From the NCBI GenBank assembly GCA_002503985.1, contig DASW01000007.1:108435-172434 (forward strand): a DNA stretch of 64,000 bases, read 5' to 3'. The notes beneath the pieces were generated by a model. The model searched no databases and had not been told where the DNA came from. It was given only the letters and a program-made list of their open reading frames with translations. Origin of the DNA: Thermoplasmata archaeon UBA61. GTDB taxonomy: Archaea; Thermoplasmatota; Thermoplasmata; Lutacidiplasmatales; UBA184. The stretch's first letter is position 1. Each line of letters starts with the position of its first letter. The translations under genes and the position numbers were made by a program. Below, piece after piece: positions 1 through 64,000 of this stretch.

Positions 1-609
1 CGCTTCGGGGAGGAGGCACCGCCGTCGGTCACGTCCGAGAACGGCCAGCTGGTCGTGAAGGTCAAGGACCGATTGATGGCCGGCGAGGAGGTGGAGCTCC
101 GTCCGGACCTCGTCGTCCTCGTCACGGGCATGGTCCCTCGGGAGGATGGAGAGGTCGCACGTGTCCTCAAGATCCCGATCGGCAAGGACGGATTCTTCCA
201 TGAAATCCACGTCAAACTGCGCCCCGTGGAGACGGTCGTCGACGGGGTCTTCATCGCCGGCGCCGCCCAGGGACCGAAGAACCTCGCGGAGAGCGTCACG
301 AGCTCGATGGCCGCGGTCTCGAAGGCCGCCGCTCTCCTCTTGAAGGGATACGTCGACCTCGACCCGATGGTAGCGGAGGTCAACCCGGACCTCTGCGCGT
401 GGTGCGACGCGTGCACCCTCGCATGCCCCTACGGGGCCGTGGAGAAGGTCGACCACGGTGGCACCGCGGTGGCGCGGATCAACGGCATCCTCTGCAAGGG
501 GGAAGGTGCGTGCGTGCCGGTTTGCCCGAAGCAGGCGGTCTCGGTCAAGGGATACACGAACGACCAGGTGCGCTCGATGATCGACGCGCTTGTTCAGGAG
601 GTCGCATGA
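1..609 (+). CDS. hdrA: HdrA-like heterodisulfide reductase subunit A, C-terminal part (5'-truncated by window edge)
   Basis: The frame is open from nt 1 with no stop before the ORF-track start at 55, which is a GTG. The C-terminus carries two CxxCxxCxxxCP ferredoxin motifs (CAWCDACTLACP, CKGEGACVPVCP) after a FAD-domain tail VFIAGAAQGPK. It is followed by hdrC and hdrB. Confidence 0.8.
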   Translation, partial: RFGEEAPPSVTSENGQLVVKVKDRLMAGEEVELRPDLVVLVTGMVPREDGEVARVLKIPIGKDGFFHEIHVKLRPVETVVDGVFIAGAAQGPKNLAESVTSSMAAVSKAAALLLKGYVDLDPMVAEVNPDLCAWCDACTLACPYGAVEKVDHGGTAVARINGILCKGEGACVPVCPKQAVSVKGYTNDQVRSMIDALVQEVA

Positions 610-857
610 CGGGCACGTCCCGCCTCCGGGACCTCGGAGAGGTCCTGAGGGACGAGCTCGTCGAGCAGGACCGTATCGCGGAGGTGCTCCGCGCCGGCCC
701 GAAGACGCTGCCCGAGATCGCCGAAGCGCTCGGTCGCCCGCCCCATGAGGTCACGAAGTGGGTGATGGCGATGCGCCGGTACGGACGGGTCCGAGACCTG
801 CCCAAGTCCCGGACGGACGACTACTACCCGTACGAGCTCGTGGAGGAGCGCCGATGA
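606..857 (+). CDS. small winged-helix (HTH) protein embedded in hdrACB operon
   Basis: An 83-aa ORF. Its ATG at 606 overlaps the hdrA stop (ATGA). The sequence LPEIAEALGRPPHEVTKWVMAMRRYGRV looks like a wHTH. Confidence 0.55.
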   Translation: MTGTSRLRDLGEVLRDELVEQDRIAEVLRAGPKTLPEIAEALGRPPHEVTKWVMAMRRYGRVRDLPKSRTDDYYPYELVEERR

Positions 858-1162
858 GGGTGGACCCGCAGTTCCTGACCCGCGTCCGTCAGGGCGGGGA
901 GTTCGATGCGAGCGTCTGCATGAACTGCGGCGTGTGCACCGCCCTCTGTCCGCTGGGGGTCGAACTGCTCCCCCGGCGACTCTTCCGGTACGTTCTGCTC
1001 GGCAACCCCGACGCCGTCCGTGAGCAGACGGAGACGATCTTCTCCTGCCTCCTCTGCCACATGTGCGAGTCGAACTGCCCGGCCGGGGTCCACATCACCG
1101 AGAACGTGCGAACGCTGCGGACCCATCTCAATCGCGAGCAGTACCACCTCGCGGAGGCCTGA
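854..1162 (+). CDS. hdrC: HdrC-like heterodisulfide reductase subunit C (2x[4Fe-4S])
   Basis: Motifs CMNCGVCTALCP and CLLCHMCESNCP. The ATG at 854 overlaps the upstream stop (ATGA) and is preceded by GGAGG. Confidence 0.8.
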   Translation: MRVDPQFLTRVRQGGEFDASVCMNCGVCTALCPLGVELLPRRLFRYVLLGNPDAVREQTETIFSCLLCHMCESNCPAGVHITENVRTLRTHLNREQYHLAEA

Positions 1163-1175
1163 GGTCGGAGGGACC

Positions 1176-2147
1176 ATGTCGGTACCGATCGGAAGCACTC
1201 TCGGCATCCTCGGCGACAACCTCCGCAAGCGCGGGAGCGCCCTCCCCCTCTCGCGTCGTGTCGCGACCGCTTGGGCGAAGGGGCTCGACCTTCCACGGGG
1301 AGGCGAGACCGTGCTCTACACGGGCCAGATGTGGCAGATGGTCCCGGCGATCAACGCGATGAGCCGACAGCTCGGCAAGTACGAGGGGCGGGGAACGCGA
1401 CTCTTCGGGTTCGCCCGCTCGATGAACAAGGTCGTCAACCTGACCCCGTTCCTCGCCCGGACCACTCCGAGCGAGCGAACGGCGTACAACGAGCGCCTGC
1501 GGAACATCGTCCGCCTCCTTCGGGCCGCCGGCGTCGAGTTCGGCTACCTCTACGAGAAGGACCTCTATCCGGGGACGTTGGCGTACGACGAAGGCCTTAC
1601 TCAGGGGTTCGTCGCGCACGCCCGCCGCGTGGCGAGGACCCTTCGCGAGAGCGGGGCGAAGCGGTTGATCACCGTCGACCCCCACACGACCAACATCCTC
1701 CGCAGCGTCTACCCGAAGGTGGTAGACGGCTTCGACCTGAGCGTCCGTAGCTACCTCGAGGTCCTCGCGGATCGCACGCTCACGGCGACCGAACCGCTCC
1801 ACGAGTCGGTCACGATGCACGATTCCTGCGTCTACGCGCGGTACGAGGGGGTCGTCGAGCAGCCCCGTCTCCTCCTGGCCCGCGGCGGGGTCGACATCGT
1901 CGAGCCCGAGCTTTCGGGTTCGATGACGTTCTGCTGTGGAGGCCCGCTCGAGACGCTCTTCCCGGGAAAGTCGACGGAGATCGCTCGCAAGCGGGTCGAA
2001 CAACTCTCCGCGTGCCGCCCGAACCTCGTCACCGCCTGCCCGCTCTGCCTCGCGAACCTCCAGCGGGTCGCCCCGACGGGAGTGGAGGTCCGGGATATCT
2101 CGGACTATCTGGTCCGGGCGTACTGTCCGGTCGTGACCCCCGCTTAA
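1176..2147 (+). CDS. hdrB: HdrB-like heterodisulfide reductase subunit B (two CCG domains)
   Basis: Cysteine-rich CCG-type motifs (CCGG, CPLC). GGAGG RBS before the ATG at 1176. Typical ~320 aa length. Confidence 0.8.
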   Translation: MSVPIGSTLGILGDNLRKRGSALPLSRRVATAWAKGLDLPRGGETVLYTGQMWQMVPAINAMSRQLGKYEGRGTRLFGFARSMNKVVNLTPFLARTTPSERTAYNERLRNIVRLLRAAGVEFGYLYEKDLYPGTLAYDEGLTQGFVAHARRVARTLRESGAKRLITVDPHTTNILRSVYPKVVDGFDLSVRSYLEVLADRTLTATEPLHESVTMHDSCVYARYEGVVEQPRLLLARGGVDIVEPELSGSMTFCCGGPLETLFPGKSTEIARKRVEQLSACRPNLVTACPLCLANLQRVAPTGVEVRDISDYLVRAYCPVVTPA

Positions 2148-2233
2148 CGTGCTGCTCTAGGAAGAGCGCGTCGCATCGCGTAGCAGTTCCGCGGGGCACA
2201 GCCGACGTCACGGCCCGAGCTCGGGTCGATGTC

Positions 2234-3028
2234 TCAGCTTCGGGCTATCTTGGCGCGGTCGATCTCCGCCTTGATCCGGGACGCGGCCTCGTCGGGGGTC
2301 ACGGTGACCGTTTCGCGTCGCCGCCCGGCCTTCTTGACCTCGCGGAGCCCGGCCACCGCGGTCGGGGAGCCCTTGAGCCCCAGGTACTGCGGGTCGCCGC
2401 AGAGCTCCTTCTCGTTCCAAACCTGCACCTTCGCGCTCTGGGCGAACGCCCACCGGTCGTAGTCGAGGAAGCGGGGCTCGTTGGAGCCGACGACCACGGA
2501 GATGACCGCGGGGACCGAGAGCTCCACGGTCTCCTTTCCGTCCTCGAGCACCCGCGTCGCGTGGACGGTCCCGTGCTTTCCTGGGACGAGACGCTCCACG
2601 TAGGTTGCCTGGGACGCGTTGAGCCATTCGGCGATGCTGGGGGGGACCTGGCTGGTCCCTCCATCCGAAGACTCCTCGCCGCAGAGGACCAGGTCGACCT
2701 TCCCGATCTTCCGGATCCCGGCCGCGAGCGTGTAGGAAGTGGCCAACGTATCGGCTCCGCCGAACGCTCGGTCGCTCAGCAGGATCGCCTCGTCCGCGCC
2801 GACGGCGAGGGCCACGCGCAGGTACGGCTCGAACGGAGGAGGGCCCATCGAGAGCACGGTCACCTTCCCGCCGTGGGCGTCGCGGAAGGCGAGCGCGGTC
2901 TCGAGGGCGTTCATGTCGGAGGAGTTGATCACCGACCGGGCCCCGGCCCGGTCGAGCATCTTGGTCGCGAGGTCGACCTTGACCTCCTCGGGACGGGGAA
3001 CGACCTTCATGCAGACGACGATATGCAT
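2234..3028 (-). CDS. etfB: electron transfer flavoprotein beta subunit
   Basis: N-terminus MHIVVCMKVVP with EtfB/FixA-like sequence. Start at the ATGCAT palindrome, 3 nt after the etfA stop. Confidence 0.9.
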   Translation of the reverse strand: MHIVVCMKVVPRPEEVKVDLATKMLDRAGARSVINSSDMNALETALAFRDAHGGKVTVLSMGPPPFEPYLRVALAVGADEAILLSDRAFGGADTLATSYTLAAGIRKIGKVDLVLCGEESSDGGTSQVPPSIAEWLNASQATYVERLVPGKHGTVHATRVLEDGKETVELSVPAVISVVVGSNEPRFLDYDRWAFAQSAKVQVWNEKELCGDPQYLGLKGSPTAVAGLREVKKAGRRRETVTVTPDEAASRIKAEIDRAKIARS

Positions 3029-3030
3029 CG

Positions 3031-4011
3031 TCAGGCCCCCCCGAGCGACCGCAGCAGGGATTCGACGACGGGACCGAGGTCCCCCACGATCCCGAGGTCG
3101 GCGTGCTCGAAGATGGGAGCTTCGGGGTCCCGGTTCACCGCGACCACCGTCCCCGCTCCATCGATGCCGACCGTGAACTGCACCGCGCCGCTGACGCCGA
3201 GCACGAGGACCAGCTTCGGTCGGGTGATGACCCCGGTCTGGCCGATCATCCGGTCCCGGTCGACCCAACCCGCGTCCGTGGCCACGCGCGTCGCGCCGAC
3301 CTCGCCTCCGAGGCGACGCGCGAGCTCCTCGATCCGACCGAAGTTCCCGCCCGTTCCCCGTCCCCCGACGACGATGACGTCGGCCCGGGTGAGGTCGATG
3401 GAGGAGCCTTTCGGTTCGAAGGAGACCCGGCGCGAGCCCACGTCCTCCTCCGAGAGGTCGACCTTCACGGTCTTCACGTCCCCGGTGGGAGACCCCTCGG
3501 GAGGCGCGAGGAAGACCCCGGGCCGGACCGTGACCATCTGGGGTCGCTTCTCGGGGCAGGTGATCCCGGCCTCGATCCCGCCGCCGAACCCCGGCACCCA
3601 GCCGACGAGTTGACGGCCTCCGTCGAGCTCGAGCGATGTGACGTGCGCGGTGAGGCCCGTGCGAAGCCGCACGGCCAGCCGTCCGGCCAGGTCCTGGCCG
3701 TTCCGCGTCGCGCCGAGGAGGAGGGTCGAGGGGTGGGCCTTCTGGATGGCCGTGCCGAGCGCCTTCGCGTAGGCCTTGCCATCGTGGACGGCGAGGAGCG
3801 GGTGGACCAGTTCGAGAACGTGGTCGGGACCGTATCGTTGGAGCTCGGAGGCCGCTCCGCCGTCGTTCCCGACGGTCACGGCCGTCACCTCGACGGAGAG
3901 CTGGCGCGAGAGCTCCTTCGCCTTGCCGAGGATCTCGAGGCTCACGGGGGTGAATGACGACCCGCGCCGCTCGGCGTAGACCCAGAGGCCGCCGTCGTCC
4001 GTGGCCGTCAT
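3031..4011 (-). CDS. etfA: electron transfer flavoprotein alpha subunit
   Basis: EtfA-like sequence with a FAD-binding C-terminal domain (VLVLGVSGAVQF, GIVGD). Confidence 0.9.
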   Translation of the reverse strand: MTATDDGGLWVYAERRGSSFTPVSLEILGKAKELSRQLSVEVTAVTVGNDGGAASELQRYGPDHVLELVHPLLAVHDGKAYAKALGTAIQKAHPSTLLLGATRNGQDLAGRLAVRLRTGLTAHVTSLELDGGRQLVGWVPGFGGGIEAGITCPEKRPQMVTVRPGVFLAPPEGSPTGDVKTVKVDLSEEDVGSRRVSFEPKGSSIDLTRADVIVVGGRGTGGNFGRIEELARRLGGEVGATRVATDAGWVDRDRMIGQTGVITRPKLVLVLGVSGAVQFTVGIDGAGTVVAVNRDPEAPIFEHADLGIVGDLGPVVESLLRSLGGA

Positions 4012-4015
4012 GGCT

Positions 4016-5140
4016 TCAGGCCTTCACTCGCCCGGCGATGAGTTCGGCCACGTCCGTTACGGGGATCGCCTCGGACCCCCGCTCGGACTCGAAGACGCTG
4101 ATGCAGTACGGACACGCGGTGGCGAGGAGCTCCGCACCGGTTCCCGCGGCTTCCTGGACGCGACGGGTCCCCGGCCGCTCAGCCGGAGGGGTCTCCATCC
4201 ACATCCGTCCCCCGCCGCCTCCGCAGCAGAGCGCCTGGGCGCGGCTGTTCCCCATCTCGACCACCTTGAGTCCCGAGAGCTCGAGCAGCCGTCGGGGGGG
4301 CTCGTAGACGCCGTTGTGGCGGCCTAGGTAGCACGGGTCGTGGTAGGTGACGGTCCCCTTCTCGGACCCTTTGGTGAGCTTCCCGGAGTCGAGCAGCTGC
4401 TCGATGGCCTGCGTGTAGTGGACCACCTCCGGCCCTCCGTTCGCCGACTGGCCGGCCTTGAGCGCGTCGAAGGAGTGCGGCGAGATCGCGATCACCCGTT
4501 CGACCCCCCGCTTTCGGAAAGCCTCCGTGTTCCGCTGCTGGAGGTCCCGGAAAAGCCCGTCGTGTCCGACCGAGCGGGCCGCCTCCCCGCAGCAGACCTC
4601 CTCCGTGCCCATGACCTGGTATTCTACGCCGGCGAGGTTGAGGAGGGCGGCGACCGATCGGGCGATGCGTTGCGCCCGGGGGTCGTAGGAGGCCGCGCAG
4701 CCGACAAAGAGGAGCGTGGAGCCCTTCCCGGGAACCTTCACGTCCTGCATCCAAGAGGCGCGCTGCTTCGGCGGGAGATGGAAGGTGTTGCCGTCGGAGT
4801 ACATCCCCCACAGGAGCGTCGGTAGCCCTTTCGGCACGTTCCGGGTGCGCCACTCGCGCCCCCGGAGGGTCCGGACGAGACCTACAATGTCCACGCCGCG
4901 CGGGCAGGACGCGTTGCACTCCGCGCACGTCATGCACTTCCAGAGGAACGCGTCGGTTTCGCCGAACTGGGCCTCGCGGACCAGTTGGCGCACCCGCAGC
5001 GGGGTGTTCTCCGCCAGGGGGCACGCCGCGGTGCACGTGCCGCACTGGAAGCATAGGTTCGCGTTGGTCGTGGCCGCGAGGGCCTCCCAGGCCTCGTCGT
5101 CGAATCGGACCGGGGCGGGGTTCTCGGAGCGTTGGGCCAT
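4016..5140 (-). CDS. HdrD/GlcF/GlpC-like iron-sulfur oxidoreductase (2x[4Fe-4S] + two CCG domains); probable ETF-linked FeS oxidoreductase
   Basis: Motifs CFQCGTCTAACP and CMTCAECNASCP plus CCG motifs (VCCGEAA, LCCGGGGG). Start chosen at MAQRS (5140) because of the AAGGTGG RBS; the first ATG at 5167 would overlap the upstream gene. Confidence 0.8.
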   Translation of the reverse strand: MAQRSENPAPVRFDDEAWEALAATTNANLCFQCGTCTAACPLAENTPLRVRQLVREAQFGETDAFLWKCMTCAECNASCPRGVDIVGLVRTLRGREWRTRNVPKGLPTLLWGMYSDGNTFHLPPKQRASWMQDVKVPGKGSTLLFVGCAASYDPRAQRIARSVAALLNLAGVEYQVMGTEEVCCGEAARSVGHDGLFRDLQQRNTEAFRKRGVERVIAISPHSFDALKAGQSANGGPEVVHYTQAIEQLLDSGKLTKGSEKGTVTYHDPCYLGRHNGVYEPPRRLLELSGLKVVEMGNSRAQALCCGGGGGRMWMETPPAERPGTRRVQEAAGTGAELLATACPYCISVFESERGSEAIPVTDVAELIAGRVKA

Positions 5141-5150
5141 GGCGACCACC

Positions 5151-8100
5151 TTAGCTCGCCCCCGCAACCGGCGCCGCCGGCGGCGACGTGACGTTCTCCC
5201 GTGAGGCGTTGTAGCGGTCGAGGACCTTCGCCATCTCGCGAACCTTGCGGGCGAACTCCTTGCCCTCGGCGGCGGAGATCCACTCGAGCTGGAATCGCTC
5301 GGGGGTGATCCCCTTGCGCTCCAGCATTCGACTCCAGGTCTTGAATCGCTTCTCCGTCCAGGAGTTGGCGTTGATGTAGTGGCAGTCGCCCGGATGGCAG
5401 CCGGTCAGCAGGACCGCGCCGGCGCCCTTCTCGAACGCGTGCTTGACGAAATCCTCCGAGACGCGACCCGAGCACATCGTGCGCACGGTGCGCGCGACGG
5501 CCGGGTATTGGATCTTCTCGATGCCGGCCTGGTCCGCCCCGGCGTAGCTGCACCAGTTGCACGCGAAGACGATCACCTTGTGCTGGGGGTCGTCCTCGAG
5601 GGCGGCGTCGATCTGGGCCAGGACCTGGTCGTCGGTGAACCCGGGGTTCGTGATGGCGTCGCGGTAGCAGTCGGCGCCGCAGGTCCCGCACCCCATGCAC
5701 GCCGCTCCGACCACGCGGACCTTCTTCTTGCCGTCCACGACGATCGGTTCGATGGCCCCGTACGGGCAGACGGGCACGCAGCGACCGCAGCCATTGCACC
5801 GCTCGAAGTCAACGAGCGCGACCAGCGGTTCCTTTTCGATGATCTCGTGAGAGAGGAGCCCGCTCGCCTTCGCTGCCGTTGCCAGGCCCTGCGCGATCGC
5901 CTCGGTGACGTCCTTCGGTCCCTGGGCGCTGCCGCACAGGAAGATCCCCGCGCTGGCCGCCTCGACCGGTCCGAGCTTCGGGTGGCGTTCGAGGAGGAAC
6001 CCGGCCGAATCCCGCGAGACCTTGAGCATCTGGGAGAGCTCCGGCTCGGTCGGCTCGATCGCGCTCATCAGGACCAGTAGGTCGGTGGGCAGTTCCACGT
6101 CCCGTCCCAGGAGCTCGTCCCGGAAGACCACGCATCCGTCCCGGATTTGGAGCGCCTTCTCGGGGGTTGTGTCGGGGTACTGGAAGAACGCAACCCCGGC
6201 TGCCGCGGCCTCGCGGTAGAGGTCCTCGGCACCGCGCGCGTAGGCGCGCATGTCGCGATAGAGAACACGAACTTTCTTTCCCATCCGTCGGAGGCGAAGG
6301 GCCTGACCGACCATCGAGCCGCAGCAGTATCGGGAACACTCGAGTTTCCCGTTCCTCGAACCGACACAGCCCACGAACGTGACCCGCTCCCCGGGCACCT
6401 GGCCCTCGCGGATCATCTCGTGCAGCCGCTCGTTGGTGATGCTGAGCGGTGCCTTCGCGCTCGAGAGCGGGCCCTCGGTCGCCGCCTCAGTGGAGGTCTT
6501 GCCTCCCGTCGCAAGGATCACCGTTCCGACGTCGATGACCTCCCCGGTGGAGAGATGGGCTCGGAACTCGCCGACGTGGCCCTCGATTTGGGCGACCACG
6601 GAGGAGAGGTGCACCCGCGCTCCGGACGACTCCACCTCATGGACCATCGCCTCGAGCAGCGGGCCGGCCTCGACCCCGGACGGGTCGATGTACGACATGA
6701 AGCGCAACGCTCCGCCGAGGCGGTCGCTCTTCTCGACGAGATGGACCTCGTAGCCCATCCGGGCCAGGCTGGAGGCCGAGGACATCCCCGCGGGCCCGCC
6801 GCCGATCACGAGGGCCGCGCGCACGACCTTCTGCTCGAGAGGGATCAGCGGCTTGAGCCGAACGGCCTTCTCGACGCCCATCCGGACGAAATCTTCGGCC
6901 TTGGTCGTGGCCTGCTCCTTCTCGTTCTTGTGGACCCAGGAGTCGAGGTTCCGGACGTTGGCCATTTCGAGGAGATACGGATTCAGGCCCGCGCGTAGGC
7001 AGACCCGCTTGAACGTTCCCTCGTGGGTCTTGGGCGAGCAGGCGGCCACCACGAGGCGGTTGAGCTGGAGGTCGACGATCTTCTTCGCCATGTCCGCCTG
7101 GGTGTTCGCGGCGCAGGCGAACCGGACTTCCTCGGCGTGCACGACGTGTGGCAGCGACGCCGCGTACTGCGCCGTCCTCGGTACGTCCACGGTGCCGGCA
7201 ATGTTGCTCCCGCAGTCGCAGAGGAAGACCCCCACGCGGGCCTCGCCGTCGGTCGGGAGCGGCGCGCCGATCTCCGGCTTCGCCCAGGCACGCTCGTTCG
7301 CCCGTTCCATCGACCGCGCCGCCGCTGCCCCGCCTTCGACGACGCTGTCGGGGATGTCCTTCGGTCCGGCGGCGCTGCCGGCCACGAAGACGCCGGGAGG
7401 CGCGCCCTCCTCGGTCATGAAGCCGTCCGTCCCGGTCCTTAGGCCTAGGACCTGGGCTAGCTCGAACAGTCCTTTCGGGGGCTTCGCGCCCGTCGCGAGC
7501 ACGATGAGGTCGGCGCCGACCTCTTGAAAGTCACCGGTGACGGTGTCCGCGACGCGGACCTTGAGCTCCTCACCATCGAACCGGACGCGGGACGGCCGTC
7601 CGTGGACGAAGTGGACCCCCAGGTCCTTGGCGCGCTGGTAGAAGCCGTCGAATCCCTTGCCGTAGCTGCGGATGTCCATGTAGAGAATCGTCACGTCCTC
7701 GACGCCGTGGTCCCGCGCCTGGACGGCCTCCTTGATGGAGTACATGCAGCAGAATCGGGAACACTGCGGGATGTTCCGGACGTCCCGGGACCCCGCGCAC
7801 AGGACGAAGACCACGCGTTTGGCGTGCCGTCCGTCGGACGGGCAGATGATCTCCCCACCGCTCGGACCCGCCGAGGAGAGGAGCCGCTCGAGCTCCATCG
7901 AGGTGAGGATGTCCGGGTGCGTTCCGTACCCGTACTCGGGTAGGAGATGGGGGTCGAGGAGCTCGAACCCGGCCGATACGATGACCGACGAGACCTCACG
8001 CTTCAGCTCTACCCCGAGCGGGCGGTCGTAGCCGATCGCCTTCGGCCCACAGGCATCGTAGCACCGGGTGCACGGGAGGAGGATCGGATAATCGTTGACG

Positions 8101-8555
8101 CACTGCTCGACGTCCAAGAAGTACGGCCCGGGGACCGCCTGAGGGAACGGGGTGTAGATCGCCTTCCTCGAGGCCAACCCCTGGTCGAAGGCGTTGGGGA
8201 GCACGACCGGACAGGCCTGGACGCAAAGGTCGCAGCGGGTGCACGCGCTGCTGACGAGGTTCCCCTTCTGACGGATCGTGACCTCGTACCCTTCCCCCTT
8301 CTTCTCGAGGCCCACGACGTCCGCGTCGGTGATGATCTCGACGTTACCGTTCTCCGCGACCTCGCTCAGCTTCGGGGCCTCGATGCAGATGCTGCAGTCG
8401 AGCGTCGGGAAGTTCTTGTCGAGCCCCGCCATGACACCACCGAGAGAGTGGGTCTTTTCGACGAGCACCACTCGGCAGCCCGCTTCGGCCAGGTCGAGCG
8501 TCGCCTGGACGCCGGCGATGCCGCCGCCGATCACCATGACGGGAGCCGAGCTCAC
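5151..8555 (-). CDS. tandem HdrA-HdrA fusion with C-terminal MvhD-like domain (1134 aa)
   Basis: Two FAD-binding HdrA-like modules (VIGGGIAG..., VIGGGPAG...), each with Cys clusters. C-terminal MvhD/FlpD-like segment (VIVFACNWCSYAGAD...CHPGDCHY). GTG start overlapping the OFOR gamma stop (GTGA); an alternative ATG lies 18 nt downstream. Confidence 0.85.
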   Translation of the reverse strand: MSSAPVMVIGGGIAGVQATLDLAEAGCRVVLVEKTHSLGGVMAGLDKNFPTLDCSICIEAPKLSEVAENGNVEIITDADVVGLEKKGEGYEVTIRQKGNLVSSACTRCDLCVQACPVVLPNAFDQGLASRKAIYTPFPQAVPGPYFLDVEQCVNDYPILLPCTRCYDACGPKAIGYDRPLGVELKREVSSVIVSAGFELLDPHLLPEYGYGTHPDILTSMELERLLSSAGPSGGEIICPSDGRHAKRVVFVLCAGSRDVRNIPQCSRFCCMYSIKEAVQARDHGVEDVTILYMDIRSYGKGFDGFYQRAKDLGVHFVHGRPSRVRFDGEELKVRVADTVTGDFQEVGADLIVLATGAKPPKGLFELAQVLGLRTGTDGFMTEEGAPPGVFVAGSAAGPKDIPDSVVEGGAAAARSMERANERAWAKPEIGAPLPTDGEARVGVFLCDCGSNIAGTVDVPRTAQYAASLPHVVHAEEVRFACAANTQADMAKKIVDLQLNRLVVAACSPKTHEGTFKRVCLRAGLNPYLLEMANVRNLDSWVHKNEKEQATTKAEDFVRMGVEKAVRLKPLIPLEQKVVRAALVIGGGPAGMSSASSLARMGYEVHLVEKSDRLGGALRFMSYIDPSGVEAGPLLEAMVHEVESSGARVHLSSVVAQIEGHVGEFRAHLSTGEVIDVGTVILATGGKTSTEAATEGPLSSAKAPLSITNERLHEMIREGQVPGERVTFVGCVGSRNGKLECSRYCCGSMVGQALRLRRMGKKVRVLYRDMRAYARGAEDLYREAAAAGVAFFQYPDTTPEKALQIRDGCVVFRDELLGRDVELPTDLLVLMSAIEPTEPELSQMLKVSRDSAGFLLERHPKLGPVEAASAGIFLCGSAQGPKDVTEAIAQGLATAAKASGLLSHEIIEKEPLVALVDFERCNGCGRCVPVCPYGAIEPIVVDGKKKVRVVGAACMGCGTCGADCYRDAITNPGFTDDQVLAQIDAALEDDPQHKVIVFACNWCSYAGADQAGIEKIQYPAVARTVRTMCSGRVSEDFVKHAFEKGAGAVLLTGCHPGDCHYINANSWTEKRFKTWSRMLERKGITPERFQLEWISAAEGKEFARKVREMAKVLDRYNASRENVTSPPAAPVAGAS

Positions 8556-9073
8556 AGCCGCGCCCCCGCGTCGAAGGCCTTCATGTTCAGTTCCCGGGTC
8601 GACGCTTTGACCGTTTCCCGAAGCGCGGCCTCCATCGCCTCTCGCGGAACGATCTGGGAAGCATTCGTGAACGCGCCGAGCATCACCACGTTCGCGACGA
8701 TGCGCCGTCCCAGGCCATCCGCGGTCCGGGTGAACGGAAGTTGGTGCGCTTTCTGAGCGACGTCATCGTCCAGGTGGACCAGGTCCACGTCGCTGAGGAC
8801 GAGCGACGCCGCCCTCGCTTGGTCCATGTGCTTGGTCGCCGCCTCCTGCGAGAGCAGCACCAGGACGTCGGGGTGCGTGACCATCGGAGTATCGATCTCG
8901 GCGTCGCCCACGACCACGTCGGCCTCGCAGGAACCCCCGCGCGACTCGGGCCCGTAGCTCTGGGTCATCGTGGCGTGCATCGGGGTGTGGACCGACACCG
9001 CCCGACCGAGAATGAACGCGGAGAGGATTACTCCCTGACCGCCGAACCCGGCGAACCGGACCTCCTTCCTCAT
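8552..9073 (-). CDS. 2-oxoacid:ferredoxin oxidoreductase gamma subunit
   Basis: MRKEVRFAGFGGQGV... is a PorG/KorC-like fold. ATGA overlap with the beta subunit stop. Confidence 0.85.
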   Translation of the reverse strand: MRKEVRFAGFGGQGVILSAFILGRAVSVHTPMHATMTQSYGPESRGGSCEADVVVGDAEIDTPMVTHPDVLVLLSQEAATKHMDQARAASLVLSDVDLVHLDDDVAQKAHQLPFTRTADGLGRRIVANVVMLGAFTNASQIVPREAMEAALRETVKASTRELNMKAFDAGARL

Positions 9074-9936
9074 GATTTCGACCCCCTCGCCTTCGCGACC
9101 ACCCGCACGTACCGCTCGCGGAAGGTCTCCCGCTCTCGGTCGACGAACGTGCCGACGACTATCGGCTTTCCGAGCTCGATATCGGTCTTCGTGATCTCGG
9201 TGCTCTCGACGCGGGACTTCAGGACCTCGAGCGCCTGGTAGTATTCCATCTCCTCGACGCCGCTGCCGATCTTGTTGGTCTTTCCGAAGCTCACCGGGCA
9301 GGGAGTGAGGATCTCGACGAACCGAAACCCGTGGCGGTTGACGACGTCTGCGAAGGTGTTCCGAAGCCTCCGCACGTCCAGCGTGGTCCAGCGGGCGACG
9401 TAGGTCGCCCCGGTCGCCCATGCGAGGTTCGGGAGGTTGAAGGGAAACTCCGGGTTGCCGTACGGGGTGGTGGTCGAGAGGGCCCCCGCTGGGGTCGTCG
9501 GACCGCCCTGGCCGCCGGTCATGCCGTAGTTGAAGTTGTTGATGCAGACGACGAGGATGTCCATGTTCCGCCTCGCCGCGTGAATGAAATGGTTACCGCC
9601 GATGGCGAAGAGGTCCCCGTCGCCGGCGAACGCGACCACGTTCAAGCTGGGGTTACAGAGCTTCAATCCGGTGGCGAACGGTATCGTTCGGCCGTGGGTC
9701 GTGTGGTAGGCGTCGGTCTTGGCGTAGAAGACGATCCGAGAGGAGCAGCCGATCCCTCCCACGATCACCCGCTTCTCCTTCGGGACCCCCGCTTGCTCGA
9801 AGCCGTAGATGAGCGCCCCCACGGCCGTTCCGATGCCGCAGCCCGGGCACCAGATCGTGGGCAGGTCCGCGCTCCGGAGCAGATGGTCGTACGGGTGGAG
9901 CTCCGGGGGGAGCGCGACCTCGGCGTTCGCCGTCAT
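9070..9936 (-). CDS. 2-oxoacid:ferredoxin oxidoreductase beta subunit (TPP-binding)
   Basis: Motifs WCPGCG, GIGCS, GDGD. ATGA overlap with the alpha subunit stop. Confidence 0.9.
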   Translation of the reverse strand: MTANAEVALPPELHPYDHLLRSADLPTIWCPGCGIGTAVGALIYGFEQAGVPKEKRVIVGGIGCSSRIVFYAKTDAYHTTHGRTIPFATGLKLCNPSLNVVAFAGDGDLFAIGGNHFIHAARRNMDILVVCINNFNYGMTGGQGGPTTPAGALSTTTPYGNPEFPFNLPNLAWATGATYVARWTTLDVRRLRNTFADVVNRHGFRFVEILTPCPVSFGKTNKIGSGVEEMEYYQALEVLKSRVESTEITKTDIELGKPIVVGTFVDRERETFRERYVRVVAKARGSKS

Positions 9937-11138
9937 GGCTTCGCCCTCCGCGGGGACATGCACGCCTCCAAGATCGTCTCCGGCGAGATGACCTGTCCAC
10001 CGGGATTGCCGACGTGGACCACCTCGGCGTAGGGCCCGGCGATCCTTCGTACTTCGAGCACTACCTGGCCCAGGTTGATCTCCGCCACGACGATCTTCGT
10101 GACGTTCTTGAGCGAACGGAGCTGTTCCGCAGGGAAGGGCCAGACGGAGATCGGCCGGAACAGGCCGAGGGCGAGACCCTTCTCCCGGCCGAGGTCCACC
10201 GCTCGGCGGGCCGATCGCGCGGTGATCCCGTAGGCGACCACGAGGGTCGTCGCGTCCTCCGTCTTGTAGAGGCCGAGCCGTTCGTAGACGTCTCGGTTCT
10301 TCAGAATCTTGTCTCGCAGTCGGGGCACGAGAACCTTCTGGGCAGCGTACGTGGTGACGGGCCGCCCGTCCTCGTCGTGCGTGAGCCCGGTGAACAGGAC
10401 CGAGTATCCCTCCCCGGCGAGCGCCATGGGGGGCACCAGGTCCGGCCCGGGCCGGTAGGTATGGTACTCCTCCGGGGGGACAGTAGCTCTCGGTCGGGCG
10501 ACCAGCGGGATCTCTCCGGGAGGAGGGATGACGACCCGCTCGTGCATGTGACCCACGACCTCGTCCATCATCAGGAGGACCGGGGTCCTCAGCCGCTCCG
10601 CCACGTTGAACGCGTGAATGGTGAGGTTGAACGCCTCTTGGGGAGACTGGGGAGAGAGTGAGATCGATGTGAAGTCGCCGTGCGGGCCGAAACGGGCCTG
10701 CATCATGTCCTGCTGGCCCACGGTGGTGGGGAGACCGGTGCTCGGTCCGCCACGTTGGACGTCCACCACCACCGTGGGCACCTCCATCATGTAGGCCAGA
10801 CCGAGGTTCTCCATCATCAGGGAGAATCCCGGGCCGGAGGTCGCGGTCATGCTCTTGGCGCCCGTCACGCTCGCACCCAGGATCGCGATCATGGAGGCGA
10901 TCTCGTCCTCCATCTGGATGTACTGGCCCCCGACTTCCGGGAGCCGTTCCGCGAGCCGCTCCGCGATCTCGGTGGCGGGGGTGATAGGGTAGCCGGCGAA
11001 GAATCGGCAGCCGGCATAGAGCGCACCCTCGGCGCAGGCGTGGTCCCCGGAGAGGAACTGCGTGCCGGTACGGGGGCGGTCCCACACGGGGGAAAGGATC
11101 AGATTCGGGGGCTCGGTCACGCTCCGGGCTTCGCTCAT
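9933..11138 (-). CDS. 2-oxoacid:ferredoxin oxidoreductase alpha subunit
   Basis: KorA/PorA-like sequence. Start at MSEARS, overlapping the delta subunit stop (ATGA). Confidence 0.9.
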   Translation of the reverse strand: MSEARSVTEPPNLILSPVWDRPRTGTQFLSGDHACAEGALYAGCRFFAGYPITPATEIAERLAERLPEVGGQYIQMEDEIASMIAILGASVTGAKSMTATSGPGFSLMMENLGLAYMMEVPTVVVDVQRGGPSTGLPTTVGQQDMMQARFGPHGDFTSISLSPQSPQEAFNLTIHAFNVAERLRTPVLLMMDEVVGHMHERVVIPPPGEIPLVARPRATVPPEEYHTYRPGPDLVPPMALAGEGYSVLFTGLTHDEDGRPVTTYAAQKVLVPRLRDKILKNRDVYERLGLYKTEDATTLVVAYGITARSARRAVDLGREKGLALGLFRPISVWPFPAEQLRSLKNVTKIVVAEINLGQVVLEVRRIAGPYAEVVHVGNPGGQVISPETILEACMSPRRAKP

Positions 11139-11428
11139 GGTGAGTCCTCCACCACGTAGATCGCATAGTCCGGGCAAACGTGCTCACAGAACCGACAGGC
11201 GATGCAGTCGCCCTCCTTCCCGGTCTTCACGCGGGCGGGTCGGTACCCCCGGGGGGTGTAGTGGTCGGAGATCTCCAGCACCTCCTCCGGGCAGAACTGG
11301 ACACAGAAATTGCACTCCTTGCACCGGAGCTCGATGACGTGGACCGTCCCGTGGTGACGGGTGGGCTTATCGATAGGAGCGCGCGACCCATGCGATGTTT
11401 GGAGGCTATTCGCGATAGCCATGTTCAC
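11135..11428 (-). CDS. 2-oxoacid:ferredoxin oxidoreductase delta subunit (2x[4Fe-4S] ferredoxin)
   Basis: Motifs CKECNFCVQFCP and CIACRFCEHVCP. First gene of the minus-strand operon. Confidence 0.85.
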   Translation of the reverse strand: MNMAIANSLQTSHGSRAPIDKPTRHHGTVHVIELRCKECNFCVQFCPEEVLEISDHYTPRGYRPARVKTGKEGDCIACRFCEHVCPDYAIYVVEDSP

Positions 11429-11519
11429 GACTCAGCGCGGGTGCGGTCGGTACAACGGGGGGCCAAGGCCATCCCGGGCGTCGTTACCACGATAAGCACA
11501 GGTTGGTACGGAACGCATG

Positions 11520-11580
11520 AGCGCGTAGTCAAGCTATATTGACGCACGGGAACCGCTTAATCCTTCGGAATCAGGACCCG
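11520..11580. promoter_or_regulatory. AT-richer divergent intergenic segment (candidate promoters for the OFOR operon and the MFS gene)
   Basis: The sequences agctatattgac and cgcttaatcc sit in an otherwise ~65% GC context, between divergent starts at 11428 and 11643. Confidence 0.25.
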
Positions 11581-11642
11581 AGGGCAGTTCAAGGGCTCCG
11601 GAGCGCGGTACGTTCGAGTGAGTTCGTAGGGGAGAAATCGCC

Positions 11643-13268
11643 ATGATGGATGAAAGAGGAGGTCCCGAAGAGGACCAGCCGCCGCTGGCCAGCTCGACCT
11701 CTCCTACTCCCAAGACCGCCGAAACCTTCGACCGACACTACGCCAACCGCGTCATGCTACTCCTGGCCGGGGTCGTCCTCGTGGTCCTCTACATCGAGGG
11801 GATGCTCCTACCGTCCCTGAACACGATTCAGTTGGACTTCCACGTCGACGCCGCCCAGGTCACGTTGATCCTATCGGCCTACGCCGCCACGGGCGTAGCG
11901 CTCAGCCCGGTGGTCGGCAAGCTCGGGGACATCTACGGGAAGCGGAAGGTCATGATCGTGGTCATGTTCACCTACGCGGCGTCCGTCTCCGTCACCGGCT
12001 TCTCGCCCAACTTCGCTTTCATGGTAGGGGCGCGGACCATCCAGGGCGTCGGCCTGACGATCATGCCGCTCGGGATGTCGCTCATGCGGGAGGAGTTCCC
12101 CCGCGAGATGGTCCCCCGGGCCCAAGGACTCCTGAGCGCTATGTTCGGTATCGGCTTCGCGATCAGCCTTCCGCTCGGGTCGTGGGTCTCCCAGGATTAC
12201 GGGTGGCGAACGACCTACCACTCGGCGGTGCCGTTCGTGATCCTCATGGCTGTCTTGGTCTTCCTCCTGGTCAAGGAGTCCCCGTACCGCCGACCCGACA
12301 CGCGCGTCGACTATCTCGGGGCGGTATTTCTGGGCCTCAGCCTAGCGGGCATCGTGATCGCCCTTTCCCAGGGAGAGGCGTGGGGATGGACCTCGCTGAT
12401 GACCTTGGGCTTCGCCGTGTTCGGGGTGCTCATGGTCGTCCCGTTCGTGGTGGTCGAGAGGAGGTTGACCGTTCAGAAGCGCGAACCCATCGTCGACCAG
12501 CACCTGCTCCGAGAGAGGAACGTGGCGGTCACGAACATCGTCCTGACCGTCGCCGGTCTCGGGATGTACCTGGCGATGTTCAGTCTGATCTACCAGTTCG
12601 AGTACCCAATCGCCTCTGGGGGATACAATGCCTCGTGCACCTCGCTCCTGAACTGCAACTTTCAGATCCTCAACGCCGGTATCGATATCCTTCCGTTGGC
12701 CGTTGGGATGACCTGCTTCGCCCTGTTCACTAGCTTCGTGGTCTCCCGAGTAGGCATCAAGCCGCTCGCCCTCGCCGGTGGTCTCATCACGGCCCTAGGT
12801 TTCGTCTTGGAGGCCTACGCCCGTACGCTGGGGGTCGCTCTGGGCATCGAGGTGCTCGTCGGGGCCGGAATGGGCCTTCTCAACGCCTCGATCATCAACC
12901 TCCTGATCCTGACCGTGGACCCCAAGGACATGGGCCAGGCCACGGCGATGAACAACGTGTTCCGCAACGTGGGAGGCAGCGTGGGCGCTCCCGTCGCCGG
13001 TTCGTTCCTCTCCACGTACCTTCTGACCACGGGACCCTTCGCCGGGGTTTTCCCGGCTCACATGGCGTTCCAGTCCGTCTACTTCCTCGCCGCAGGGATC
13101 ACTGTGGCCGGGACCGTGACCGTCCTATTCGCTCAGGAAGTTCTCGGGGTCCGTCGGCACGCGAAGTTTGCCCATCACCCAATGCTACCGCGCAGGGCCT
13201 GGAGGGGCCGCGATGCGCCCGCACCGGCGGACCCGACCCCGGCGCCTCTGCTCAGTCGTGGGCCTTGA
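11643..13268 (+). CDS. MFS transporter (14-TMS, DHA2-like)
   Basis: Multiple hydrophobic helices. Motif near TM2-3: GKLGDIYGKRKV. Confidence 0.85.
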   Translation: MMDERGGPEEDQPPLASSTSPTPKTAETFDRHYANRVMLLLAGVVLVVLYIEGMLLPSLNTIQLDFHVDAAQVTLILSAYAATGVALSPVVGKLGDIYGKRKVMIVVMFTYAASVSVTGFSPNFAFMVGARTIQGVGLTIMPLGMSLMREEFPREMVPRAQGLLSAMFGIGFAISLPLGSWVSQDYGWRTTYHSAVPFVILMAVLVFLLVKESPYRRPDTRVDYLGAVFLGLSLAGIVIALSQGEAWGWTSLMTLGFAVFGVLMVVPFVVVERRLTVQKREPIVDQHLLRERNVAVTNIVLTVAGLGMYLAMFSLIYQFEYPIASGGYNASCTSLLNCNFQILNAGIDILPLAVGMTCFALFTSFVVSRVGIKPLALAGGLITALGFVLEAYARTLGVALGIEVLVGAGMGLLNASIINLLILTVDPKDMGQATAMNNVFRNVGGSVGAPVAGSFLSTYLLTTGPFAGVFPAHMAFQSVYFLAAGITVAGTVTVLFAQEVLGVRRHAKFAHHPMLPRRAWRGRDAPAPADPTPAPLLSRGP

Positions 13269-14163
13269 AGAACTCGACGAGCGTCCGCATGAAGGCCGCG
13301 CGCTCCTCCCAAAAGGGCACGTGGGAGCTCTCCTCGAAGACCATCTGACGCGCCCCGGGAATGTGGTCGCGGATCTGGCGCGCGACGTTGGGCGTGACCT
13401 CGTCGTATCGGCCGCCGGTGACCAAGGTGGGCACGTGGATTGTGGAGAGGCGGGGTGTGAGGTCGATGTCCTTGATCGTTCCCGTGATCGTGAACTCGTT
13501 CGGCCCGTTCATCCGCTCGTAGACGTCGGGGTTGGTCTCGGCGAGCGCGCGGGTAAGCTCCGGCGGGAACACCGGCAGTCGGCAGAGATGACGGTGATAG
13601 AACTCGTCCACGGCCTGGAGGTATTCCGGGTGATGGAACTCGCCGAGGCGGCCGTACTTCTCAATGACCGCGCGGGTCCCCTCGGGGAGCTCCCCGATCA
13701 ACCGCCACATCTCGGCAGTGGTGAACGGGACGTCAGCGAGGCCACCGATCGTCACGAGGGTCTTGAGGTGGTCTTGATGTTGGATCGCGTACGCGAGCGC
13801 GAGGAGCCCTCCGTAGCTCGAGCCCACGAGGTGGACCCGGCCGAGGTCGAGCGCTCGGCGCACTCCCTCGACCTCCTGGACGTTATGCTCGAGCGTGTAG
13901 ACCGAGGGGTCGGGGGACCGCTCGGACTTCCCGCATCCGACCTGGTCCATGAACACCACGCGATAACCGTGGTCCGTCAGGTCGGCGAGAGGGACGAGGT
14001 ACTCGTGGTGCGCCCCCGGCCCTCCGTGGAGGGCGAGCACCGTGCTCGTGTAGGAAGCGGGTTCGAACGTTCGATAGTAGACCCGAAAGCCTGCCGACGC
14101 CACGAAGCCCTCGTATTCGCGAACGGTCACGCCCCCGGGAAACGCCCTCGAAGAAAAGGTCAT
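13252..14163 (-). CDS. proline iminopeptidase-like alpha/beta hydrolase
   Basis: Motifs HGGPG and GSSYGG (nucleophile elbow). ~300 aa from the MTFSS start; the upstream extension in the ORF track is low-complexity. Confidence 0.8.
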   Translation of the reverse strand: MTFSSRAFPGGVTVREYEGFVASAGFRVYYRTFEPASYTSTVLALHGGPGAHHEYLVPLADLTDHGYRVVFMDQVGCGKSERSPDPSVYTLEHNVQEVEGVRRALDLGRVHLVGSSYGGLLALAYAIQHQDHLKTLVTIGGLADVPFTTAEMWRLIGELPEGTRAVIEKYGRLGEFHHPEYLQAVDEFYHRHLCRLPVFPPELTRALAETNPDVYERMNGPNEFTITGTIKDIDLTPRLSTIHVPTLVTGGRYDEVTPNVARQIRDHIPGARQMVFEESSHVPFWEERAAFMRTLVEFFKAHD

Positions 14164-14277
14164 GCCGAGGTGAGAGAAGACGCGAGCTTCGGCGTGTCCG
14201 GGAGGCCGGACGGCCTTCCCCCGGCGGGGCTGGCGCGCGAACAGTTCATCATCGAGGGGTCCTCTCGCTCCTCGTCC

Positions 14278-14760
14278 ATGAAGGCGATTCAGGACTACTA
14301 TCCGGACGAGCTGGCCCACTGCCTCGGTTGCGGACGGCTGAACGAGCACGGGCACCACCTGCGAACCTTCTGGGACGGCGAGACGAGCGAAACTCGGTTC
14401 ACCCCGCAGCCGTTCCATACGGCCCTCCCCGGGTTCGTGAACGGGGGGTTGCTCGCGTCCCTCATCGACTGTCACGCGACGGGAACGGCCGCGGCCGCCG
14501 CGTACCACGCCGAGGGACGGGAGATGGACACCTTGCCGGCCCATCGGTTCGTCACCGCCTCGCTCCGGGTCGACTACCTTCGACCGACGCCGCTGGGCCC
14601 GGAGCTTCTCCTACGCGGCCACGTCCGCTCGATCTCGGGACGAAAGGTCGTGGTCGAGGTCACCGTCTCCGTCGGAGGAGAGACCACCGTACGGGGCGAG
14701 GTCATCGCGGTCGAGATGCCCGATTCGATGCGGCCACGGCCGACGAGCACCTCCTCGTGA
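14278..14760 (+). CDS. PaaI/hotdog-fold thioesterase with N-terminal Cys cluster
   Basis: MKAIQDYYPDELAHCLGCGRLNEHGHH... followed by hotdog-like GFVNGGLLASLIDCHATG. The upstream part of the ORF-track entry is antisense to the peptidase gene. Confidence 0.75.
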   Translation: MKAIQDYYPDELAHCLGCGRLNEHGHHLRTFWDGETSETRFTPQPFHTALPGFVNGGLLASLIDCHATGTAAAAAYHAEGREMDTLPAHRFVTASLRVDYLRPTPLGPELLLRGHVRSISGRKVVVEVTVSVGGETTVRGEVIAVEMPDSMRPRPTSTSS

Positions 14761-14814
14761 CCGGGATGGGCCGGGATAGGCAGCGATGAAGTACGCGGGG
14801 ACGATACGCGTTCC

Positions 14815-15801
14815 ATGAAGCCCCGTCGGCTGGGCCGTGATGGGCCCCTCGTCTCGGCGATCGGTCTCGGGTGCATGGGCATGTCGCAGTCGTACGGGCG
14901 ACCCGACGAGGCGGAGGCGGTCGCAACCCTCCATCGGGCCCTCGACCTCGGTATCACCTTCCTCGACACCGCCGACGTCTACGGCCCGTTCACGAACGAG
15001 GAGCTCGTGGGACGCGCCATCCGAGAACGGCGGGACGAGGTCTTCCTGGCGACCAAGTGCGGGCTGCTGTCCGACACGAGCGGCGGTCCGATGGGCGTGG
15101 ACGGAAGCCCGGACCACATCCGCGCGGCGTGCCACGCGAGCTTGCGCCGTCTCGGCGTTCAAACCATCGACCTCTACTACCTGCACCGGGTCGACCCCCG
15201 CACTCCGATAGAGGAGAGCGTCCGGGCCATGGCGGGCCTGGTCGACGAGGGCAAGGTGCGCTATCTCGGGCTCTCCGAGGTCTCCCCACGGACGCTCCGG
15301 CGAGCCCACGCGGTCCACCCCATCACCGCGGTGCAGAGCGAGTACTCTCTGTGGACCCGAGAGCCCGAGGCCGGCGTGCTCCCCGCGTGCCGCGAGCTCG
15401 GCGTCGGCTTCGTGCCGTTCAGCCCGCTCGGCCGCGGCTTCTTTTCCGGTACGGTTCGCACCCTTGAGGGACTTCCGGCCAACGACTTCCGTCGTCGGCT
15501 CCCCCGCTTCCAAGAGGGGAACCTCGGCGAGAACCTGGGACTGGTCGACCGCCTCGGAACGATCGCCCGTGAGAAAGGCTGCACACCCGCCCAGCTCGCC
15601 CTCGCCTGGCTCCTCGCCCAAGGGGACGACATCGTGCCGATCCCGGGCACCAAGCGCCGGAAGTTCCTCGAAGAGAACGCGGCGGCCACAGAGGTCTCGC
15701 TTTCGGCATCGGACCTCGAGCGCATCGGAGCCGCCATCCCGAAAGGTTCGGTGGCTGGGGACCGCTATTCCCCCGAGAGCTTCGCGCTCATCGAACGGTA
15801 G
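14815..15801 (+). CDS. aldo/keto reductase
   Basis: Motifs [22 protein letters not shown] are AKR family signatures. Confidence 0.9.
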
Positions 15802-15869
15802 CGCCCGAAACGGGGCCGAGCAGGACCTCGAACCGCGGGTTCAAGTGGGAGGAGGGATGTTCCACCACG

Positions 15870-16745
15870 ATGGCCGCCCGCTTCTGTTCCCACTGCGGTA
15901 GCCCCCTCGTTGCGAACAGCAGCTTCTGTGCGTCGTGCGGAGCACCGGTCGGCGGCATTCCACCGCCACCGGCTCCGCCGGGAACTCCCCCTCCGCTGAC
16001 CTTCCCCGCCCCGCCGCCCTACGCCCCCTACCCCCCGTACGCGTCGGCCTATCCGGCCGCGGGCGGAGGCCCTCCGCCCTTTGGCGAAGCAGACCGGAAT
16101 GCGCTATCCCATGTGAGCCTCGCGGCCATTTTGGGGTTGGTCGGCGCCGTGCTCATCATCGTGGTGCCGCTGTTCACCCCCTTGTTCGCCTTCACGAGTG
16201 CCTCGACGGTCGGGTCCGGGACATCCGTCTCCCTGGACCTGTCGGGGCTCTTCCTACTGGCAACCACGGGCGCCATAACGCTGGTCTTCACCGTAATCGA
16301 GCTCTGGTTCTTCCGACAGGCGTTCGGAACGCTCGCCGTCGGGGATCGACGGTTCTCGACCCCCGCCACGTTGACCTTGCTCGCCCTCCTCGCCTTGATC
16401 ATCATCGTCGTGGCAGTGGTTGCCCTGGTCGCGGTCGTGTACCAGGCGATCCTTTGTGCGGGAGTGGGGAACACCATCACCTCGACCTGCCTCAACGTCG
16501 GGGCGGCCTTGGCGATGATTGCCGTGGTGGCCATCGCGGCGATTGTCCTACTGGTAGGATACATCGGTCTTTTGATCGGGATCTGGCGGCTCGGAACGCG
16601 TTACGGACAGGGGATGTTTCAGGCCGGCGCGATCCTTCTCATATTCCCTCTATTGGGAATCGTGGGGCTCATCCTGATCCTGGTCGCGGCGCGGTCCGTA
16701 CGCGGAAAGTTCGACAGCACTGCGTACCCGATGACGTTCGGTTGA
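15870..16745 (+). CDS. membrane protein with N-terminal zinc ribbon and Pro-rich linker (DUF973-like)
   Basis: CSHCGSPL...CASCGAPV, then a poly-Pro tract, then ~5 TM helices. Confidence 0.6.
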   Translation: MAARFCSHCGSPLVANSSFCASCGAPVGGIPPPPAPPGTPPPLTFPAPPPYAPYPPYASAYPAAGGGPPPFGEADRNALSHVSLAAILGLVGAVLIIVVPLFTPLFAFTSASTVGSGTSVSLDLSGLFLLATTGAITLVFTVIELWFFRQAFGTLAVGDRRFSTPATLTLLALLALIIIVVAVVALVAVVYQAILCAGVGNTITSTCLNVGAALAMIAVVAIAAIVLLVGYIGLLIGIWRLGTRYGQGMFQAGAILLIFPLLGIVGLILILVAARSVRGKFDSTAYPMTFG

Positions 16746-16873
16746 CGTTCTGCCCCCCTCGGGAGTACGCGAGCCGTGGTCCATCGAACGAAGTGGATAG
16801 CATTCTAGCTCGTTACGCGGCGGTGCGCTCGACCTAATGGGGCTCCCGGCACTTCGACGATCGGGGGAGATTC

Positions 16874-17839
16874 GTGAAGGCCGCCATCGTTCGGGAGTTC
16901 GGGCATCCTCCGTACTACGGGGACTTCGCCGAACCCACGCCGCTACCGGGCGAAACCGTGGTGTCCGTCACGGCGACGGCGGTAAGTCCTCTCGTTCGAG
17001 GACGCGCCTCCGGCGCGCACTACAGCGCGGACTCCACGCTGCCGCTCGTCCCCGGTGTGGACGGCGTAGGGCGGACCCCGGAAGGGCGACGGGTCTACTT
17101 CGGGTTCCCGAGGCCGCCCTTCGGGTCGATGGCCGAGCGGGTGGCGGTATCGGCAGACCGACTGATGCCGCTCCCGGACAGCCTGGGCGACGCGACCGCC
17201 GCCGCGGCGGCGAACCCGGGCATGTCGTGTTGGGTCCCGCTCACGATTCTCGCTCCGGTCCGCCCGGGAGAGTCGGTGCTTGTCAACGGCGCCACCGGCG
17301 CTGCGGGGCGGATGGCGGTCCAGGTCGCGAAGCACCTCGGCGCGCGGAAGGTGATCGCGACCGGGCGCGACGAGGCGAAGCTCCGAACGCTACCGGAGCT
17401 GGGCGCGGACGTCGTCCTCTCCCTGGGCCAGAGCGCCGAGTCGCTGCGCGAGGCGGTGCGGAAGGAGGCGCGCGAATGCGAGGTCGGCGTCGTGCTCGAT
17501 TACCTGTGGGGCCCGCCCGCGGAGACGATCCTCTCTGCGCTCGGGGGACCGGGCGCGCCCCGAGGAGCGGCCCGCATCCGGTACGTGCATATCGGGAGCC
17601 TGGCCGGTAACACGATCTCGCTCGCAGGGGCGCCGCTCCGGAGCTCGGGCGTCGAGATCCTCGGGAGCGGCCTCGGAAGCTCGACCGACAAAGACCTCGT
17701 GACCGGCATCGGTCAGTTCTTGGAGGCCTGCGCCAGCGCACGGTTCCGGATCGCGATCGACGTCCACCCCCTTTCAGAGGTAGAGCAGGTGTGGACCCGG
17801 ACCACCGGGGAGAAACGGCTCGTCTTCCGCGTCCCGTAG
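16874..17839 (+). CDS. MDR-family Zn-independent quinone oxidoreductase/alcohol dehydrogenase-like
   Basis: MKAAIVREFG... with a GxGxxG Rossmann motif (VNGATGAAG). Confidence 0.85.
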   Translation: MKAAIVREFGHPPYYGDFAEPTPLPGETVVSVTATAVSPLVRGRASGAHYSADSTLPLVPGVDGVGRTPEGRRVYFGFPRPPFGSMAERVAVSADRLMPLPDSLGDATAAAAANPGMSCWVPLTILAPVRPGESVLVNGATGAAGRMAVQVAKHLGARKVIATGRDEAKLRTLPELGADVVLSLGQSAESLREAVRKEARECEVGVVLDYLWGPPAETILSALGGPGAPRGAARIRYVHIGSLAGNTISLAGAPLRSSGVEILGSGLGSSTDKDLVTGIGQFLEACASARFRIAIDVHPLSEVEQVWTRTTGEKRLVFRVP

Positions 17840-17940
17840 GACCGCCCTCCGCCTTCGTAGGGCTCCCGGCCCGGGCCAATTCCAAATGTGCGCCTGCGAA
17901 ACGTGGCCTATCCAGCGGACGTGGAAGGGGAGCGGGCGGA

Positions 17941-18666
17941 CTACCTGGGACCGCGGGTCCCGGAGGCGACGTCCAGGTCGACCCGCTCCCGGAGACCGAT
18001 CCAGCGATCGACGTCCAGCGTCTTGTGGGCCATCCGCACCCAGTCCGGGAAGCGGGCGGTCCCCGGGCCCTTCTTGAGTCCCGAGAACAGCACGACCAGT
18101 TCTTCCTGGTTCAGGGAGGGGAGCGTCCAGCGCATCCACGTCTCGAACAGGGAGAGTGGGAGATTATCGTAGAACTCGGCCCTCATCGCGCGGAGCTGCT
18201 CGTCCGTGAACCGCTCCCACAAGAGCGGTACCAAGGTCGCCTCCTCGTTGTTCATGTGCGAGAGGTAGAACGCGCACAGGTCGTTCACTTCGAGGTCCAG
18301 ACGGTCCCCTACCTCGACGCGACGAGCGGATGAGGTGAGGGTCAAGATCTCGTCACACGTCTTTGCGACGCCGTAGATGCGACGGGCCGCCTCAGCGTGT
18401 TCCCGCATCATCAGGTCGATGGCGTCGGGGTCGTGGACCCGCAACCGGGAGAAGATGTCGTTCTCCTCGTGGCCGGAATGAGCGCGGAGGAGGCAGAGGA
18501 TGCAGTTCGAAAGGGACCCCTCGAGGTCCTTCTTCAGTTGGGAGACGAACTGGTTCGACTCGGCCACGTCGGCGAAGTCCGTGGTCTGCAGCCGGCTTCC
18601 AAGGTCGTAGAGCATCGTACGGATGCCCTTGTGGATGGGCCGGAAGAGATTCTCTCGATCGCTCAT
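17941..18666 (-). CDS. hemerythrin HHE cation-binding domain protein
   Basis: His/Glu-rich repeats (HSGHEEND, MREHAE, HMNNEE). Start at MSDREN (18666); the upstream extension is low-complexity. Confidence 0.6.
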   Translation of the reverse strand: MSDRENLFRPIHKGIRTMLYDLGSRLQTTDFADVAESNQFVSQLKKDLEGSLSNCILCLLRAHSGHEENDIFSRLRVHDPDAIDLMMREHAEAARRIYGVAKTCDEILTLTSSARRVEVGDRLDLEVNDLCAFYLSHMNNEEATLVPLLWERFTDEQLRAMRAEFYDNLPLSLFETWMRWTLPSLNQEELVVLFSGLKKGPGTARFPDWVRMAHKTLDVDRWIGLRERVDLDVASGTRGPR

Positions 18667-18857
18667 GTCGGACGCCAGTAAGCGGGCGTGCGGTCGGGGA
18701 TGGTATAAGACCTCGTCGTCCCAGGTAAAAAGTTCTCGACGACCGACGGAGACGAGGGCGGCTCGTGAGGGCACCCTACGGCGGCTGGCTCGGGTTCCAC
18801 CGCGTGACGGACCCGGCCCTGCCATCAGGGAAACCGAACCGGAGGGTGCCCGCTAGA

Positions 18858-21800
18858 TTACGGGTCTGGCTCGTCGTTGGGAGCCCGCGGCGCGCGGCGC
18901 CACCCCTTCCAGATCCGGTCCTTTCCGAGGGCCAGCACTGCTGGGGTAAGGTACGTCTGCACCACGAACGCCTGCAGGAGAACGGCGATCCCGATGCCGA
19001 GGCCGACCCCTGCCAACATCCCCAGAGGGCTCGTGAGGCCAAGGAGGAGGAAGGCGCCTCCGAGGATGACCGCCGCGGCCGCGATGACCCCTCCCGCATG
19101 GGTGACGGCCTGCTGGATGGCCTCGATGGAACCCCGCCCCCGGGCCCGTTCCTCCCGGACCCGAGTGAGGAGGAGGACGTTGTAGTCCATCCCCAGCCCC
19201 AGGACGAGGATGAGGATGATGAGCGGAAGGAGGAAGATGAGGGCCTCATGTTCGACGATCCCGACCACGAAGTACGTGGACGCCCACCCCCACAGGATCG
19301 ACAGGCCGATCGCGCCGAGGGCGAGCACGGGGACGAACGCCGACCCGAGGATGATCAGCAGGATGAGGAAGAGGCCGACCGCCGCCCCGATCAACATCCC
19401 TTCGTTCGCGTGGTTGACCATCGACTGGATGTCCTGGGTCGTGGGAGCGGCCCCGCCGAACAGTACCTGTCGGACCTCGGGGTGACCGGTCGCGAACGTG
19501 TTCGCCCGGCTGTGCAGGTCATCGAGCACCGAGATCGCCGTCGCGGAGTACCCGCTCGCGTTGGTACCTATGTTGAAGAGGACCGTCGTCCCGTCGGCCC
19601 CGACGTAGGAACCCAGGGCCTCGTGGAGCGCGACCTGCTCCGCCGGTAGGAGGGTCGTGAAGTTCAGCCAAGCGTCGAGCGGCGCGCCACCCCCACCCAC
19701 CAGCGTGACGACGGAGGCGACACCCGGAGTCGTGGCCATCGTCGCGGCAAGGTCCGCGACGTCCCGGAACTCCGTGGCGTTGGCTCCGCTCGAGGACATG
19801 AGAGGCGCGGAGAAGTTGACCAGGGCGTAGCTCGGGGAGAAGTAACTCGCCCCGAACTGGTCCGTGAGCTGGTTGAAACCGACCTGGGCGGGGTTGGAGG
19901 ACGGGAGCCCGATGTTCGTGATGTCGTAGGAGACCGGCACGTTGAGCGCCACGACCACGACGGGGACCGAGAGCAGGGCGATGACCGCGATCACCGTGAT
20001 CGGCCGGCGCGTCGCGGTCCGCCCGGCGCGGGCGATGAAGTCCCGGTGGGACTCGATGCTCTGCCGTCGGCGCTCGGCGTACCGCTGGAACCGTGCGCCG
20101 GAGTTGGGCCAGAACACTCGCGGCCCGACCAGCATGAGGATCGACGGTAGGACCGTGAGGTTGACCAGGAGCGCGACCAGGACCGTGATGAAGAGAGCCT
20201 CGCCGAGCTGACCGAGGAAACTGATCCCCGACAAGGTGAGCGCGACCGTCACGACCATGACGGTGAGCCCGCTCGTCGTGATGCTCTGGCCCGCCCATCG
20301 CACCGTGGTCTCCACGGCCTTCGCCGGCGAGACGCCCCGGACCAGCTCCTCCCGGTACCGAGCCAACAAGAAGACCGAATAGTCGGTGCCGATGGCCATC
20401 AAGAACACCAACATGATCGACTCGATCTCGGGGTTGAACGGGCTGACGAAGGTGCCCAGCACGAAGATCATGGCCAGACCGACCACCATCGCCACGCCGA
20501 TCAGACCGAAGGAGAGCAGAGGGGCGGCGGGCGCCCGGAAGTAGAGGAGCATGATGACGAGGAGCACGACGATCGTCAGGACCAGGAGGAGGCTGATCGC
20601 CGACGTCGCCAGGTAGTTCACGGCATCGTCGAGCGGGGCCGCTCCGGTCTCGTAGTTGGTGATCCCCTCGTACGTCGTCGAGGAAGCGAGGACCTGGGAA
20701 ACGTCGTTCTGGATTTGGGAGACGTCAGCGTACGTCACCACCGACCCGTTGCTGGTGTAGGTGTCCGACACATCGAACGAGACCACGACGAGGGTCGCGG
20801 TCCCGGAGGGGTTCACGAACGATGAGTATAGCGACGCGGGGATCGGTAGCGGGAACCGGTCAATCGGATTCTCTCCGACCTGGTCGCCGACCCACGCCGC
20901 CACGGCAGTGAGGGAGGGGGGTGTCCCGGACGGGAAGGCATTCCAGAGAGTGAGCAGCCACGAGGGGGAGAGGCCGACCTCGGCCCCGAGCAGGGCCGTG
21001 ACGACCGCGTGCTGCGGGACGGGAAGGGTCCAGTTACCGAGAGCGAGGCCCGAGAGAACCGCCTCGGCGGCGGAGCGGTTCGCGGGAGAGGGGAACAGCC
21101 GAGGGACGGCCGTCGGGAGGGTGCTCCACATTGCGTTGTTGGCGCACGTCGTGACGTTCTCGGCTCTGAGAGAGCCGTTCGCGACGCTCTGGTTGAAACC
21201 GACGGTCGATCCACCGCTTCCGTTGTAGAAGACCGTGAGGACTTGGGCTTCCAGCGACCCGGAGGCGTACTCCCCACGGGTCTGGTTGAAGGCCGGCCAG
21301 TCCGCCTGCGACAGCGGCACGTCTCCGGAGAGGTTCGAGGCGATGCTCTCCCAGTTCCGGACGTAGGCGGCTGCGGGACCCCAGATTGTGGCGGCGGTCT
21401 GGTTCACCACCACGGGGAGCGAGGACGTACCGTTCAGCGCCGGTCCCAAGAACGACCATCCGAGCTCCACCTGGCCGGTCAGGTAGGCCGAGTACGCCGA
21501 GTAGACCGAGAGGACCGAGCTCACGTTCTTCAGACGGGGGTCCTGGGTCAACGATTGGGTGACCGCGATCGTGGCGTTCTTGCCCGCAGGTCCGATGATG
21601 TTGGAGGACTCGAGAAGGACGATCGCGGAGGAAGGGGACGACGCGGCATGCGGGAACTCGGCATTGTACGCGTTCTGGGCCAGGACGCTCTCGTCCGAGC
21701 TCGGGAGCGGATTACTGAACGTGTTCGTGATGACCGACCCTACGTTCGCGGCGGGCAGGATGCAGACCGCGATGATCGCGGTCCACACGATGAGCGACCG

Positions 21801-21893
21801 CCACGGATGCCGGACGATGCTGCGTCCGAGCCAACCGAGAGGGGAATCCCTGGCCCTCCCGCCGTTACGGGAGGGCGGCTGAGTTTCGGCCAT
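18858..21893 (-). CDS. MMPL/RND-superfamily membrane exporter with large extracytoplasmic domain
   Basis: Two 6-TM bundles with MMPL-type motifs (TDYSVFLLARYREE, GMDYNVLLLTRVREE). Large N-x-S/T-rich loop. Confidence 0.85.
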   Translation of the reverse strand: MAETQPPSRNGGRARDSPLGWLGRSIVRHPWRSLIVWTAIIAVCILPAANVGSVITNTFSNPLPSSDESVLAQNAYNAEFPHAASSPSSAIVLLESSNIIGPAGKNATIAVTQSLTQDPRLKNVSSVLSVYSAYSAYLTGQVELGWSFLGPALNGTSSLPVVVNQTAATIWGPAAAYVRNWESIASNLSGDVPLSQADWPAFNQTRGEYASGSLEAQVLTVFYNGSGGSTVGFNQSVANGSLRAENVTTCANNAMWSTLPTAVPRLFPSPANRSAAEAVLSGLALGNWTLPVPQHAVVTALLGAEVGLSPSWLLTLWNAFPSGTPPSLTAVAAWVGDQVGENPIDRFPLPIPASLYSSFVNPSGTATLVVVSFDVSDTYTSNGSVVTYADVSQIQNDVSQVLASSTTYEGITNYETGAAPLDDAVNYLATSAISLLLVLTIVVLLVIMLLYFRAPAAPLLSFGLIGVAMVVGLAMIFVLGTFVSPFNPEIESIMLVFLMAIGTDYSVFLLARYREELVRGVSPAKAVETTVRWAGQSITTSGLTVMVVTVALTLSGISFLGQLGEALFITVLVALLVNLTVLPSILMLVGPRVFWPNSGARFQRYAERRRQSIESHRDFIARAGRTATRRPITVIAVIALLSVPVVVVALNVPVSYDITNIGLPSSNPAQVGFNQLTDQFGASYFSPSYALVNFSAPLMSSSGANATEFRDVADLAATMATTPGVASVVTLVGGGGAPLDAWLNFTTLLPAEQVALHEALGSYVGADGTTVLFNIGTNASGYSATAISVLDDLHSRANTFATGHPEVRQVLFGGAAPTTQDIQSMVNHANEGMLIGAAVGLFLILLIILGSAFVPVLALGAIGLSILWGWASTYFVVGIVEHEALIFLLPLIILILVLGLGMDYNVLLLTRVREERARGRGSIEAIQQAVTHAGGVIAAAAVILGGAFLLLGLTSPLGMLAGVGLGIGIAVLLQAFVVQTYLTPAVLALGKDRIWKGWRRAPRAPNDEPDP

Positions 21894-22033
21894 GGAACGC
21901 TCTATAGACGATTCCAGTCCTCCGAGACTCCCCGAAGAACGGAAGGTCCGGCCACAGGCTTAGAGGGTCACGTCAACCCCTGTTCACCGCGGGGGGGGTC
22001 GTGGGTTAATACCGCGCCGGGATTCGAGGGGCG

Positions 22034-22969
22034 GTGAACGCCGGCCCGCGGCCTTCCCGGCACTTTCGGCTCCAGGAGCTCGCGAGCGGCGTGCATGCGG
22101 CGGTGGCCGTCGACGGGGGATACGCCCTCTCGAACTCGGCGGTCGTCGACCTCGGGGGGGCGACCCTCGTCTTCGATACGGGGCTCACCCCTCGCTCGGG
22201 CGCGGACCTCGCGCGCGCTGCCCGACGGCTCACCGGCCGCCCGGCGGACTACCTCGTAAACAGCCACTGGCATCATGACCACATCCGGGGGAACCAGGTG
22301 TTCGCGAACCCTCGGGTCATCGCCACGACCGAGACATGGGAACTGATCCGGACCCGAGGAGCCGAGGATGTGGCTAGCGACCGCGCCGAGGCGAAGGTCC
22401 GCTGGGAGGAGTTCGCCGCGGGAAAGGTCCCCACCCCACCCCGCGACCGCGCCCTTCTCCGGGGCTGGCTCGGGGGGATCGTCGATTCGTTGCCCAAGCT
22501 ACGGCTGACGCTGCCGAACCTCACCTTCGATTCGGAGCTCGTCCTTCGGGGCACCCGACGCACGGCCCGGATCCTCACCTACGGCGGGGGTCACTCGCCG
22601 AGCGACACGTTCGTCTTTCTTCCGGACGACCGCATCGCCTTCCTCGGGGACCTCCTCTCGAACGGCTACCATCCTTGGCTCGGGGACGGCAACCCCGACA
22701 CGCTCGTGCAGATCCTCGACCGGATCTCCTCCCTCGGCCCGCGGACCCTGTTGCCGGGTCATGGCGCCCCGGGGGGCCCCCGCGTCCTCTCCGCGATGCG
22801 GGAGTATGTCACGTCCGCCCAGCGCCAGGTCGCCCGTCACCGTCGGGCGCACCGCCCTCGCAAGGAGCTCGCCGGCCTCGCGATCCCCGAAAAGTTCCGG
22901 AACTGGAAGTTCTCCTCGTTCTACCCCGATACGCTCCGGTTCCTGTACGGACGCGCCGCCCGGGGGTGA
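22034..22969 (+). CDS. MBL-fold metallo-hydrolase
   Basis: HWHHDH motif. GTG start in the ORF track. Confidence 0.85.
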   Translation: MNAGPRPSRHFRLQELASGVHAAVAVDGGYALSNSAVVDLGGATLVFDTGLTPRSGADLARAARRLTGRPADYLVNSHWHHDHIRGNQVFANPRVIATTETWELIRTRGAEDVASDRAEAKVRWEEFAAGKVPTPPRDRALLRGWLGGIVDSLPKLRLTLPNLTFDSELVLRGTRRTARILTYGGGHSPSDTFVFLPDDRIAFLGDLLSNGYHPWLGDGNPDTLVQILDRISSLGPRTLLPGHGAPGGPRVLSAMREYVTSAQRQVARHRRAHRPRKELAGLAIPEKFRNWKFSSFYPDTLRFLYGRAARG

Positions 22970-23001
22970 CCTGCGCCGGCGACGCGGGCCTCGACCGTGC
23001 G

Positions 23002-24639
23002 TCAGGCCGGTCGGACGCCTTCGAGGAGCGAGTCAAGGAGACCGATCGGGGGGCATCCGAGGCCGAGCAGGGTGTCGTGAAACGAGCGCAGGTTCCCCCC
23101 GAACGTCGGCTCCAGGAAGCGGGAGCGGGCGTTCAGGATCGCGAGCTTCCCGAGGGTGTAGCAGAAGTACTCGGGGTTGAACGTCCCGCGGATCGCTTCC
23201 CGCTCGGCCGGAAGCCGTTCGAGGTGCGCCTCCGTCTGGAAGAGCCGCGTCGCCGCCTCGAGGGTCATCCCGCTCGTGTGGAGGCCGATGGACACGAGGA
23301 GCCGAGTGTCCCGCAAGAGGGCGTCGTGGATCTGCGCAACCTCCGAGAGGACGTTCTCCCGGCCAAGACCCTTCTCGACCGCGAGCTGCTCCGAGTAGTG
23401 CGCCCATCCTTCAGTGAACGAGGACGAGAGGTAGACCTTCCGCGCGAGGCTGCCGGTCGACCGTCGGAAGTGCAGGAACTGAAGATAGTGCCCCGGGTAG
23501 ACCTCGTGGACCGTGGTGTTCCGAAGCATCGACCGGTTGAACGACCGGAGCCACTCCTCCTGCTGCTGGTCCGTCCATTTCAGGTCGACCGGGGTCACGT
23601 AGTAGATGCCCTCCGTCGAGGTCGCGTCGAACGGTCCGGGCGGGTTCATGCTGGCCGTGGAGAGCGCGCGCCCCCAGACCGGGGTCTCCTCGACCCGGCA
23701 CCGGGCTTCCTCGGGAATGGTGGCTAGGGCGTGGTCTTTGACGAACCGACGCGTCTCTTCCACGAACTCCTGGGCCATGGGAAGAACCTCGGCCGCCGTC
23801 GGGTGGTCGGTGTTGAGGCGAACGAACAGCTCGGGGACCGTCACGTTCTCCGCGTGTGCGATCTCCTCGAGGCGGTGCTGGTTGCGGGAGAGGTCGGCCG
23901 CCCCAGCCCGACGGATGTCCTCGAACGGGGCCTCGATCCCTTCCCGGACGAACAGGAGCTGCTGGTAGCGGGCCGGCCCGAGGGCGAAGTCCGGGATCGC
24001 CCGAGGGACCTGGTACTCTCGGAGCCACGCGAGGAACTCCGTGACGGCCGCTTCGGCGGGGACACGGACCGCGCGGACCTCCTCGGCGAGGTGGGCGCGA
24101 CCGGCGAACTCCTCGGCTTCGGCGAAGTGGGAGGGGAGGCCGCTTCCGATCGCGAGGGACAGCTCGAGGAACGGCTTCGGGAGGGGTCCGCGGAGGCGGT
24201 CGCGGCCCTCTCGCAATAGCCGCGGGACCTGCTCGAGCGTCCGAACGATCGGGCCGACGCGCTGCTCCACCGGAGCGTAGTCGCGGCTCAGGTAGGCCGT
24301 GAGCGAAACGGCGCCGAGGTAGTTCATCGGGTTCCGTTCGAGGTCGGAGACCATGCGAAGGTCGAAGAGCGGACTTTCGAGGAGCAGGCTGAGGAGGAAG
24401 CCGTCGGCCTTTCGATCGGGGGAGAGCGACCCTGGGGAGACGGCGGCGAGGCGCGCGAGCAGGTCGTCCGCGCCCCGTATCCATCGGTCGGTCCCCGAAG
24501 GGGAGAGGTCGGGAAGGCGGCCGTCGTACGCATGGAGTCCGAGCCCCACCGCGTAGGAAGGGTACAGGACGAACAGGTGGTCGACGACCTCTCGCTCGAT
24601 CGAGTCAAACTCGGGGACCGGCGAGGTCGGAAGGCTCAT
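23002..24639 (-). CDS. DUF885-family putative metallopeptidase
   Basis: HEVYPGHY (HExxPGH) motif. ~545 aa. Confidence 0.8.
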   Translation of the reverse strand: MSLPTSPVPEFDSIEREVVDHLFVLYPSYAVGLGLHAYDGRLPDLSPSGTDRWIRGADDLLARLAAVSPGSLSPDRKADGFLLSLLLESPLFDLRMVSDLERNPMNYLGAVSLTAYLSRDYAPVEQRVGPIVRTLEQVPRLLREGRDRLRGPLPKPFLELSLAIGSGLPSHFAEAEEFAGRAHLAEEVRAVRVPAEAAVTEFLAWLREYQVPRAIPDFALGPARYQQLLFVREGIEAPFEDIRRAGAADLSRNQHRLEEIAHAENVTVPELFVRLNTDHPTAAEVLPMAQEFVEETRRFVKDHALATIPEEARCRVEETPVWGRALSTASMNPPGPFDATSTEGIYYVTPVDLKWTDQQQEEWLRSFNRSMLRNTTVHEVYPGHYLQFLHFRRSTGSLARKVYLSSSFTEGWAHYSEQLAVEKGLGRENVLSEVAQIHDALLRDTRLLVSIGLHTSGMTLEAATRLFQTEAHLERLPAEREAIRGTFNPEYFCYTLGKLAILNARSRFLEPTFGGNLRSFHDTLLGLGCPPIGLLDSLLEGVRPA

Positions 24640-24703
24640 GGTTCGGGGAACTGGTGGGGCTCAAAAGCTCGCGGTCGAAGCGGCCCGTGCCGCGGTCGGT
24701 CCC

Positions 24704-25027
24704 TCACTCAGCCCAGGTCATCCGGCAGCTCGGGCAGGTCTTGCCCTCGAGCAGTGTTCCGCAGACGAAGCACTTGGATAGCCCATCGGGCGGAGGGGAC
24801 GGCGGCGGAGTCGGCTCGGATACCGGGCGGTCGGGCAGCGGGGGCGGAATCTGCGGCGGCGCGGGCGCGGCAGGAACGACGGGAGCCGGAACGGGGGCCT
24901 CGGCGGGGGGAGCGGGAACGGCGGGGGTCCGCTCCTCGGTGGGAGAAGGGGAAGGTTCGGTCGAGGCCGGCGTCTCGGTTCCCGGCTCGTCCTCCTTGTC
25001 CCGACGGAAGCGTCGGAAGAGGGACAT
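24704..25027 (-). CDS. small Pro-rich protein with C-terminal zinc ribbon
   Basis: CFVCGTLLEGKTCPSC at the C-terminus. Pro/Ala-rich linker. Confidence 0.45.
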   Translation of the reverse strand: MSLFRRFRRDKEDEPGTETPASTEPSPSPTEERTPAVPAPPAEAPVPAPVVPAAPAPPQIPPPLPDRPVSEPTPPPSPPPDGLSKCFVCGTLLEGKTCPSCRMTWAE

Positions 25028-25111
25028 CGGTGGACGGGAGCCAGATTCCCCTCTTTACTCCGGCGTCGAAGGGTCCGCACACGTTTTTCGGCCGGGCGGC
25101 TCTCCTCTACC

Positions 25112-25585
25112 ATGACCTCGACCCCTTCCGAACGGCTTCGCGAGCTCGGACTCGTGCTTCCCCCGCCTCCGCGGCCCGCGGGCACCTACTCCCCGGTCGT
25201 CCTCGACGAGGAGCGGGCCTGGGTCTCAGGGCAAATCGTGACCGAGGCGGGAAGTGTCGTGCACCCCGGGCTCGTGGACCGGGACGTGCCCATAGAGGTC
25301 GCTCGAGACCTCGCTCGCCGCGCCGCGCTTCAGGCGTTGAGCGCGCTGGCGGCCGAGCTGGGGTCGATCGACCATGTTCGACGTTTCCTTCGGGTCACGG
25401 TCTATGTGGCCTCATCACCGGGGTTCGCTCGGCAGCATGAGGTGGCGAACGGGGCGACCGACCTCCTGGTCCAGGTGTTCGGCGAGGCCGGGCGGCCGGC
25501 GCGCGCGGCGGTCGGCGTCGCCGGCCTCCCGCTCAACGCGCCGGTCGAAGTCGAGTTCCTGGTCGGGACGGTACCGCTCCGGTGA
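25112..25585 (+). CDS. RidA/YjgF-family protein
   Basis: Sequence matches the RidA/YjgF family; ~157 aa. Confidence 0.85.
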   Translation: MTSTPSERLRELGLVLPPPPRPAGTYSPVVLDEERAWVSGQIVTEAGSVVHPGLVDRDVPIEVARDLARRAALQALSALAAELGSIDHVRRFLRVTVYVASSPGFARQHEVANGATDLLVQVFGEAGRPARAAVGVAGLPLNAPVEVEFLVGTVPLR

Positions 25586-26241
25586 AGCCCGCCCCCTGGG
25601 AGAGGGTCTACCGGGAGGGACGAGACCTCTACACGGTCAATCGAAACCCCGGAACGAAAGTCTACGGGGAGGCGCTCTCGACGGTCGATGGGGTCGAGTA
25701 TCGGGCCTGGGACCCGTTCCGCTCGAAGCTCGCGGCCTTTCTGCTGAAGGGGGCTCCCGCGGACGTCCTCGGCCGGCCCCCCCGGACCGTCCTCTACCTC
25801 GGAGCGGCCCACGGAACGACCGTGAGCCATCTCTCCGACCTCTGGCCCGAGGCCACCCTCTTTGCGATCGAGAAGAGCCCGACCTCGTTCGCCCGGCTCC
25901 TCGCGCTCGCTCGGCAGCGACCCGGGCTCGTCCCGATCCTGGCCGACGCCCAACTGCCCGAGCGCTACCAGGCGGACGTCGGGGCGGTCGAGCTGCTCTA
26001 TCAGGACATCGCTCAGCGGAACCAGGCCGGGATCTTTGTCGAGAACGCCAGAGCCTGCCTCTCTCCCCGCGGTCGCGGGATCCTGATGCTCAAGGTCCGG
26101 TCGGTCACCCAGCAACGCCCGACGGCGACCGTCGTTCGGGAGGCGCGGTCCGCGCTATCGGCGGCCCGTCTCGCCGTCGCCTACGAGACGGCCCTCACCC
26201 CGTTCTCGCGCGAGCACGCCGCCCTGGCGGTAGTAGCCTAG
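25582..26241 (+). CDS. flpA: fibrillarin-like 2'-O-methyltransferase
   Basis: LYLGAAHGTTVSHLSD matches the fibrillarin SAM motif. GTG start overlapping the RidA stop (GTGA). Confidence 0.7.
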   Translation: MKPAPWERVYREGRDLYTVNRNPGTKVYGEALSTVDGVEYRAWDPFRSKLAAFLLKGAPADVLGRPPRTVLYLGAAHGTTVSHLSDLWPEATLFAIEKSPTSFARLLALARQRPGLVPILADAQLPERYQADVGAVELLYQDIAQRNQAGIFVENARACLSPRGRGILMLKVRSVTQQRPTATVVREARSALSAARLAVAYETALTPFSREHAALAVVA

Positions 26242-26320
26242 CGACGACGCACCTTTCACCCACCGCCGGGGGCTGGCGCGCGAAATAGCAGGCCCCCCAT
26301 CCTCGACCCCGGGTGGTCGC

Positions 26321-28573
26321 GTGACGGAGGTCCGCACCGAAGGGGCGTCCCGCCTCCTTCCAATCGCGGTGGACTCGATCCTCCTCGTGGGACTGCTCGT
26401 CACGACCCTCGGGCATTCGGGAGCCCCCGTATCCTCGGAACTCCTCGCGAACACCCTCTCCCATCCCTCCAACGACGCTTCGGCGGTCGACCTCGCCATC
26501 GACCCGCCATCCTACGAGATGCGCACCGGCTCCAACCTCACCGTCCAGGCCGTCTGGTCGGCCGGAACTCCTCTCTGCCGCGTAACGGCCCTTTGGTACC
26601 GCTGGTCGGTTGACAACGGGAGCGCGACGGGGTTCCTGAACGCCAGCATCGGACCGTCCGCGACGTTCACCGCGGAATCGTTCGGTTCGGGAACGGTGCC
26701 CGTGTCCGTCCGGTCGGGAGCCGTGCTCGACTGCAGCGGGAACGAGACGGTTGTCGGACGGTCGAACCGAACGAGCATCTCGATCGTCGTTCCCCTCTCG
26801 TTGTCGGGGGTCGATGTCGGACCGAACCCCATGGCACCCGGGAACACGGCCGTCCTCGAAGGTACGGTCACCGGAGGTGAACTTCCGTACACCGTGGAGG
26901 TTACCTGGGGCGACGGCGCCCATTCTACGGTCGCCGTTCCTGCATCGGGCCCCTTCTCGGTCGGCCACCCGTTCTCGGCAGGGGAATTTGTCCCCTTCGT
27001 GGTCGCGAACGACGTCGGTGGCAGTTTCGTCAACGTCTCGGTCGCGGAGGCCCTCTCCGTTGGGACCGGCCTCGAGGTGGCCATTACCCCGGCCAGCTAC
27101 GTGGCGGTGGTTGGGGTCCCGGCCGAGTTCACCGGGGTTGCCGAGAGCAAACCGGCCGGGGCGGTGACGCTGTTCGATTGCTCGAACGCTACTGTCGGTC
27201 CGGACCCCACTTCCCCGGCGTCTCCCAACGCGACCCCGTTCTCCTGCACGTTCATCGCACCGGGGACCCAGGAGGTCCTCTTCGGCGCGTACCCTCCCCA
27301 ACCCGGAGGGACATCGGCGAGCATCGTCCTCTACGAGAACGTCGTGACCGCGCCACAACTATCGGCGACGCCCGTCGAATCGGTGGGGGAGGAGGGCAGC
27401 ACCGCGCTCGTCCAGGTCCACCTCTCCGGTGGTGCCCTACCGATCTCACTAACGTGGAATCTTTCGGGAAACCGGTCGGGGGGCGCCGAGACCGTCGGTT
27501 CTGACGGAAGTGGGGTCCTGAGGGTCCCGCTCGGGGTCGCGGGGGAGTACACGCTCGGGGTCCGGGCGAGCGACGCCCTGGGAGACATGGGAACGAGCGT
27601 GACGGCGACCGTCTGGGTCGACCCCCCGCTCGATGCCAACGTGACCGGCGCCCGTTCTCTCGTTTCCTACGGCGCGGTCGCAGAGGTCGCCGGCGAGGTG
27701 CTCTCTGGCTGTCCGCCGTTCTCCTGGTGGGTCGTCCCTGACCTCGCACCCGCGAACGGGTCGCCCGGGAACGGGACCCTCCCGGACGTCGGAGCGTTCT
27801 CCTGGAACGGGTCGTACGACCAAGAAGGGAACCTTTCGCTTACCGCGGGAGTAGCCGATGGGTGCGGGGCTACCTGGCGGACGGGGCTCGAGGTCCCGCT
27901 CATCCCTATCCTGTCGGCCGAGGTCGCCGTCGCCTCGGGGCCGACCTCGCCCAACGAAACGCTCGCGGTCAACCTGTCGGTTCAGGGCGGACAGTCGCCG
28001 TTCCAACTGTACGTGAACGCGAGCGACAACGAATCCTGGAACCGAACGCTGCCGTCGGACGGGACGTACCGTTGGCTGTTTCCCGCACACGCGAACGGCT
28101 CACTGGAGGTACTGGTTTCGGTGACAGACCGTCTGGGCAAAGACCTCGAGACCCACCTTACGGTCGCCCTGATTGCCCCAGCGGAGCCGACCGTTCCTCC
28201 GCCTCCCCCTTCGACGCTGCCCGGACCATTCGGTAATTCGACCACCACGGCCCCGATGGACCCGACCTGGCTGCTGCTGGCTCTCATTCCGGCGGGTGGC
28301 ATCGCGACGGTCGTGTTCCTACGGGGGCGTCGAGCTCGAAAGACACGCGGCGAAACTCCCGGACCAGACCCCGTAGAGACACTCAAGCGCATTATCGAGC
28401 CGGCCGAAGGCGCGGAGCGATTCACTGTCGAGCTATTGGCAGAGGAAGCGGGGATTCCGCTCGCCGTCGTTCGCTCGACCATCGACCGACTGGTCTCCGA
28501 GGGCGCGATCCGCTCGGAGAGCGGAGCCGACGGGGAGGAGGTGCTTTCGTGGTCATCCGAAGCTGGTCGGTAA
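26321..28573 (+). CDS. large secreted PKD/Ig-like repeat protein with C-terminal TM helix and cytoplasmic wHTH-like tail
   Basis: N-terminal hydrophobic segment. Repeated ~90-aa beta-rich modules with N-x-S/T sequons. TM helix WLLLALIPAGGIATVVFL, then RGRRARK and an HTH-like tail. Confidence 0.7.
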   Translation: MTEVRTEGASRLLPIAVDSILLVGLLVTTLGHSGAPVSSELLANTLSHPSNDASAVDLAIDPPSYEMRTGSNLTVQAVWSAGTPLCRVTALWYRWSVDNGSATGFLNASIGPSATFTAESFGSGTVPVSVRSGAVLDCSGNETVVGRSNRTSISIVVPLSLSGVDVGPNPMAPGNTAVLEGTVTGGELPYTVEVTWGDGAHSTVAVPASGPFSVGHPFSAGEFVPFVVANDVGGSFVNVSVAEALSVGTGLEVAITPASYVAVVGVPAEFTGVAESKPAGAVTLFDCSNATVGPDPTSPASPNATPFSCTFIAPGTQEVLFGAYPPQPGGTSASIVLYENVVTAPQLSATPVESVGEEGSTALVQVHLSGGALPISLTWNLSGNRSGGAETVGSDGSGVLRVPLGVAGEYTLGVRASDALGDMGTSVTATVWVDPPLDANVTGARSLVSYGAVAEVAGEVLSGCPPFSWWVVPDLAPANGSPGNGTLPDVGAFSWNGSYDQEGNLSLTAGVADGCGATWRTGLEVPLIPILSAEVAVASGPTSPNETLAVNLSVQGGQSPFQLYVNASDNESWNRTLPSDGTYRWLFPAHANGSLEVLVSVTDRLGKDLETHLTVALIAPAEPTVPPPPPSTLPGPFGNSTTTAPMDPTWLLLALIPAGGIATVVFLRGRRARKTRGETPGPDPVETLKRIIEPAEGAERFTVELLAEEAGIPLAVVRSTIDRLVSEGAIRSESGADGEEVLSWSSEAGR

Positions 28574-28956
28574 CTCATCTAGGAACGGGCGCCTCCCGAA
28601 GGACTCGGACGATTGCATTCCTTCTCATCGCCCTGGCGACCGTACCCGTACCGGCAGGCCATTCCTCCCCACCTCCCGTACTCGGTCTCCGGACCTTCGG
28701 AACAGCCCCTTCGACCCCCGTGAGCAACTTCTCAGCTTCGATCAATCGTCTGGTCGACTTGGTGGCTCTCGCGGGGAGCGGGATCCTATCGCTCGTCTGG
28801 GCTCGCGTCGCATTAAGCTGGTTCTCCAATGACATTACCAAGAAGATCCAAGCGAAGGACCGCGCCCGGGACGCCTTGATTGGAACCTTGTTGTTCATGG
28901 CGGCGGTCACCGGACTCCTCTACGGGCTCGCCCACTGGGTTCTCACGGGCAGTTAG
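28549..28956 (+). CDS. small membrane protein (signal peptide + 2 TM; pilin/VirB2-like architecture)
   Basis: RRTRTIAFLLIALATVPVPAG looks like a signal sequence; a second TM lies near the C-terminus. Overlaps the upstream gene's end. Confidence 0.5.
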   Translation: MVIRSWSVTHLGTGASRRTRTIAFLLIALATVPVPAGHSSPPPVLGLRTFGTAPSTPVSNFSASINRLVDLVALAGSGILSLVWARVALSWFSNDITKKIQAKDRARDALIGTLLFMAAVTGLLYGLAHWVLTGS

Positions 28957-28966
28957 GAGGGACAGG

Positions 28967-30100
28967 GTGCCGATCCCCTCCGTGGACCTGGGCGACCTTG
29001 TCCGGACCCTTCTGTTCCTGCTCTTCGCCGGACTCACGGCCATCATCACGGCGGTCATCGGGCCGACGTACGACAACCTCCTCGTTCCCGAGCTCCAGCC
29101 CAGTGCCCTCTTCCCTCCCCTCCTGGGCTCGGGAAGTGGCGGCGTGAACTACCTATCCACGGGGGCGCGGTTCTCAGGGTACGTCCTCACAAACGTGGTC
29201 GACCCGGCGGTCACGCTGGTCGCGCTCGGCGTCGCTGTTCTCTACCTGTCCCGGTCGGTCGTCTCGCGGTGGGCAGACGCACTGGATGGGCTCCTCCCCC
29301 GGCTCATCATCGGCGTCGTCGGAGCGAACTTCACGGTGCCGATCGCCGGCGCAATCATCGGCGTTGCGGGAGGTCTCTACCCCATCATCTCCGGCTGGGA
29401 TGGTGGTGCCTGGCAGCACTGGGTGAACTTGGCCGGTTGGGGACAGGTCCCGTTCTCCTGGGACAATGGAGCGCTCGCATTCGTGCTTTCCCTGGTCGAG
29501 TTCGCCGCAGTCTTCGTCCTGGTCCTCGCGGTTGGGATACGGGATGCCGTTCTGGCCGTCCTGCTCGTGCTGTTACCGATATTCACGCTATTGTGGCCCC
29601 TTCACCCCCTCTCCCCCCTCGCCCGAAGAGGGTGGCTGCTGTTTGGCGAGCTCGCGTTCCTACCTTGCGTTCTCGTCGTTCCTCTCGAACTCGCTGTCGG
29701 GAGCCCGAATCCCGTCATGCTGGTTGCCTATCTCGCCGTGGCCGTTGCCTCCCCGTTCTTTCTCTCGCTGGCCGGCACCTCCCTCGTTTCCTTCGGATTC
29801 GGTGGTGCATCGGGGGTTGTCCAATCGAACGCGCAGCGCGGTCTCCAGGTCGCACCGTCTGCCGCTGCCTCCTCGTTCGCGCCGGCGGCCAACGGAATAC
29901 GAACCAGCAGTCCCGCGGGGGGAGCGTTCGCCGGAGTTACCCGAGTCGCCGGATCGGCGGCAGCTCCGGCGGCGGCCCCGCTCGTGGTCGGTGAGCTGAT
30001 CGGTCACGGCGCGTGGCAACTGTTGCGACACGTCGGACCATCCCACGGAAAGAACGGCCCCTCGGCCCAGCCGCCGATGCTCAAGGGAGGGGCGAAATGA
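28967..30100 (+). CDS. polytopic membrane protein (VirB6/TrbL-like architecture)
   Basis: GTG at 28967 preceded by AGGAGGG. At least 7 predicted TM helices. Ala/Ser-rich C-terminal tail. Confidence 0.6.
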   Translation: MPIPSVDLGDLVRTLLFLLFAGLTAIITAVIGPTYDNLLVPELQPSALFPPLLGSGSGGVNYLSTGARFSGYVLTNVVDPAVTLVALGVAVLYLSRSVVSRWADALDGLLPRLIIGVVGANFTVPIAGAIIGVAGGLYPIISGWDGGAWQHWVNLAGWGQVPFSWDNGALAFVLSLVEFAAVFVLVLAVGIRDAVLAVLLVLLPIFTLLWPLHPLSPLARRGWLLFGELAFLPCVLVVPLELAVGSPNPVMLVAYLAVAVASPFFLSLAGTSLVSFGFGGASGVVQSNAQRGLQVAPSAAASSFAPAANGIRTSSPAGGAFAGVTRVAGSAAAPAAAPLVVGELIGHGAWQLLRHVGPSHGKNGPSAQPPMLKGGAK

Positions 30101-30101
30101 G

Positions 30102-30884
30102 ATGGGCGAGCGCGAGGGCGGTCCCCTCATCATCGGGCTTCCCGAACGATTGGACCGCCGAATGCGACTCGGTCCGTTCCCGTCTTCGCGCGACGCGCTC
30201 AAGTTCCTCACGTACGCCGCGACGGGGGCGTTGTTGTCCCCCTTCGCGAGCCCCCTCGTATGGCTCCCGGTGGTGCTGGCGGGGTTTGTCATCTCGGCCT
30301 GGCGCCCGGACGGCCGTGCCTTTGACGAAAGGATGCTCACGTTCGTCACTTGGAAGGTGCGTACGGCGGGCCCGAGGAGTGCCGTGAAAAGCGCCGGGTC
30401 CCGGCCCCTCGTCCGCCAGGGGCTACTCCAGCTCGAGTCCCATCGCTACGTGGCCGTCGTTCGCACGGGCGGCATGCCCATGGCGTACCTGCCACCCGAC
30501 GAGCTCGCCCGGCGCTTTGAACTCTATCGTGAACTCCTACGCTCGACGGACACCAGCTTCTCGTTCCTCGTCACAACAACTCCGATTCGCTCCCAAGCCG
30601 TTCGACCGGGAATCCCCTCGGGAGGCGGTCAGCAGGCCCAGGCGCGCTCGGGGTACTCCGAACTCGTGACCCTGCTTTGCCGGCGCCGGTTCCTCCGGCG
30701 AGTGTACTTCGTCCTCGGCACATTCGAGGTCGACACGGATGCCATCGGGCGTCTGGAGGGGAGGGTCGCAAACCTCGTCGAGCGACTCGGCTCCCTCGGG
30801 CTCCGACCGGTTCGGCTTCGAGACCGATCCCTGGCCGAGGCTGCACACCGGTTCGGCTGGCCCACGGAGGGGCTAGGGGCATGA
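30102..30884 (+). CDS. hypothetical protein with N-terminal TM hairpin (possible split VirB3/VirB4 N-domain)
   Basis: ATG 1 nt after the upstream stop. TM helices LKFLTYAATGALL...VVLAGFVISAW, then a soluble domain. Confidence 0.5.
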   Translation: MGEREGGPLIIGLPERLDRRMRLGPFPSSRDALKFLTYAATGALLSPFASPLVWLPVVLAGFVISAWRPDGRAFDERMLTFVTWKVRTAGPRSAVKSAGSRPLVRQGLLQLESHRYVAVVRTGGMPMAYLPPDELARRFELYRELLRSTDTSFSFLVTTTPIRSQAVRPGIPSGGGQQAQARSGYSELVTLLCRRRFLRRVYFVLGTFEVDTDAIGRLEGRVANLVERLGSLGLRPVRLRDRSLAEAAHRFGWPTEGLGA

Positions 30885-31255
30885 CCGGCGGAACAGGTGC
30901 CGGCCCCGTATTCGAATTCGAAGCGTTCGGCGCCGCCGTTGGATTGGCCGTCGTCTGCGGGGGGTTGTCGATAGTGTTCCCGCTCCTCATCGCGCCGACG
31001 GCCACGCTCGCCGCTCTCGCGTTGGCGGGATGGGTCTCGCGGGCCCGACGACGGGGTTCGCTCACCCGAAAGGGTCCGGGCACTGGGCCGGCGATCGCGC
31101 TCAGCGTTCTGGGGGCCGCTGCGATCTTGTTCCTCATTGCTCCCCCATCCCTCGCCGCCTTTCGTGGCCTCCTCCTTGCGGGGGGTCTCGTCCCGCTCTT
31201 CGCGACCGAGCGAACTTCGTCTCCGCTTCGCTCCCCGGTGTTCTCCCGTTCATGA
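30881..31255 (+). CDS. small membrane protein (3 TM)
   Basis: ATGA overlap at both ends. Hydrophobic throughout. Confidence 0.5.
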   Translation: MTGGTGAGPVFEFEAFGAAVGLAVVCGGLSIVFPLLIAPTATLAALALAGWVSRARRRGSLTRKGPGTGPAIALSVLGAAAILFLIAPPSLAAFRGLLLAGGLVPLFATERTSSPLRSPVFSRS

Positions 31256-32946
31256 CCCGATCCCTCCCTTCGAACGCGCCCGCCGAAGCGCCGACCTTTT
31301 GGCGGGTCGGCCGAAGCTACCGCGCACCGCTCCTGATTCGAAGTTTCCCCCCGGAAGTTCCCTTCGGGTTCCTTAGCCGCATTCTTCCGACCAATGAGAC
31401 GCTCGAGCTCTCGGTAGAGGCCCACCAGATCCCGTCTTCGAACGCGCTCGAGCTCCTGCATGGGGCGAGGGCCGTCGCCGAGGCGGAGCTCGCCACCGGT
31501 GGCAACGGAGGGCAGACGGCCGAGCTCGAGGTCGAACGTGCGAGTGCCGAGGAGCTGGGCCGCGCGGTCGCTCGGCGGACTCAGGAGCTCTGGAAGGTCG
31601 GAATACGCTTCGTGGTCCTAGCTCCGACCCGGCCGCACGTCGAGGCGAGGAGGATGCGCCTATCCGAGCGGCTCTCCGCCATCGGGTTTCGGTCACGTGT
31701 TCCTCGGTACGAGGTCCGCGAGGCGCTCCTCCCGCCGGACCTGTCCGCGTCCGAGCCACGGCCCTCGGGTTACTGGCACACCTTGCCGACCGATGGGCTC
31801 GCCTCGCTCTTCCCGTTCGGAGACGAGACGCTCTTGGAGCCGGGAGGGGTCCTCCTGGGTCTCGCGCTTTCCGACGCGAGCCCGGTATTCGTTGACCGGT
31901 GGTCCCACGCGAGCTACTCCTGGGGTATCTTTGGTACGACGGGGTCGGGCAAGTCGTTCGCGGCGGCGCTGACTCTGCTGAGGACTCGGTGGCTACGACC
32001 CGACACGTCCATCGCCATATTGGATCCTCTAGGGGAGTACTCGACCTTGGTCAAGGCTCTCGGAGGCTCGGTCATCCGTGTCGCGGACGGGGTTGGGGGG
32101 AGACTGAACCCGCTCGACCCGGTGACTACCCGGGGCGACCGACGGGAGAAGGCCGCCCGGGTCGGAACGATGCTTCGGGCCCTCTTCCCGAGCCTTCGAG
32201 ACGAGGAGGCGGCCGAGCTGGACGCGGCCGTGACCCAACTCTACGAGCGAGGACCAGACGTGCCGACCTTGCGAGACCTTCGGGACCGAGTGGTCGAGCG
32301 GGGCGGAGCGGGAACCCGCCTCGCGACCCTGCTTGAGGTGTTCCGGTCGGGTTCGCTGCGGGCGTTGGATGGACCGACGACCGCTCGCCCAACCGAAATG
32401 GTCGTATCGGTCGACTTCCAAGGAGTGCCCGATGACCAACTGCCGTTCCACCTCACGTACGTCCTCGATTGGGCGTACGGGCGGATGGCCGGGCTCACGG
32501 GCGGCAAGCTGCTCCTCATCGACGAGGCGCACCTTCTCGCGCGCCACGCGATGACCGAAGAGTTCCTGGACCGGGTCGTGCGTCACGTGCGACACTTCGA
32601 GGCAGGGCTACTGGTCCTTTCTCAAAGTCCGGAAGATTTTCTCGTCCGTCCGGCCGGAAGGTCTCTCCTCAGGAACTTGTACGCGACCGCGTTCCTACGC
32701 CTCCCGGAGGTGTCGGCCGAAGCGCGGACGTTCTTTGAACTCACGGACGCGGAGGGCGATTGGCTGCCGCGGGCGCGTCTCCCGAAGGAGACCGGGTACT
32801 CCGAATCGCTCTGGAGAGTGGGGGAATTACACCTGCCGCTCGCGATCGTAGCGTCGACCCCCGAGTACGAGTTCCTCGAAGCCAGCCTGGGTCGACCCAG
32901 GACGACTCCGGACGCCCCCGATGCCGCTCCAAAGGGAGGTTTATAG
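31252..32946 (+). CDS. VirB4/TrbE/CagE-like secretion/conjugation ATPase
   Basis: Walker A GIFGTTGSGKS and Walker B KLLLIDEAHLL. ~564 aa. Start overlaps the upstream stop (ATGA). Confidence 0.8.
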   Translation: MTRSLPSNAPAEAPTFWRVGRSYRAPLLIRSFPPEVPFGFLSRILPTNETLELSVEAHQIPSSNALELLHGARAVAEAELATGGNGGQTAELEVERASAEELGRAVARRTQELWKVGIRFVVLAPTRPHVEARRMRLSERLSAIGFRSRVPRYEVREALLPPDLSASEPRPSGYWHTLPTDGLASLFPFGDETLLEPGGVLLGLALSDASPVFVDRWSHASYSWGIFGTTGSGKSFAAALTLLRTRWLRPDTSIAILDPLGEYSTLVKALGGSVIRVADGVGGRLNPLDPVTTRGDRREKAARVGTMLRALFPSLRDEEAAELDAAVTQLYERGPDVPTLRDLRDRVVERGGAGTRLATLLEVFRSGSLRALDGPTTARPTEMVVSVDFQGVPDDQLPFHLTYVLDWAYGRMAGLTGGKLLLIDEAHLLARHAMTEEFLDRVVRHVRHFEAGLLVLSQSPEDFLVRPAGRSLLRNLYATAFLRLPEVSAEARTFFELTDAEGDWLPRARLPKETGYSESLWRVGELHLPLAIVASTPEYEFLEASLGRPRTTPDAPDAAPKGGL

Positions 32947-33379
32947 GGGCCCGCGCGCCGAACGAGGAACGTGGGCGCGGACGCGACGGTCGAAGGCCCG
33001 CCGCGCCGCCGGACGAGCTGGAGCCTGAAGACCATCGTCGAGGACGTTGCGGGTCGACCTATTGGGGAGCTCCAAGACCCCGGGCGACCGGTGCACCCGT
33101 ACCTGAAGGGAAAGGTCGTGGAGGTTCCTTCGGAACTGTCCACCTCCTCGAGGCCCCCCAGCGAATGGTACGACCCGGTCGACCGACTCTATCCCCCCTT
33201 GGTCGGCCCGACCGGGCGAGAGTTCCACGGACCGGACCACGAGAACCATGCCGACACGATTGACCGACACCGACCCCTCCCCGGTCACCTCCCGGGGCCT
33301 ACGCATCGCCCGGAGCGGCTCTACCTGCACTACCTATTGCTCCACATGGACCGGCTGAGCGCCTCGGCGCTCCAGTACC

Positions 33380-34258
33380 TCAAGCTCGCCGTGGACGAGG
33401 AGATCGCACACCGCGCCCAACCCGCGCCTTCATCCCCTTCGGGCCCCGCGCCCGAGCGGAAAGCGTGAACCCGCGCGCCAGCGCACTCGCCTCGAGGGCA
33501 CCGTAGGCGCCTCGGTCCCATTCCACGCCGATCGCGTCACGACCCCAGCGGCTCGCCGCCCAGAGCGTGGTGCCGGTCCCGGCGAACGGGTCGAGCACCG
33601 TGTCGCCCTCGACCGAGAACATCCGCACCAGCCGTTCGGCGAGCTCGGGCGGGAACGCGGCGCTCCTCCCCCGGGGCGAATCCTGGCGAGCGCCCCGGAT
33701 ATCGGTCCAGACCTGGCTGAACCAGCGGTCTCGCTCTTCGCGCGAGAACCGGCTGGCGAGCCGAGCGGCGTCGTGGGTCGGGAAACGCCGGAGCTTTCCC
33801 TTGCGGAAGAGGAGAACGTACTCGCAGTCGAGGGTCACGTAGGCGTTCGGTGGCAAGAACCCCGAGCCGAGGAACGCGTTGGGGCGGTTGGTAGGCTTCT
33901 TCCAGAGGATGTACGGGAGCGGAACCAAGCCGAGGCGAGTCGCCGACACGAACGTCTCGGCCGGGTTCGGCCAGAGGCGAAACTCCCCGTCCGCCGAGCG
34001 GAGCGCATCGCCGATGTTGACCGCGAGGATGCCGCCGGGGACGAGAACGCGTTGGCATTCGGCCCAGGCGTCGGCGAGCACCCGGAGCATCCCTGGGTAG
34101 TCGGTCGCTCCCAGGGCACGGAACAGTCCGTCCCACTGGGGGATCATGGGGTACGGAGGCGACGTGACGACCAGATGGACCGTTCCGCTCGCGATGCCGT
34201 TCAGCTTGCGCGCGTCGCCATGGATGAGCCGAACGGACCCCAGGGGTGGGCGCCGCAC
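33380..34258 (-). CDS. DNA methyltransferase (N6-adenine/N4-cytosine, beta-class; SPPY then DPFAGTGTT)
   Basis: Motif IV TSPPY and motif I VLDPFAGTGTT. Start is uncertain: GTG at 34258 is used here; the first ATG at 34489 would overlap the next gene by 180 nt. Confidence 0.7.
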   Translation of the reverse strand: MRRPPLGSVRLIHGDARKLNGIASGTVHLVVTSPPYPMIPQWDGLFRALGATDYPGMLRVLADAWAECQRVLVPGGILAVNIGDALRSADGEFRLWPNPAETFVSATRLGLVPLPYILWKKPTNRPNAFLGSGFLPPNAYVTLDCEYVLLFRKGKLRRFPTHDAARLASRFSREERDRWFSQVWTDIRGARQDSPRGRSAAFPPELAERLVRMFSVEGDTVLDPFAGTGTTLWAASRWGRDAIGVEWDRGAYGALEASALARGFTLSARARGPKGMKARVGRGVRSPRPRRA

Positions 34259-34309
34259 GCCGGGCCGAAGCCCTGGCACGGTTAATATCGCCCGCCCTCT
34301 CGGTAGGAC

Positions 34310-35614
34310 ATGCGGCTCGACCGACCGGTCCTCCAGGTCGCGCTCGACTTCGAGAACCTCTCCCGCGCCCTGCTCGCGGCACGCGAGGCGGTCGAAGGGG
34401 GAGCGGACTGGGTGGAGGCCGGGACCCCGCTCATCAAGAGCGAGGGGTTGGACGCGGTCCGCGAACTGAAGAAGGCATTCCCGGACCACCTGATCGTAGC
34501 CGACCTGAAGGTGATGGATACCGGGGCCTTCGAGGTCGAGATCGCTGCCAAGGCGGGGGCCGACATCGTCACGGTCCTAGGCGCCGCGGACGACGACACC
34601 ATCGCGGACGCGGTCCGGGGTGGAGAACTTTACGGAGCCGAGGTGATGGTCGACCTGCTCGGCGTCGCGGACCCGGTGGCTCGTACGAAGCGGGTCGCCG
34701 AGCTCGGCGCGGCGGCCGTCTGCTGGCACGTGGGGATCGACATGCAGATGACGGGGAAGACCCCGTTCGCCGTGCTCGCAGAGCTCGCGAAGGCATCCCC
34801 GATCCCGGTTGCGGTCGCCGGCGGTCTCACGAGCGAGAGCGTCGTGGAGGCGGTCCGCGCCGGCGCTCAGATCCTCATCGTCGGAGGAGCGATCACGAAG
34901 AGCCCCAAGATCGTCGAGGCGACCCAACGCATCGACGAGGCGATCCGGACCCAGAAGGCGGTCGCGAGTGAGCATTTCCGTCGCTACCGCAGCGAGGACC
35001 TCCGGGAGGCCTTTCTGAAAGTGTCCAGCCCGAACGTGACGGACGCGATGATGCGACAGGGGGCGATGCACGGCCTCCTCCCGCACCTCAAGGGCCCATC
35101 GGTTCGCGTGGTCGGGACCGCCGTGACCGTCGTTACCCGCGACGGGGACTGGGCGAAGCCGGTCGAAGCGATCGACCGAGCCGGGCCCGGTGACGTCATC
35201 GTGGTCGACGCCGGAGGCGGGACGACCGCGGTCTGGGGGGAGCTGGCCAGCTGGTCAGCGCACGGCCGTCACGTCGCAGGTGTCGTCGTCGACGGGGCCA
35301 TCCGGGACCTTGACACGATTCTCGAGATGGGATTCCCCGCGTTCAGCCGGTCGGTGAGCCCTAATGCTGGGGAGCCGAAGGGTCACGGCGAGATCGGGGT
35401 CGAGGTGACGGTCGGCGGCCAGCGGGTCCGCCCCGGCGACTGGATCGTGGGAGATGTGAGCGGGGTCGTGGTCGTCCCGCGCGAGCGGGCGCAGGAGATC
35501 GCGAACCGGGCCCTGGACGTGCTCGAGCATGAGAACCGTGTCCGGGAGGAAATCCAGCGCGGCTCCACCCTAGGCGCGGTGCAGAAGCTCGAGCGCTGGG
35601 AACGGGTCGGGTAG
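34310..35614 (+). CDS. fusion of HPS/OMP-decarboxylase-like (3-hexulose-6-phosphate synthase family) and RraA-like domains
   Basis: The N-terminal half is a HumpS-like TIM barrel (VALDFENL...VEAGTPLIK). The C-terminal half is an RraA/MenG-like fold. Confidence 0.75.
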   Translation: MRLDRPVLQVALDFENLSRALLAAREAVEGGADWVEAGTPLIKSEGLDAVRELKKAFPDHLIVADLKVMDTGAFEVEIAAKAGADIVTVLGAADDDTIADAVRGGELYGAEVMVDLLGVADPVARTKRVAELGAAAVCWHVGIDMQMTGKTPFAVLAELAKASPIPVAVAGGLTSESVVEAVRAGAQILIVGGAITKSPKIVEATQRIDEAIRTQKAVASEHFRRYRSEDLREAFLKVSSPNVTDAMMRQGAMHGLLPHLKGPSVRVVGTAVTVVTRDGDWAKPVEAIDRAGPGDVIVVDAGGGTTAVWGELASWSAHGRHVAGVVVDGAIRDLDTILEMGFPAFSRSVSPNAGEPKGHGEIGVEVTVGGQRVRPGDWIVGDVSGVVVVPRERAQEIANRALDVLEHENRVREEIQRGSTLGAVQKLERWERVG

Positions 35615-35646
35615 CGCGTCCCTGAGTTGCTCCAAGGTGGCGCGAC

Positions 35647-36444
35647 TTACACCGTGCTCAGCGCCTTGAGCAGCTCGGACTGCATCCATAACGAGTCCGT
35701 CTGCGATCGAATCCGTGCCTGCTGGTGTCGGTTGGGCCCTGTCCAGCTCAACGTCCAGGGCAGGGGGTACTCGACGTCCCACAGCACAAGACCCTCCGGG
35801 TCTACTGTCGGCAAGGTGAGGCGGACATCGCCCTTGAGCGCGGCTTCGAGCCGCGCGAGCGTCAAGCGGCCGGCATCGTATTCCCGCAATGCCCCGATGA
35901 TCTTGCGGACCATCCCCCAGACGAATGAGGGGGCGCGGACTTCCACGATGAGTCCTCCCTCCGTTGGGGCCACCGTGACAGATTCCACCAACCGCAGGAT
36001 GGGTACTCCCGCTGGGAGACCTCGCCCGAACGACCGGACGTCAATCGCTCCGGAGAAGAGGCGCGCCGCGCGTTCCCATCGATCAGGGTGGTGCCCTCCG
36101 ATCGGTTCGAAGTAGCGATAAGTCCGCCGCACGGCTCCTCGCACTCGGAACTCCTCGGGGACCGGGGTTGCGGCCGAACAAATCAGTTCCGTGGATATTC
36201 CGTTTAGAGAACGCAGCAGAACCCGGCTCGGAAGCTCGGTCGACACCACAAAGGCGTTCGCCCGCGCGCTAACCCCCCGATCGGTCCGGCTCGCCACGGC
36301 GACCCTCGCTGCCTCCGCAGAAGGAGTCACTCCAAGACGGACAAGTCCACGGAGAAGCTCACTCTCTACCGTACGGAGACCCGGTTGGCGGGCCCATCCG
36401 GCAAACTCGCGGCCATCGTATCCGAACCGAACGAGCCACCGCAT
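35647..36444 (-). CDS. truA: tRNA pseudouridine(38-40) synthase
   Basis: RTDRGVSA catalytic motif. Confidence 0.85.
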   Translation of the reverse strand: MRWLVRFGYDGREFAGWARQPGLRTVESELLRGLVRLGVTPSAEAARVAVASRTDRGVSARANAFVVSTELPSRVLLRSLNGISTELICSAATPVPEEFRVRGAVRRTYRYFEPIGGHHPDRWERAARLFSGAIDVRSFGRGLPAGVPILRLVESVTVAPTEGGLIVEVRAPSFVWGMVRKIIGALREYDAGRLTLARLEAALKGDVRLTLPTVDPEGLVLWDVEYPLPWTLSWTGPNRHQQARIRSQTDSLWMQSELLKALSTV

Positions 36445-36494
36445 GCGTAATCCCTTCCGCGGAGCACCACTGACGACCAGTCGGGCCGCAACGA

Positions 36495-36580
36495 AGAAAG
36501 TTGCTTGACAACCCGTGTCAAATAGACGCCTATTGTAATCTATATACTCTACGGCAGATTAGTATAAATCCCCTGTAAAG
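36495..36580. promoter_or_regulatory. divergent truA / pst promoter region with TATA-like boxes and a perfect inverted repeat
   Basis: TTGACAacccgTGTCAA at 36501-36517. TATATACTC at 36531 and TATAAATC at 36553, the only AT-rich stretch in the area. Confidence 0.4.
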
Positions 36581-36689
36581 TTCGTTCCTCCGATGTCGAC
36601 CCGGACGGCTAGCCGCGTTGTGGACGGGCTTTCCCTCTAAGGTCGACGGAACCGACACAGTCCGTGAACAGAAGAACGGCAGGAGAAAA

Positions 36690-37922
36690 ATGAGTAGCAG
36701 CCAAGCAGGAACGAGTGCGCCACCGACAAGTGAGGCCGGAACTCCGGCAATCCAACGGCAAAAACGAGGCCGTGGCCCGATGATCGCGGTGGTTGCAGTG
36801 ATCGTCGTCGTCATCCTCGTGCTGGTCGTCGGGTGGTCGGCGGGATGGTTCAACAGTAGCAGCAGCAGCTCCAAAGGAACGTCGGGATGCACGCTCCCTA
36901 GTGTGGTCCAACTCAAGGGCGAAGGGTCGACTCTGGTCGCTCCCTTGATGGACCAGTGGGCGACATCCTACTGGAACGGAGCAGCCGTCACGTATGACTC
37001 CGCAGGGAGTTCGGCGGGTATCCAAGCTATCACGGCGAAGACCGTGGATTTCGGAGCCAGCGATGCTCCTCTCACCTACGCTCAACGTGTGGCCGCGCCG
37101 GGGATTCTAACGATTCCCGAGTCGGCCGGCGGTGTCGTCCCGATCTACAACTTGCCCGGCGTATCCGCGGACCTGAACTTCAACGGGAGCGTCCTCGCCC
37201 AGATGTTTGACGGCGGGATAACGAACTGGAACAACTCGGCTCTCCAGACCCTGAACCCCCACGTCGTCCTACCGGTCCAGACCATCTTCCCCGTCCACCG
37301 GACGGGCGGAAGCGGAACCACGTTCATCTTTACGAGCTTCATGAGCGTGGAGAACGCCGCGTGGGCCCATACCTACGGTAAGAACACAGCCTGGCCCACC
37401 AACATCACGATCGGAGGCGGAGCCTCGGGGAACGGCGGCGAAGCGTCCACGGTTCAAACTACGCCGTATTCGATCGGTTACGTCGACCTGAACTACGCGC
37501 TGAACGCGGGGTCCGGGGTCGGTGTCGGGAACGTCCAGAACCCCAAGGGGGACTTCATCCATGCGACGGTGGCCAACACCGAGTCCGCGCTTGTCGACTC
37601 GAGCGTCGTGCTTCCCGCGGGAACGGGTGACTGGTACAACGTCTCGTTGCTCAACGCACCGGGCGCGAACGACTACCCGATCACGTCCCTTACGTACGTG
37701 CTAGTCTACCAGAACCTGAACGCGTTCAGCAGCTACACGCTGACGAACGCGGAGAATGTGGTCGACTTCTTGCACTGGATCGTGGCGGTCGGACAGAATG
37801 ACTCGGCGCTGCTCTACTACGTCCCCTTGACCTCGGCCATCGTGAGCGCTGACATCGCGTCCATCAACTCGATTACCTTTGGCACGCAGACCATCCCAGT
37901 CTGCGTCCCGAGCTCGAGCTAG
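36690..37922 (+). CDS. pstS: phosphate ABC transporter substrate-binding protein
   Basis: AGGAGAAAA RBS. N-terminal TM/lipobox-like anchor with a Ser-rich linker. PstS-like fold. Confidence 0.85.
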   Translation: MSSSQAGTSAPPTSEAGTPAIQRQKRGRGPMIAVVAVIVVVILVLVVGWSAGWFNSSSSSSKGTSGCTLPSVVQLKGEGSTLVAPLMDQWATSYWNGAAVTYDSAGSSAGIQAITAKTVDFGASDAPLTYAQRVAAPGILTIPESAGGVVPIYNLPGVSADLNFNGSVLAQMFDGGITNWNNSALQTLNPHVVLPVQTIFPVHRTGGSGTTFIFTSFMSVENAAWAHTYGKNTAWPTNITIGGGASGNGGEASTVQTTPYSIGYVDLNYALNAGSGVGVGNVQNPKGDFIHATVANTESALVDSSVVLPAGTGDWYNVSLLNAPGANDYPITSLTYVLVYQNLNAFSSYTLTNAENVVDFLHWIVAVGQNDSALLYYVPLTSAIVSADIASINSITFGTQTIPVCVPSSS

Positions 37923-37957
37923 TCGAGAGGCCGGGCGGACCCACCGAGGTTCTCCGG

Positions 37958-38962
37958 ATGGAGCCGCCAACCCTTTCCAATTCTTCTTCTTCCTCGACAC
38001 CGGTTATTCCCCGCAGGGCACCCCGGCGGTCTCGACCGACGTCCCGGTGGCCCGACCGGGTGTTCTTTGGCATCGTCACCGCCGTAGGGGTCTCGGTCAT
38101 TGGTCTCGCGGCGGCGATCGTCGGGATCCTCGCCTACGGCTCCCGCTATTCGATCCAGGTCTTCGGCTTCTCGTTCCTCTGGGGGACGGTCTGGAGCCCC
38201 ACTACCAACGTCTTTGGGGTGGTGCCGGTCGTCGTCGGAACGCTACTCACGAGCGCCATCGCCCTCCTCATCGCTATCCCGCTCGCCCTAGGCTCGGCGA
38301 TCTTCCTCACGACCCACGCGCCGCGATGGCTCCGCGGTCCGGCGGGTACCGCGGTCGAGCTCCTCGCGGCAGTTCCCTCCGTGATCTATGGGCTCTGGGG
38401 AATCTATGTGGTCCATCCCTACATGGCGTCGACCATCGAACCCGGATTGAAGCAGTACCTCGGGTTCACCGGCCTCTTTGACGGCACGCCGATCGGGCTC
38501 GACGTGCTCACCGCGAGCGTGATCCTCGCGATCATGGTCATCCCTACCATCTGCGCCATTAGCCGGGACACGCTGGCCGCGGTCCCCCAGGCCCAGAAGG
38601 AGGCCGCCCTCAGTCTGGGCGCTACCGACTGGGAGACAACCCGCGTTGCCATGATCCCCTACGCCCGATCTGGGATCATCGGCGGCATTATTCTCGGACT
38701 CGGACGAGCGCTGGGCGAAACGATGGCCGTGACCATGGTGATCGGCAACGCTGACCGGATCCCGACTTCCCTCTTGTCGCAGGGTCAGACGATTGCGAGC
38801 CTCATCGCGAACGAGCTGCTCAGTAACAGCGGACCTCTCCAGGAGTCCGCCATCCTCGAGGCCGGTCTCATCCTACTGGTCATCGCTCTCTCGGTGAACA
38901 TCATCGCCCGGCTCCTGGTGTGGCGCGTGCTCAAGGGTGGGGGAGGGGGAATCGTCGAATGA
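37958..38962 (+). CDS. pstC: phosphate ABC transporter permease
   Basis: 6 TM. EAA-like loop region. Confidence 0.9.
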   Translation: MEPPTLSNSSSSSTPVIPRRAPRRSRPTSRWPDRVFFGIVTAVGVSVIGLAAAIVGILAYGSRYSIQVFGFSFLWGTVWSPTTNVFGVVPVVVGTLLTSAIALLIAIPLALGSAIFLTTHAPRWLRGPAGTAVELLAAVPSVIYGLWGIYVVHPYMASTIEPGLKQYLGFTGLFDGTPIGLDVLTASVILAIMVIPTICAISRDTLAAVPQAQKEAALSLGATDWETTRVAMIPYARSGIIGGIILGLGRALGETMAVTMVIGNADRIPTSLLSQGQTIASLIANELLSNSGPLQESAILEAGLILLVIALSVNIIARLLVWRVLKGGGGGIVE

Positions 38963-39840
38963 GGAAATTCGACCGCTACGCTCGCCGCAAGCTCTTGAGC
39001 CAGATCATTGCCGTGCTCACTGGGCTCTGCGTCCTAGCCGTCCTCTACCCACTCGTGAGCATCGTGTACGAGTCGTTCCTTCAAGGAGGGGCCGTTCTCT
39101 TCCAGGCCCAGTTCCTCACGTCGGAGGCACCCAACGCCTGTTCGGCAATCTCGTGCAAGACCGTCGGAATCGGACCCGCCGTTCAGGGGACGCTGATTGT
39201 CGTCGGCCTCGCCGCGGCCATCTCGGTCCCGGTGGGCATCCTCGCCGCCATCTTCGCGTCCGAGTACCGCGCTCGGGGCCTCGGGCGGGCGGTCAGCTTT
39301 ATCGCGGACGTCCTCACCGGAGTACCCTCCATCATCATGGGGGCGTTCATCTACGGTTACTTCGTCATCTACTACCCGCAAATCGCCCTCAGCTTCTACA
39401 CGGGCGCACTCGCTCTTTCCGCCATCATGATCCCGATCGTCGTGCGGACGACCGAGGAGGCCCTACGAGTGGTCCCCAACTCCATCCGGGAAGCCGCACT
39501 GGCCCTCGGCATCTCGAAGTGGAAGGCCACGCTTCGAATTGTCCTGGTCGCCTCGTTGCCGGGCGTCGCCACAGGGGTCCTGCTCGCGGTCATGCGAGCC
39601 GCGGGCGAAGCGGCCCCGCTTCTCTTTACCCTGGGCTACTCCACGCTCTGGTTCCAGGGCTTCAACCACCCGGGGGCGAACCTACCGATCCTGATCTACA
39701 CCTTCGCTCTGAGCCCGTACTCGAACCAGGTTAAGGTCGCCTGGGGCGCCACGCTTTTCCTCCTCATCCTCATCCTTGTCGTGAATGTGATTTCGCGACT
39801 GGCGATCCATCGGATGCGGGTCCGGATGGGAGGAATCTAG
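38959..39840 (+). CDS. pstA: phosphate ABC transporter permease
   Basis: ATGA overlap with pstC. 6 TM. Confidence 0.9.
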   Translation: MRKFDRYARRKLLSQIIAVLTGLCVLAVLYPLVSIVYESFLQGGAVLFQAQFLTSEAPNACSAISCKTVGIGPAVQGTLIVVGLAAAISVPVGILAAIFASEYRARGLGRAVSFIADVLTGVPSIIMGAFIYGYFVIYYPQIALSFYTGALALSAIMIPIVVRTTEEALRVVPNSIREAALALGISKWKATLRIVLVASLPGVATGVLLAVMRAAGEAAPLLFTLGYSTLWFQGFNHPGANLPILIYTFALSPYSNQVKVAWGATLFLLILILVVNVISRLAIHRMRVRMGGI

Positions 39841-39846
39841 AGTACC

Positions 39847-40602
39847 ATGAACCCAACCAAGCTCAAGGTCGACCACCTCACTGCCTACTACAGCGAGAAA
39901 GCCGCGATCACCGATGTCTCCATCGAGTTCCCCGAACGAGCCGTCAGCGCCATCATCGGACCGTCTGGCTGCGGAAAGTCGACGTTGATCCGCTGCCTCA
40001 ACCGTATGCACGAGACCGTCGTCCGGACCCGGGTGGAAGGGCAGGTCCTGCTCGACTCGGAGGATATCTACCAGCTTGACCCCGTGCGGGTGCGCCGACG
40101 GATCGGGATGGTCTTTCAGAAGCCAAATCCGTTCGTCACGATGTCCATCTACAACAACGTGAGCGCCGCGCTTCGATTCAACGGACGACCTTCGAGGGAG
40201 GAGACCGACCGGCAGGTGGTGCGCAGCCTCCAGCAGGCGGCCCTCTGGGACGAGGTCAAGGAACGGATCGACGCGCCCGCGGTCTCCCTCTCCGGCGGCC
40301 AGCAGCAGCGGCTCTGCATCGCGCGGGCACTTGCGGCGGAACCCGAGGTCCTTCTCATGGACGAGCCGTGCTCGGCCCTGGACCCAATCGCCACCGCGAA
40401 GATCGAGGAACTGATCAAGCAGTTGAAGACGGAGTACACGCTCGTGATCGTCACGCACAACATGCAGCAGGCGGCCCGCGTCGCCGATTACACCGCGTTC
40501 ATGTACCTCGGAAAGCTCATCGAGTTCGGACCGACCGAGGAGTTGTTCGAACGGCCGAAGGATTCTCTCACGGAAGCGTACATCACAGGAAGGTTCGGAT
40601 GA
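39847..40602 (+). CDS. pstB: phosphate ABC transporter ATP-binding protein
   Basis: Walker [10 protein letters not shown], signature LSGGQQQR, Walker B LLMDEP. Confidence 0.95.
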
Positions 40603-41360
40603 ACAAAGATCCCCTCGCCGACACAGGACGACCCCGCGGTTACGACCTCGAGATCCGTCAGCTGAAGGCTCGCGCGGTGGCGATGGGAGAATGGGCGTTC
40701 GCGATGGTCCGGGACGGATGGCGAGCGTTCTGCGGGGGGGACCTCGTGGCCGCGCAGGCCGTTCTCGACCGAGGTACCGAGCTCGACCGGCTCGATGAGG
40801 ACATCGAGCATGCAGCCATCGCCTTCCTCGTCCTTCGCCAGCCCACGGCCGGCGACCTGCGGACCGCCGCCGGTTTGCTGAAGATCACCACGCATCTTGA
40901 CCGGATCGGTCGGCTCGGGTTCGACATGGCCCGAATCACCACCGAGGGCGCTCCCAGTGAACCCGCGGACCTCCGAGAGGTTCTCGAACGGATGGACTCC
41001 GTGGTCGAATCGATGGTCAGCCAATGCCTCGAGGCCTTGGGACACGACCGAGCGGACCTCGCTCGCGACCTGTTCCGCAGGGACGATGAGGTCGACCAGC
41101 TCCATCGCGATGCCAACCGGATTATCCTACGGGAGCTGAACGCGAAAACCAGCAATACGACCCGGGTCGCGGACGACCTACTCGTGGCGCGTCATTTCGA
41201 GCGAATCGCCGACAATGCCTGCAAGGTTGGGGAGAAGACGGTCTATGCACTCAGGGGTCAACGACGGTCGGAGTACCTGCCCCGCCACCGCTACATACCC
41301 TACACCCTCGAGGGACCGACGTCGACACCGAGAACGACAGATGATTCGCCTCCCGTCTGA
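40599..41360 (+). CDS. phoU: phosphate uptake regulator
   Basis: ATGA overlap with pstB. Two PhoU repeats. Confidence 0.85.
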
Positions 41361-41489
41361 CGGCGACTTTGCCTTCGATTAACGAGGCCGTCTGTTTCGA
41401 ACTTCCCTGATTCGTGGTCTCGGGTACACCTTGACCATCGTTCACCCGGCGGTGAACGTACATATTCTCCTTGCAACAGACATCGGACT

Positions 41490-41864
41490 GTGCCCTACAA
41501 GGATCCTGCTAAGCGACGTGCGTACAACCTGGCCTATCGGCGAGAGTACTATCGGAGTCACAAGGTCGAATACCTCGCCAAGAACCGGGTTCGGAAGAGG
41601 GCGGCCCGACAATTCCTCTCAGGTGTGAAGCGACGCAATCCTTGCGCCCGATGCGGAGAATCCGACTTGCGATGCCTCGACTTTCATCATCGAGGTGGTC
41701 ATGAGAAACTCGCAGGGTTGTCTATCATGGCAACGGACGGGGCTGCGATTGCCTCCCTGGAAAGGGAACTGCGCAAATGTATCGTCCTTTGCAAGAACTG
41801 CCACGCGAAGGAACACTTCAAAGGGACCGGCGATTCAGGGAAACGGCCGGGGACGCTCCCGTAG
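41490..41864 (+). CDS. free-standing HNH endonuclease
   Basis: Motifs CARCG...DFHH...CKNCH. GTG start. The 3' end overlaps the tRNA 5' end by ~10 nt. Confidence 0.75.
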   Translation: MPYKDPAKRRAYNLAYRREYYRSHKVEYLAKNRVRKRAARQFLSGVKRRNPCARCGESDLRCLDFHHRGGHEKLAGLSIMATDGAAIASLERELRKCIVLCKNCHAKEHFKGTGDSGKRPGTLP

Positions 41865-41954
41865 TCTAGTCCGGTCAAGGATAGAGGGCCTTCGAGGCGC
41901 CCCATGGGGCGTCGAGGAAACCCTCCAACGCGGGTTCGAATCCCGCCGGGAGCA
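41855..41954 (+). tRNA. intron-containing tRNA, probably tRNA-Glu(UUC); ~25-nt intron at about 41895-41919
   Basis: 7-bp acceptor stem GCTCCCG/CGGGAGC. D-loop AGTCCGGTCAA. T-arm GCGGG-TTCGAAT-CCCGC. Discriminator A. Anticodon stem GAGGG/CCCTC is interrupted by a 25-nt insert that folds as a relaxed bulge-helix-bulge. The spliced loop would be CCTTCGA. Confidence 0.6.
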
Positions 41955-41997
41955 TCCCAAACATGGTTTAATACCGCCGTACTGACATGCCGAAACC

Positions 41998-43302
41998 GTG
42001 CCTCGGTCTCCGATGGGCGGTATCGAGATCCGCGAGTTCCTTTCCCTTCCGAGCCTCAGGGCTTGGTATGAGAACGTAGCTCGAGGGTCACGGATCACGG
42101 CCGACGTCTACTCTCGTTCCCTACGCCTATTCTGTCACCTGACAGAGAAGGACCCATCCTCGCTGCTTCGACTTGCGGAGCCACAGCTCCATTCAATCCT
42201 GCTCGAGTTCGTGACCGCCGAGGAGAAACGGAAGCAGGCGGGCAGCTCGACGGCGACCCACCTCAAGGCGGTGAAGTCGTGGCTCGCGTTCAACGGTATC
42301 CGCATCACCCGACCCGTCAAGGTCCGTCGCGTGCAGGAGACGCCGACACTCGCGGAAGAGCGTACCCCCACCCAAGACGAGCTGCGCCGAGTGTTGCTCG
42401 CAGCGACCGCTCGAAACCGAGTATCCTGCGCGATGATGGCCTTCTCGGGCGTTCGTCCAGAAGTCCTCGGGAGTTACCTCGGCGATGACGGTCTCCGCGT
42501 CAAGGACCTCCCGGAGTTGCGGATCCGCGGCTCCGAGGTGCGTTTTGAGCGAACCCCGGCGACGGTGGTGGTCCGCTCCACTCTCTCCAAAGCCGGACAC
42601 CGATACTTCACGTTCCTGGGGGAAGAGGGGTGCGGGTACGTCGCCGAGTACCTCCGCTCGAGAGTCAAGGAGGGAGAGACCCTCGGTCCCGAGTCCGACA
42701 TCGTTCACGCTGAGGCCGGCCACAGCACCCTGCGTGGAGGAAACACGTTCATCCGGACAACCAACGTCGGGGATGGAATCCGTCTCGCCCTACGGAAGGG
42801 GGGTTTCCCGTGGCGTCCGTACGTGCTTCGTGCCTACTTCGATACCCAGTTGCTGCTTGCCGAGTCGAAGGGCAAGGTCGCCCACGACTACCGAGTGTTC
42901 TGGATGGGGCACAAGGGATCGATGGAGGCCCGGTACACGACCAACAAAGGACGCCTCCCGCAGAATCTCGTCGACGACATGCGCGATGCATACTGTCGGT
43001 GCGAACCGTTCCTGTCGACAGTCCCCTCACGAAACGAGCAAGATGCCCAAGCAAAGATGGCGAAGACCATGTTGATGGGCCTTGGCTACACGGAGGCAGA
43101 GCTCGCCGCGATTGACTTCGAGAATCTGGACGTCACGTTATTCCAAGACCTCGTCACGAAGAAGATGGTCTCCTCAGGTGCGGGTGCAAAGCAGCAGCTC
43201 GTAGACGCGGGCGATCTTCCCCGCTACCTCGAACAGGGCTGGACTGTCGTCACCGCGGTCAATGGACACCAAGTCGTGCTGAATCCACCGGCGTCACGAT
43301 AA
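41998..43302 (+). CDS. tyrosine recombinase/integrase (phage integrase family)
   Basis: C-terminal catalytic region with R...HxxR (HDYR)...Y. 434 aa. Lies immediately 3' of the tRNA. Confidence 0.85.
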   Translation: MPRSPMGGIEIREFLSLPSLRAWYENVARGSRITADVYSRSLRLFCHLTEKDPSSLLRLAEPQLHSILLEFVTAEEKRKQAGSSTATHLKAVKSWLAFNGIRITRPVKVRRVQETPTLAEERTPTQDELRRVLLAATARNRVSCAMMAFSGVRPEVLGSYLGDDGLRVKDLPELRIRGSEVRFERTPATVVVRSTLSKAGHRYFTFLGEEGCGYVAEYLRSRVKEGETLGPESDIVHAEAGHSTLRGGNTFIRTTNVGDGIRLALRKGGFPWRPYVLRAYFDTQLLLAESKGKVAHDYRVFWMGHKGSMEARYTTNKGRLPQNLVDDMRDAYCRCEPFLSTVPSRNEQDAQAKMAKTMLMGLGYTEAELAAIDFENLDVTLFQDLVTKKMVSSGAGAKQQLVDAGDLPRYLEQGWTVVTAVNGHQVVLNPPASR

Positions 43303-43648
43303 GCCGGAACCATCCGACCACCTTCGCCGCATACTCCTGACGGGGGATCTCGTCGGGTTCGCCAAGGACCAGGATCCGCAGAGGGTGGGAAGGGTCGAGA
43401 CTCTGGGCCATCGCCTTCATCTCGCGCAGGGAGACCAAGAGGTCCGCACCCCCGAAGCGCACGAGGGATGACGACCGGGAGGCAGTAGTGAGGGCTCCCG
43501 CCCTGGAAATCGGTGTTCCGCGGGCCATCCCGGTCGCCACCGAAGTCGTCGAGCGAGTCCTGCCATAAGAATCGAGTTTCCCCGATGAAGCGTGGAAGCT
43601 GCTCGGCGTCGAATCTCCGTTCAGATTCCGCCGGGTGAAGTAGCCCAA
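43259..43648 (-). CDS. hypothetical protein (weak)
   Basis: ORF only. Overlaps the integrase 3' end. Confidence 0.2.
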   Translation of the reverse strand: MGYFTRRNLNGDSTPSSFHASSGKLDSYGRTRSTTSVATGMARGTPISRAGALTTASRSSSLVRFGGADLLVSLREMKAMAQSLDPSHPLRILVLGEPDEIPRQEYAAKVVGWFRLIVTPVDSARLGVH

Positions 43649-43675
43649 TAACCCCGAATCGGCGCTCGCCTATGC

Positions 43676-46600
43676 ATGGACAGCGGACCCGTCCATCGCG
43701 AACTGTTGCTGCCGACGCCGACCAAGGACCCGCCCGAAATCCCGCCGCTCGTCTGGGCCTCGTCGACCCCGTTCTGGCTGGAGATCCACCGAGAGACGAC
43801 CGGACGAGTGCGATACTCGCTCGGTTCCAGCTCCGTATCGGACCTCGAGGCGATGCTCGCCTGCCTCGAGAGCACGCGCCCCCGCTTGACGGGAGGCGCG
43901 CCGATCGAATGCTTCGCCGCGACGCTCGTTCCGGAAGGGGTCTATGCTCGGGCCGTACCCGTCCAGAAGCACCACCACCTGCCCATCCAGGTCCAACCCA
44001 AGGTGGACAGCGCGAGCTTCCTTCTGCGGACCCTCGGTTCGCGGACGCTGCGCGACCACGACGTACTCCTGCAGCTCCTATTTCGAAGGGTCCGAGGCTG
44101 GGAATCGAGTTTCTTCTCGCCCCTCTACGATACGGTCGCCCAGCGCCAGGCCCACCAGCTGAGGGGCCAGATGGAGGTTCGCCAGGGCGAAGCCGCCTAT
44201 CACGTCGAGCTGAGGACGAACATCAAGGGACCACAGCCGGAGGAGGCGCTGACCGCGCTCGGTGCCTGGCTGGGGCAGTGGACGACCACTGGGGGAGTGC
44301 CCTGGAGGCGGTGGAAGGTCATCCGCCCCAGGGCGGAGTGGGGATTCCACGCGGCTCTGGCCAGCCACGACCTCCGCCGATACTCGAGCAGGAAGGCCCG
44401 TCGGAACGTTTCCGGCACGGAGCTCGCGCATCTGCTCAGCATACCTTGGGCCACTCACCACCCGGAATGCTCCTACGCCGGGGCGCCTCGTAGCCAGCCG
44501 GCGCCAGAACTCGTCGTGCGTCCGTCCTCTTCCCCCAGCTCCCCCGCCGACGCGCGGCTCATGGTTGGGGTCAGCGGCTCTCGCCGGGTCACACTTCCGC
44601 GGGAATGGAACCACGTTGCCATACTTGGCAGGACCCAGTCGGGTAAGTCGACTCTCGCCCTCAATCTCGTCCTCCAGACGCTGAGAAAACACCCCAACTC
44701 CACCGTCGTCGTGATCGAGCCCACCGGGACGCTGGTCGAGGGGATCGTGTCGCGACTTCCCCGCGAAATCGCCTTGGAGACCGTAGAGATCGACCCCGCC
44801 CACGCCACCTTCCAGCAGGGTGACGCGACCATGGTCTCGGTCCCCCTCTCGTTGCTCCTGCCGCCGGAGCGGGCGGACGAATTGCCTTCGGTCCGCGATC
44901 GCTGGTCGGAGGCGCTCGCGGGCGACCTCCTCGCCGCGATCCGGAGCGCCTGGGGGGAGGAGAGCATCGGGGGCCGGGCCGAATTCGTCCTGCGCGCACT
45001 GGTGCAGGGCCTCGCACTCACGCCCGGCTCGAACCTGGTCGACGCCTACCACATCCTCACTTCGAAAACCGCGCTCCAGCGGTTTGTCAAGTCCGCGCCG
45101 CCCGGGCCGCTGAGAGACTTCCTCGAACACCACCTCCCTCGCCTCGACTACACGTTCACGATGTCGTCCCTCGACAAGGTCGGTAAGGTTGCAACCAATT
45201 CCCTCCTCCGGATCGCGCTCTGCCAGCGGAACCACGCGGTCTCGTTCGACCGGCTGCTCGGGCATCGCCTGCTCCTCCTGAACCTCTCCAAGGCCGCCCT
45301 GGGAGCGGACGGGGCGAACTTCCTGGGGGCGATCTACCTAACCCAGCTCTGGGCCGCCGTTCAGCGGAGCGGACGGCCGGATCGGCCGGTCTACCTGGTC
45401 CTCGACGAGGTCCACAACTACGCCGTCCCGGCGCTCGCCGACATGCTGAGCGAGGGGGCGAAGTTCGGGCTCCACGTCGTGGCCATCACCCAGTACCTCC
45501 ACCGGGTGCCGCTGAGGGTCCGGGCGGCCCTCCTGGGGAACGTCGACGCTTGGTTGCTCTTCTCCCTCGGGACGGAGGACATGGACGACGCGTGGAAGAT
45601 CGTCAACGGGGAGACCCACGGGTGGCTACCTCAGGACCTCGTGGACGGGCTCCGGCCTTACGAAGTCGCGATGGCGGTGTCAGGAGACCTTCTGAAGCTG
45701 GGAACGCGCCCCAGCCCTCCTCCAGACGCGCAGGCGAACGACCTGAGGGACGTCGTGACGACGAGCTCTCGAAGGTATGCCCAGCCCGAGGACTCGGAGG
45801 CGTCGCCCTGGCTTGTGGGTCAGGAAATGGTTGAAGTCATACTCAGGGGGCTATCGATTCAGCCCAAGACACGCGAGGAGCTAGCCGCCGAGACTGCGCT
45901 GGCAGCAAATCGACTGGACGGAGCGCTCAGCGTCTCCATCACCTCTGGAGATATTGAACAAGAGCCGACTCACGGGAAGTTCCGCCTGACTTCCCGCGGA
46001 GACTTCCACCTCCGGGCGCTCGAGTCGCGGAGGAACGAGGGGTCGGACCACTCTGACCTGCTAGCGGACGGCGTAGCCCCTCTTCAGGGTCTCCGGCCAC
46101 GGGTCACGGCGCAGGGTGGAGTGCTCCCTCAGCCGGACGGCGTATTCGAATGGAACGGGCAGACCTACAATCTGGAGGTGGAGACGAGCAACTTGGTCAA
46201 GCACCCGGAACAGGTAGTCCGCAATCTTCGGAAGGCTCTGGCGATGGAACGACCGTGCCTCTTTGTAGTTCCGGACCGGGAAAGCGCCGGACAGCTCTTC
46301 CAAATCCTGGCCCGAGCCGCCCCCGAGGTTGCGCTTTGGAGGGAGTTCGGGCTGATGTGGAAGGAAGGGCCGGGAAAGTTCCTTCCCTACATCTCGGGCT
46401 CCGGGCAGCCATGGAGCTTCTTGATCGATGGAAGGGGGTCCGCGGGGGGTGTGGTTCCACCGAGCACAATCTTTCCCCAGGCCATCAGTTCGGCGGATTC
46501 GGACCTTTCCCGAGTGCACCTTCGTGTCAAACAACTCTTGGCCGAAGGCAAGTCAGAGGCGACCTTGCAAGACTTCGCCGATCTCTTCGGTCCTGGCCAG

Positions 46601-46819
46601 GGCGGTGTCCTCGAACGGCAGCGCCTTGGGATGGCCCTCATCGCCCTTGGTGTGAAGAGCCGAAGGGTCCGCACGGCGGACGGCCAGGAGCGCGTCTACG
46701 ACATCGGTCAACTGGCAGATTCGGTTGGCAGCTCACAAGACGGGGCTACGAGGCCCGCGGACCACAGTCGCAACGAAGGCGACAACGGGAACGATTCCGG
46801 GGTCGGACCGAACAACTGA
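43676..46819 (+). CDS. large HerA/FtsK-superfamily (DUF87-type) ATPase, candidate conjugative coupling/DNA-translocating ATPase
   Basis: Walker A GRTQSGKST and Walker B YLVLDEVHNY. 1047 aa with long N- and C-terminal extensions. Confidence 0.75.
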   Translation: MDSGPVHRELLLPTPTKDPPEIPPLVWASSTPFWLEIHRETTGRVRYSLGSSSVSDLEAMLACLESTRPRLTGGAPIECFAATLVPEGVYARAVPVQKHHHLPIQVQPKVDSASFLLRTLGSRTLRDHDVLLQLLFRRVRGWESSFFSPLYDTVAQRQAHQLRGQMEVRQGEAAYHVELRTNIKGPQPEEALTALGAWLGQWTTTGGVPWRRWKVIRPRAEWGFHAALASHDLRRYSSRKARRNVSGTELAHLLSIPWATHHPECSYAGAPRSQPAPELVVRPSSSPSSPADARLMVGVSGSRRVTLPREWNHVAILGRTQSGKSTLALNLVLQTLRKHPNSTVVVIEPTGTLVEGIVSRLPREIALETVEIDPAHATFQQGDATMVSVPLSLLLPPERADELPSVRDRWSEALAGDLLAAIRSAWGEESIGGRAEFVLRALVQGLALTPGSNLVDAYHILTSKTALQRFVKSAPPGPLRDFLEHHLPRLDYTFTMSSLDKVGKVATNSLLRIALCQRNHAVSFDRLLGHRLLLLNLSKAALGADGANFLGAIYLTQLWAAVQRSGRPDRPVYLVLDEVHNYAVPALADMLSEGAKFGLHVVAITQYLHRVPLRVRAALLGNVDAWLLFSLGTEDMDDAWKIVNGETHGWLPQDLVDGLRPYEVAMAVSGDLLKLGTRPSPPPDAQANDLRDVVTTSSRRYAQPEDSEASPWLVGQEMVEVILRGLSIQPKTREELAAETALAANRLDGALSVSITSGDIEQEPTHGKFRLTSRGDFHLRALESRRNEGSDHSDLLADGVAPLQGLRPRVTAQGGVLPQPDGVFEWNGQTYNLEVETSNLVKHPEQVVRNLRKALAMERPCLFVVPDRESAGQLFQILARAAPEVALWREFGLMWKEGPGKFLPYISGSGQPWSFLIDGRGSAGGVVPPSTIFPQAISSADSDLSRVHLRVKQLLAEGKSEATLQDFADLFGPGQGGVLERQRLGMALIALGVKSRRVRTADGQERVYDIGQLADSVGSSQDGATRPADHSRNEGDNGNDSGVGPNN

Positions 46820-47072
46820 GCGCCCGGTACGCGCCGACCTTGTGCCGACGGTGCCGACGTGCCAGTGTATGAGGAAAGAGGGTACGTTCTATCGGCACAG
46901 CAGGGTCGACACAATCATCGGCACTGAATTCGGTCAGTGGTCTCGAATGGCTCAGGACTCGCCGACGGTTGTCGTCATGCGAGCGAATCGCCCGTGATCA
47001 CCTGCCTCCGCCACGCGGGAGGGGCCCACGAACGAAGTGAGTGGGAGGGACCCGCGCCAAGCCGCCGGCTCG

Positions 47073-47336
47073 TTAGGGGAAAAACGCTCGCATATCCTTT
47101 CGCGAGACCTCAAGGATCCTCGCACCTGTCACGGCCAGAACAATCCCGACCGCCAGGATCGCGAAGAACGCTCCCACGTTGAACCCGGACGCATCGGGAA
47201 GGCATCCCGGGTCCGCGACGCACGCGTTGAAAACCGCGAGGGCTTCCACGCCCGCCGCGATGAAGATCAGACCGACCGCGAGAGTGACCTCTCCCGCGCC
47301 ACGGAACGCGAAGGCGGCTCGAACGTTCCCCGCCAT
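47073..47336 (-). CDS. small membrane protein (2 TM)
   Basis: Hydrophobic segments. Lies directly downstream of the DUF932-like gene. Confidence 0.35.
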   Translation of the reverse strand: MAGNVRAAFAFRGAGEVTLAVGLIFIAAGVEALAVFNACVADPGCLPDASGFNVGAFFAILAVGIVLAVTGARILEVSRKDMRAFFP

Positions 47337-47342
47337 TGTCCC

Positions 47343-48218
47343 TCACGCGGGGGCGGTTGCCGCATCCGAAATGAGCAACGCGCTCGCTGCGGCCCGTTCG
47401 AACCCCCGGGACCGCTCCGGGCTCACGCGCGGGCCAACCTCATGCGTAAGGATCTCGGTCGCAACCTGGTAGGCCGACCAGCGGGTGAGGAGCGCGTTGT
47501 GCGAGGCAGCTGCCTCCGCCCGCGCACCAATCGTGGTTGCGTAGACGCGGGGGAGCCCCGCCGCGATGAGCAAGGGTGTCACGTCCTCCGCGAGGACCTC
47601 ATCGCCCATCGCGTCCGCGTAGACCTGCAGCGCGTCCCGGAAGCGGCCCAGGATCGTGTGAATGGCCTTCTGGAGCATCGCCATCAGGTCCGTCTCCGAG
47701 GAGAGGTGGACCTCACGAAGCTCCACTAGGGAGTGCATTCCCGCATAGAGCTGGTTCGCGCAGGCGATCCGCACCCCCGTTCCCTCGGCCCGGACCGCCC
47801 AACTCCCGTCCAGGCTGTTCATCACTCGGACGCCGGGATAGACGGACTCCCCCGGCGCGAGCTCGTACCGGGTCCCGACCACGAGTCGGACCTCCATCCG
47901 ACGTCCTCCCGCGAAGAGGCGGATCTGCTCGCGGGGGAACACGGGGGCGTTCGCGTCCAGGACGGGGCGTTCCAGGGCCTCCCCGATGGCATGGACAGCT
48001 TCCGCGACCTCGCGGTGCTGCACGAGCTGGTAGCGGTCGCTCACGATCGACACGACCTGGGAGGTGTCCTTACGGCGGACGCCCCGGTAGGCCTCGAGGG
48101 GCTCCCCCTGGGGTCCATGTACGGGGACCAGGTCATAGAGGGGAACCTGGTCGGGAGTGACCACGGTCTCGTACGGTCGGCGCAGGTTCTGGCTTTCGGT
48201 CGGGTTCGAGGCTATCAT
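47343..48218 (-). CDS. DUF932-like phage/plasmid-associated protein
   Basis: Motif VMNSLDGSWA resembles the DUF932 signature NSxDGSxA. Confidence 0.55.
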   Translation of the reverse strand: MIASNPTESQNLRRPYETVVTPDQVPLYDLVPVHGPQGEPLEAYRGVRRKDTSQVVSIVSDRYQLVQHREVAEAVHAIGEALERPVLDANAPVFPREQIRLFAGGRRMEVRLVVGTRYELAPGESVYPGVRVMNSLDGSWAVRAEGTGVRIACANQLYAGMHSLVELREVHLSSETDLMAMLQKAIHTILGRFRDALQVYADAMGDEVLAEDVTPLLIAAGLPRVYATTIGARAEAAASHNALLTRWSAYQVATEILTHEVGPRVSPERSRGFERAAASALLISDAATAPA

Positions 48219-48420
48219 CGTTGTCCTCGGTCACGAGGGACAACGAGGGAGCCTCGCCAGAGGACTAGGTCCCTCGAGACGCGAGGGCACGGCTCGCGAG
48301 GTCAGCAATCTGCGGCACCCGCCTCAGGGTTCAGGGCGTGCTCCGCGTCCTCTATAGAAACAACGGGAACTCCGGACCGGAGCTGTCCTTCCGTGACCCC
48401 AAAGCACGCATAGAACTACG

Positions 48421-48510
48421 CCGCCTTGCGCCCGTCGCGCGCGAGCGTCTCGACCCGGCCCGGGGAGTCGCGACCGCCGCCCGCGCCACCTTCACGCGGG
48501 CGCGGTTAGG
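48421..48510. repeat. ~80-nt GC-rich intergenic repeat, copy 1
   Basis: gcgcccgtcgcgcgcgagcgtctcg...ggcccggggg...gcgacc.ccgcccgc...ccttcacg. Shared with 51421-51500 and partly with 49786-49860. Confidence 0.5.
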
Positions 48511-49375
48511 GACACGGTGAGTACGAGAATACCAAACCCGCGCCTGTGCTCGACGTCTGGGCGAGATCGTCGTATTGCCAGACGCCCCCGTTGGCAGGAA
48601 ACGTGTAGTTGTACCAGGCGTACGTCCCGTTGGCATAGTTCGCGCTGTTCGCTCCGCTGGGGTCGAGCGGAACCGAAATTGAATGGCCCTGCCACTCGAA
48701 AGGAGACGTCACGGGCCACCCTTGACTGAAATCTCGAACCACTTGGCCTTGGGTAGAGCCACAGGTATCGACCGTGCCTGTGGCCGCATGGAAATTCAGG
48801 TCGAACTGCGCCCCCACACCGCACGATAAGTAGGATGTGTTCTGGACCTGTTCGCAGAGTTGGCTGCCGTTCAATCCATTCAAGAGTCCAGTGTCCGAGA
48901 CAAGGTGAGAATACATCGGCCAAGACGTGGTCCCGCCATGACGCAACCCCTGCGCCGGACTTGCGGAGAAGTAAGCGACCATCGAGCTCAAGCAAGGAGT
49001 CTGAGCGCCGGGTCCTGACACGGACGCATTCGTCAGCGAGTAAACGGTCCAATTCTCGAATCCGACAATAAACGCCGTGACATTGCCGTCAGTCACAGGG
49101 GTATAGTTCAGCGAGACACTCAGGTTTCCCCCAGGTATCTTGCCCCAGATCACCACCTTGCCCGACACCAATCCGTGGTAAGGCGCGGCCGCAATAGCGC
49201 TCGGTACCCAGACTGTAACGTTGCCGAGACGTTGGTCGACCTGGCACTCCGTGTGCGAAAAGAATCCCCACCCTGGATGTCCTGTTATCGCTACGGCGAG
49301 AACAAGAATCACTCCGACTACAACCCCGAGCACCGCGGAAGGTACCGAGGCGCGCATCGTGGGGAAACGTAGCAC
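48506..49375 (-). CDS. secreted N-glycosylation-sequon-rich protein
   Basis: N-terminal signal/TM VLGVVVGVILVLAVAI. At least 10 N-x-S/T sequons. Cys pairs. Confidence 0.6.
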   Translation of the reverse strand: MLRFPTMRASVPSAVLGVVVGVILVLAVAITGHPGWGFFSHTECQVDQRLGNVTVWVPSAIAAAPYHGLVSGKVVIWGKIPGGNLSVSLNYTPVTDGNVTAFIVGFENWTVYSLTNASVSGPGAQTPCLSSMVAYFSASPAQGLRHGGTTSWPMYSHLVSDTGLLNGLNGSQLCEQVQNTSYLSCGVGAQFDLNFHAATGTVDTCGSTQGQVVRDFSQGWPVTSPFEWQGHSISVPLDPSGANSANYANGTYAWYNYTFPANGGVWQYDDLAQTSSTGAGLVFSYSPCP

Positions 49376-49408
49376 AGGAGCCTGTATAATCGTGCCATCC
49401 AGGAAGGC

Positions 49409-49627
49409 TCACGCGGTCTGGCTCTCTCCTGACTCGTGGTCTGAGTCTTCCGGACCAGAAGCAGGAACACCCTGGCGGAACTGGGTCTCGGTGATGCCAA
49501 AGCTCGCGTAGAATCGCGCCGCCTTCACCCAGTCCCGCCGGAGGACCTCCTCCGCTCCGGGCGTGCCCGAAATCGCCGCCCGGGCCGCCTTGACGCGCCC
49601 GCGCAGGTCGCGCAGCCTCCCCTTCAC
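49409..49627 (-). CDS. conserved small protein, paralog of the C-terminal domain of 58383..59288 (start unresolved)
   Basis: Motif RLRDLRGRVKAARA...ARFYA.FGITE.Q is shared with 58383..59288. Homology continues upstream to ~49790, but an in-frame stop at 49792-49794 and the absence of an in-frame ATG leave the real start unclear. Confidence 0.4.
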   Translation of the reverse strand: MKGRLRDLRGRVKAARAAISGTPGAEEVLRRDWVKAARFYASFGITETQFRQGVPASGPEDSDHESGESQTA

Positions 49628-49785
49628 GGCACGTTCGTCGGCTTCGCGAGAGTCGTCGGGGAGGCCGCTCGTGGTCTCCGAGACGCTGAACTGCCGGGCC
49701 GAAGTCGCAATCTCCTCCGCGTCCTCGTCTTCGTCCGGGCCGCCGAACGCGACCCGCGACTCGAACCGCGTTCGCGTCCGGGTCG

Positions 49786-49860
49786 CGCCGCATCACGCCC
49801 GTCGCTCGCGAGCGTCTCGGCCCGCGCGGGGGGGACCCGCGAGCGAAGCGAGGGGGGAGG
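49786..49860. repeat. ~80-nt intergenic repeat, partial copy
   Basis: cgcccgtcgctcgcgagcgtctcggcccgcgcggggggg matches the 5' half of the repeat consensus. Confidence 0.4.
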
Positions 49861-49889
49861 ACCCGCGCCGTCCGCGTGCCAGCGCGAAT

Positions 49890-51374
49890 CTAATGAGCCT
49901 GGCCGGACGCGCCGTCGGGCGGGGGCGTGGTTGGCGAAGGCTTCGCCCGACGCTTGCTCCGCGTCAGGACGACCACCACCACGGCTGCGGCCACGAGCAG
50001 CGCAACGAGTCCCCCGACGATGTAGTACCCCGTCACCCCGGGGAATCCGAAGAGCCCCCGGGATGATCCGCCACCGCACGCGGAGGTTGAAAAGGTCACG
50101 TTCAGCTTGGTCGGGCCGCCCGCAACGGTCACGTTCCCTGAGGAAGGGCACGCGGTGTGGTTCGTTTGGTTGCTGACGGTGAAAGGAAACGTCCCGTTCG
50201 TCTCCGGGAACGTGATCGAAGTGTTGGTGGACGAGAGAGTCGTTCCTCCCACGGTCGCCGACCAGTTCGTCCCGGTAGGGAGGCCGGACTCGTGCACGGT
50301 CAGCCGGAAAATCTGAGGTAGGATGGTGATGTTGTTCGTGTCCAAATCGGCGACATAGACGTTGTGATTGGCCGGGTCATACGCGCTTCCGAAAGGTTCT
50401 TGTTGGACGGCTTGGGTCAAGACAATTCGGTTGGTATCAGGGTCGATGACTGTCACGTTGGACGCGGGCTGACCTCCGATATGGTACCTGTCGGTTACAT
50501 AGACGTAGCCATTGTACGGATCGTAGAGGGCGGACCCACATCCAGTGGCGATTGGGATTGTGGCAACTACCTCGTTGGTGGTTCCGTTCACTACACTGAC
50601 GACATTCGAAATGCCGGGCTGGTTCCCGTTCGTGCAAGCGTAAACGTCACCGTTCGAACCGGCGTACGCCACACCAGGGCCACCGCCTGATGGGTAAGCC
50701 TGCCCAACGACCCGATTGATTGTAGTGTTGATTACCGTCATGTTAGAGGGTATGGCATTTCCCTCGTTGGAAACGAACACCTTTCCGTTCGCCGGGTCGT
50801 AAGCGGCCCCATTCGGACCGGCTCCCACCGGAACGACTGCCACGACCGCGTTCCCATGGATCACGGTCACGTTGTCGCTGGTGAGGTCGGTCACGTAGAT
50901 GTCGCCGTTCGCGGGGTCAAAGACCTGTACGTGGGGGGCGCAACCGGTTGGGCACCCGTAAGCAAGGAGAGGGATGGTCCATTGGACCTGATTGGTCGAT
51001 GAGTTGATGGCGTAGACTCTGTAGACAGTCTCAGCGACGTAGACCATTCCGGTCGAGGAGTCTACCGCAAGCGTCCCGATTCCGAATGGCATCGGAATCC
51101 ACGCCACGACATGGTTCGTGGAGGTGTTGACCACGCTGATATTGCTCGAGCCGAAATTGGTTACGTAGAGAAGCCCGTTGACCGGATTGTACGCGACGCC
51201 GATTGGGCCGGCTCCGACCGGGAATGTGACATTCGCCGGCACTGCAGAAGCGAGTGCCGACTGGGAATGAGTTGGGCCACTACGGAACTGGCTGACATTC
51301 GCGACGGAGGGTACCAGGACCGCAACGACAACAACGATCGCGAGCACGGTGAGGAGGCGGCGTGGCGGCTCCAC
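49890..51374 (-). CDS. YVTN-family beta-propeller repeat surface protein with C-terminal TM anchor
   Basis: Repeated Y-V-T/A-N/D motifs (LLYVTNFGS, MVYVAE, DIYVTD, KVFVSN, YVYVTD, NVYVAD). C-terminal TM followed by RSKRRAK. Confidence 0.75.
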   Translation of the reverse strand: MEPPRRLLTVLAIVVVVAVLVPSVANVSQFRSGPTHSQSALASAVPANVTFPVGAGPIGVAYNPVNGLLYVTNFGSSNISVVNTSTNHVVAWIPMPFGIGTLAVDSSTGMVYVAETVYRVYAINSSTNQVQWTIPLLAYGCPTGCAPHVQVFDPANGDIYVTDLTSDNVTVIHGNAVVAVVPVGAGPNGAAYDPANGKVFVSNEGNAIPSNMTVINTTINRVVGQAYPSGGGPGVAYAGSNGDVYACTNGNQPGISNVVSVVNGTTNEVVATIPIATGCGSALYDPYNGYVYVTDRYHIGGQPASNVTVIDPDTNRIVLTQAVQQEPFGSAYDPANHNVYVADLDTNNITILPQIFRLTVHESGLPTGTNWSATVGGTTLSSTNTSITFPETNGTFPFTVSNQTNHTACPSSGNVTVAGGPTKLNVTFSTSACGGGSSRGLFGFPGVTGYYIVGGLVALLVAAAVVVVVLTRSKRRAKPSPTTPPPDGASGQAH

Positions 51375-51420
51375 GATTCTCTGAGGGCGTCACGCCGTAT
51401 ACACTTGGCCGTGAATCGTG

Positions 51421-51500
51421 GCGTGCGGCCGCCGTGCGCCCGTCGCGCGCGAGCGTCTCGGCTGGGCCCGGGGGGGTTTCGCGACCACCGCCCGCACTGC
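51421..51500. repeat. ~80-nt GC-rich intergenic repeat, copy 2
   Basis: Near-identical to 48421-48510 over ~75 nt. Confidence 0.5.
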
Positions 51501-51502
51501 CT

Positions 51503-52072
51503 TCACGAGGGTGGCTTGCCTCGAATCCGGAGTATAGTCCGTGGCCCACGACCGGATTGAGAGATGGTATGGACCTCCAATCCCGCGCCACGGGCGGATC
51601 CAAGAACCGCGTGAAATGCCTCCTGCGTGAGAGGGTTGTCCAGCGGATAGAGGGTTCGGATTTCGTGTTGCGCGAAGGGGTATGGCTGGCCGTTGGGCAA
51701 GGTGGGAGGCGAGAGCCACAGCGTGAGCTTTGCCTCGGGGTCGTTCCAGCGATAATCCTTGCTCCGACCTTTGGCATAAGCGAGACGAATCCCCGTAGCA
51801 GAAACCTCTAGCCGCACGGCGCCTGGCGAGAACATGAATATGGCTAGGGTGCACAGAAATCCGACCCCTACCAGGATGAGCGACGCCATTCCGATCGAGT
51901 AGAGGTTCGAGAAGAAGCCCGGTGTCGTCGCGATTACGCCAACTGCGATCGCGAGTAGAAGCACGAACCCTGCCGTGAAGATAATTTGGACGGTTCGAGA
52001 CCCCCCACGGTAGTCGTGTAGGGAAGCGACTGAAAGGTCGAAGACTGCGGAGGCGGCTGCTGATTCAGTCAT
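51503..52072 (-). CDS. membrane protein (3-4 TM) coupled to the giant surface protein gene
   Basis: Start overlaps the stop of 52069..58386 (ATGA). Confidence 0.5.
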   Translation of the reverse strand: MTESAAASAVFDLSVASLHDYRGGSRTVQIIFTAGFVLLLAIAVGVIATTPGFFSNLYSIGMASLILVGVGFLCTLAIFMFSPGAVRLEVSATGIRLAYAKGRSKDYRWNDPEAKLTLWLSPPTLPNGQPYPFAQHEIRTLYPLDNPLTQEAFHAVLGSARGAGLEVHTISQSGRGPRTILRIRGKPPS

Positions 52073-55000
52073 GATCCCTCGTGGAACTCGCCAAGCCCGA
52101 TTCCCAAGGATGTAAAGTCGAGGCCTGCGGTTAAGGCGTTAAGGACGAGAAGCGGGCCCGATCTGTCCGCGGGGTAAATCGCGAAGTCGATGAGATCCAG
52201 CGTTACACTCGTCCCGCTTACCCCCAGGGATGTCTCTTGCACTAGGCGATTTCCGGAGGCGCCCGCAATCCCGAGAGCGATACTTACTAGGGCGAGACCG
52301 AAAGCGACGGACGGCAGAATGAGTCCATCGCCCTGAAAGTATGCAGCTGCCAACAATCCGAGACCAATTTGAGTACTCAGCAGTGTCGCGGTCCAATCCG
52401 CCACACCCGCAAGTGCGTTCCAGTTTGTCGTCCAATTGCCGTCATTCTTTGCCGGAGGGCTTGTCGAGTTGGCCACACCCTCAGTAGCGTGAATGGCCAC
52501 GGCATTGATGAAAGTAACTTTCGAAAGCCCCGAGGTGTTGGGGGACGTAGACGATTCAATTGCTTGCAGAACCGCAGAGACGATGAGGCCGACGACGATT
52601 CCGACCAGGAGTCCCGCACCGAGGCTCAGCCCCATCAGTATCCCGATGACAACTTCAGCTACAACCGCTATCGCGATTCCGGTCAGGAACAGGGGACCGA
52701 GCAGCGCGTTCCAAAACGATGCGGCGTGAGCCTCGGAAACTGCCTTCCCAGCCACGGTGTCGCTCACCGCGCCCGAGAGACCCACCGATACGGACGAGCC
52801 GTAAGCCGAAATCGCGGCTTGGAGTGGAGCGAAGGCCGTTGCCAGGATGGCCTTCACGAACGAGATGATGTAGTTGAGGAGAGCTTGGAGGACCGTCCAC
52901 ATTGCAGTCCCGATGGCTCGCAACGCGGTCACGGTCTGGCTCACGAGAGCAGTGATTCCGAGCTTACTCGCGAGCGCGGCAGCTGCGTCGGCGAGGTAAG
53001 CTGCGGCGGCTGCGATCCCATTCCAGCCCACTGAGAAGAGCTTGGCAACGACGGTGACGACACCAGAGACGGCATTCCAAACGTAAGAGGCGGCCACGTC
53101 CCACCAAGGCTTGGAGGGAGGGGGAGGCTGCGAGGTCGATACAGGGGTGCCATAGGCACCGTCGTTTCGGTAGGTGGCGTTGGCGAGGGTAGTAACGACG
53201 TTGGAAGAGAGGCCGAGGGCGGGCAATCCTGCAGTCTCGTTGATGAGGTTCCCTGTAAGGTTGCCCGACTGGTTGAGAAGGAGACCGCCAAGGAGGTCGT
53301 TGAGTTCTGCGGCACTGGTCGTGAGGTTCGAGTTGTAGCCGGCGCTGGAGACATTGATCCAGAAGACGGCCTGGACCTGTCGGGACTGGTATCCGTTCTC
53401 GAGAGAGGGATTGGAGGCAACGCCCCCGAAGGCGCTCGGGTCGATGCCGGAGTAGATCTGGGTCGTGTTAGAGAAGACGTGGATGAACCCGGCCGAGGAC
53501 GGTCGATTTGTCGAGGTGTTGAGGACACGAGGCAACCAGTTGTAGGGGTTGAAAGTGAGGCTGGAGTCCTGATGCTGGGAGGGGACCTTCGCCGATGCGG
53601 TCGCATTGATCAGGGTCTGACCCAGAGGGCTGGCGAGGAACATGGCCCGGGGAATGAGCAGATTGTTAAGTCCCGGAAGAAGTGTGACAGTATACTTCCA
53701 GTTCGACTGAGGTCCGAAGACGCCACTGATCGCAATCTTGCTTGCGTTGGTTCCCGGGGGCGCCGTATCGTTGAGCACGAGCAGGTCGAAGTCCTGCTCG
53801 GCGGTGTAGCGGGAAAGCCCGGTGGGCAAGGGGGAGAGGGTCGAGTTGTTCGGCGGGGCGAGAATCCAGGTCGGGGCCTTCGAGTAGACGGGCAGGACTT
53901 GGTAGGTGAAGGAGATGCTAGGGGTTGCCCCGGCGCTGGGATACGAGACACTCTGTAGCTGGCCGTTCGCCAGGTCCACCTTGTAGTGCGGCGTGCTGGC
54001 GATGGCATAGACGGTGTTAGGCGAATTGCTCGTGGACTCGTTTTGGACAAGCGAGAGGTTGAGGTAGGCGAACTGTTCGGTGTTGGTGACAGGGAAGGTG
54101 ACGACAAACGACTTCGGAGAGGTGGAGCTTGGGAAGTTGGCTGTGCCACCGGAGCCGGCGGAGACCTGCACCGAGTATCCGCCGTAGTCCGTTCTAGCGG
54201 CTGAGTAATACGTAGCGGAAGAGTTCGCCGCGACGAACGCCGACACGCCATTTCCTGCGGCGTTGGCTGTATCCTTCCAGCCGGTAAGTGTCACCTGGAG
54301 GTCGGTTCCGCCTAGGGGGTTCACCTGTGCGCCGTCCGGAGCGCCATCGTTGGAAGTCGAAACCGCGAGGGGGTTCGCCCCCCAAGAGAGCTTTCCCCAC
54401 ACTGTCAGGGTCGGAGTCCCGTTCCATTGGCCCTCAACGGCTCGTAGAAAGTCAACCCCGCTGATTTCACTCTCCAGCTGGGTCCAGACGCCCCACAACA
54501 TCTGGAACGCCTGTCCCGACCAGAGCACTTCGGCCGCCCACGGAGATCCGTCACCGCTGTAGATCCCGTTCTTCGGATTCGGTGTGAGATTGGCGATGTT
54601 GGTCGCCAGGGGATACCCCTTCTCGTGGAGTCCTGGAGCGTACAAAACGTTCGAGCTGAACGGCCGGTATGTCGTGCTCTCATTCCATAGATTGTAAACA
54701 TCCCACCCAGAATTCAGCAACGACCAGCTCACCGCGAAGGTCAGGTTCCAGGTATCAAGCATCTGGCTTTCGGCGGTGTCCAACGTGTTCGGATCGAGTC
54801 CAAGCTCCTTTTCCACGAAGTCACTGACAAGCCCGTTCGTCGAGAACTTGGCTGGGTTTGCGGTAACGACGGCTTCGGAAGGAGCTATGCAGCTGGATGG
54901 CGGGCAGGTGTTCACCGGTCGGCCACCTGGCACCTGAGTATACGGCAACGGGATCGTCCAACCGGCCTCCTTCTCGACGTCGGTGAGCCCGTCGCCTGAG

Positions 55001-58000
55001 CTGTCCCGCTCGTATACGAACGTGGCAGAACCGGTGGCATTGACCGCACGGCTCAAGGCCGTGTAGTTGAGGTAGACCGAGACGGAGTAGGTATCGTTCA
55101 AAGTGGGCAGAGTCACGTTGAACCCGAAATTGGTGGCCGACCCGACCGGTCTGATGATCTCCGACGACGACGCGATGGGCACAACGAATTGGGACCCGTT
55201 CCGGATATCCTTGAACCCAAGACAGCCAGACGAAAGAGAGGGCGTCTCGCCGACGAACCAAGATGGAAGCGACCATTGGATCTCCGCTCCTCCACCGACA
55301 TGACCTACCGAGTCGTAGGGCAGGTCCTGTTCCCACACGGGGAAGACGGGAGGGGTGACGATGGAATCCGGAGCGTTCGCGTGGACCGAATCGACGACGC
55401 AACCGCTACCGTAGGAGATGCCGTAGGTGACTGAGTAAGTCGTCCAGGGTTCGAGGTCGTCGAGCTCCACGCTGTAAAGGCGAGTGCCTCCGGAGACCAG
55501 CTTGCCCGGGATCGAGGAAACCGATTCAGTGATTCCCCCCCATGTCGACTCCGAGAGTGTAACGAAGCCCGTGCCGCTGGTGTTGGCGTACCAACTGAAC
55601 AGAGCACTTGTGGCCGTGTCGTTCGAGGTCGAGTTTCCCCAGATAACGAAACCCGGCGGCGAGAGCGTGAAGCCGCACGAAGAGGTTGCAGTCTGAGCGG
55701 GCGCGGTCATTCCGGGGTCGTAAGCGATCACCGGAGAGGAGCCGGTCGGCACCCCCGTCCCGGCACGGCTGGTCGCAGTGATTGACGCGGAGTAGATGTT
55801 CCCAGATGTTCCGGCAGGGTTGACCGGTAGGTTCTGTGAGAGCTGGTACGAGGTACCCGGGGAGACAGTGGCGTACTTCCCGGTTGTCTGGTTGTACAGC
55901 GTACCGCTCCCGGTTGCAGGCATGGTGGTGCCCCAGGAGTAAGAGATGGTGGCGGTCTTGGAGCCGGAGCCGAACGAGGCTTGAACGACCGCTCCGCCGT
56001 TCGTGATCGAGAGGGTCGTCGTGACGCTCCCGGACCCGGAGGAAGGAACGCTTAGGGATTCCGTGCTCGGACCGTCGGTCACCGGACTGACCGGGCCCCA
56101 ATCCACCACACACGGTCCCGCATAGGCCCACATATATTCGGAGTACGATGCGGTGAACTTCGCCGTCCAGGTGTAGGTCTGGTAAGGTGTGAGGTTGGTG
56201 ACCCAGACCGGCGAGGGATACGACGTGGTGCCTGAGAAGACATGGGCAGTTCCGCCATTGATTGAGACGGACACCGAAGTGCTGGTGAGATTGGTCCACC
56301 ACTTGTAGTAGACCTCGTTCCATGCTCCATTACATATCACTCTGTAGTTGGCGTTGGCCAGGCCGGAGAACTTCGACGGGATCGAAGCGCTGGTTCCCAG
56401 TTGGAACGAAGTGGGACCGTAGAGACTCGGAGTCACGGTCACGGACTCGAGCTGGCCCGAGTAACTGAGCTGATTCGACGCGGACGAGGGCAACGAGCTT
56501 ACAGTCTGCACGGTGGCCGATTGATTGGCGAGGGGAGTCACACCGACCGGCACGCCTTCCGATTCGAGCAGCCAGTCAGCATAGACGGCGAGGTAAGTGT
56601 TGGGAGCAAAGGGACCGACTGTCGGAGCGATTGGTGAGGTTTGGTTGTTCGGCTTTAGACTAGAGGCACAGACGGTACCGGACTTCAGGACGCTCAGGGC
56701 GACGTGCGTGACGTTGGCGTAGAGACGGAGAGCTGTCCAGTTCTGCAGGTTACAGAGATTCGAAGCCTGGGCCGTGTAGCTAGAAGCCGTGGCAATCGCC
56801 GAGGCTACACTCGTGTTGAAGTTTGACTGGGTTGTGGAAGTGGAGGGGTTGAAGTTGGCAGGGGCCAGGGGGTCGGTAACGGCCAGATTGATTAGCGACA
56901 GAGATTCATTGACCGAAGGGAAATCCCCGGTGAACGAGATTGCATTACTCGTGGCCGGGTTTGGAGAAGGCCAGGCAAGCATCGGTCGTTGGAATCCATC
57001 GACCGCGATTGCCGGCGCCCCGGAGGGAGTGTTGGTGGGGATTCCCGTCCCGGCAAGAGCGGACGGTTCGGACAACGGCATCCCATCGGGGAAGTAGATC
57101 GCCTCATCGATACCTCCGGAGCCATAGTATGGGTCGATCCAAGTCGCGTAGACTAGACCGGCGGGCGACACGCTGAGACTCAGGTTCTGAACCGCCCCGT
57201 ACACCGGACCTGACGCGTACGGACCATTCCATGACTGACCGCCATTGCTGGATGCCTCGGTCATGACCTGCGCCTGGCCGGAGGCAGTCTGGGTCGTGTA
57301 AGCAAGGAAGAGCCCGCTGCCGATCGAGGTCAGGGCGACCTGACCGGGGGTCGAGGCTGCCGGAGCCAGGCGCGTCGCTCCAATCGAGGAAAGGCGAGGA
57401 TCGGGAGTCAGTACGCCGAAGGTCGCCACGGCCGTTGGAGCAGTGTAGGACGCGCCGCCGTTGGTACTGGTGGCCAGTTGAATCTGGTCCGACCCAAGGA
57501 CGCTGAAGATCGTTGCCTGGAGATACGTGGACCCGTAGGGAACAGTCGTGGACCCGGTTTGAAGGATTCCAGTCGCTCCCGAACCTGATGGGGTGAGGGT
57601 GACCTGACCGACCGAGGAGCCGGTCAAGGTGCGGCTGGTCACCGAAACGCTGGTGATCCCGAGCGTAGCCACCGAAACCTCGGAGGGAGTGGCCGCGACC
57701 GAATTGACAACCCCCGAAATCGAGGTCCCGAGCGACCTCCAAGTTTGCCCGAGGTTGGCCGATTGGTAGAGATAGGTCGTTCCTCCACCCGAGGCCGCGA
57801 CGACCAGCGTGTTTCCGACGGCGACCAGTGCATCGGAGGAGATGGGAGCGCTGAAGGAAGCTACTCGGGTCGGACTGTTCCATAGGAGAGGCACCGTCGA
57901 GCAGTTGGTCGAACAGGTCCGCTTCTGAATCTGGACAGCAATCGAAGCGCTGTAAGATCCGGTCTCAAACCAGAGGGCCCCGGCGTTCCCACTCCTGGAA

Positions 58001-64000: not shown

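Follow-up and report, generated by a model that had tools for sequence, protein, structure and literature searches.

A probable left attachment site of an integrative element in the 3′ end of a tRNA-Glu(UUC) gene of a peat Thermoplasmata archaeon

Results

Left junction in the tRNA gene

An integrative mobile element most probably occupies the 3′ end of a tRNA-Glu(UUC) gene in the DNA analysed here (a window of 64,000 nucleotides), with positions 41940-41958 as its left junction, attL. We put the probability of this reading at about 0.85. An intact tRNA gene lies at this boundary with a tyrosine integrase gene adjacent to it, an arrangement that an earlier note on the same DNA had taken as the attL of an integrated element. 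That proposal was borne out by empty and occupied alleles and by attR junctions in relatives. The insertion at the tRNA is confirmed because sister populations have the same tRNA with and without the element. All sequences used were metagenome assemblies. The features around the junction are as follows.

41490-41864, + strand: HNH-family endonuclease ORF, 124 aa, GTG start, with a PHROG match
41855-41954, + strand: tRNA-Glu(UUC) gene with intron (Rfam RF00005, 49.5 bits)
41855-41894 and 41920-41954, + strand: exon 1 and exon 2 of the tRNA
41895-41919, + strand: tRNA intron, 25 nt, at the canonical position 37/38, with an hBHBh′ motif
41940-41958, + strand: att core within attL, consisting of ATCCCGCCGGGAGCA (the last 15 nt of the tRNA) and TCCC
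41959-41997, + strand: element-borne spacer between core and integrase gene, identical in L002/L226 and nearly so in L013
41998-43302, + strand: tyrosine integrase gene (int), 434 aa (429 aa from ATG 42013)
43259-43528, − strand: orfX, a small ORF convergent with int and overlapping its last 44 nt
43543-43544, no strand: right end of a segment of 100% identity (41927-43543), an assembly-graph branch point

Empty and occupied alleles

In a sister species (approximately 85% identical, and carrying PhoU P0125) the same tRNA was observed directly in both states. At least seven contigs have an empty site (L222-L225, L227, L228, L231) and three an occupied one (L226, L229, L230). The earlier note had proposed a comparison with a genome lacking the insertion, and here one species supplies both alleles: they are identical through GGGAGCATCCC and unrelated thereafter, the split falling 4 nt past the tRNA. 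Strand exchange must, to judge from the sequences, have taken place within 41940-41958, and within this interval we infer the exact cleavage points. A third species is likewise polymorphic, being empty in L233, L235, L237 and L239 and occupied in L234 and L236. More distant relatives without the integrase have other genes after the tRNA.

Right junctions were also seen directly in relatives. Read against the empty site in L233, the attR of L234 consists of GTGAACCAACTATAGTTCAC, then ATCCCGCCGGGAGCA, then the flank. The same element end as in L234 is found in L232, a different genome. In L234/L236 and in L232, the 15-nt core follows a conserved element end, marked by the motif GTGAAC-N8-GTTCAC, and is itself followed by chromosome.

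An attR was also sought in the window and in the sequence next to it. Exact k-mers, fuzzy 16-23-mers (up to 3 mismatches in 16 nt), the 9-mer CCGGGAGCA and the element-end motif were used. None was found on either strand from 0 to 73.2 kb, that is in the window and 9.2 kb beyond it, a span that includes 31 kb downstream of the tRNA. The repeat of the tRNA 3′ segment for which the earlier note had suggested a search is therefore missing from this span, even at 9-nt resolution. Nor does an att core directly follow orfX. The right end of the element may have been lost or moved in this genome. Genes of the ancestral right flank are now found on the other side of the tRNA:

16874-21893: genes of the ancestral right flank, inverted and today 20-25 kb upstream of the tRNA
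16874-17839, + strand: ADH_zinc_N gene, whose orthologue (81% aa identity) lies to the right of the empty site in L233
18858-21893, − strand: D1, 1011 aa

Orthologues of D1 (64-67% aa identity) lie 0.8-2.5 kb downstream of the tRNA in four relatives lacking the integrase (L129, L144, L116, L168). In relatives, an aminotransferase/Aldedh cluster borders the empty site on the right; this cluster is absent from the available 73 kb. A 182-nt collinear match between L158 and the extension at 69.9 kb was dropped, as it reduced to a 33-aa motif.

The tRNA gene and its intron

An intron-containing tRNA at this position had already been reported from the sequence, and it is real: it matches Rfam RF00005 with 49.5 bits, where the gathering score is 29 (E = 1.4e-7), and the cloverleaf fold has a z of -4.5. 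After splicing, the anticodon loop reads CCUUCGA (position 33 is a C), which makes the tRNA Glu(UUC) and not Arg. The 25-nt intron corresponds exactly to an alignment gap against the orthologue in L002, which has no intron and which ARAGORN names tRNA-Glu(ttc). Its motif has the archaeal bulge-helix-bulge (BHB) geometry at position 37/38, with 3-nt bulges, CGA and AAA, flanking a 4-bp helix, CCUU/GAGG. The motif fits all 10 of the intron-bearing orthologues; across them, 100% of cells are paired in the central 4-bp helix and 89% in the outer one. The gene was not detected at 41855-41954 by ARAGORN at default settings; with the option -i it was detected and the intron misplaced. The resulting call, Arg(tcg) with a 2-nt intron, was rejected, and Glu(UUC) with a BHB intron of 25 nt preferred, because the intron is the gap relative to L002, L002 is Glu(ttc) and the motif fits the 10 orthologues. 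The window has a single copy of the 23-mer from the tRNA 3′ end, for which the chance expectation is 0. The intron is the tRNA's own and has no part in integration.

The integrase and its partner ORF

As the earlier note described, a tyrosine recombinase gene comes directly after the tRNA. Its ORF starts 43 nt past the tRNA 3′ end; public gene calls start at ATG 42013 and give 429 aa. From its N terminus, the protein comprises a SAM-like helical domain and a catalytic domain, followed by a conserved C-terminal extension of approximately 90 aa. Residues R153, K198, Y275-x-x-R278, H305 and Y313 are invariant in 31 homologues and supply the catalytic set R-K-(H/Y)xxR-(H/W)-Y of the tyrosine recombinase superfamily. 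The catalytic tyrosine, whose loss the earlier note had said would count against its reading, is thus present as Y313 and invariant in the family. A family profile matches Pyrococcus abyssi XerA (4a8e) at E = 3.4e-5, in an alignment that places RPYVLR opposite TPHQLR. The AF2 model (pLDDT 80.1) has the two-domain fold of a helical core-binding domain and a catalytic domain. Its best 28 Foldseek matches in the PDB are all tyrosine recombinases, including XerA, IntI, Brujita Int, Cre, lambda Int and Tn1549 Int (best E 2.7e-6). By its residues and its modelled fold the integrase is a tyrosine recombinase, and it is predicted to catalyse strand exchange through a covalent 3′-phosphotyrosine.

Pfam PF00589 (Phage_integrase) gives no match to the protein even at E ≤ 10, and its sole Pfam match is a weak one to Phage_int_SAM_1 (E = 9.6e-4, below the cut-off of that model). 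Recognition by PF00589 is a criterion of detection and not of mechanism.

The spacer at 41959-41997 probably contains the integrase promoter. A TATA-like TTTAATA lies at 41967-41973, and boxes resembling GGTT(C/T)(A/G)A(A/T)ACC are present upstream of int at other loci. At the other end of the gene, orfX has a homologue in 33/82 loci, approximately 25 of which have it in the same position and on the same strand. Its conservation is confined to the C-terminal ~55 aa, with the motif DLxxLK..HPLR..GEPD..W. No significant match was found in Pfam, PHROGs, NCBIfam or the PDB, and orfX is a candidate accessory or directionality factor.

The integrase family at other loci

A survey of species-representative genomes found 307 relatives of the integrase. 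Of the 79 loci that were inspected, at least 56 have a tRNA on the same strand that ends 35-114 nt ahead of int. These tRNAs belong to more than 12 species of tRNA, several of the remaining loci have tRNA 3′ fragments or the bare core, and some genomes contain 2-4 integrase copies at different tRNAs. Loci at tRNA-Ala(CGC) have 6-9.7 kb of the upstream 10 kb in common and just 0-1.8 kb of the downstream 10 kb, with the exception of L019/L023, which share 5.3 kb downstream. Among the closer members of this set, the integrases are 80-90% identical and the flanking proteins approximately 55-65%. When attR was sought within 10 kb at 56 family loci, a convincing repeat was found in L081 alone (15 nt, in the same register, 3.6 kb downstream), and k-mer matches were no commoner downstream than upstream. 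The family was not found in IMG/VR viral contigs, INPHARED phages or PLSDB plasmids, where tblastn with the integrase against 72,556 records gave nothing at E ≤ 1e-3. The element was not observed in a circular or excised form.

Cargo and composition

Downstream of the integration module, the window contains the following features.

43676-46819, + strand: P-loop ATPase of the FtsK/HerA superfamily, 1047 aa, cargo of island variant A
47343-48218, − strand: DUF932 / TIGR03299 'phage/plasmid-like protein', cargo
49890-58434, − strand: cargo-like block of three ORFs with third-position G+C of 0.65-0.73
49890-51374, − strand: NHL-repeat beta-propeller protein, within the cargo-like block
58687-58927, no strand: strain-level breakpoint, L003 being 99.7% identical from 58687 rightwards and unrelated leftwards
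60183-61277 and 61471-62559, − strand: two IS110-family transposase genes (Pfam DEDD_Tnp_IS110, Transposase_20)

The closest matches of the 1047-aa ATPase are coupling proteins of type IV secretion (TraD/VirD4/TrwB-like), with Pfam TrwB_AAD_bind at 1.6e-5 and NCBIfam SXT_TraD at 9e-7; by tblastn it matches plasmid 'type IV secretion system DNA-binding domain' proteins (E = 5e-14). The DUF932 ORF matches Pfam DUF932 (1.4e-12), TIGR03299 (8e-12) and phrog_1221 (1.4e-15). Of the genes by which an integrative and conjugative element would be recognised (a coupling protein, a VirB4/TrbE-type ATPase and a relaxase or equivalent), the T4CP-like ATPase was seen, together with DUF932; the scan of the downstream ORFs recognised no further transfer genes. 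To our knowledge, no conjugation system has been described in Thermoplasmata. The cargo-like block also holds a 189-aa ORF and a 2121-aa ORF without a family match. The repeat at the 58687-58927 breakpoint recurs at 49487-49776.

A shift in composition had been expected at 41955. Third-position G+C is indeed lower downstream of the tRNA (approximately 0.74 vs 0.82 upstream), but the drop in G+C begins at about 35.6 kb, at the pst operon, and not at the boundary.

Age of the integration module and of the cargo

Over the segment 41927-43543, identity is 100% between island variants A and B as well as between two species, and the genes flanking this block are 84-86% identical between the same two species. 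The int and orfX of the window are 100% identical to those of L002; identity at third codon positions is 76-77% for the core genes and 74% for the ATPase, so this cargo gene is as diverged between species as the core genes. The corresponding third-position values against L013 are 93.5% for int and 60-71% for core genes. Variant B (L214/L221), found in the species of the window, has other cargo behind an identical tRNA-int-orfX. At the nucleotide level, the ATPase of the window is 86% identical to the variant B copy and 81% to that of L013. Contigs end at 43543 (L217), 43481 (L218) and 41977 (L012), and one contig of 1569 bp holds just the tRNA and int. L003 was rejected as the right part of variant B, its GvpD-like ATPase being just 84% identical to that of L221.

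These data could be explained by a layered island, which we consider possible though rather unlikely. Just the module of approximately 1.6 kb (tRNA tail, int and orfX; 41940-43543) would be recent, and the genes past 43544 would be an older, vertically inherited island or an accumulation at a hot spot. The module would have been renewed by tandem integration of an incoming element followed by recombination with the resident one, and the present copy may no longer be excisable. The end of the A/B identity block at 43543, the small contig with tRNA and int alone, the core-like divergence of the ATPase, the lack of attR in the 31 kb downstream and the inversion of the ancestral right flank are all in keeping with such a history. 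However, the lack of an att core directly after orfX means that the module is not a self-contained mini-element here, and the ATPase, like int, is missing from the empty sites of the sister species. Moreover, the cargo of variant B is 99.3% identical to L002 over 6.3 kb, the ATPase included, with the listed mismatches all in the tRNA region. Integrase and cargo therefore move together at least sometimes.

Other explanations of the locus

The order phoU-tRNA-int-ATPase is common to three species (the window, L002 and L013), and the integrase family has an unusually high mean column identity of 52% across phyla. Both observations favour an ancient fixed region, in which the integrase would be a domesticated chromosomal recombinase beside a tRNA, with no current mobility. 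We regard this as very unlikely; it is already contradicted by presence/absence polymorphism inside one species, by identical copies in species that differ by approximately 15% elsewhere, by several copies per genome at different tRNAs and by variable downstream content. The earlier note had named an arrangement conserved in all relatives without attR as the sign of such a region, and what relatives have is empty alleles and attR.

The HNH gene had been placed at the island boundary together with the tRNA and the integrase. Its ORF does overlap the tRNA by 10 nt, as the earlier note reported, with its TAG stop at tRNA positions 8-10, but it is not part of the boundary. It reads as a genuine HNH endonuclease gene, with flanking CxxC pairs around the motif (C52xxC55, H66-H67 and C101xxC104-H105, by reading) and matches to two PHROG families of HNH endonucleases (phrog_2255, E = 2.3e-20; phrog_3106, E = 1.1e-19); Pfam HNH (PF01844) gives a non-significant E of 2, and public gene callers call just its last 45 codons. 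Homologues occupy the same spot in relatives lacking the integrase: L144 (60% aa identity, full length, same overlap), L155 (67% aa identity) and L115, where the copy is frameshifted. Identity to L144 by codon position is 72/92/48%, a coding pattern like that of phoU. Because relatives without the integrase have it in the same place and with the same overlap, and its codon-position pattern matches that of core neighbours, the HNH gene is best read as an old resident of the chromosomal side, outside the mobile element and uninvolved in integration.

It is extremely unlikely that this gene, as a free-standing homing endonuclease at the tRNA, made the boundary or the intron. The overlap with the tRNA, the absence of the gene from the nearer relatives L002 and L013 and its low third-position G+C (0.64) might suggest so. 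However, L144 and L155 have the gene without the integrase and with a divergence like that of neighbouring genes, intron and HNH gene are uncoupled (L013 has the intron without HNH, L155 HNH without the intron), and the insertion junction is on the opposite side of the tRNA.

Finally, that the identical int block and the occupied alleles are chimeric joins of co-occurring peat populations is scarcely credible: all data are metagenome assemblies from related peat samples and contigs often break at the tRNA and past int, but the occupied allele of the sister species is present in three independent assemblies and the empty one in at least seven, the 28 nt common to the left of the junction are too short for joins at k=141, and L013, an independent 1.8-Mb contig from a different study, has the same arrangement with an integrase 97% identical.

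Discussion

Mechanism and known systems

The preferred reading is that of an element integrated at the tRNA by its own integrase. Its attP would lie approximately 40 nt upstream of int, with a core that reproduces the final 15 nt of the tRNA and adds 3-4 bases. An integrase of the lambda/pNOB8 style would exchange strands in this core between attP and the attB of the tRNA, and int would remain intact. Integration would rebuild a complete tRNA followed by int on the same strand (attL) and leave a 15-nt tRNA tail at the far end (attR); on excision, the attP junction would read element end, core, AAACATGGTTTAATACC. The integrase gene and orfX would form the conserved integration module, followed by variable cargo, here the T4SS-coupling-protein-like ATPase, DUF932, large secreted-type proteins and IS110 copies. 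This copy may still be mobile at present.

The pNOB8-type (class II) integrases of conjugative plasmids of Sulfolobales are similar in several respects. They have an R...YxxR...Y signature (PMC8371274), present here as Y275-V-L-R278. Their int stays intact, lies directly beside the reconstituted tRNA in the same orientation and has its attP outside the ORF (PMC3293823), as is the case here, and an ATPase of the conjugation coupling type is nearby in the window. In contrast, the integrase described here has no similarity to any PLSDB plasmid by tblastn at E ≤ 1e-3 and no PF00589 match; it has the conserved C-terminal extension and a convergent partner ORF. Its hosts are mesophilic peat Thermoplasmata and other uncultured archaea, and its att core is short (15-19 nt). 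By analogy the integrase would operate like the pNOB8 type, although relatedness to the plasmid integrases of the pNOB8 family was not found.

SSV-type, pTN3 and pT26-2 'suicidal' integrases are likewise tyrosine recombinases that target tRNAs and leave a direct repeat of tRNA sequence. In those families, however, att is inside int and the gene is split, whereas in the present system the core ends 40 nt short of the ORF and int is intact. The SNJ2 type of haloarchaeal pleolipoviruses uses an att site of 14 nt (PMC8371274). It resembles the present system in being a classical integrase with a short att in a tRNA gene and a small co-encoded protein, a role for which orfX is a candidate here. In contrast to the present family, SNJ2-type integrases carry Pfam Phage_integrase and are restricted to Halobacteria; moreover, orfX is convergent and not co-transcribed.

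Bacterial tRNA islands and ICEs with P4-like integrases have attL at an intact tRNA with int, attR as a partial repeat, variable cargo and presence or absence among strains. The overall logic is the same here, but the host is archaeal, the enzyme is of another family and the BHB intron is uninvolved in integration. Family fam30-08 (Badel et al. 2021) comprises archaeal tyrosine recombinases without a Pfam domain in several phyla. By description alone, the present family is similar in being invisible to Pfam and spread over archaeal classes and phyla.

Significance

It is a tentative suggestion, and one we advance with some doubt, that the tRNA tail, int and orfX might constitute a portable integration cassette of a pan-archaeal, uncharacterised integrase family that is invisible to PF00589, absent from known plasmids and viruses, and equipped with a conserved C-terminal domain and a dedicated small partner. 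The cassette would be exchanged today between cargo sets and between peat species, and the ATPase and DUF932 cargo would then represent an integrative element of conjugative type in Thermoplasmata. The conceptual gain is modest because the mechanism is classical. For annotation, such islands can be delimited in archaeal MAGs by means of the att core, the GTGAAC-N8-GTTCAC end motif and the partner ORF, and a census of archaeal integrases that relies on Pfam can overlook this family. Natural alleles of three kinds, empty, occupied and right-junction, document that a widespread, unstudied family of archaeal integrases targets the last 15 nt of tRNA genes. They point to ongoing movement of elements between uncultured peat Thermoplasmata species, in which the copy in this window presumably takes part.

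Occupied and empty alleles at tRNA-Glu(UUC)

The only RNA gene that Rfam detects in the window is a tRNA (49.5 bits). The earlier note had placed a tyrosine recombinase gene close behind its 3′ end, and the integrase ORF (int) does begin 43 nt past it. The features concerned are:

36618-41360, pst operon and phoU (pstS-pstC-pstA-pstB-phoU)
41490-41864, HNH ORF
41855-41954, tRNA-Glu(UUC)
41998-43302, int
43259-43528, minus strand, orfX, a small ORF with a conserved C-terminal motif of ~55 aa
52069-58434, minus strand, 2121-aa ORF without Pfam or other family match

Contig L002 belongs to a sister species (PhoU: protein P0125) whose housekeeping DNA is about 85% identical to that of the window. 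This species is polymorphic at the tRNA, so the arrangement is not fixed in all relatives.

Alleles at tRNA-Glu in the sister species
Empty (no integrase): L222-L225, L227, L228, L231
Occupied (integrase present): L226 (= L002), L229, L230

In the empty alleles, small ORFs come after the tRNA, and then an aminotransferase and an aldehyde dehydrogenase. Identity between empty and occupied alleles runs through ...GGGAGCATCCC, with no relation beyond. A third species has an empty allele in L233 and, in L234, an occupied one with its right junction (attR), which reads GTTGTGAACCAACTATAGTTCAC/ATCCCGCCGGGAGCA/TCCTAATTCC and continues into the same chromosomal flank as L233. Contig L232, from another genome, has this element end and core at its start. 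Because of the allele divergence point and the right junctions in L234 and L232, the att core is the final 15 nt of the tRNA (41940-41954) plus at most 4 nt. A 15-nt repeat in L081 shares this register. At the right end of the element there is a 6-bp inverted repeat, GTGAAC-N8-GTTCAC. The proposal that the tRNA and adjoining integrase form the left junction (attL) of an integrated element therefore holds, as the alleles diverge just past the tRNA and attR is present in relatives.

Just past the tRNA, the integrase-less L117, L129, L130, L144 and L170 read ...GGGAGCA/CCTTTCACATTTCAC/CGGGAGCA, where 8-9 nt from the tRNA 3′ end recur 14 nt downstream; this may be a scar of past integration. In L161 (tRNA-strand orientation), tRNA-Glu (10513-10588) is followed 1.38 kb on by a second copy of AATCCCGCCGGGAGCA (11971-11985) with no integrase between the copies, an arrangement resembling a remnant or a non-autonomous mini-element.

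The tRNA and its intron

The tRNA was undetected by ARAGORN at default settings, and the Arg(tcg) model obtained with -i is wrong; the mature anticodon loop is CCUUCGA and the gene is therefore tRNA-Glu(UUC). A 31-nt insert in the anticodon region forms a helix-bulge-helix-bulge-helix motif (anticodon stem GAGGG/CCCUC, 4-bp helix CCUU/GAGG, 3-nt bulges CGA and AAA). The motif sets the intron at 41895-41919 (25 nt), which is the canonical 37/38 site. On alignment this coincides exactly with the gap against the intron-less L002 orthologue, and the motif is retained in 10 tRNA orthologues. U at tRNA position 33 is near-universal; in this clade's tRNA-Glu(UUC) it is C (loop CCUUCGA; 41886-41894 + 41920). 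C33 was found in the window, L002, L013, L028 and about 25 metagenome loci, spanning many species whose anticodon stems differ in a compensating way, with the intron present or absent. More distant relatives have the usual loop, CUUUCGA.

The chromosomal side

A free-standing HNH gene does run into the tRNA 5′ end as described earlier, sharing 10 nt with it. It matches PHROG HNH endonuclease families (E=2e-20) and has the residue pattern CxxC...HH...CxxCH; its match to the Pfam HNH model is not significant. Its assignment to the island boundary fails. Metagenomes were scanned for integrase-less relatives, recognised by the window's tRNA 3′ end without T next. HNH homologues (60-67% aa) lie between phoU and the tRNA in integrase-less L144 and L155, with the same tRNA overlap in L144, and integrase-less L115 has a frameshifted copy. 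Identity with L144 by codon position is 72/92/48%, comparable to phoU (83/86/54%). Because of these same-site homologues and the phoU-like codon-position identity, the HNH gene is a long-standing resident of the chromosomal side that L002 and L013 have lost. It has no relation to the insertion, which is on the tRNA's other side. Within the shared 10 nt (41855-41864), the HNH stop codon is U8-A9-G10 of the tRNA, so it would be cut off if RNase P processed a joint transcript. In gene calls only the final 45 codons of the ORF appear.

The earlier note suggested checking 41955 for a shift in GC skew and codon usage; the G+C drop of the region begins at the pst operon and not at the tRNA. The pst operon and phoU are 64-72% identical (nt) between the sister species, against 84-89% either side, and the operon is absent beside the tRNA in L153; it looks separately exchanged or fast-evolving.

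A shared integrase module with different cargo

Identity between the window and L002 is 84.8% for housekeeping genes, 65-72% for the pst operon and 85.9% for the ATPase, compared with 100% over 41927-43543, which comprises the tRNA tail, int and orfX. L013, assembled independently, has an int 97% identical to the window's (93.5% at third codon positions, versus 60-71% for core genes); int is far younger than its flanking genes. Contig L214/L221, from the window's species, has an upstream region 99.8% identical to the window, with the HNH gene, intron-containing tRNA, int and orfX, and its cargo departs from the window's after 43543 (variant B: 176-aa ORF, 1077-aa ATPase, IS110, GvpD-like ATPase). 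Variant B is 99.3% identical to L002 over 6.3 kb, the listed mismatches falling only in the tRNA region. Contigs end at 41977, 43481 and 43543, as expected of assembly-graph branch points, and a third variant, L003, joins the window again at 58687. Recombination between related elements best explains why an identical int-orfX module comes with different cargo; one such route would be tandem integration followed by deletion.

The attR anticipated downstream as a second copy, in direct orientation, of the tRNA 3′ segment was seen in relatives instead; neither att core nor end motif was found within 31 kb downstream of the tRNA. D1 and an ADH_zinc_N gene, which in integrase-less relatives lie just to the right of the tRNA, are inverted and 20-25 kb upstream of it in the window genome, consistent with the block 22034..tRNA..island having inverted.

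The 1047-aa ATPase is nearest to type IV secretion coupling proteins (TrwB_AAD_bind, SXT_TraD) and matches plasmid T4SS DNA-binding proteins (E=5e-14). A DUF932/TIGR03299 protein comes next; an NHL-repeat protein, the 2121-aa ORF and two IS110 transposases lie farther downstream. GC skew is strongly positive over the 2121-aa ORF region. At the right end of the element in L234 (12604-17665), a 986-aa MmeI/Eco57I-like restriction-modification fusion protein is defence cargo. orfX is present in 33/82 loci; about 25 of these have it at the same position and convergent with int, and no known relatives of it were found.

Several repeats were observed. A 54-nt G+C-rich intergenic repeat follows minus-strand genes of the island (48419-48472, 49786-49839, 51427-51480), recurs beside the sister species' empty att site (L222, 9003-9076) and may be a terminator or REP-like element. 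Two minus-strand ORFs have paralogous 5′ regions (49487-49776 and 58612-58927, 78-97% identical), and L003's strain-level breakpoint falls where the second region starts. Of a 43-nt direct repeat (93% identical), one copy (62582-62624) lies just beyond the second IS110 gene and the other (59286-59328) about 0.9 kb ahead of the first; IS ends or target duplication may account for it.

The integrase family

Pfam returned only a sub-threshold N-terminal SAM-like domain for the integrase. R153, K198, Y275-x-x-R278, H305 and the catalytic tyrosine, Y313, are invariant in an alignment of 31 homologues. The family profile matches P. abyssi XerA (E=3.4e-5; RPYVLR opposite TPHQLR), and the top 28 PDB neighbours of the AlphaFold model (pLDDT 80) are all tyrosine recombinases. 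Homologues number >1,977 in the protein collection and 307 in species-representative genomes, where Thermoplasmata are the majority and Bathyarchaeia, Nitrososphaerota, Hodarchaeaceae and Archaeoglobales are other hosts; some genomes have 2-4 copies.

A same-strand tRNA ends 35-114 nt ahead of int in at least 56 of 79 loci, the targets including Ala-CGC, Ala-UGC, Glu, Lys, Val, Gly, Pro, Arg, Met, Ile, Trp and Ser. Rfam finds no upstream tRNA at 18 loci, several of which retain 3′ tRNA halves or the 15-nt core by itself. At tRNA-Ala(CGC) loci, synteny covers 6-9.7 kb of the 10 kb upstream, while only 0-1.8 kb of the 10 kb downstream is common, one pair excepted (L019/L023, 5.3 kb); at the tRNA-Ala(CGC) loci, integrases of closer members are 80-90% identical, versus about 55-65% for flanking proteins. 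L059 and L063 have an inverted tRNA-Glu core (GGTGCTCCCGGCGGGA) about 80-100 nt upstream of int, which suggests att-site inversion events in some genomes.

By analogy with established tyrosine-recombinase biology, Int would bind inverted core-type sites around the T-loop/acceptor region. Strand exchange between attP and attB would occur inside ATCCCGCCGGGAGCATCC, rebuilding the tRNA at attL. int would be driven from a TTTAATA box (41967-41973), and orfX may modulate directionality.

The integrase shares R..YxxR..Y, the published signature of pNOB8-type integrases (PMC8371274). Unlike these it escapes Pfam, and it has no detectable sequence link to plasmid-borne integrases; no homologues were found in IMG/VR, PLSDB or INPHARED. 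The family may correspond to 'fam30-08', which is Pfam-less and spread over multiple phyla (Badel et al. 2021). This is a system of a kind already known rather than a new one, and it is well documented here.

What the first reader, a model, noticed from the sequence alone, without database searches (positions are those of the whole stretch)
41855..41954. tRNA with a 25-nt intron in a relaxed BHB context and an atypical spliced anticodon loop (CCUUCGA, C33/G37)
- Acceptor stem, D-arm and T-arm are canonical (GCUCCCG..., D-loop AGUCCGGUCAA, T-loop UUCGAAU).
- The anticodon stem GAGGG/CCCUC is separated by 32 nt instead of 7.
- The insert folds as: a 4-bp helix CCUU:GAGG, flanked by 3-nt bulges CGA and AAA, then a 7-bp GC helix. 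This is BHB-like, with cuts predicted after G41894 and before A41920.
- Splicing gives anticodon UUC (Glu), but with C at position 33 and G at 37. Both are unusual, so either the identity or the splice register differs from canonical.
Basis: seen in the sequence. Interest (0 to 1): 0.55.

Follow-up and report, generated by a model that had tools for sequence, protein, structure and literature searches.

The report
Intron-bearing tRNA-Glu with C33
This is a real archaeal glutamate tRNA gene with an ordinary, textbook-shaped intron, but its anticodon loop carries a C where almost every elongator tRNA has a U, and that oddity is shared by at least 116 related soil and peat archaeal genomes.

Summary
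Window 41855-41954 (+) is a genuine tRNA gene (Rfam RF00005, 49.5 bits, E = 1.4e-7).

**Intron.** It carries a 25-nt intron (41895-41919) at the canonical 37/38 site. The intron context is a strict hBHBh' motif, not a relaxed one: 5-bp anticodon stem, 4-bp helix CCUU:GAGG, 3-nt bulges CGA and AAA, and a 7-bp inner helix. Thirty-five intron-bearing homologues keep this geometry, with compensatory changes in all six scored inner-helix pairs.

**Splice product.** Splicing gives the anticodon loop CCUUCGA, i.e. tRNA-Glu(UUC) with C33. Eighty-five intronless homologues encode exactly this loop. At least 43 of them lie at the same pstB-phoU locus, so both the splice register and the Glu identity hold.

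**C33.**
- It is not an error, a pseudogene feature or an integration scar.
- It is fixed in at least 116 species-level MAGs, nearly all Thermoplasmata, including the Lutacidiplasmatales/UBA184/TMEG order, plus three Micrarchaeia.
- All five anticodon-stem pairs covary around it.
- Related Thermoplasmata lineages (RBG_16_68_12/RBG_16_67_27-like) have the same tRNA body with U33.

**G37.** G37 has a precedent in archaeal tRNA-Glu.

**Verdict.** The intron is ordinary. A lineage-wide C33 in an elongator tRNA is rare, and I found no report of it for tRNA-Glu.

**Not shown.**
- Whether this is the only GAA decoder.
- Whether C33 persists in the mature RNA.

The parts
41855..41954 (+). tRNA-Glu(UUC) gene, including the intron and discriminator A41954. 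No CCA is encoded.
   Evidence: Rfam RF00005 at 49.5 bits over exactly these coordinates. Sequence read.
41855..41894 (+). 5' exon, tRNA positions 1-37. It holds C32 (41889), C33 (41890), anticodon U34-U35-C36 (41891-41893) and G37 (41894).
   Evidence: BHB geometry, read. Intronless homologues have the same loop.
41895..41919 (+). 25-nt intron at the canonical 37/38 position.
   Evidence: Cut sites follow the second base of each 3-nt bulge. Homologues carry introns of 22-28 nt in the same place.
41920..41954 (+). 3' exon, starting at A38 (41920).
   Evidence: BHB geometry. The spliced product folds as a cloverleaf, and ARAGORN calls it Glu(ttc).
41884..41925 (+). hBHBh' motif, made of:
- outer helix 41884-88 / 41921-25
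- central 4-bp helix 41889-92 / 41914-17
- 5' bulge 41893-95
- 3' bulge 41918-20
- inner helix 41896-41902 / 41907-41913
- loop 41903-06
   Evidence: Across 28 distinct homologous arms, 98.6% of cells are paired and 6/6 scored inner-helix pairs show changes on both sides. None of 500 shuffles reached four of the five measures. Energy is -22.7 kcal/mol.
40599..41360 (+). phoU, the last gene of the pstSCAB-phoU operon. It is the conserved upstream neighbour of the tRNA.
   Evidence: Pfam PhoU at E = 5.6e-31. The pstB-phoU-tRNA order is kept in 61 homologous loci.
41490..41864 (+). ORF with a Cys/His motif (CxxC...CxxCH, HNH-like by eye). It overlaps the first 10 nt of the tRNA.
   Evidence: No Pfam hit. 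Homologues of 58-70% identity sit in the same position in L087, L121 and L065.
41957..64000 (.). Strain-specific mobile island that starts 2 nt after the tRNA and runs past the end of the window. It contains:
- a tyrosine-recombinase-like gene, 41998-43302
- a VirD4/TraG-like ATPase, 43676-46819
- a DUF932 gene, 47343-48230
- two IS110 transposases, 60183-61289 and 61471-62577
   Evidence: Contig L005 of the same species matches the window at 99.98% up to 41956. Its downstream flank is absent from the window.

Best explanation
This is a functional elongator tRNA-Glu(UUC) gene of a Thermoplasmata archaeon of the Lutacidiplasmatales/UBA184 (TMEG) kind.

The proposed mechanism has these steps.
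1. The primary transcript folds its anticodon arm into a strict hBHBh' motif.
2. The archaeal splicing endonuclease cuts after G41894 and after A41919, i.e. after the second base of each 3-nt bulge.
3. The ligase joins the exons, leaving a 75-nt tRNA with anticodon loop C32-C33-U34-U35-C36-G37-A38.

C33 is encoded in the genome and fixed across the lineage. It is therefore tolerated, or compensated, in decoding GAA (and possibly GAG).

Shown here: the gene, the motif, its conservation and covariation, the identity of the spliced loop with intronless orthologues, and the phylogenetic spread of C33.

Inferred: actual cleavage and ligation, charging by GluRS, that C33 persists in the mature RNA, and that this is the only UUC tRNA-Glu in the genome.
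For: Gene and structure:
- Rfam tRNA match at 49.5 bits.
- The strict BHB is read directly from the sequence and scored.
- All 35 intron-bearing homologues keep CCUU:RRGG, the bulges CGA and ANA, and a variable inner helix.
- BHB pair counts: 98.6% paired, 6/6 scored inner-helix pairs with compensatory changes.

Spread of C33:
- The genome scan hit its limit at 120 C33 tRNA-Glu(UUC) genes from 116 assemblies. Nearly all are Thermoplasmata, including Ca. Lutacidiplasma silvani and UBA184.
- Across 41 distinct mature sequences the cloverleaf is 100% paired. Nine pairs show compensatory changes, including all five anticodon-stem pairs.

Orthology and identity:
- Intron-bearing and intronless genes share the pstB-phoU-tRNA locus.
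- The tRNA is identical in five assemblies of the species, including one that lacks the adjacent island.
- ARAGORN calls the spliced sequence and all intronless homologues Glu(ttc).

Need for a GAA decoder:
- GAA makes up 20-22% of Glu codons. Relative to CAA and AAA, it is no more depleted than in the U33 comparison lineage.
- AcS3-62 (o__UBA184, 97% complete) has 46 tRNAs for 20 amino acids, the same count that the table lists for five cultured archaea such as A. fulgidus and Picrophilus. Its tRNA-Glu(UUC) is the C33 form (L019).
Against: - No RNA data: splicing, charging and the base at position 33 in the mature tRNA were not observed.
- No whole genome could be scanned, so a second U33 tRNA-Glu(UUC) elsewhere is not excluded.
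- The invariance of CCUUCGA among the hits is partly built into the search pattern.
- U33 is regarded as essential for the anticodon U-turn in elongator tRNAs (PMC5041475).
- ARAGORN -i proposes Arg(tcg).
- No TATA-like promoter is evident by eye in the 60 nt upstream. An ORF overlaps the 5' end.
Confidence: 0.85

Rival explanations
1. The C33 gene is an extra, specialised or poorly used copy. A canonical U33 tRNA-Glu(UUC) elsewhere in the same genome does the routine GAA decoding.
For: - U33 tRNA-Glu(UUC) genes with the same acceptor and D-arm are abundant in metagenomes.
- They sit in a different context, L44e-S27e-eIF2alpha-Nop10-PAC2-DUF835-tRNA. That is what a paralogous locus would look like.
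- Four assemblies carry two C33 genes.
Against: - The U33 loci trace to other lineages. Their neighbours are named Euryarchaeota RBG_16_67_27 / RBG_16_68_12 or Thermoplasmata.
- The three NCBI assemblies found for them (DATMDM01, CAYNEM01, JAIYTA01) are not among the 116 C33 assemblies.
- None of the 120 U33 loci has the phoU context, and no C33 locus has the eIF2alpha context.
- AcS3-62 has only 46 tRNAs in all.
- The C33 gene shows strong structural covariation.
Confidence: 0.12
2. C33 is only genomic. A C-to-U deaminase restores U33 in the mature tRNA, by analogy with C8-to-U8 editing by CDAT8 in Methanopyrus kandleri (from my own knowledge).
For: Only indirect evidence. U33 is near-universal in elongator tRNAs, so restoring it would remove the functional problem. 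Nothing in the data speaks directly for editing.
Against: - From my own knowledge, no editing at position 33 is known in any system.
- Sulfolobales tRNA-Cys(GCA) and many eukaryotic initiator tRNAs have a genomic C33, so C33 occurs naturally elsewhere.
- No deaminase candidate was looked for or found.
Confidence: 0.07
3. The locus is a type-II-like tRNA-Arg(UCG) with U33, a 2-nt intron and a long variable arm, as ARAGORN -i draws it.
For: ARAGORN -i gives this call for the window and for all 35 intron-bearing homologues. In that drawing position 33 is a U.
Against: - The proposed anticodon stem pairs the constant GGGC with inner-helix bases. In homologues those bases change together with their BHB partner, not with GGGC.
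- From my own knowledge, Arg tRNAs have no long variable arm.
- Orthologues at the same locus have no insert and can only be Glu(UUC).
- Rfam places the insert in the anticodon loop.
Confidence: 0.01
4. The locus is a tRNA pseudogene, or a hybrid att-site remnant left by the integrative element next to it.
For: A recombinase-like gene starts 44 nt downstream, and a mobile island of more than 22 kb follows.
Against: - The tRNA is identical in the strain that lacks the island (L005).
- No partial tRNA repeat is present in the window.
- All stems are intact, and they covary across 41 distinct sequences.
Confidence: 0.02

Closest known systems
Archaeal pre-tRNAs with a canonical hBHBh' intron at position 37/38, cut by the EndA splicing endonuclease
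   Same: - Two 3-nt bulges separated by a 4-bp helix.
- The outer helix is the anticodon stem.
- The inner helix lies within the intron.
- The cut follows the second bulge base on each strand.
- The intron is short (25 nt).
   Different: Nothing structural. The only peculiarity is that the exon side of the central helix includes C33, which pairs with G41916.
Ordinary archaeal tRNA-Glu(UUC), such as the U33 homologues from RBG_16_68_12-like Thermoplasmata found here (loop CUUUCGA)
   Same: - The acceptor stem, D-arm and T-arm are identical or nearly so.
- Anticodon UUC, with G37 and A38.
- Total length 75 nt.
   Different: - Position 33 is C rather than U.
- The anticodon-stem sequences differ.
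- The genomic context differs: pstB-phoU here, against eIF2alpha-PAC2-DUF835 for the U33 forms.
Sulfolobales tRNA-Cys(GCA) with C33 (PMC7668247)
   Same: An archaeal elongator tRNA with a clade-wide, genomically encoded C33.
   Different: A different amino acid, anticodon and phylum. That case is known only from gene sequences as well; the authors could not isolate the tRNA.
Eukaryotic initiator tRNA-Met with C33, and Candida tRNA-Ser(CAG) with G33 (PMC5041475)
   Same: Natural exceptions to U33.
   Different: One is an initiator, which binds the P site. The other is a reassignment tRNA. Both are eukaryotic.

Membership tests
tRNA (Rfam RF00005) | Covariance-model score above the curated gathering threshold over the full model | tested here: met
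   49.5 bits against a gathering score of 29, model positions 1-71, E = 1.4e-7.
tRNA (Rfam RF00005) | Four cloverleaf helices maintained in relatives by compensatory change | tested here: met
   Across 41 distinct sequences, 100% of cells are paired and 9 pairs show changes on both sides. None of 500 shuffles reached any measure.
Archaeal BHB intron (strict hBHBh') | Two 3-nt bulges on opposite strands, separated by exactly 4 bp and flanked by helices | tested here: met
   Bulges CGA (41893-95) and AAA (41918-20). Central helix CCUU:GAGG. Outer helix 5 bp, inner helix 7 bp.
Archaeal BHB intron (strict hBHBh') | Motif conserved in homologues while the intron sequence drifts | tested here: met
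   35 of 35 homologues keep the geometry, with introns of 22-28 nt. All 6 scored inner-helix pairs covary.
Archaeal BHB intron (strict hBHBh') | Canonical location between tRNA positions 37 and 38 | tested here: met
   The cut sites leave a 7-nt loop. That loop is identical to the loop of intronless homologues, many at the same locus.
Archaeal BHB intron (strict hBHBh') | Cleavage by EndA and ligation of the exons in vivo | not testable with these tools
   No RNA or enzyme data are available.
tRNA-Glu(UUC) isoacceptor | Anticodon UUC at positions 34-36 of the mature loop | tested here: met
   The spliced loop is CCUUCGA. ARAGORN calls the spliced sequence and 86 intronless homologues Glu(ttc).
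tRNA-Glu(UUC) isoacceptor | Body shared with undisputed tRNA-Glu(UUC) genes | tested here: met
   The acceptor stem and D-arm are identical to U33 tRNA-Glu(UUC) genes of other Thermoplasmata, by design of the search pattern. The T-arm is also identical in the dominant variant.
tRNA-Glu(UUC) isoacceptor | Charged with glutamate by GluRS | not testable with these tools
   No biochemical data are available.
Canonical elongator tRNA anticodon loop | U at position 33 (the U-turn uridine) | tested here: not met
   C41890 is at position 33. The same C is present in 120 homologues.
tRNA pseudogene / att-site remnant | Truncation, broken stems, or presence only next to the integrated element | tested here: not met
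   The gene is intact and covarying. It is identical in the island-free strain L005.

The most novel reading that the evidence does not exclude
In the Lutacidiplasmatales/UBA184 lineage, and independently in some Micrarchaeia, the only GAA-decoding tRNA has lost the universal U-turn uridine.

In the eukaryotic Elongator complex, U33 is the trigger for Elp3-type wobble-uridine modification (PMC11096365). C33 may therefore keep tRNA-Glu(UUC) out of that modification pathway. That would imply a rewired way of reading GAA and GAG in a whole archaeal order.
Probability: 0.25. Interest if true: 0.75.

Novelty: new variant of a known kind. Interest (0 to 1): 0.55.

Why it matters
U33 is one of the most conserved bases in biology. 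It makes the anticodon U-turn, and in Elongator it switches on wobble-uridine modification.

Natural elongator tRNAs without it are very few. Here an order-level archaeal lineage has fixed C33 in tRNA-Glu(UUC), over at least 116 species-level genomes, while still using GAA codons normally. That offers a natural experiment on three questions:
- how dispensable U33 is;
- what compensates for its loss;
- whether U34 modification of this tRNA has been dropped.

There is also a practical point. ARAGORN with intron search misnames every intron-bearing copy as tRNA-Arg, so annotations of these genomes may be wrong.

The intron itself is ordinary.

Tried and rejected
1. **ARAGORN.** The default run finds nothing. 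With -i it gives Arg(tcg) with a 2-nt intron. I rejected this on covariation and on the intronless homologues.

2. **First C33 pattern.** A pattern without the T-loop, run on viral contigs, gave three chance hits that are not tRNAs. The stricter pattern found none.

3. **attR or a partial tRNA copy in the window.** No repeat of 12 nt or more was found. The downstream flank of the empty-site contig is not in the window. The island's far end could not be reached, because the products of two window-end ORFs are not on record.

4. **U33 and C33 genes in one genome.**
   - No fetched locus has two Glu-type tRNAs.
   - Look-ups from the U33 context led to assemblies outside the C33 set, or to loci with tRNA-Val instead.
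   - The question stays open, because both collection scans were capped at 120 rows.

5. **Evasion of an anticodon nuclease.** For K. lactis gamma-toxin, U33C has no effect on cleavage (PMC2275089). This gives the idea no support.

6. **Spread of the intron-bearing allele by integrative elements.** Pfam scans of the genes downstream of 28 intron-bearing and 69 intronless loci show no integrase family among the 25 most frequently matched families. BLAST finds homologues of the window's recombinase at only three other loci.

7. **Position 33 in other tRNAs of the lineage.** The fetched loci hold no other credible tRNA.

8. **Elp3 in the Lutacidiplasmatales supplementary tables.** It is not listed there.

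Full report
**Observation.**

The sequence at 41855-41954 reads:

GCUCCCG UA GUCU AGUCCGGUCAA GGAU A GAGGG [32 nt] CCCUC CAAC GCGGG UUCGAAU CCCGC CGGGAGC A.

- Rfam's tRNA covariance model matches exactly these coordinates at 49.5 bits (gathering score 29, E = 1.4e-7). It puts the surplus bases in the anticodon loop. This is the only Rfam match above the gathering threshold in the 64-kb window.
- The 100-nt sequence folds with z = -4.5 relative to shuffles.
- ARAGORN in default mode reports nothing, because it ignores introns.

**Anatomy of the insert.**

The 32 nt between the anticodon-stem strands form, together with that stem, a strict hBHBh' motif:

| Element | Coordinates | Sequence |
|---|---|---|
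| Outer helix | 41884-88 / 41921-25 | GAGGG / CCCUC |
| Central 4-bp helix | 41889-92 / 41914-17 | CCUU : GAGG |
| 5' bulge | 41893-95 | CGA |
| 3' bulge | 41918-20 | AAA |
| Inner 7-bp helix | 41896-41902 / 41907-13 | |
| Loop | 41903-06 | CAUG |

- This structure costs only 2 kcal/mol more than the unconstrained optimum of the arm: -22.7 against -24.7 kcal/mol.
- Archaeal endonucleases cut after the second base of each bulge. This rule is established knowledge. It is consistent with the anticodon-intron pair, position 32 with intron position -3, known from eukaryotic pre-tRNAs.
- Under that rule the intron is 41895-41919 (25 nt), at the canonical 37/38 site.
The word 'relaxed' is not.

**Relatives.**

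A scan of one genome per GTDB species used a tRNA-Glu D-loop, a loop of the form CCYTCGA, and a T-loop.

- All 120 are CCTTCGA. None is CCCTCGA.
- All fold as tRNA-Glu-like genes.
- Nearly all records are titled Thermoplasmata. They include Ca. Lutacidiplasma silvani, Ca. Lutacidiplasmatales, UBA184, and many of the AcS/SubAcS MAGs on which the order Lutacidiplasmatales (GTDB o__UBA184, formerly TMEG) was founded (PMC9287336).
- Three are Micrarchaeia, on loci of 40-49% G+C.
- The window itself comes from a peat-associated MAG lineage: NCBI GCA_050018495.1, and JGI samples 3300040758 and 3300014153. Its tRNA is identical in five assemblies.

**Intron-bearing homologues.**

- Thirty-five of the 120 genes carry an intron of 22-28 nt.
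- All 35 keep CCUU:RRGG, the bulges CGA and ANA, and an inner helix whose sequence drifts.
- I built a 40-column alignment of 28 distinct arms. The variable inner loop was replaced by a placeholder.
- On that alignment, 98.6% of cells pair and all six scored inner-helix pairs show changes on both sides. None of 500 shuffles reached the observed values for four of the five measures (1 of 500 for the fifth), and slid registers fall to 36-56% paired.

**Intronless homologues.**

- The other 85 genes have no intron and encode the loop CCUUCGA directly.
- Across 41 distinct mature sequences the cloverleaf is 100% paired. Nine pairs show compensatory changes, including all five anticodon-stem pairs.
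- The loop's own invariance is imposed by the search pattern and is not evidence.

**Orthology.**

- Both kinds of gene lie immediately downstream of pstB-phoU: 18 of 36 intron-bearing loci and 43 of 86 intronless loci. PhoU identity to the window runs from 85% down to about 38%.
- ARAGORN calls the spliced window sequence and every intronless homologue tRNA-Glu(ttc).
- So the splice register and the Glu identity are both canonical. C33 is a genuine, selected feature of the gene.

**The ARAGORN -i call.**

With intron search on, ARAGORN calls the window and all 35 intron-bearing homologues tRNA-Arg(tcg), with a tiny intron and a long extra arm. I reject that call for three reasons.
- It pairs constant exon bases with inner-helix bases that demonstrably covary with a different partner.
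- It cannot apply to the insert-free orthologues.
- It conflicts with Rfam's placement of the insert.

**How unusual are C33 and G37?**

- Grosjean and Westhof describe U33 as the conserved residue on which elongator anticodon architecture depends. They list as exceptions many eukaryotic initiator tRNAs (C33) and Candida tRNA-Ser(CAG) (G33) (PMC5041475).
- An archaeal precedent exists. [quoted passage not shown]
- Three full-text searches for C33 found nothing on C33 in tRNA-Glu or in Thermoplasmata. The Lutacidiplasmatales paper (located) has only four methodological or descriptive mentions of tRNA.
- G37 has a precedent in archaeal tRNA-Glu. H. volcanii tRNA-Glu carries m1G37, and modified G37 occurs in the G1 codon quadrant in Archaea (PMC7668247).

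**Where is U33?**

A metagenome scan used the same acceptor stem and D-arm with the loop CTTTCGA.

- The dominant variant accounts for 82 loci of 54-69% G+C. Its anticodon arm reads GGGGC-CUUUCGA-GCCUC.
- It always lies after L44e-S27e-eIF2alpha-Nop10-PAC2-DUF835 and a membrane protein.
- Its neighbours are named Thermoplasmata or Euryarchaeota RBG_16_67_27 / RBG_16_68_12.
- The NCBI assemblies reached from these neighbours (DATMDM01, CAYNEM01, JAIYTA01) are not among the C33 assemblies.
- No U33 locus has the phoU context, and no C33 locus has the eIF2alpha context.

The simplest reading is that U33 is the state in related Thermoplasmata lineages and C33 is derived in the UBA184-like lineage. 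I could not scan a whole genome, so a U33 paralogue within C33 genomes is not formally excluded.

Two indirect points argue against such a paralogue.
- The 97%-complete AcS3-62 MAG has 46 tRNAs for 20 amino acids. The same table lists 46 for five cultured archaea, including A. fulgidus, Picrophilus oshimae and Aciduliprofundum boonei. Its UUC gene is the C33 one (L019).
- GAA accounts for 20-22% of Glu codons in the window and in C33 loci. Relative to CAA and AAA it is no more depleted than in the U33 lineage. A working GAA decoder is therefore needed.

**Mechanistic implication (inference).**

[quoted passage not shown] In yeast, a U33C SUP4 tRNA loses mcm5U34-dependent suppression (PMC11096365). 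According to that paper's reference list (Selvadurai et al. 2014; not read here), archaeal Elp3 catalyses the same C5 wobble-uridine chemistry.

If the rule carries over, C33 would exclude tRNA-Glu(UUC) from that wobble modification. tRNA-Glu(UUC) is a classic Elongator substrate in eukaryotes. This is a testable idea, not a finding. I could not check whether these genomes encode Elp3.

An anticodon-nuclease escape idea gets no support, because U33C does not affect gamma-toxin cleavage (PMC2275089). C-to-U editing at position 33 cannot be excluded, but as far as I know it has no precedent.

**Surroundings.**

- Upstream lies pstA-pstB-phoU. After it comes a 124-codon Cys/His-motif ORF that overlaps the tRNA's first 10 nt. 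That ORF is conserved at the same place in three relatives.
- Two nucleotides after the discriminator base, the window diverges from contig L005 of the same species.
- What follows is a mobile island of more than 22 kb: a tyrosine-recombinase-like gene, a VirD4/TraG-like ATPase, a DUF932 gene and two tandem IS110 transposases.
- The tRNA is identical with and without the island, so C33 and the intron are not products of integration.

**An unexplained pattern.**

- Every intron-bearing gene has the stem GAGGG/CCCUC, and no intronless gene does.
- Yet the two allele classes occupy the same locus and are interleaved on a PstB+PhoU neighbour-joining tree. The window's nearest relatives (PhoU 80-85% identical) are intronless.
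- This suggests allele replacement or gene conversion rather than simple intron loss.
- I found no enrichment of integrases next to either class.

**Verdict.**

- The intron is a standard strict BHB intron.
- The tRNA is Glu(UUC).
- G37 has precedent.
- C33 is real, conserved across an archaeal order, rare among elongator tRNAs, and not reported for tRNA-Glu in the papers I searched.

This is a new variant of a known kind. It is of moderate-to-good interest to tRNA and translation specialists.

Noticed in passing
window 41957-64000: A strain-specific mobile island begins 2 nt after the tRNA and runs past the window end. It holds a tyrosine-recombinase-like gene (41998-43302), a VirD4/TraG-like ATPase (43676-46819), a DUF932 gene (47343-48230) and two tandem IS110-family transposases (60183-61289, 61471-62577). 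Contig L005 of the same species lacks it. No attR or partial tRNA copy lies within the window.
   Followed up: partly
window 41490-41864 (+): A 124-codon ORF with a CxxC...CxxCH motif (HNH-like by eye, no Pfam hit) overlaps the first 10 nt of the tRNA gene. Homologues of 58-70% identity sit between phoU and the tRNA in L087, L121 and L065. Gene callers instead call a 45-aa gene here.
   Followed up: partly
L009-L128, compared with window 41884-41925: The intron is perfectly linked to the anticodon stem GAGGG/CCCUC: 35 of 35 intron-bearing genes have it and 0 of 85 intronless genes do. Yet both allele classes sit at the same pstB-phoU locus and interleave on a PstB+PhoU tree. The window's closest relatives (L027, L056) are intronless. 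This suggests allele replacement or gene conversion. It remains unexplained.
   Followed up: partly
L020, L086, L120: Three Micrarchaeia/Micrarchaeaceae MAGs (loci of 40-49% G+C) also encode tRNA-Glu(UUC) with C33. Their stems are CAGCC/GGCUG or CAGGC/GCCUG. Either C33 arose independently or the gene was transferred. From my own knowledge, cultured Micrarchaeota live as episymbionts of Thermoplasmata.
   Followed up: no
L129-L248, L249-L252, L257-L261: In other Thermoplasmata (RBG_16_68_12-like and a second group of about 69% G+C), the U33 tRNA-Glu(UUC) lies in a conserved cluster L44e-S27e-eIF2alpha-Nop10-PAC2-DUF835-(membrane protein)-tRNA. In two further Thermoplasmata MAGs of 58% G+C (L253, L255), the tRNA after PAC2 is Val(GAC).
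   Followed up: partly
window 41855-41954 and 35 homologous loci: ARAGORN with intron search systematically names every intron-bearing copy tRNA-Arg(tcg). Annotations of these MAGs made with that setting would therefore lack tRNA-Glu(UUC) and gain a spurious Arg tRNA.
   Followed up: yes
U33 variant (e.g. L251 5438-5512) compared with C33 variant (e.g. L013): The anticodon arms read GGAUC-GGGGCCUUUCGAGCCUC (U33) and GGAUUCGGGGCC-UUCGACCCCG (C33). The shared string CGGGGCC, followed by one fewer U, looks as if the C33 loop arose by loss of one U from the UUU run plus a one-base shift of the stem register. This is speculative.
   Followed up: no
L028 and L073; L033 and L121; L017 and L114; L021 and L089: Four assemblies carry two C33 tRNA-Glu(UUC) genes. 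In YP2.bin30, one copy has an intron and the other is intronless with a 5-nt variable loop. These could be true duplicates, the two ends of an integrated element, or binning artefacts.
   Followed up: no
window 36001-44000 and 50001-58000: G+C drops to 60-63%, against 65-70% elsewhere in the window. The second dip lies inside the mobile island. The first spans the pst operon and the tRNA.
   Followed up: no
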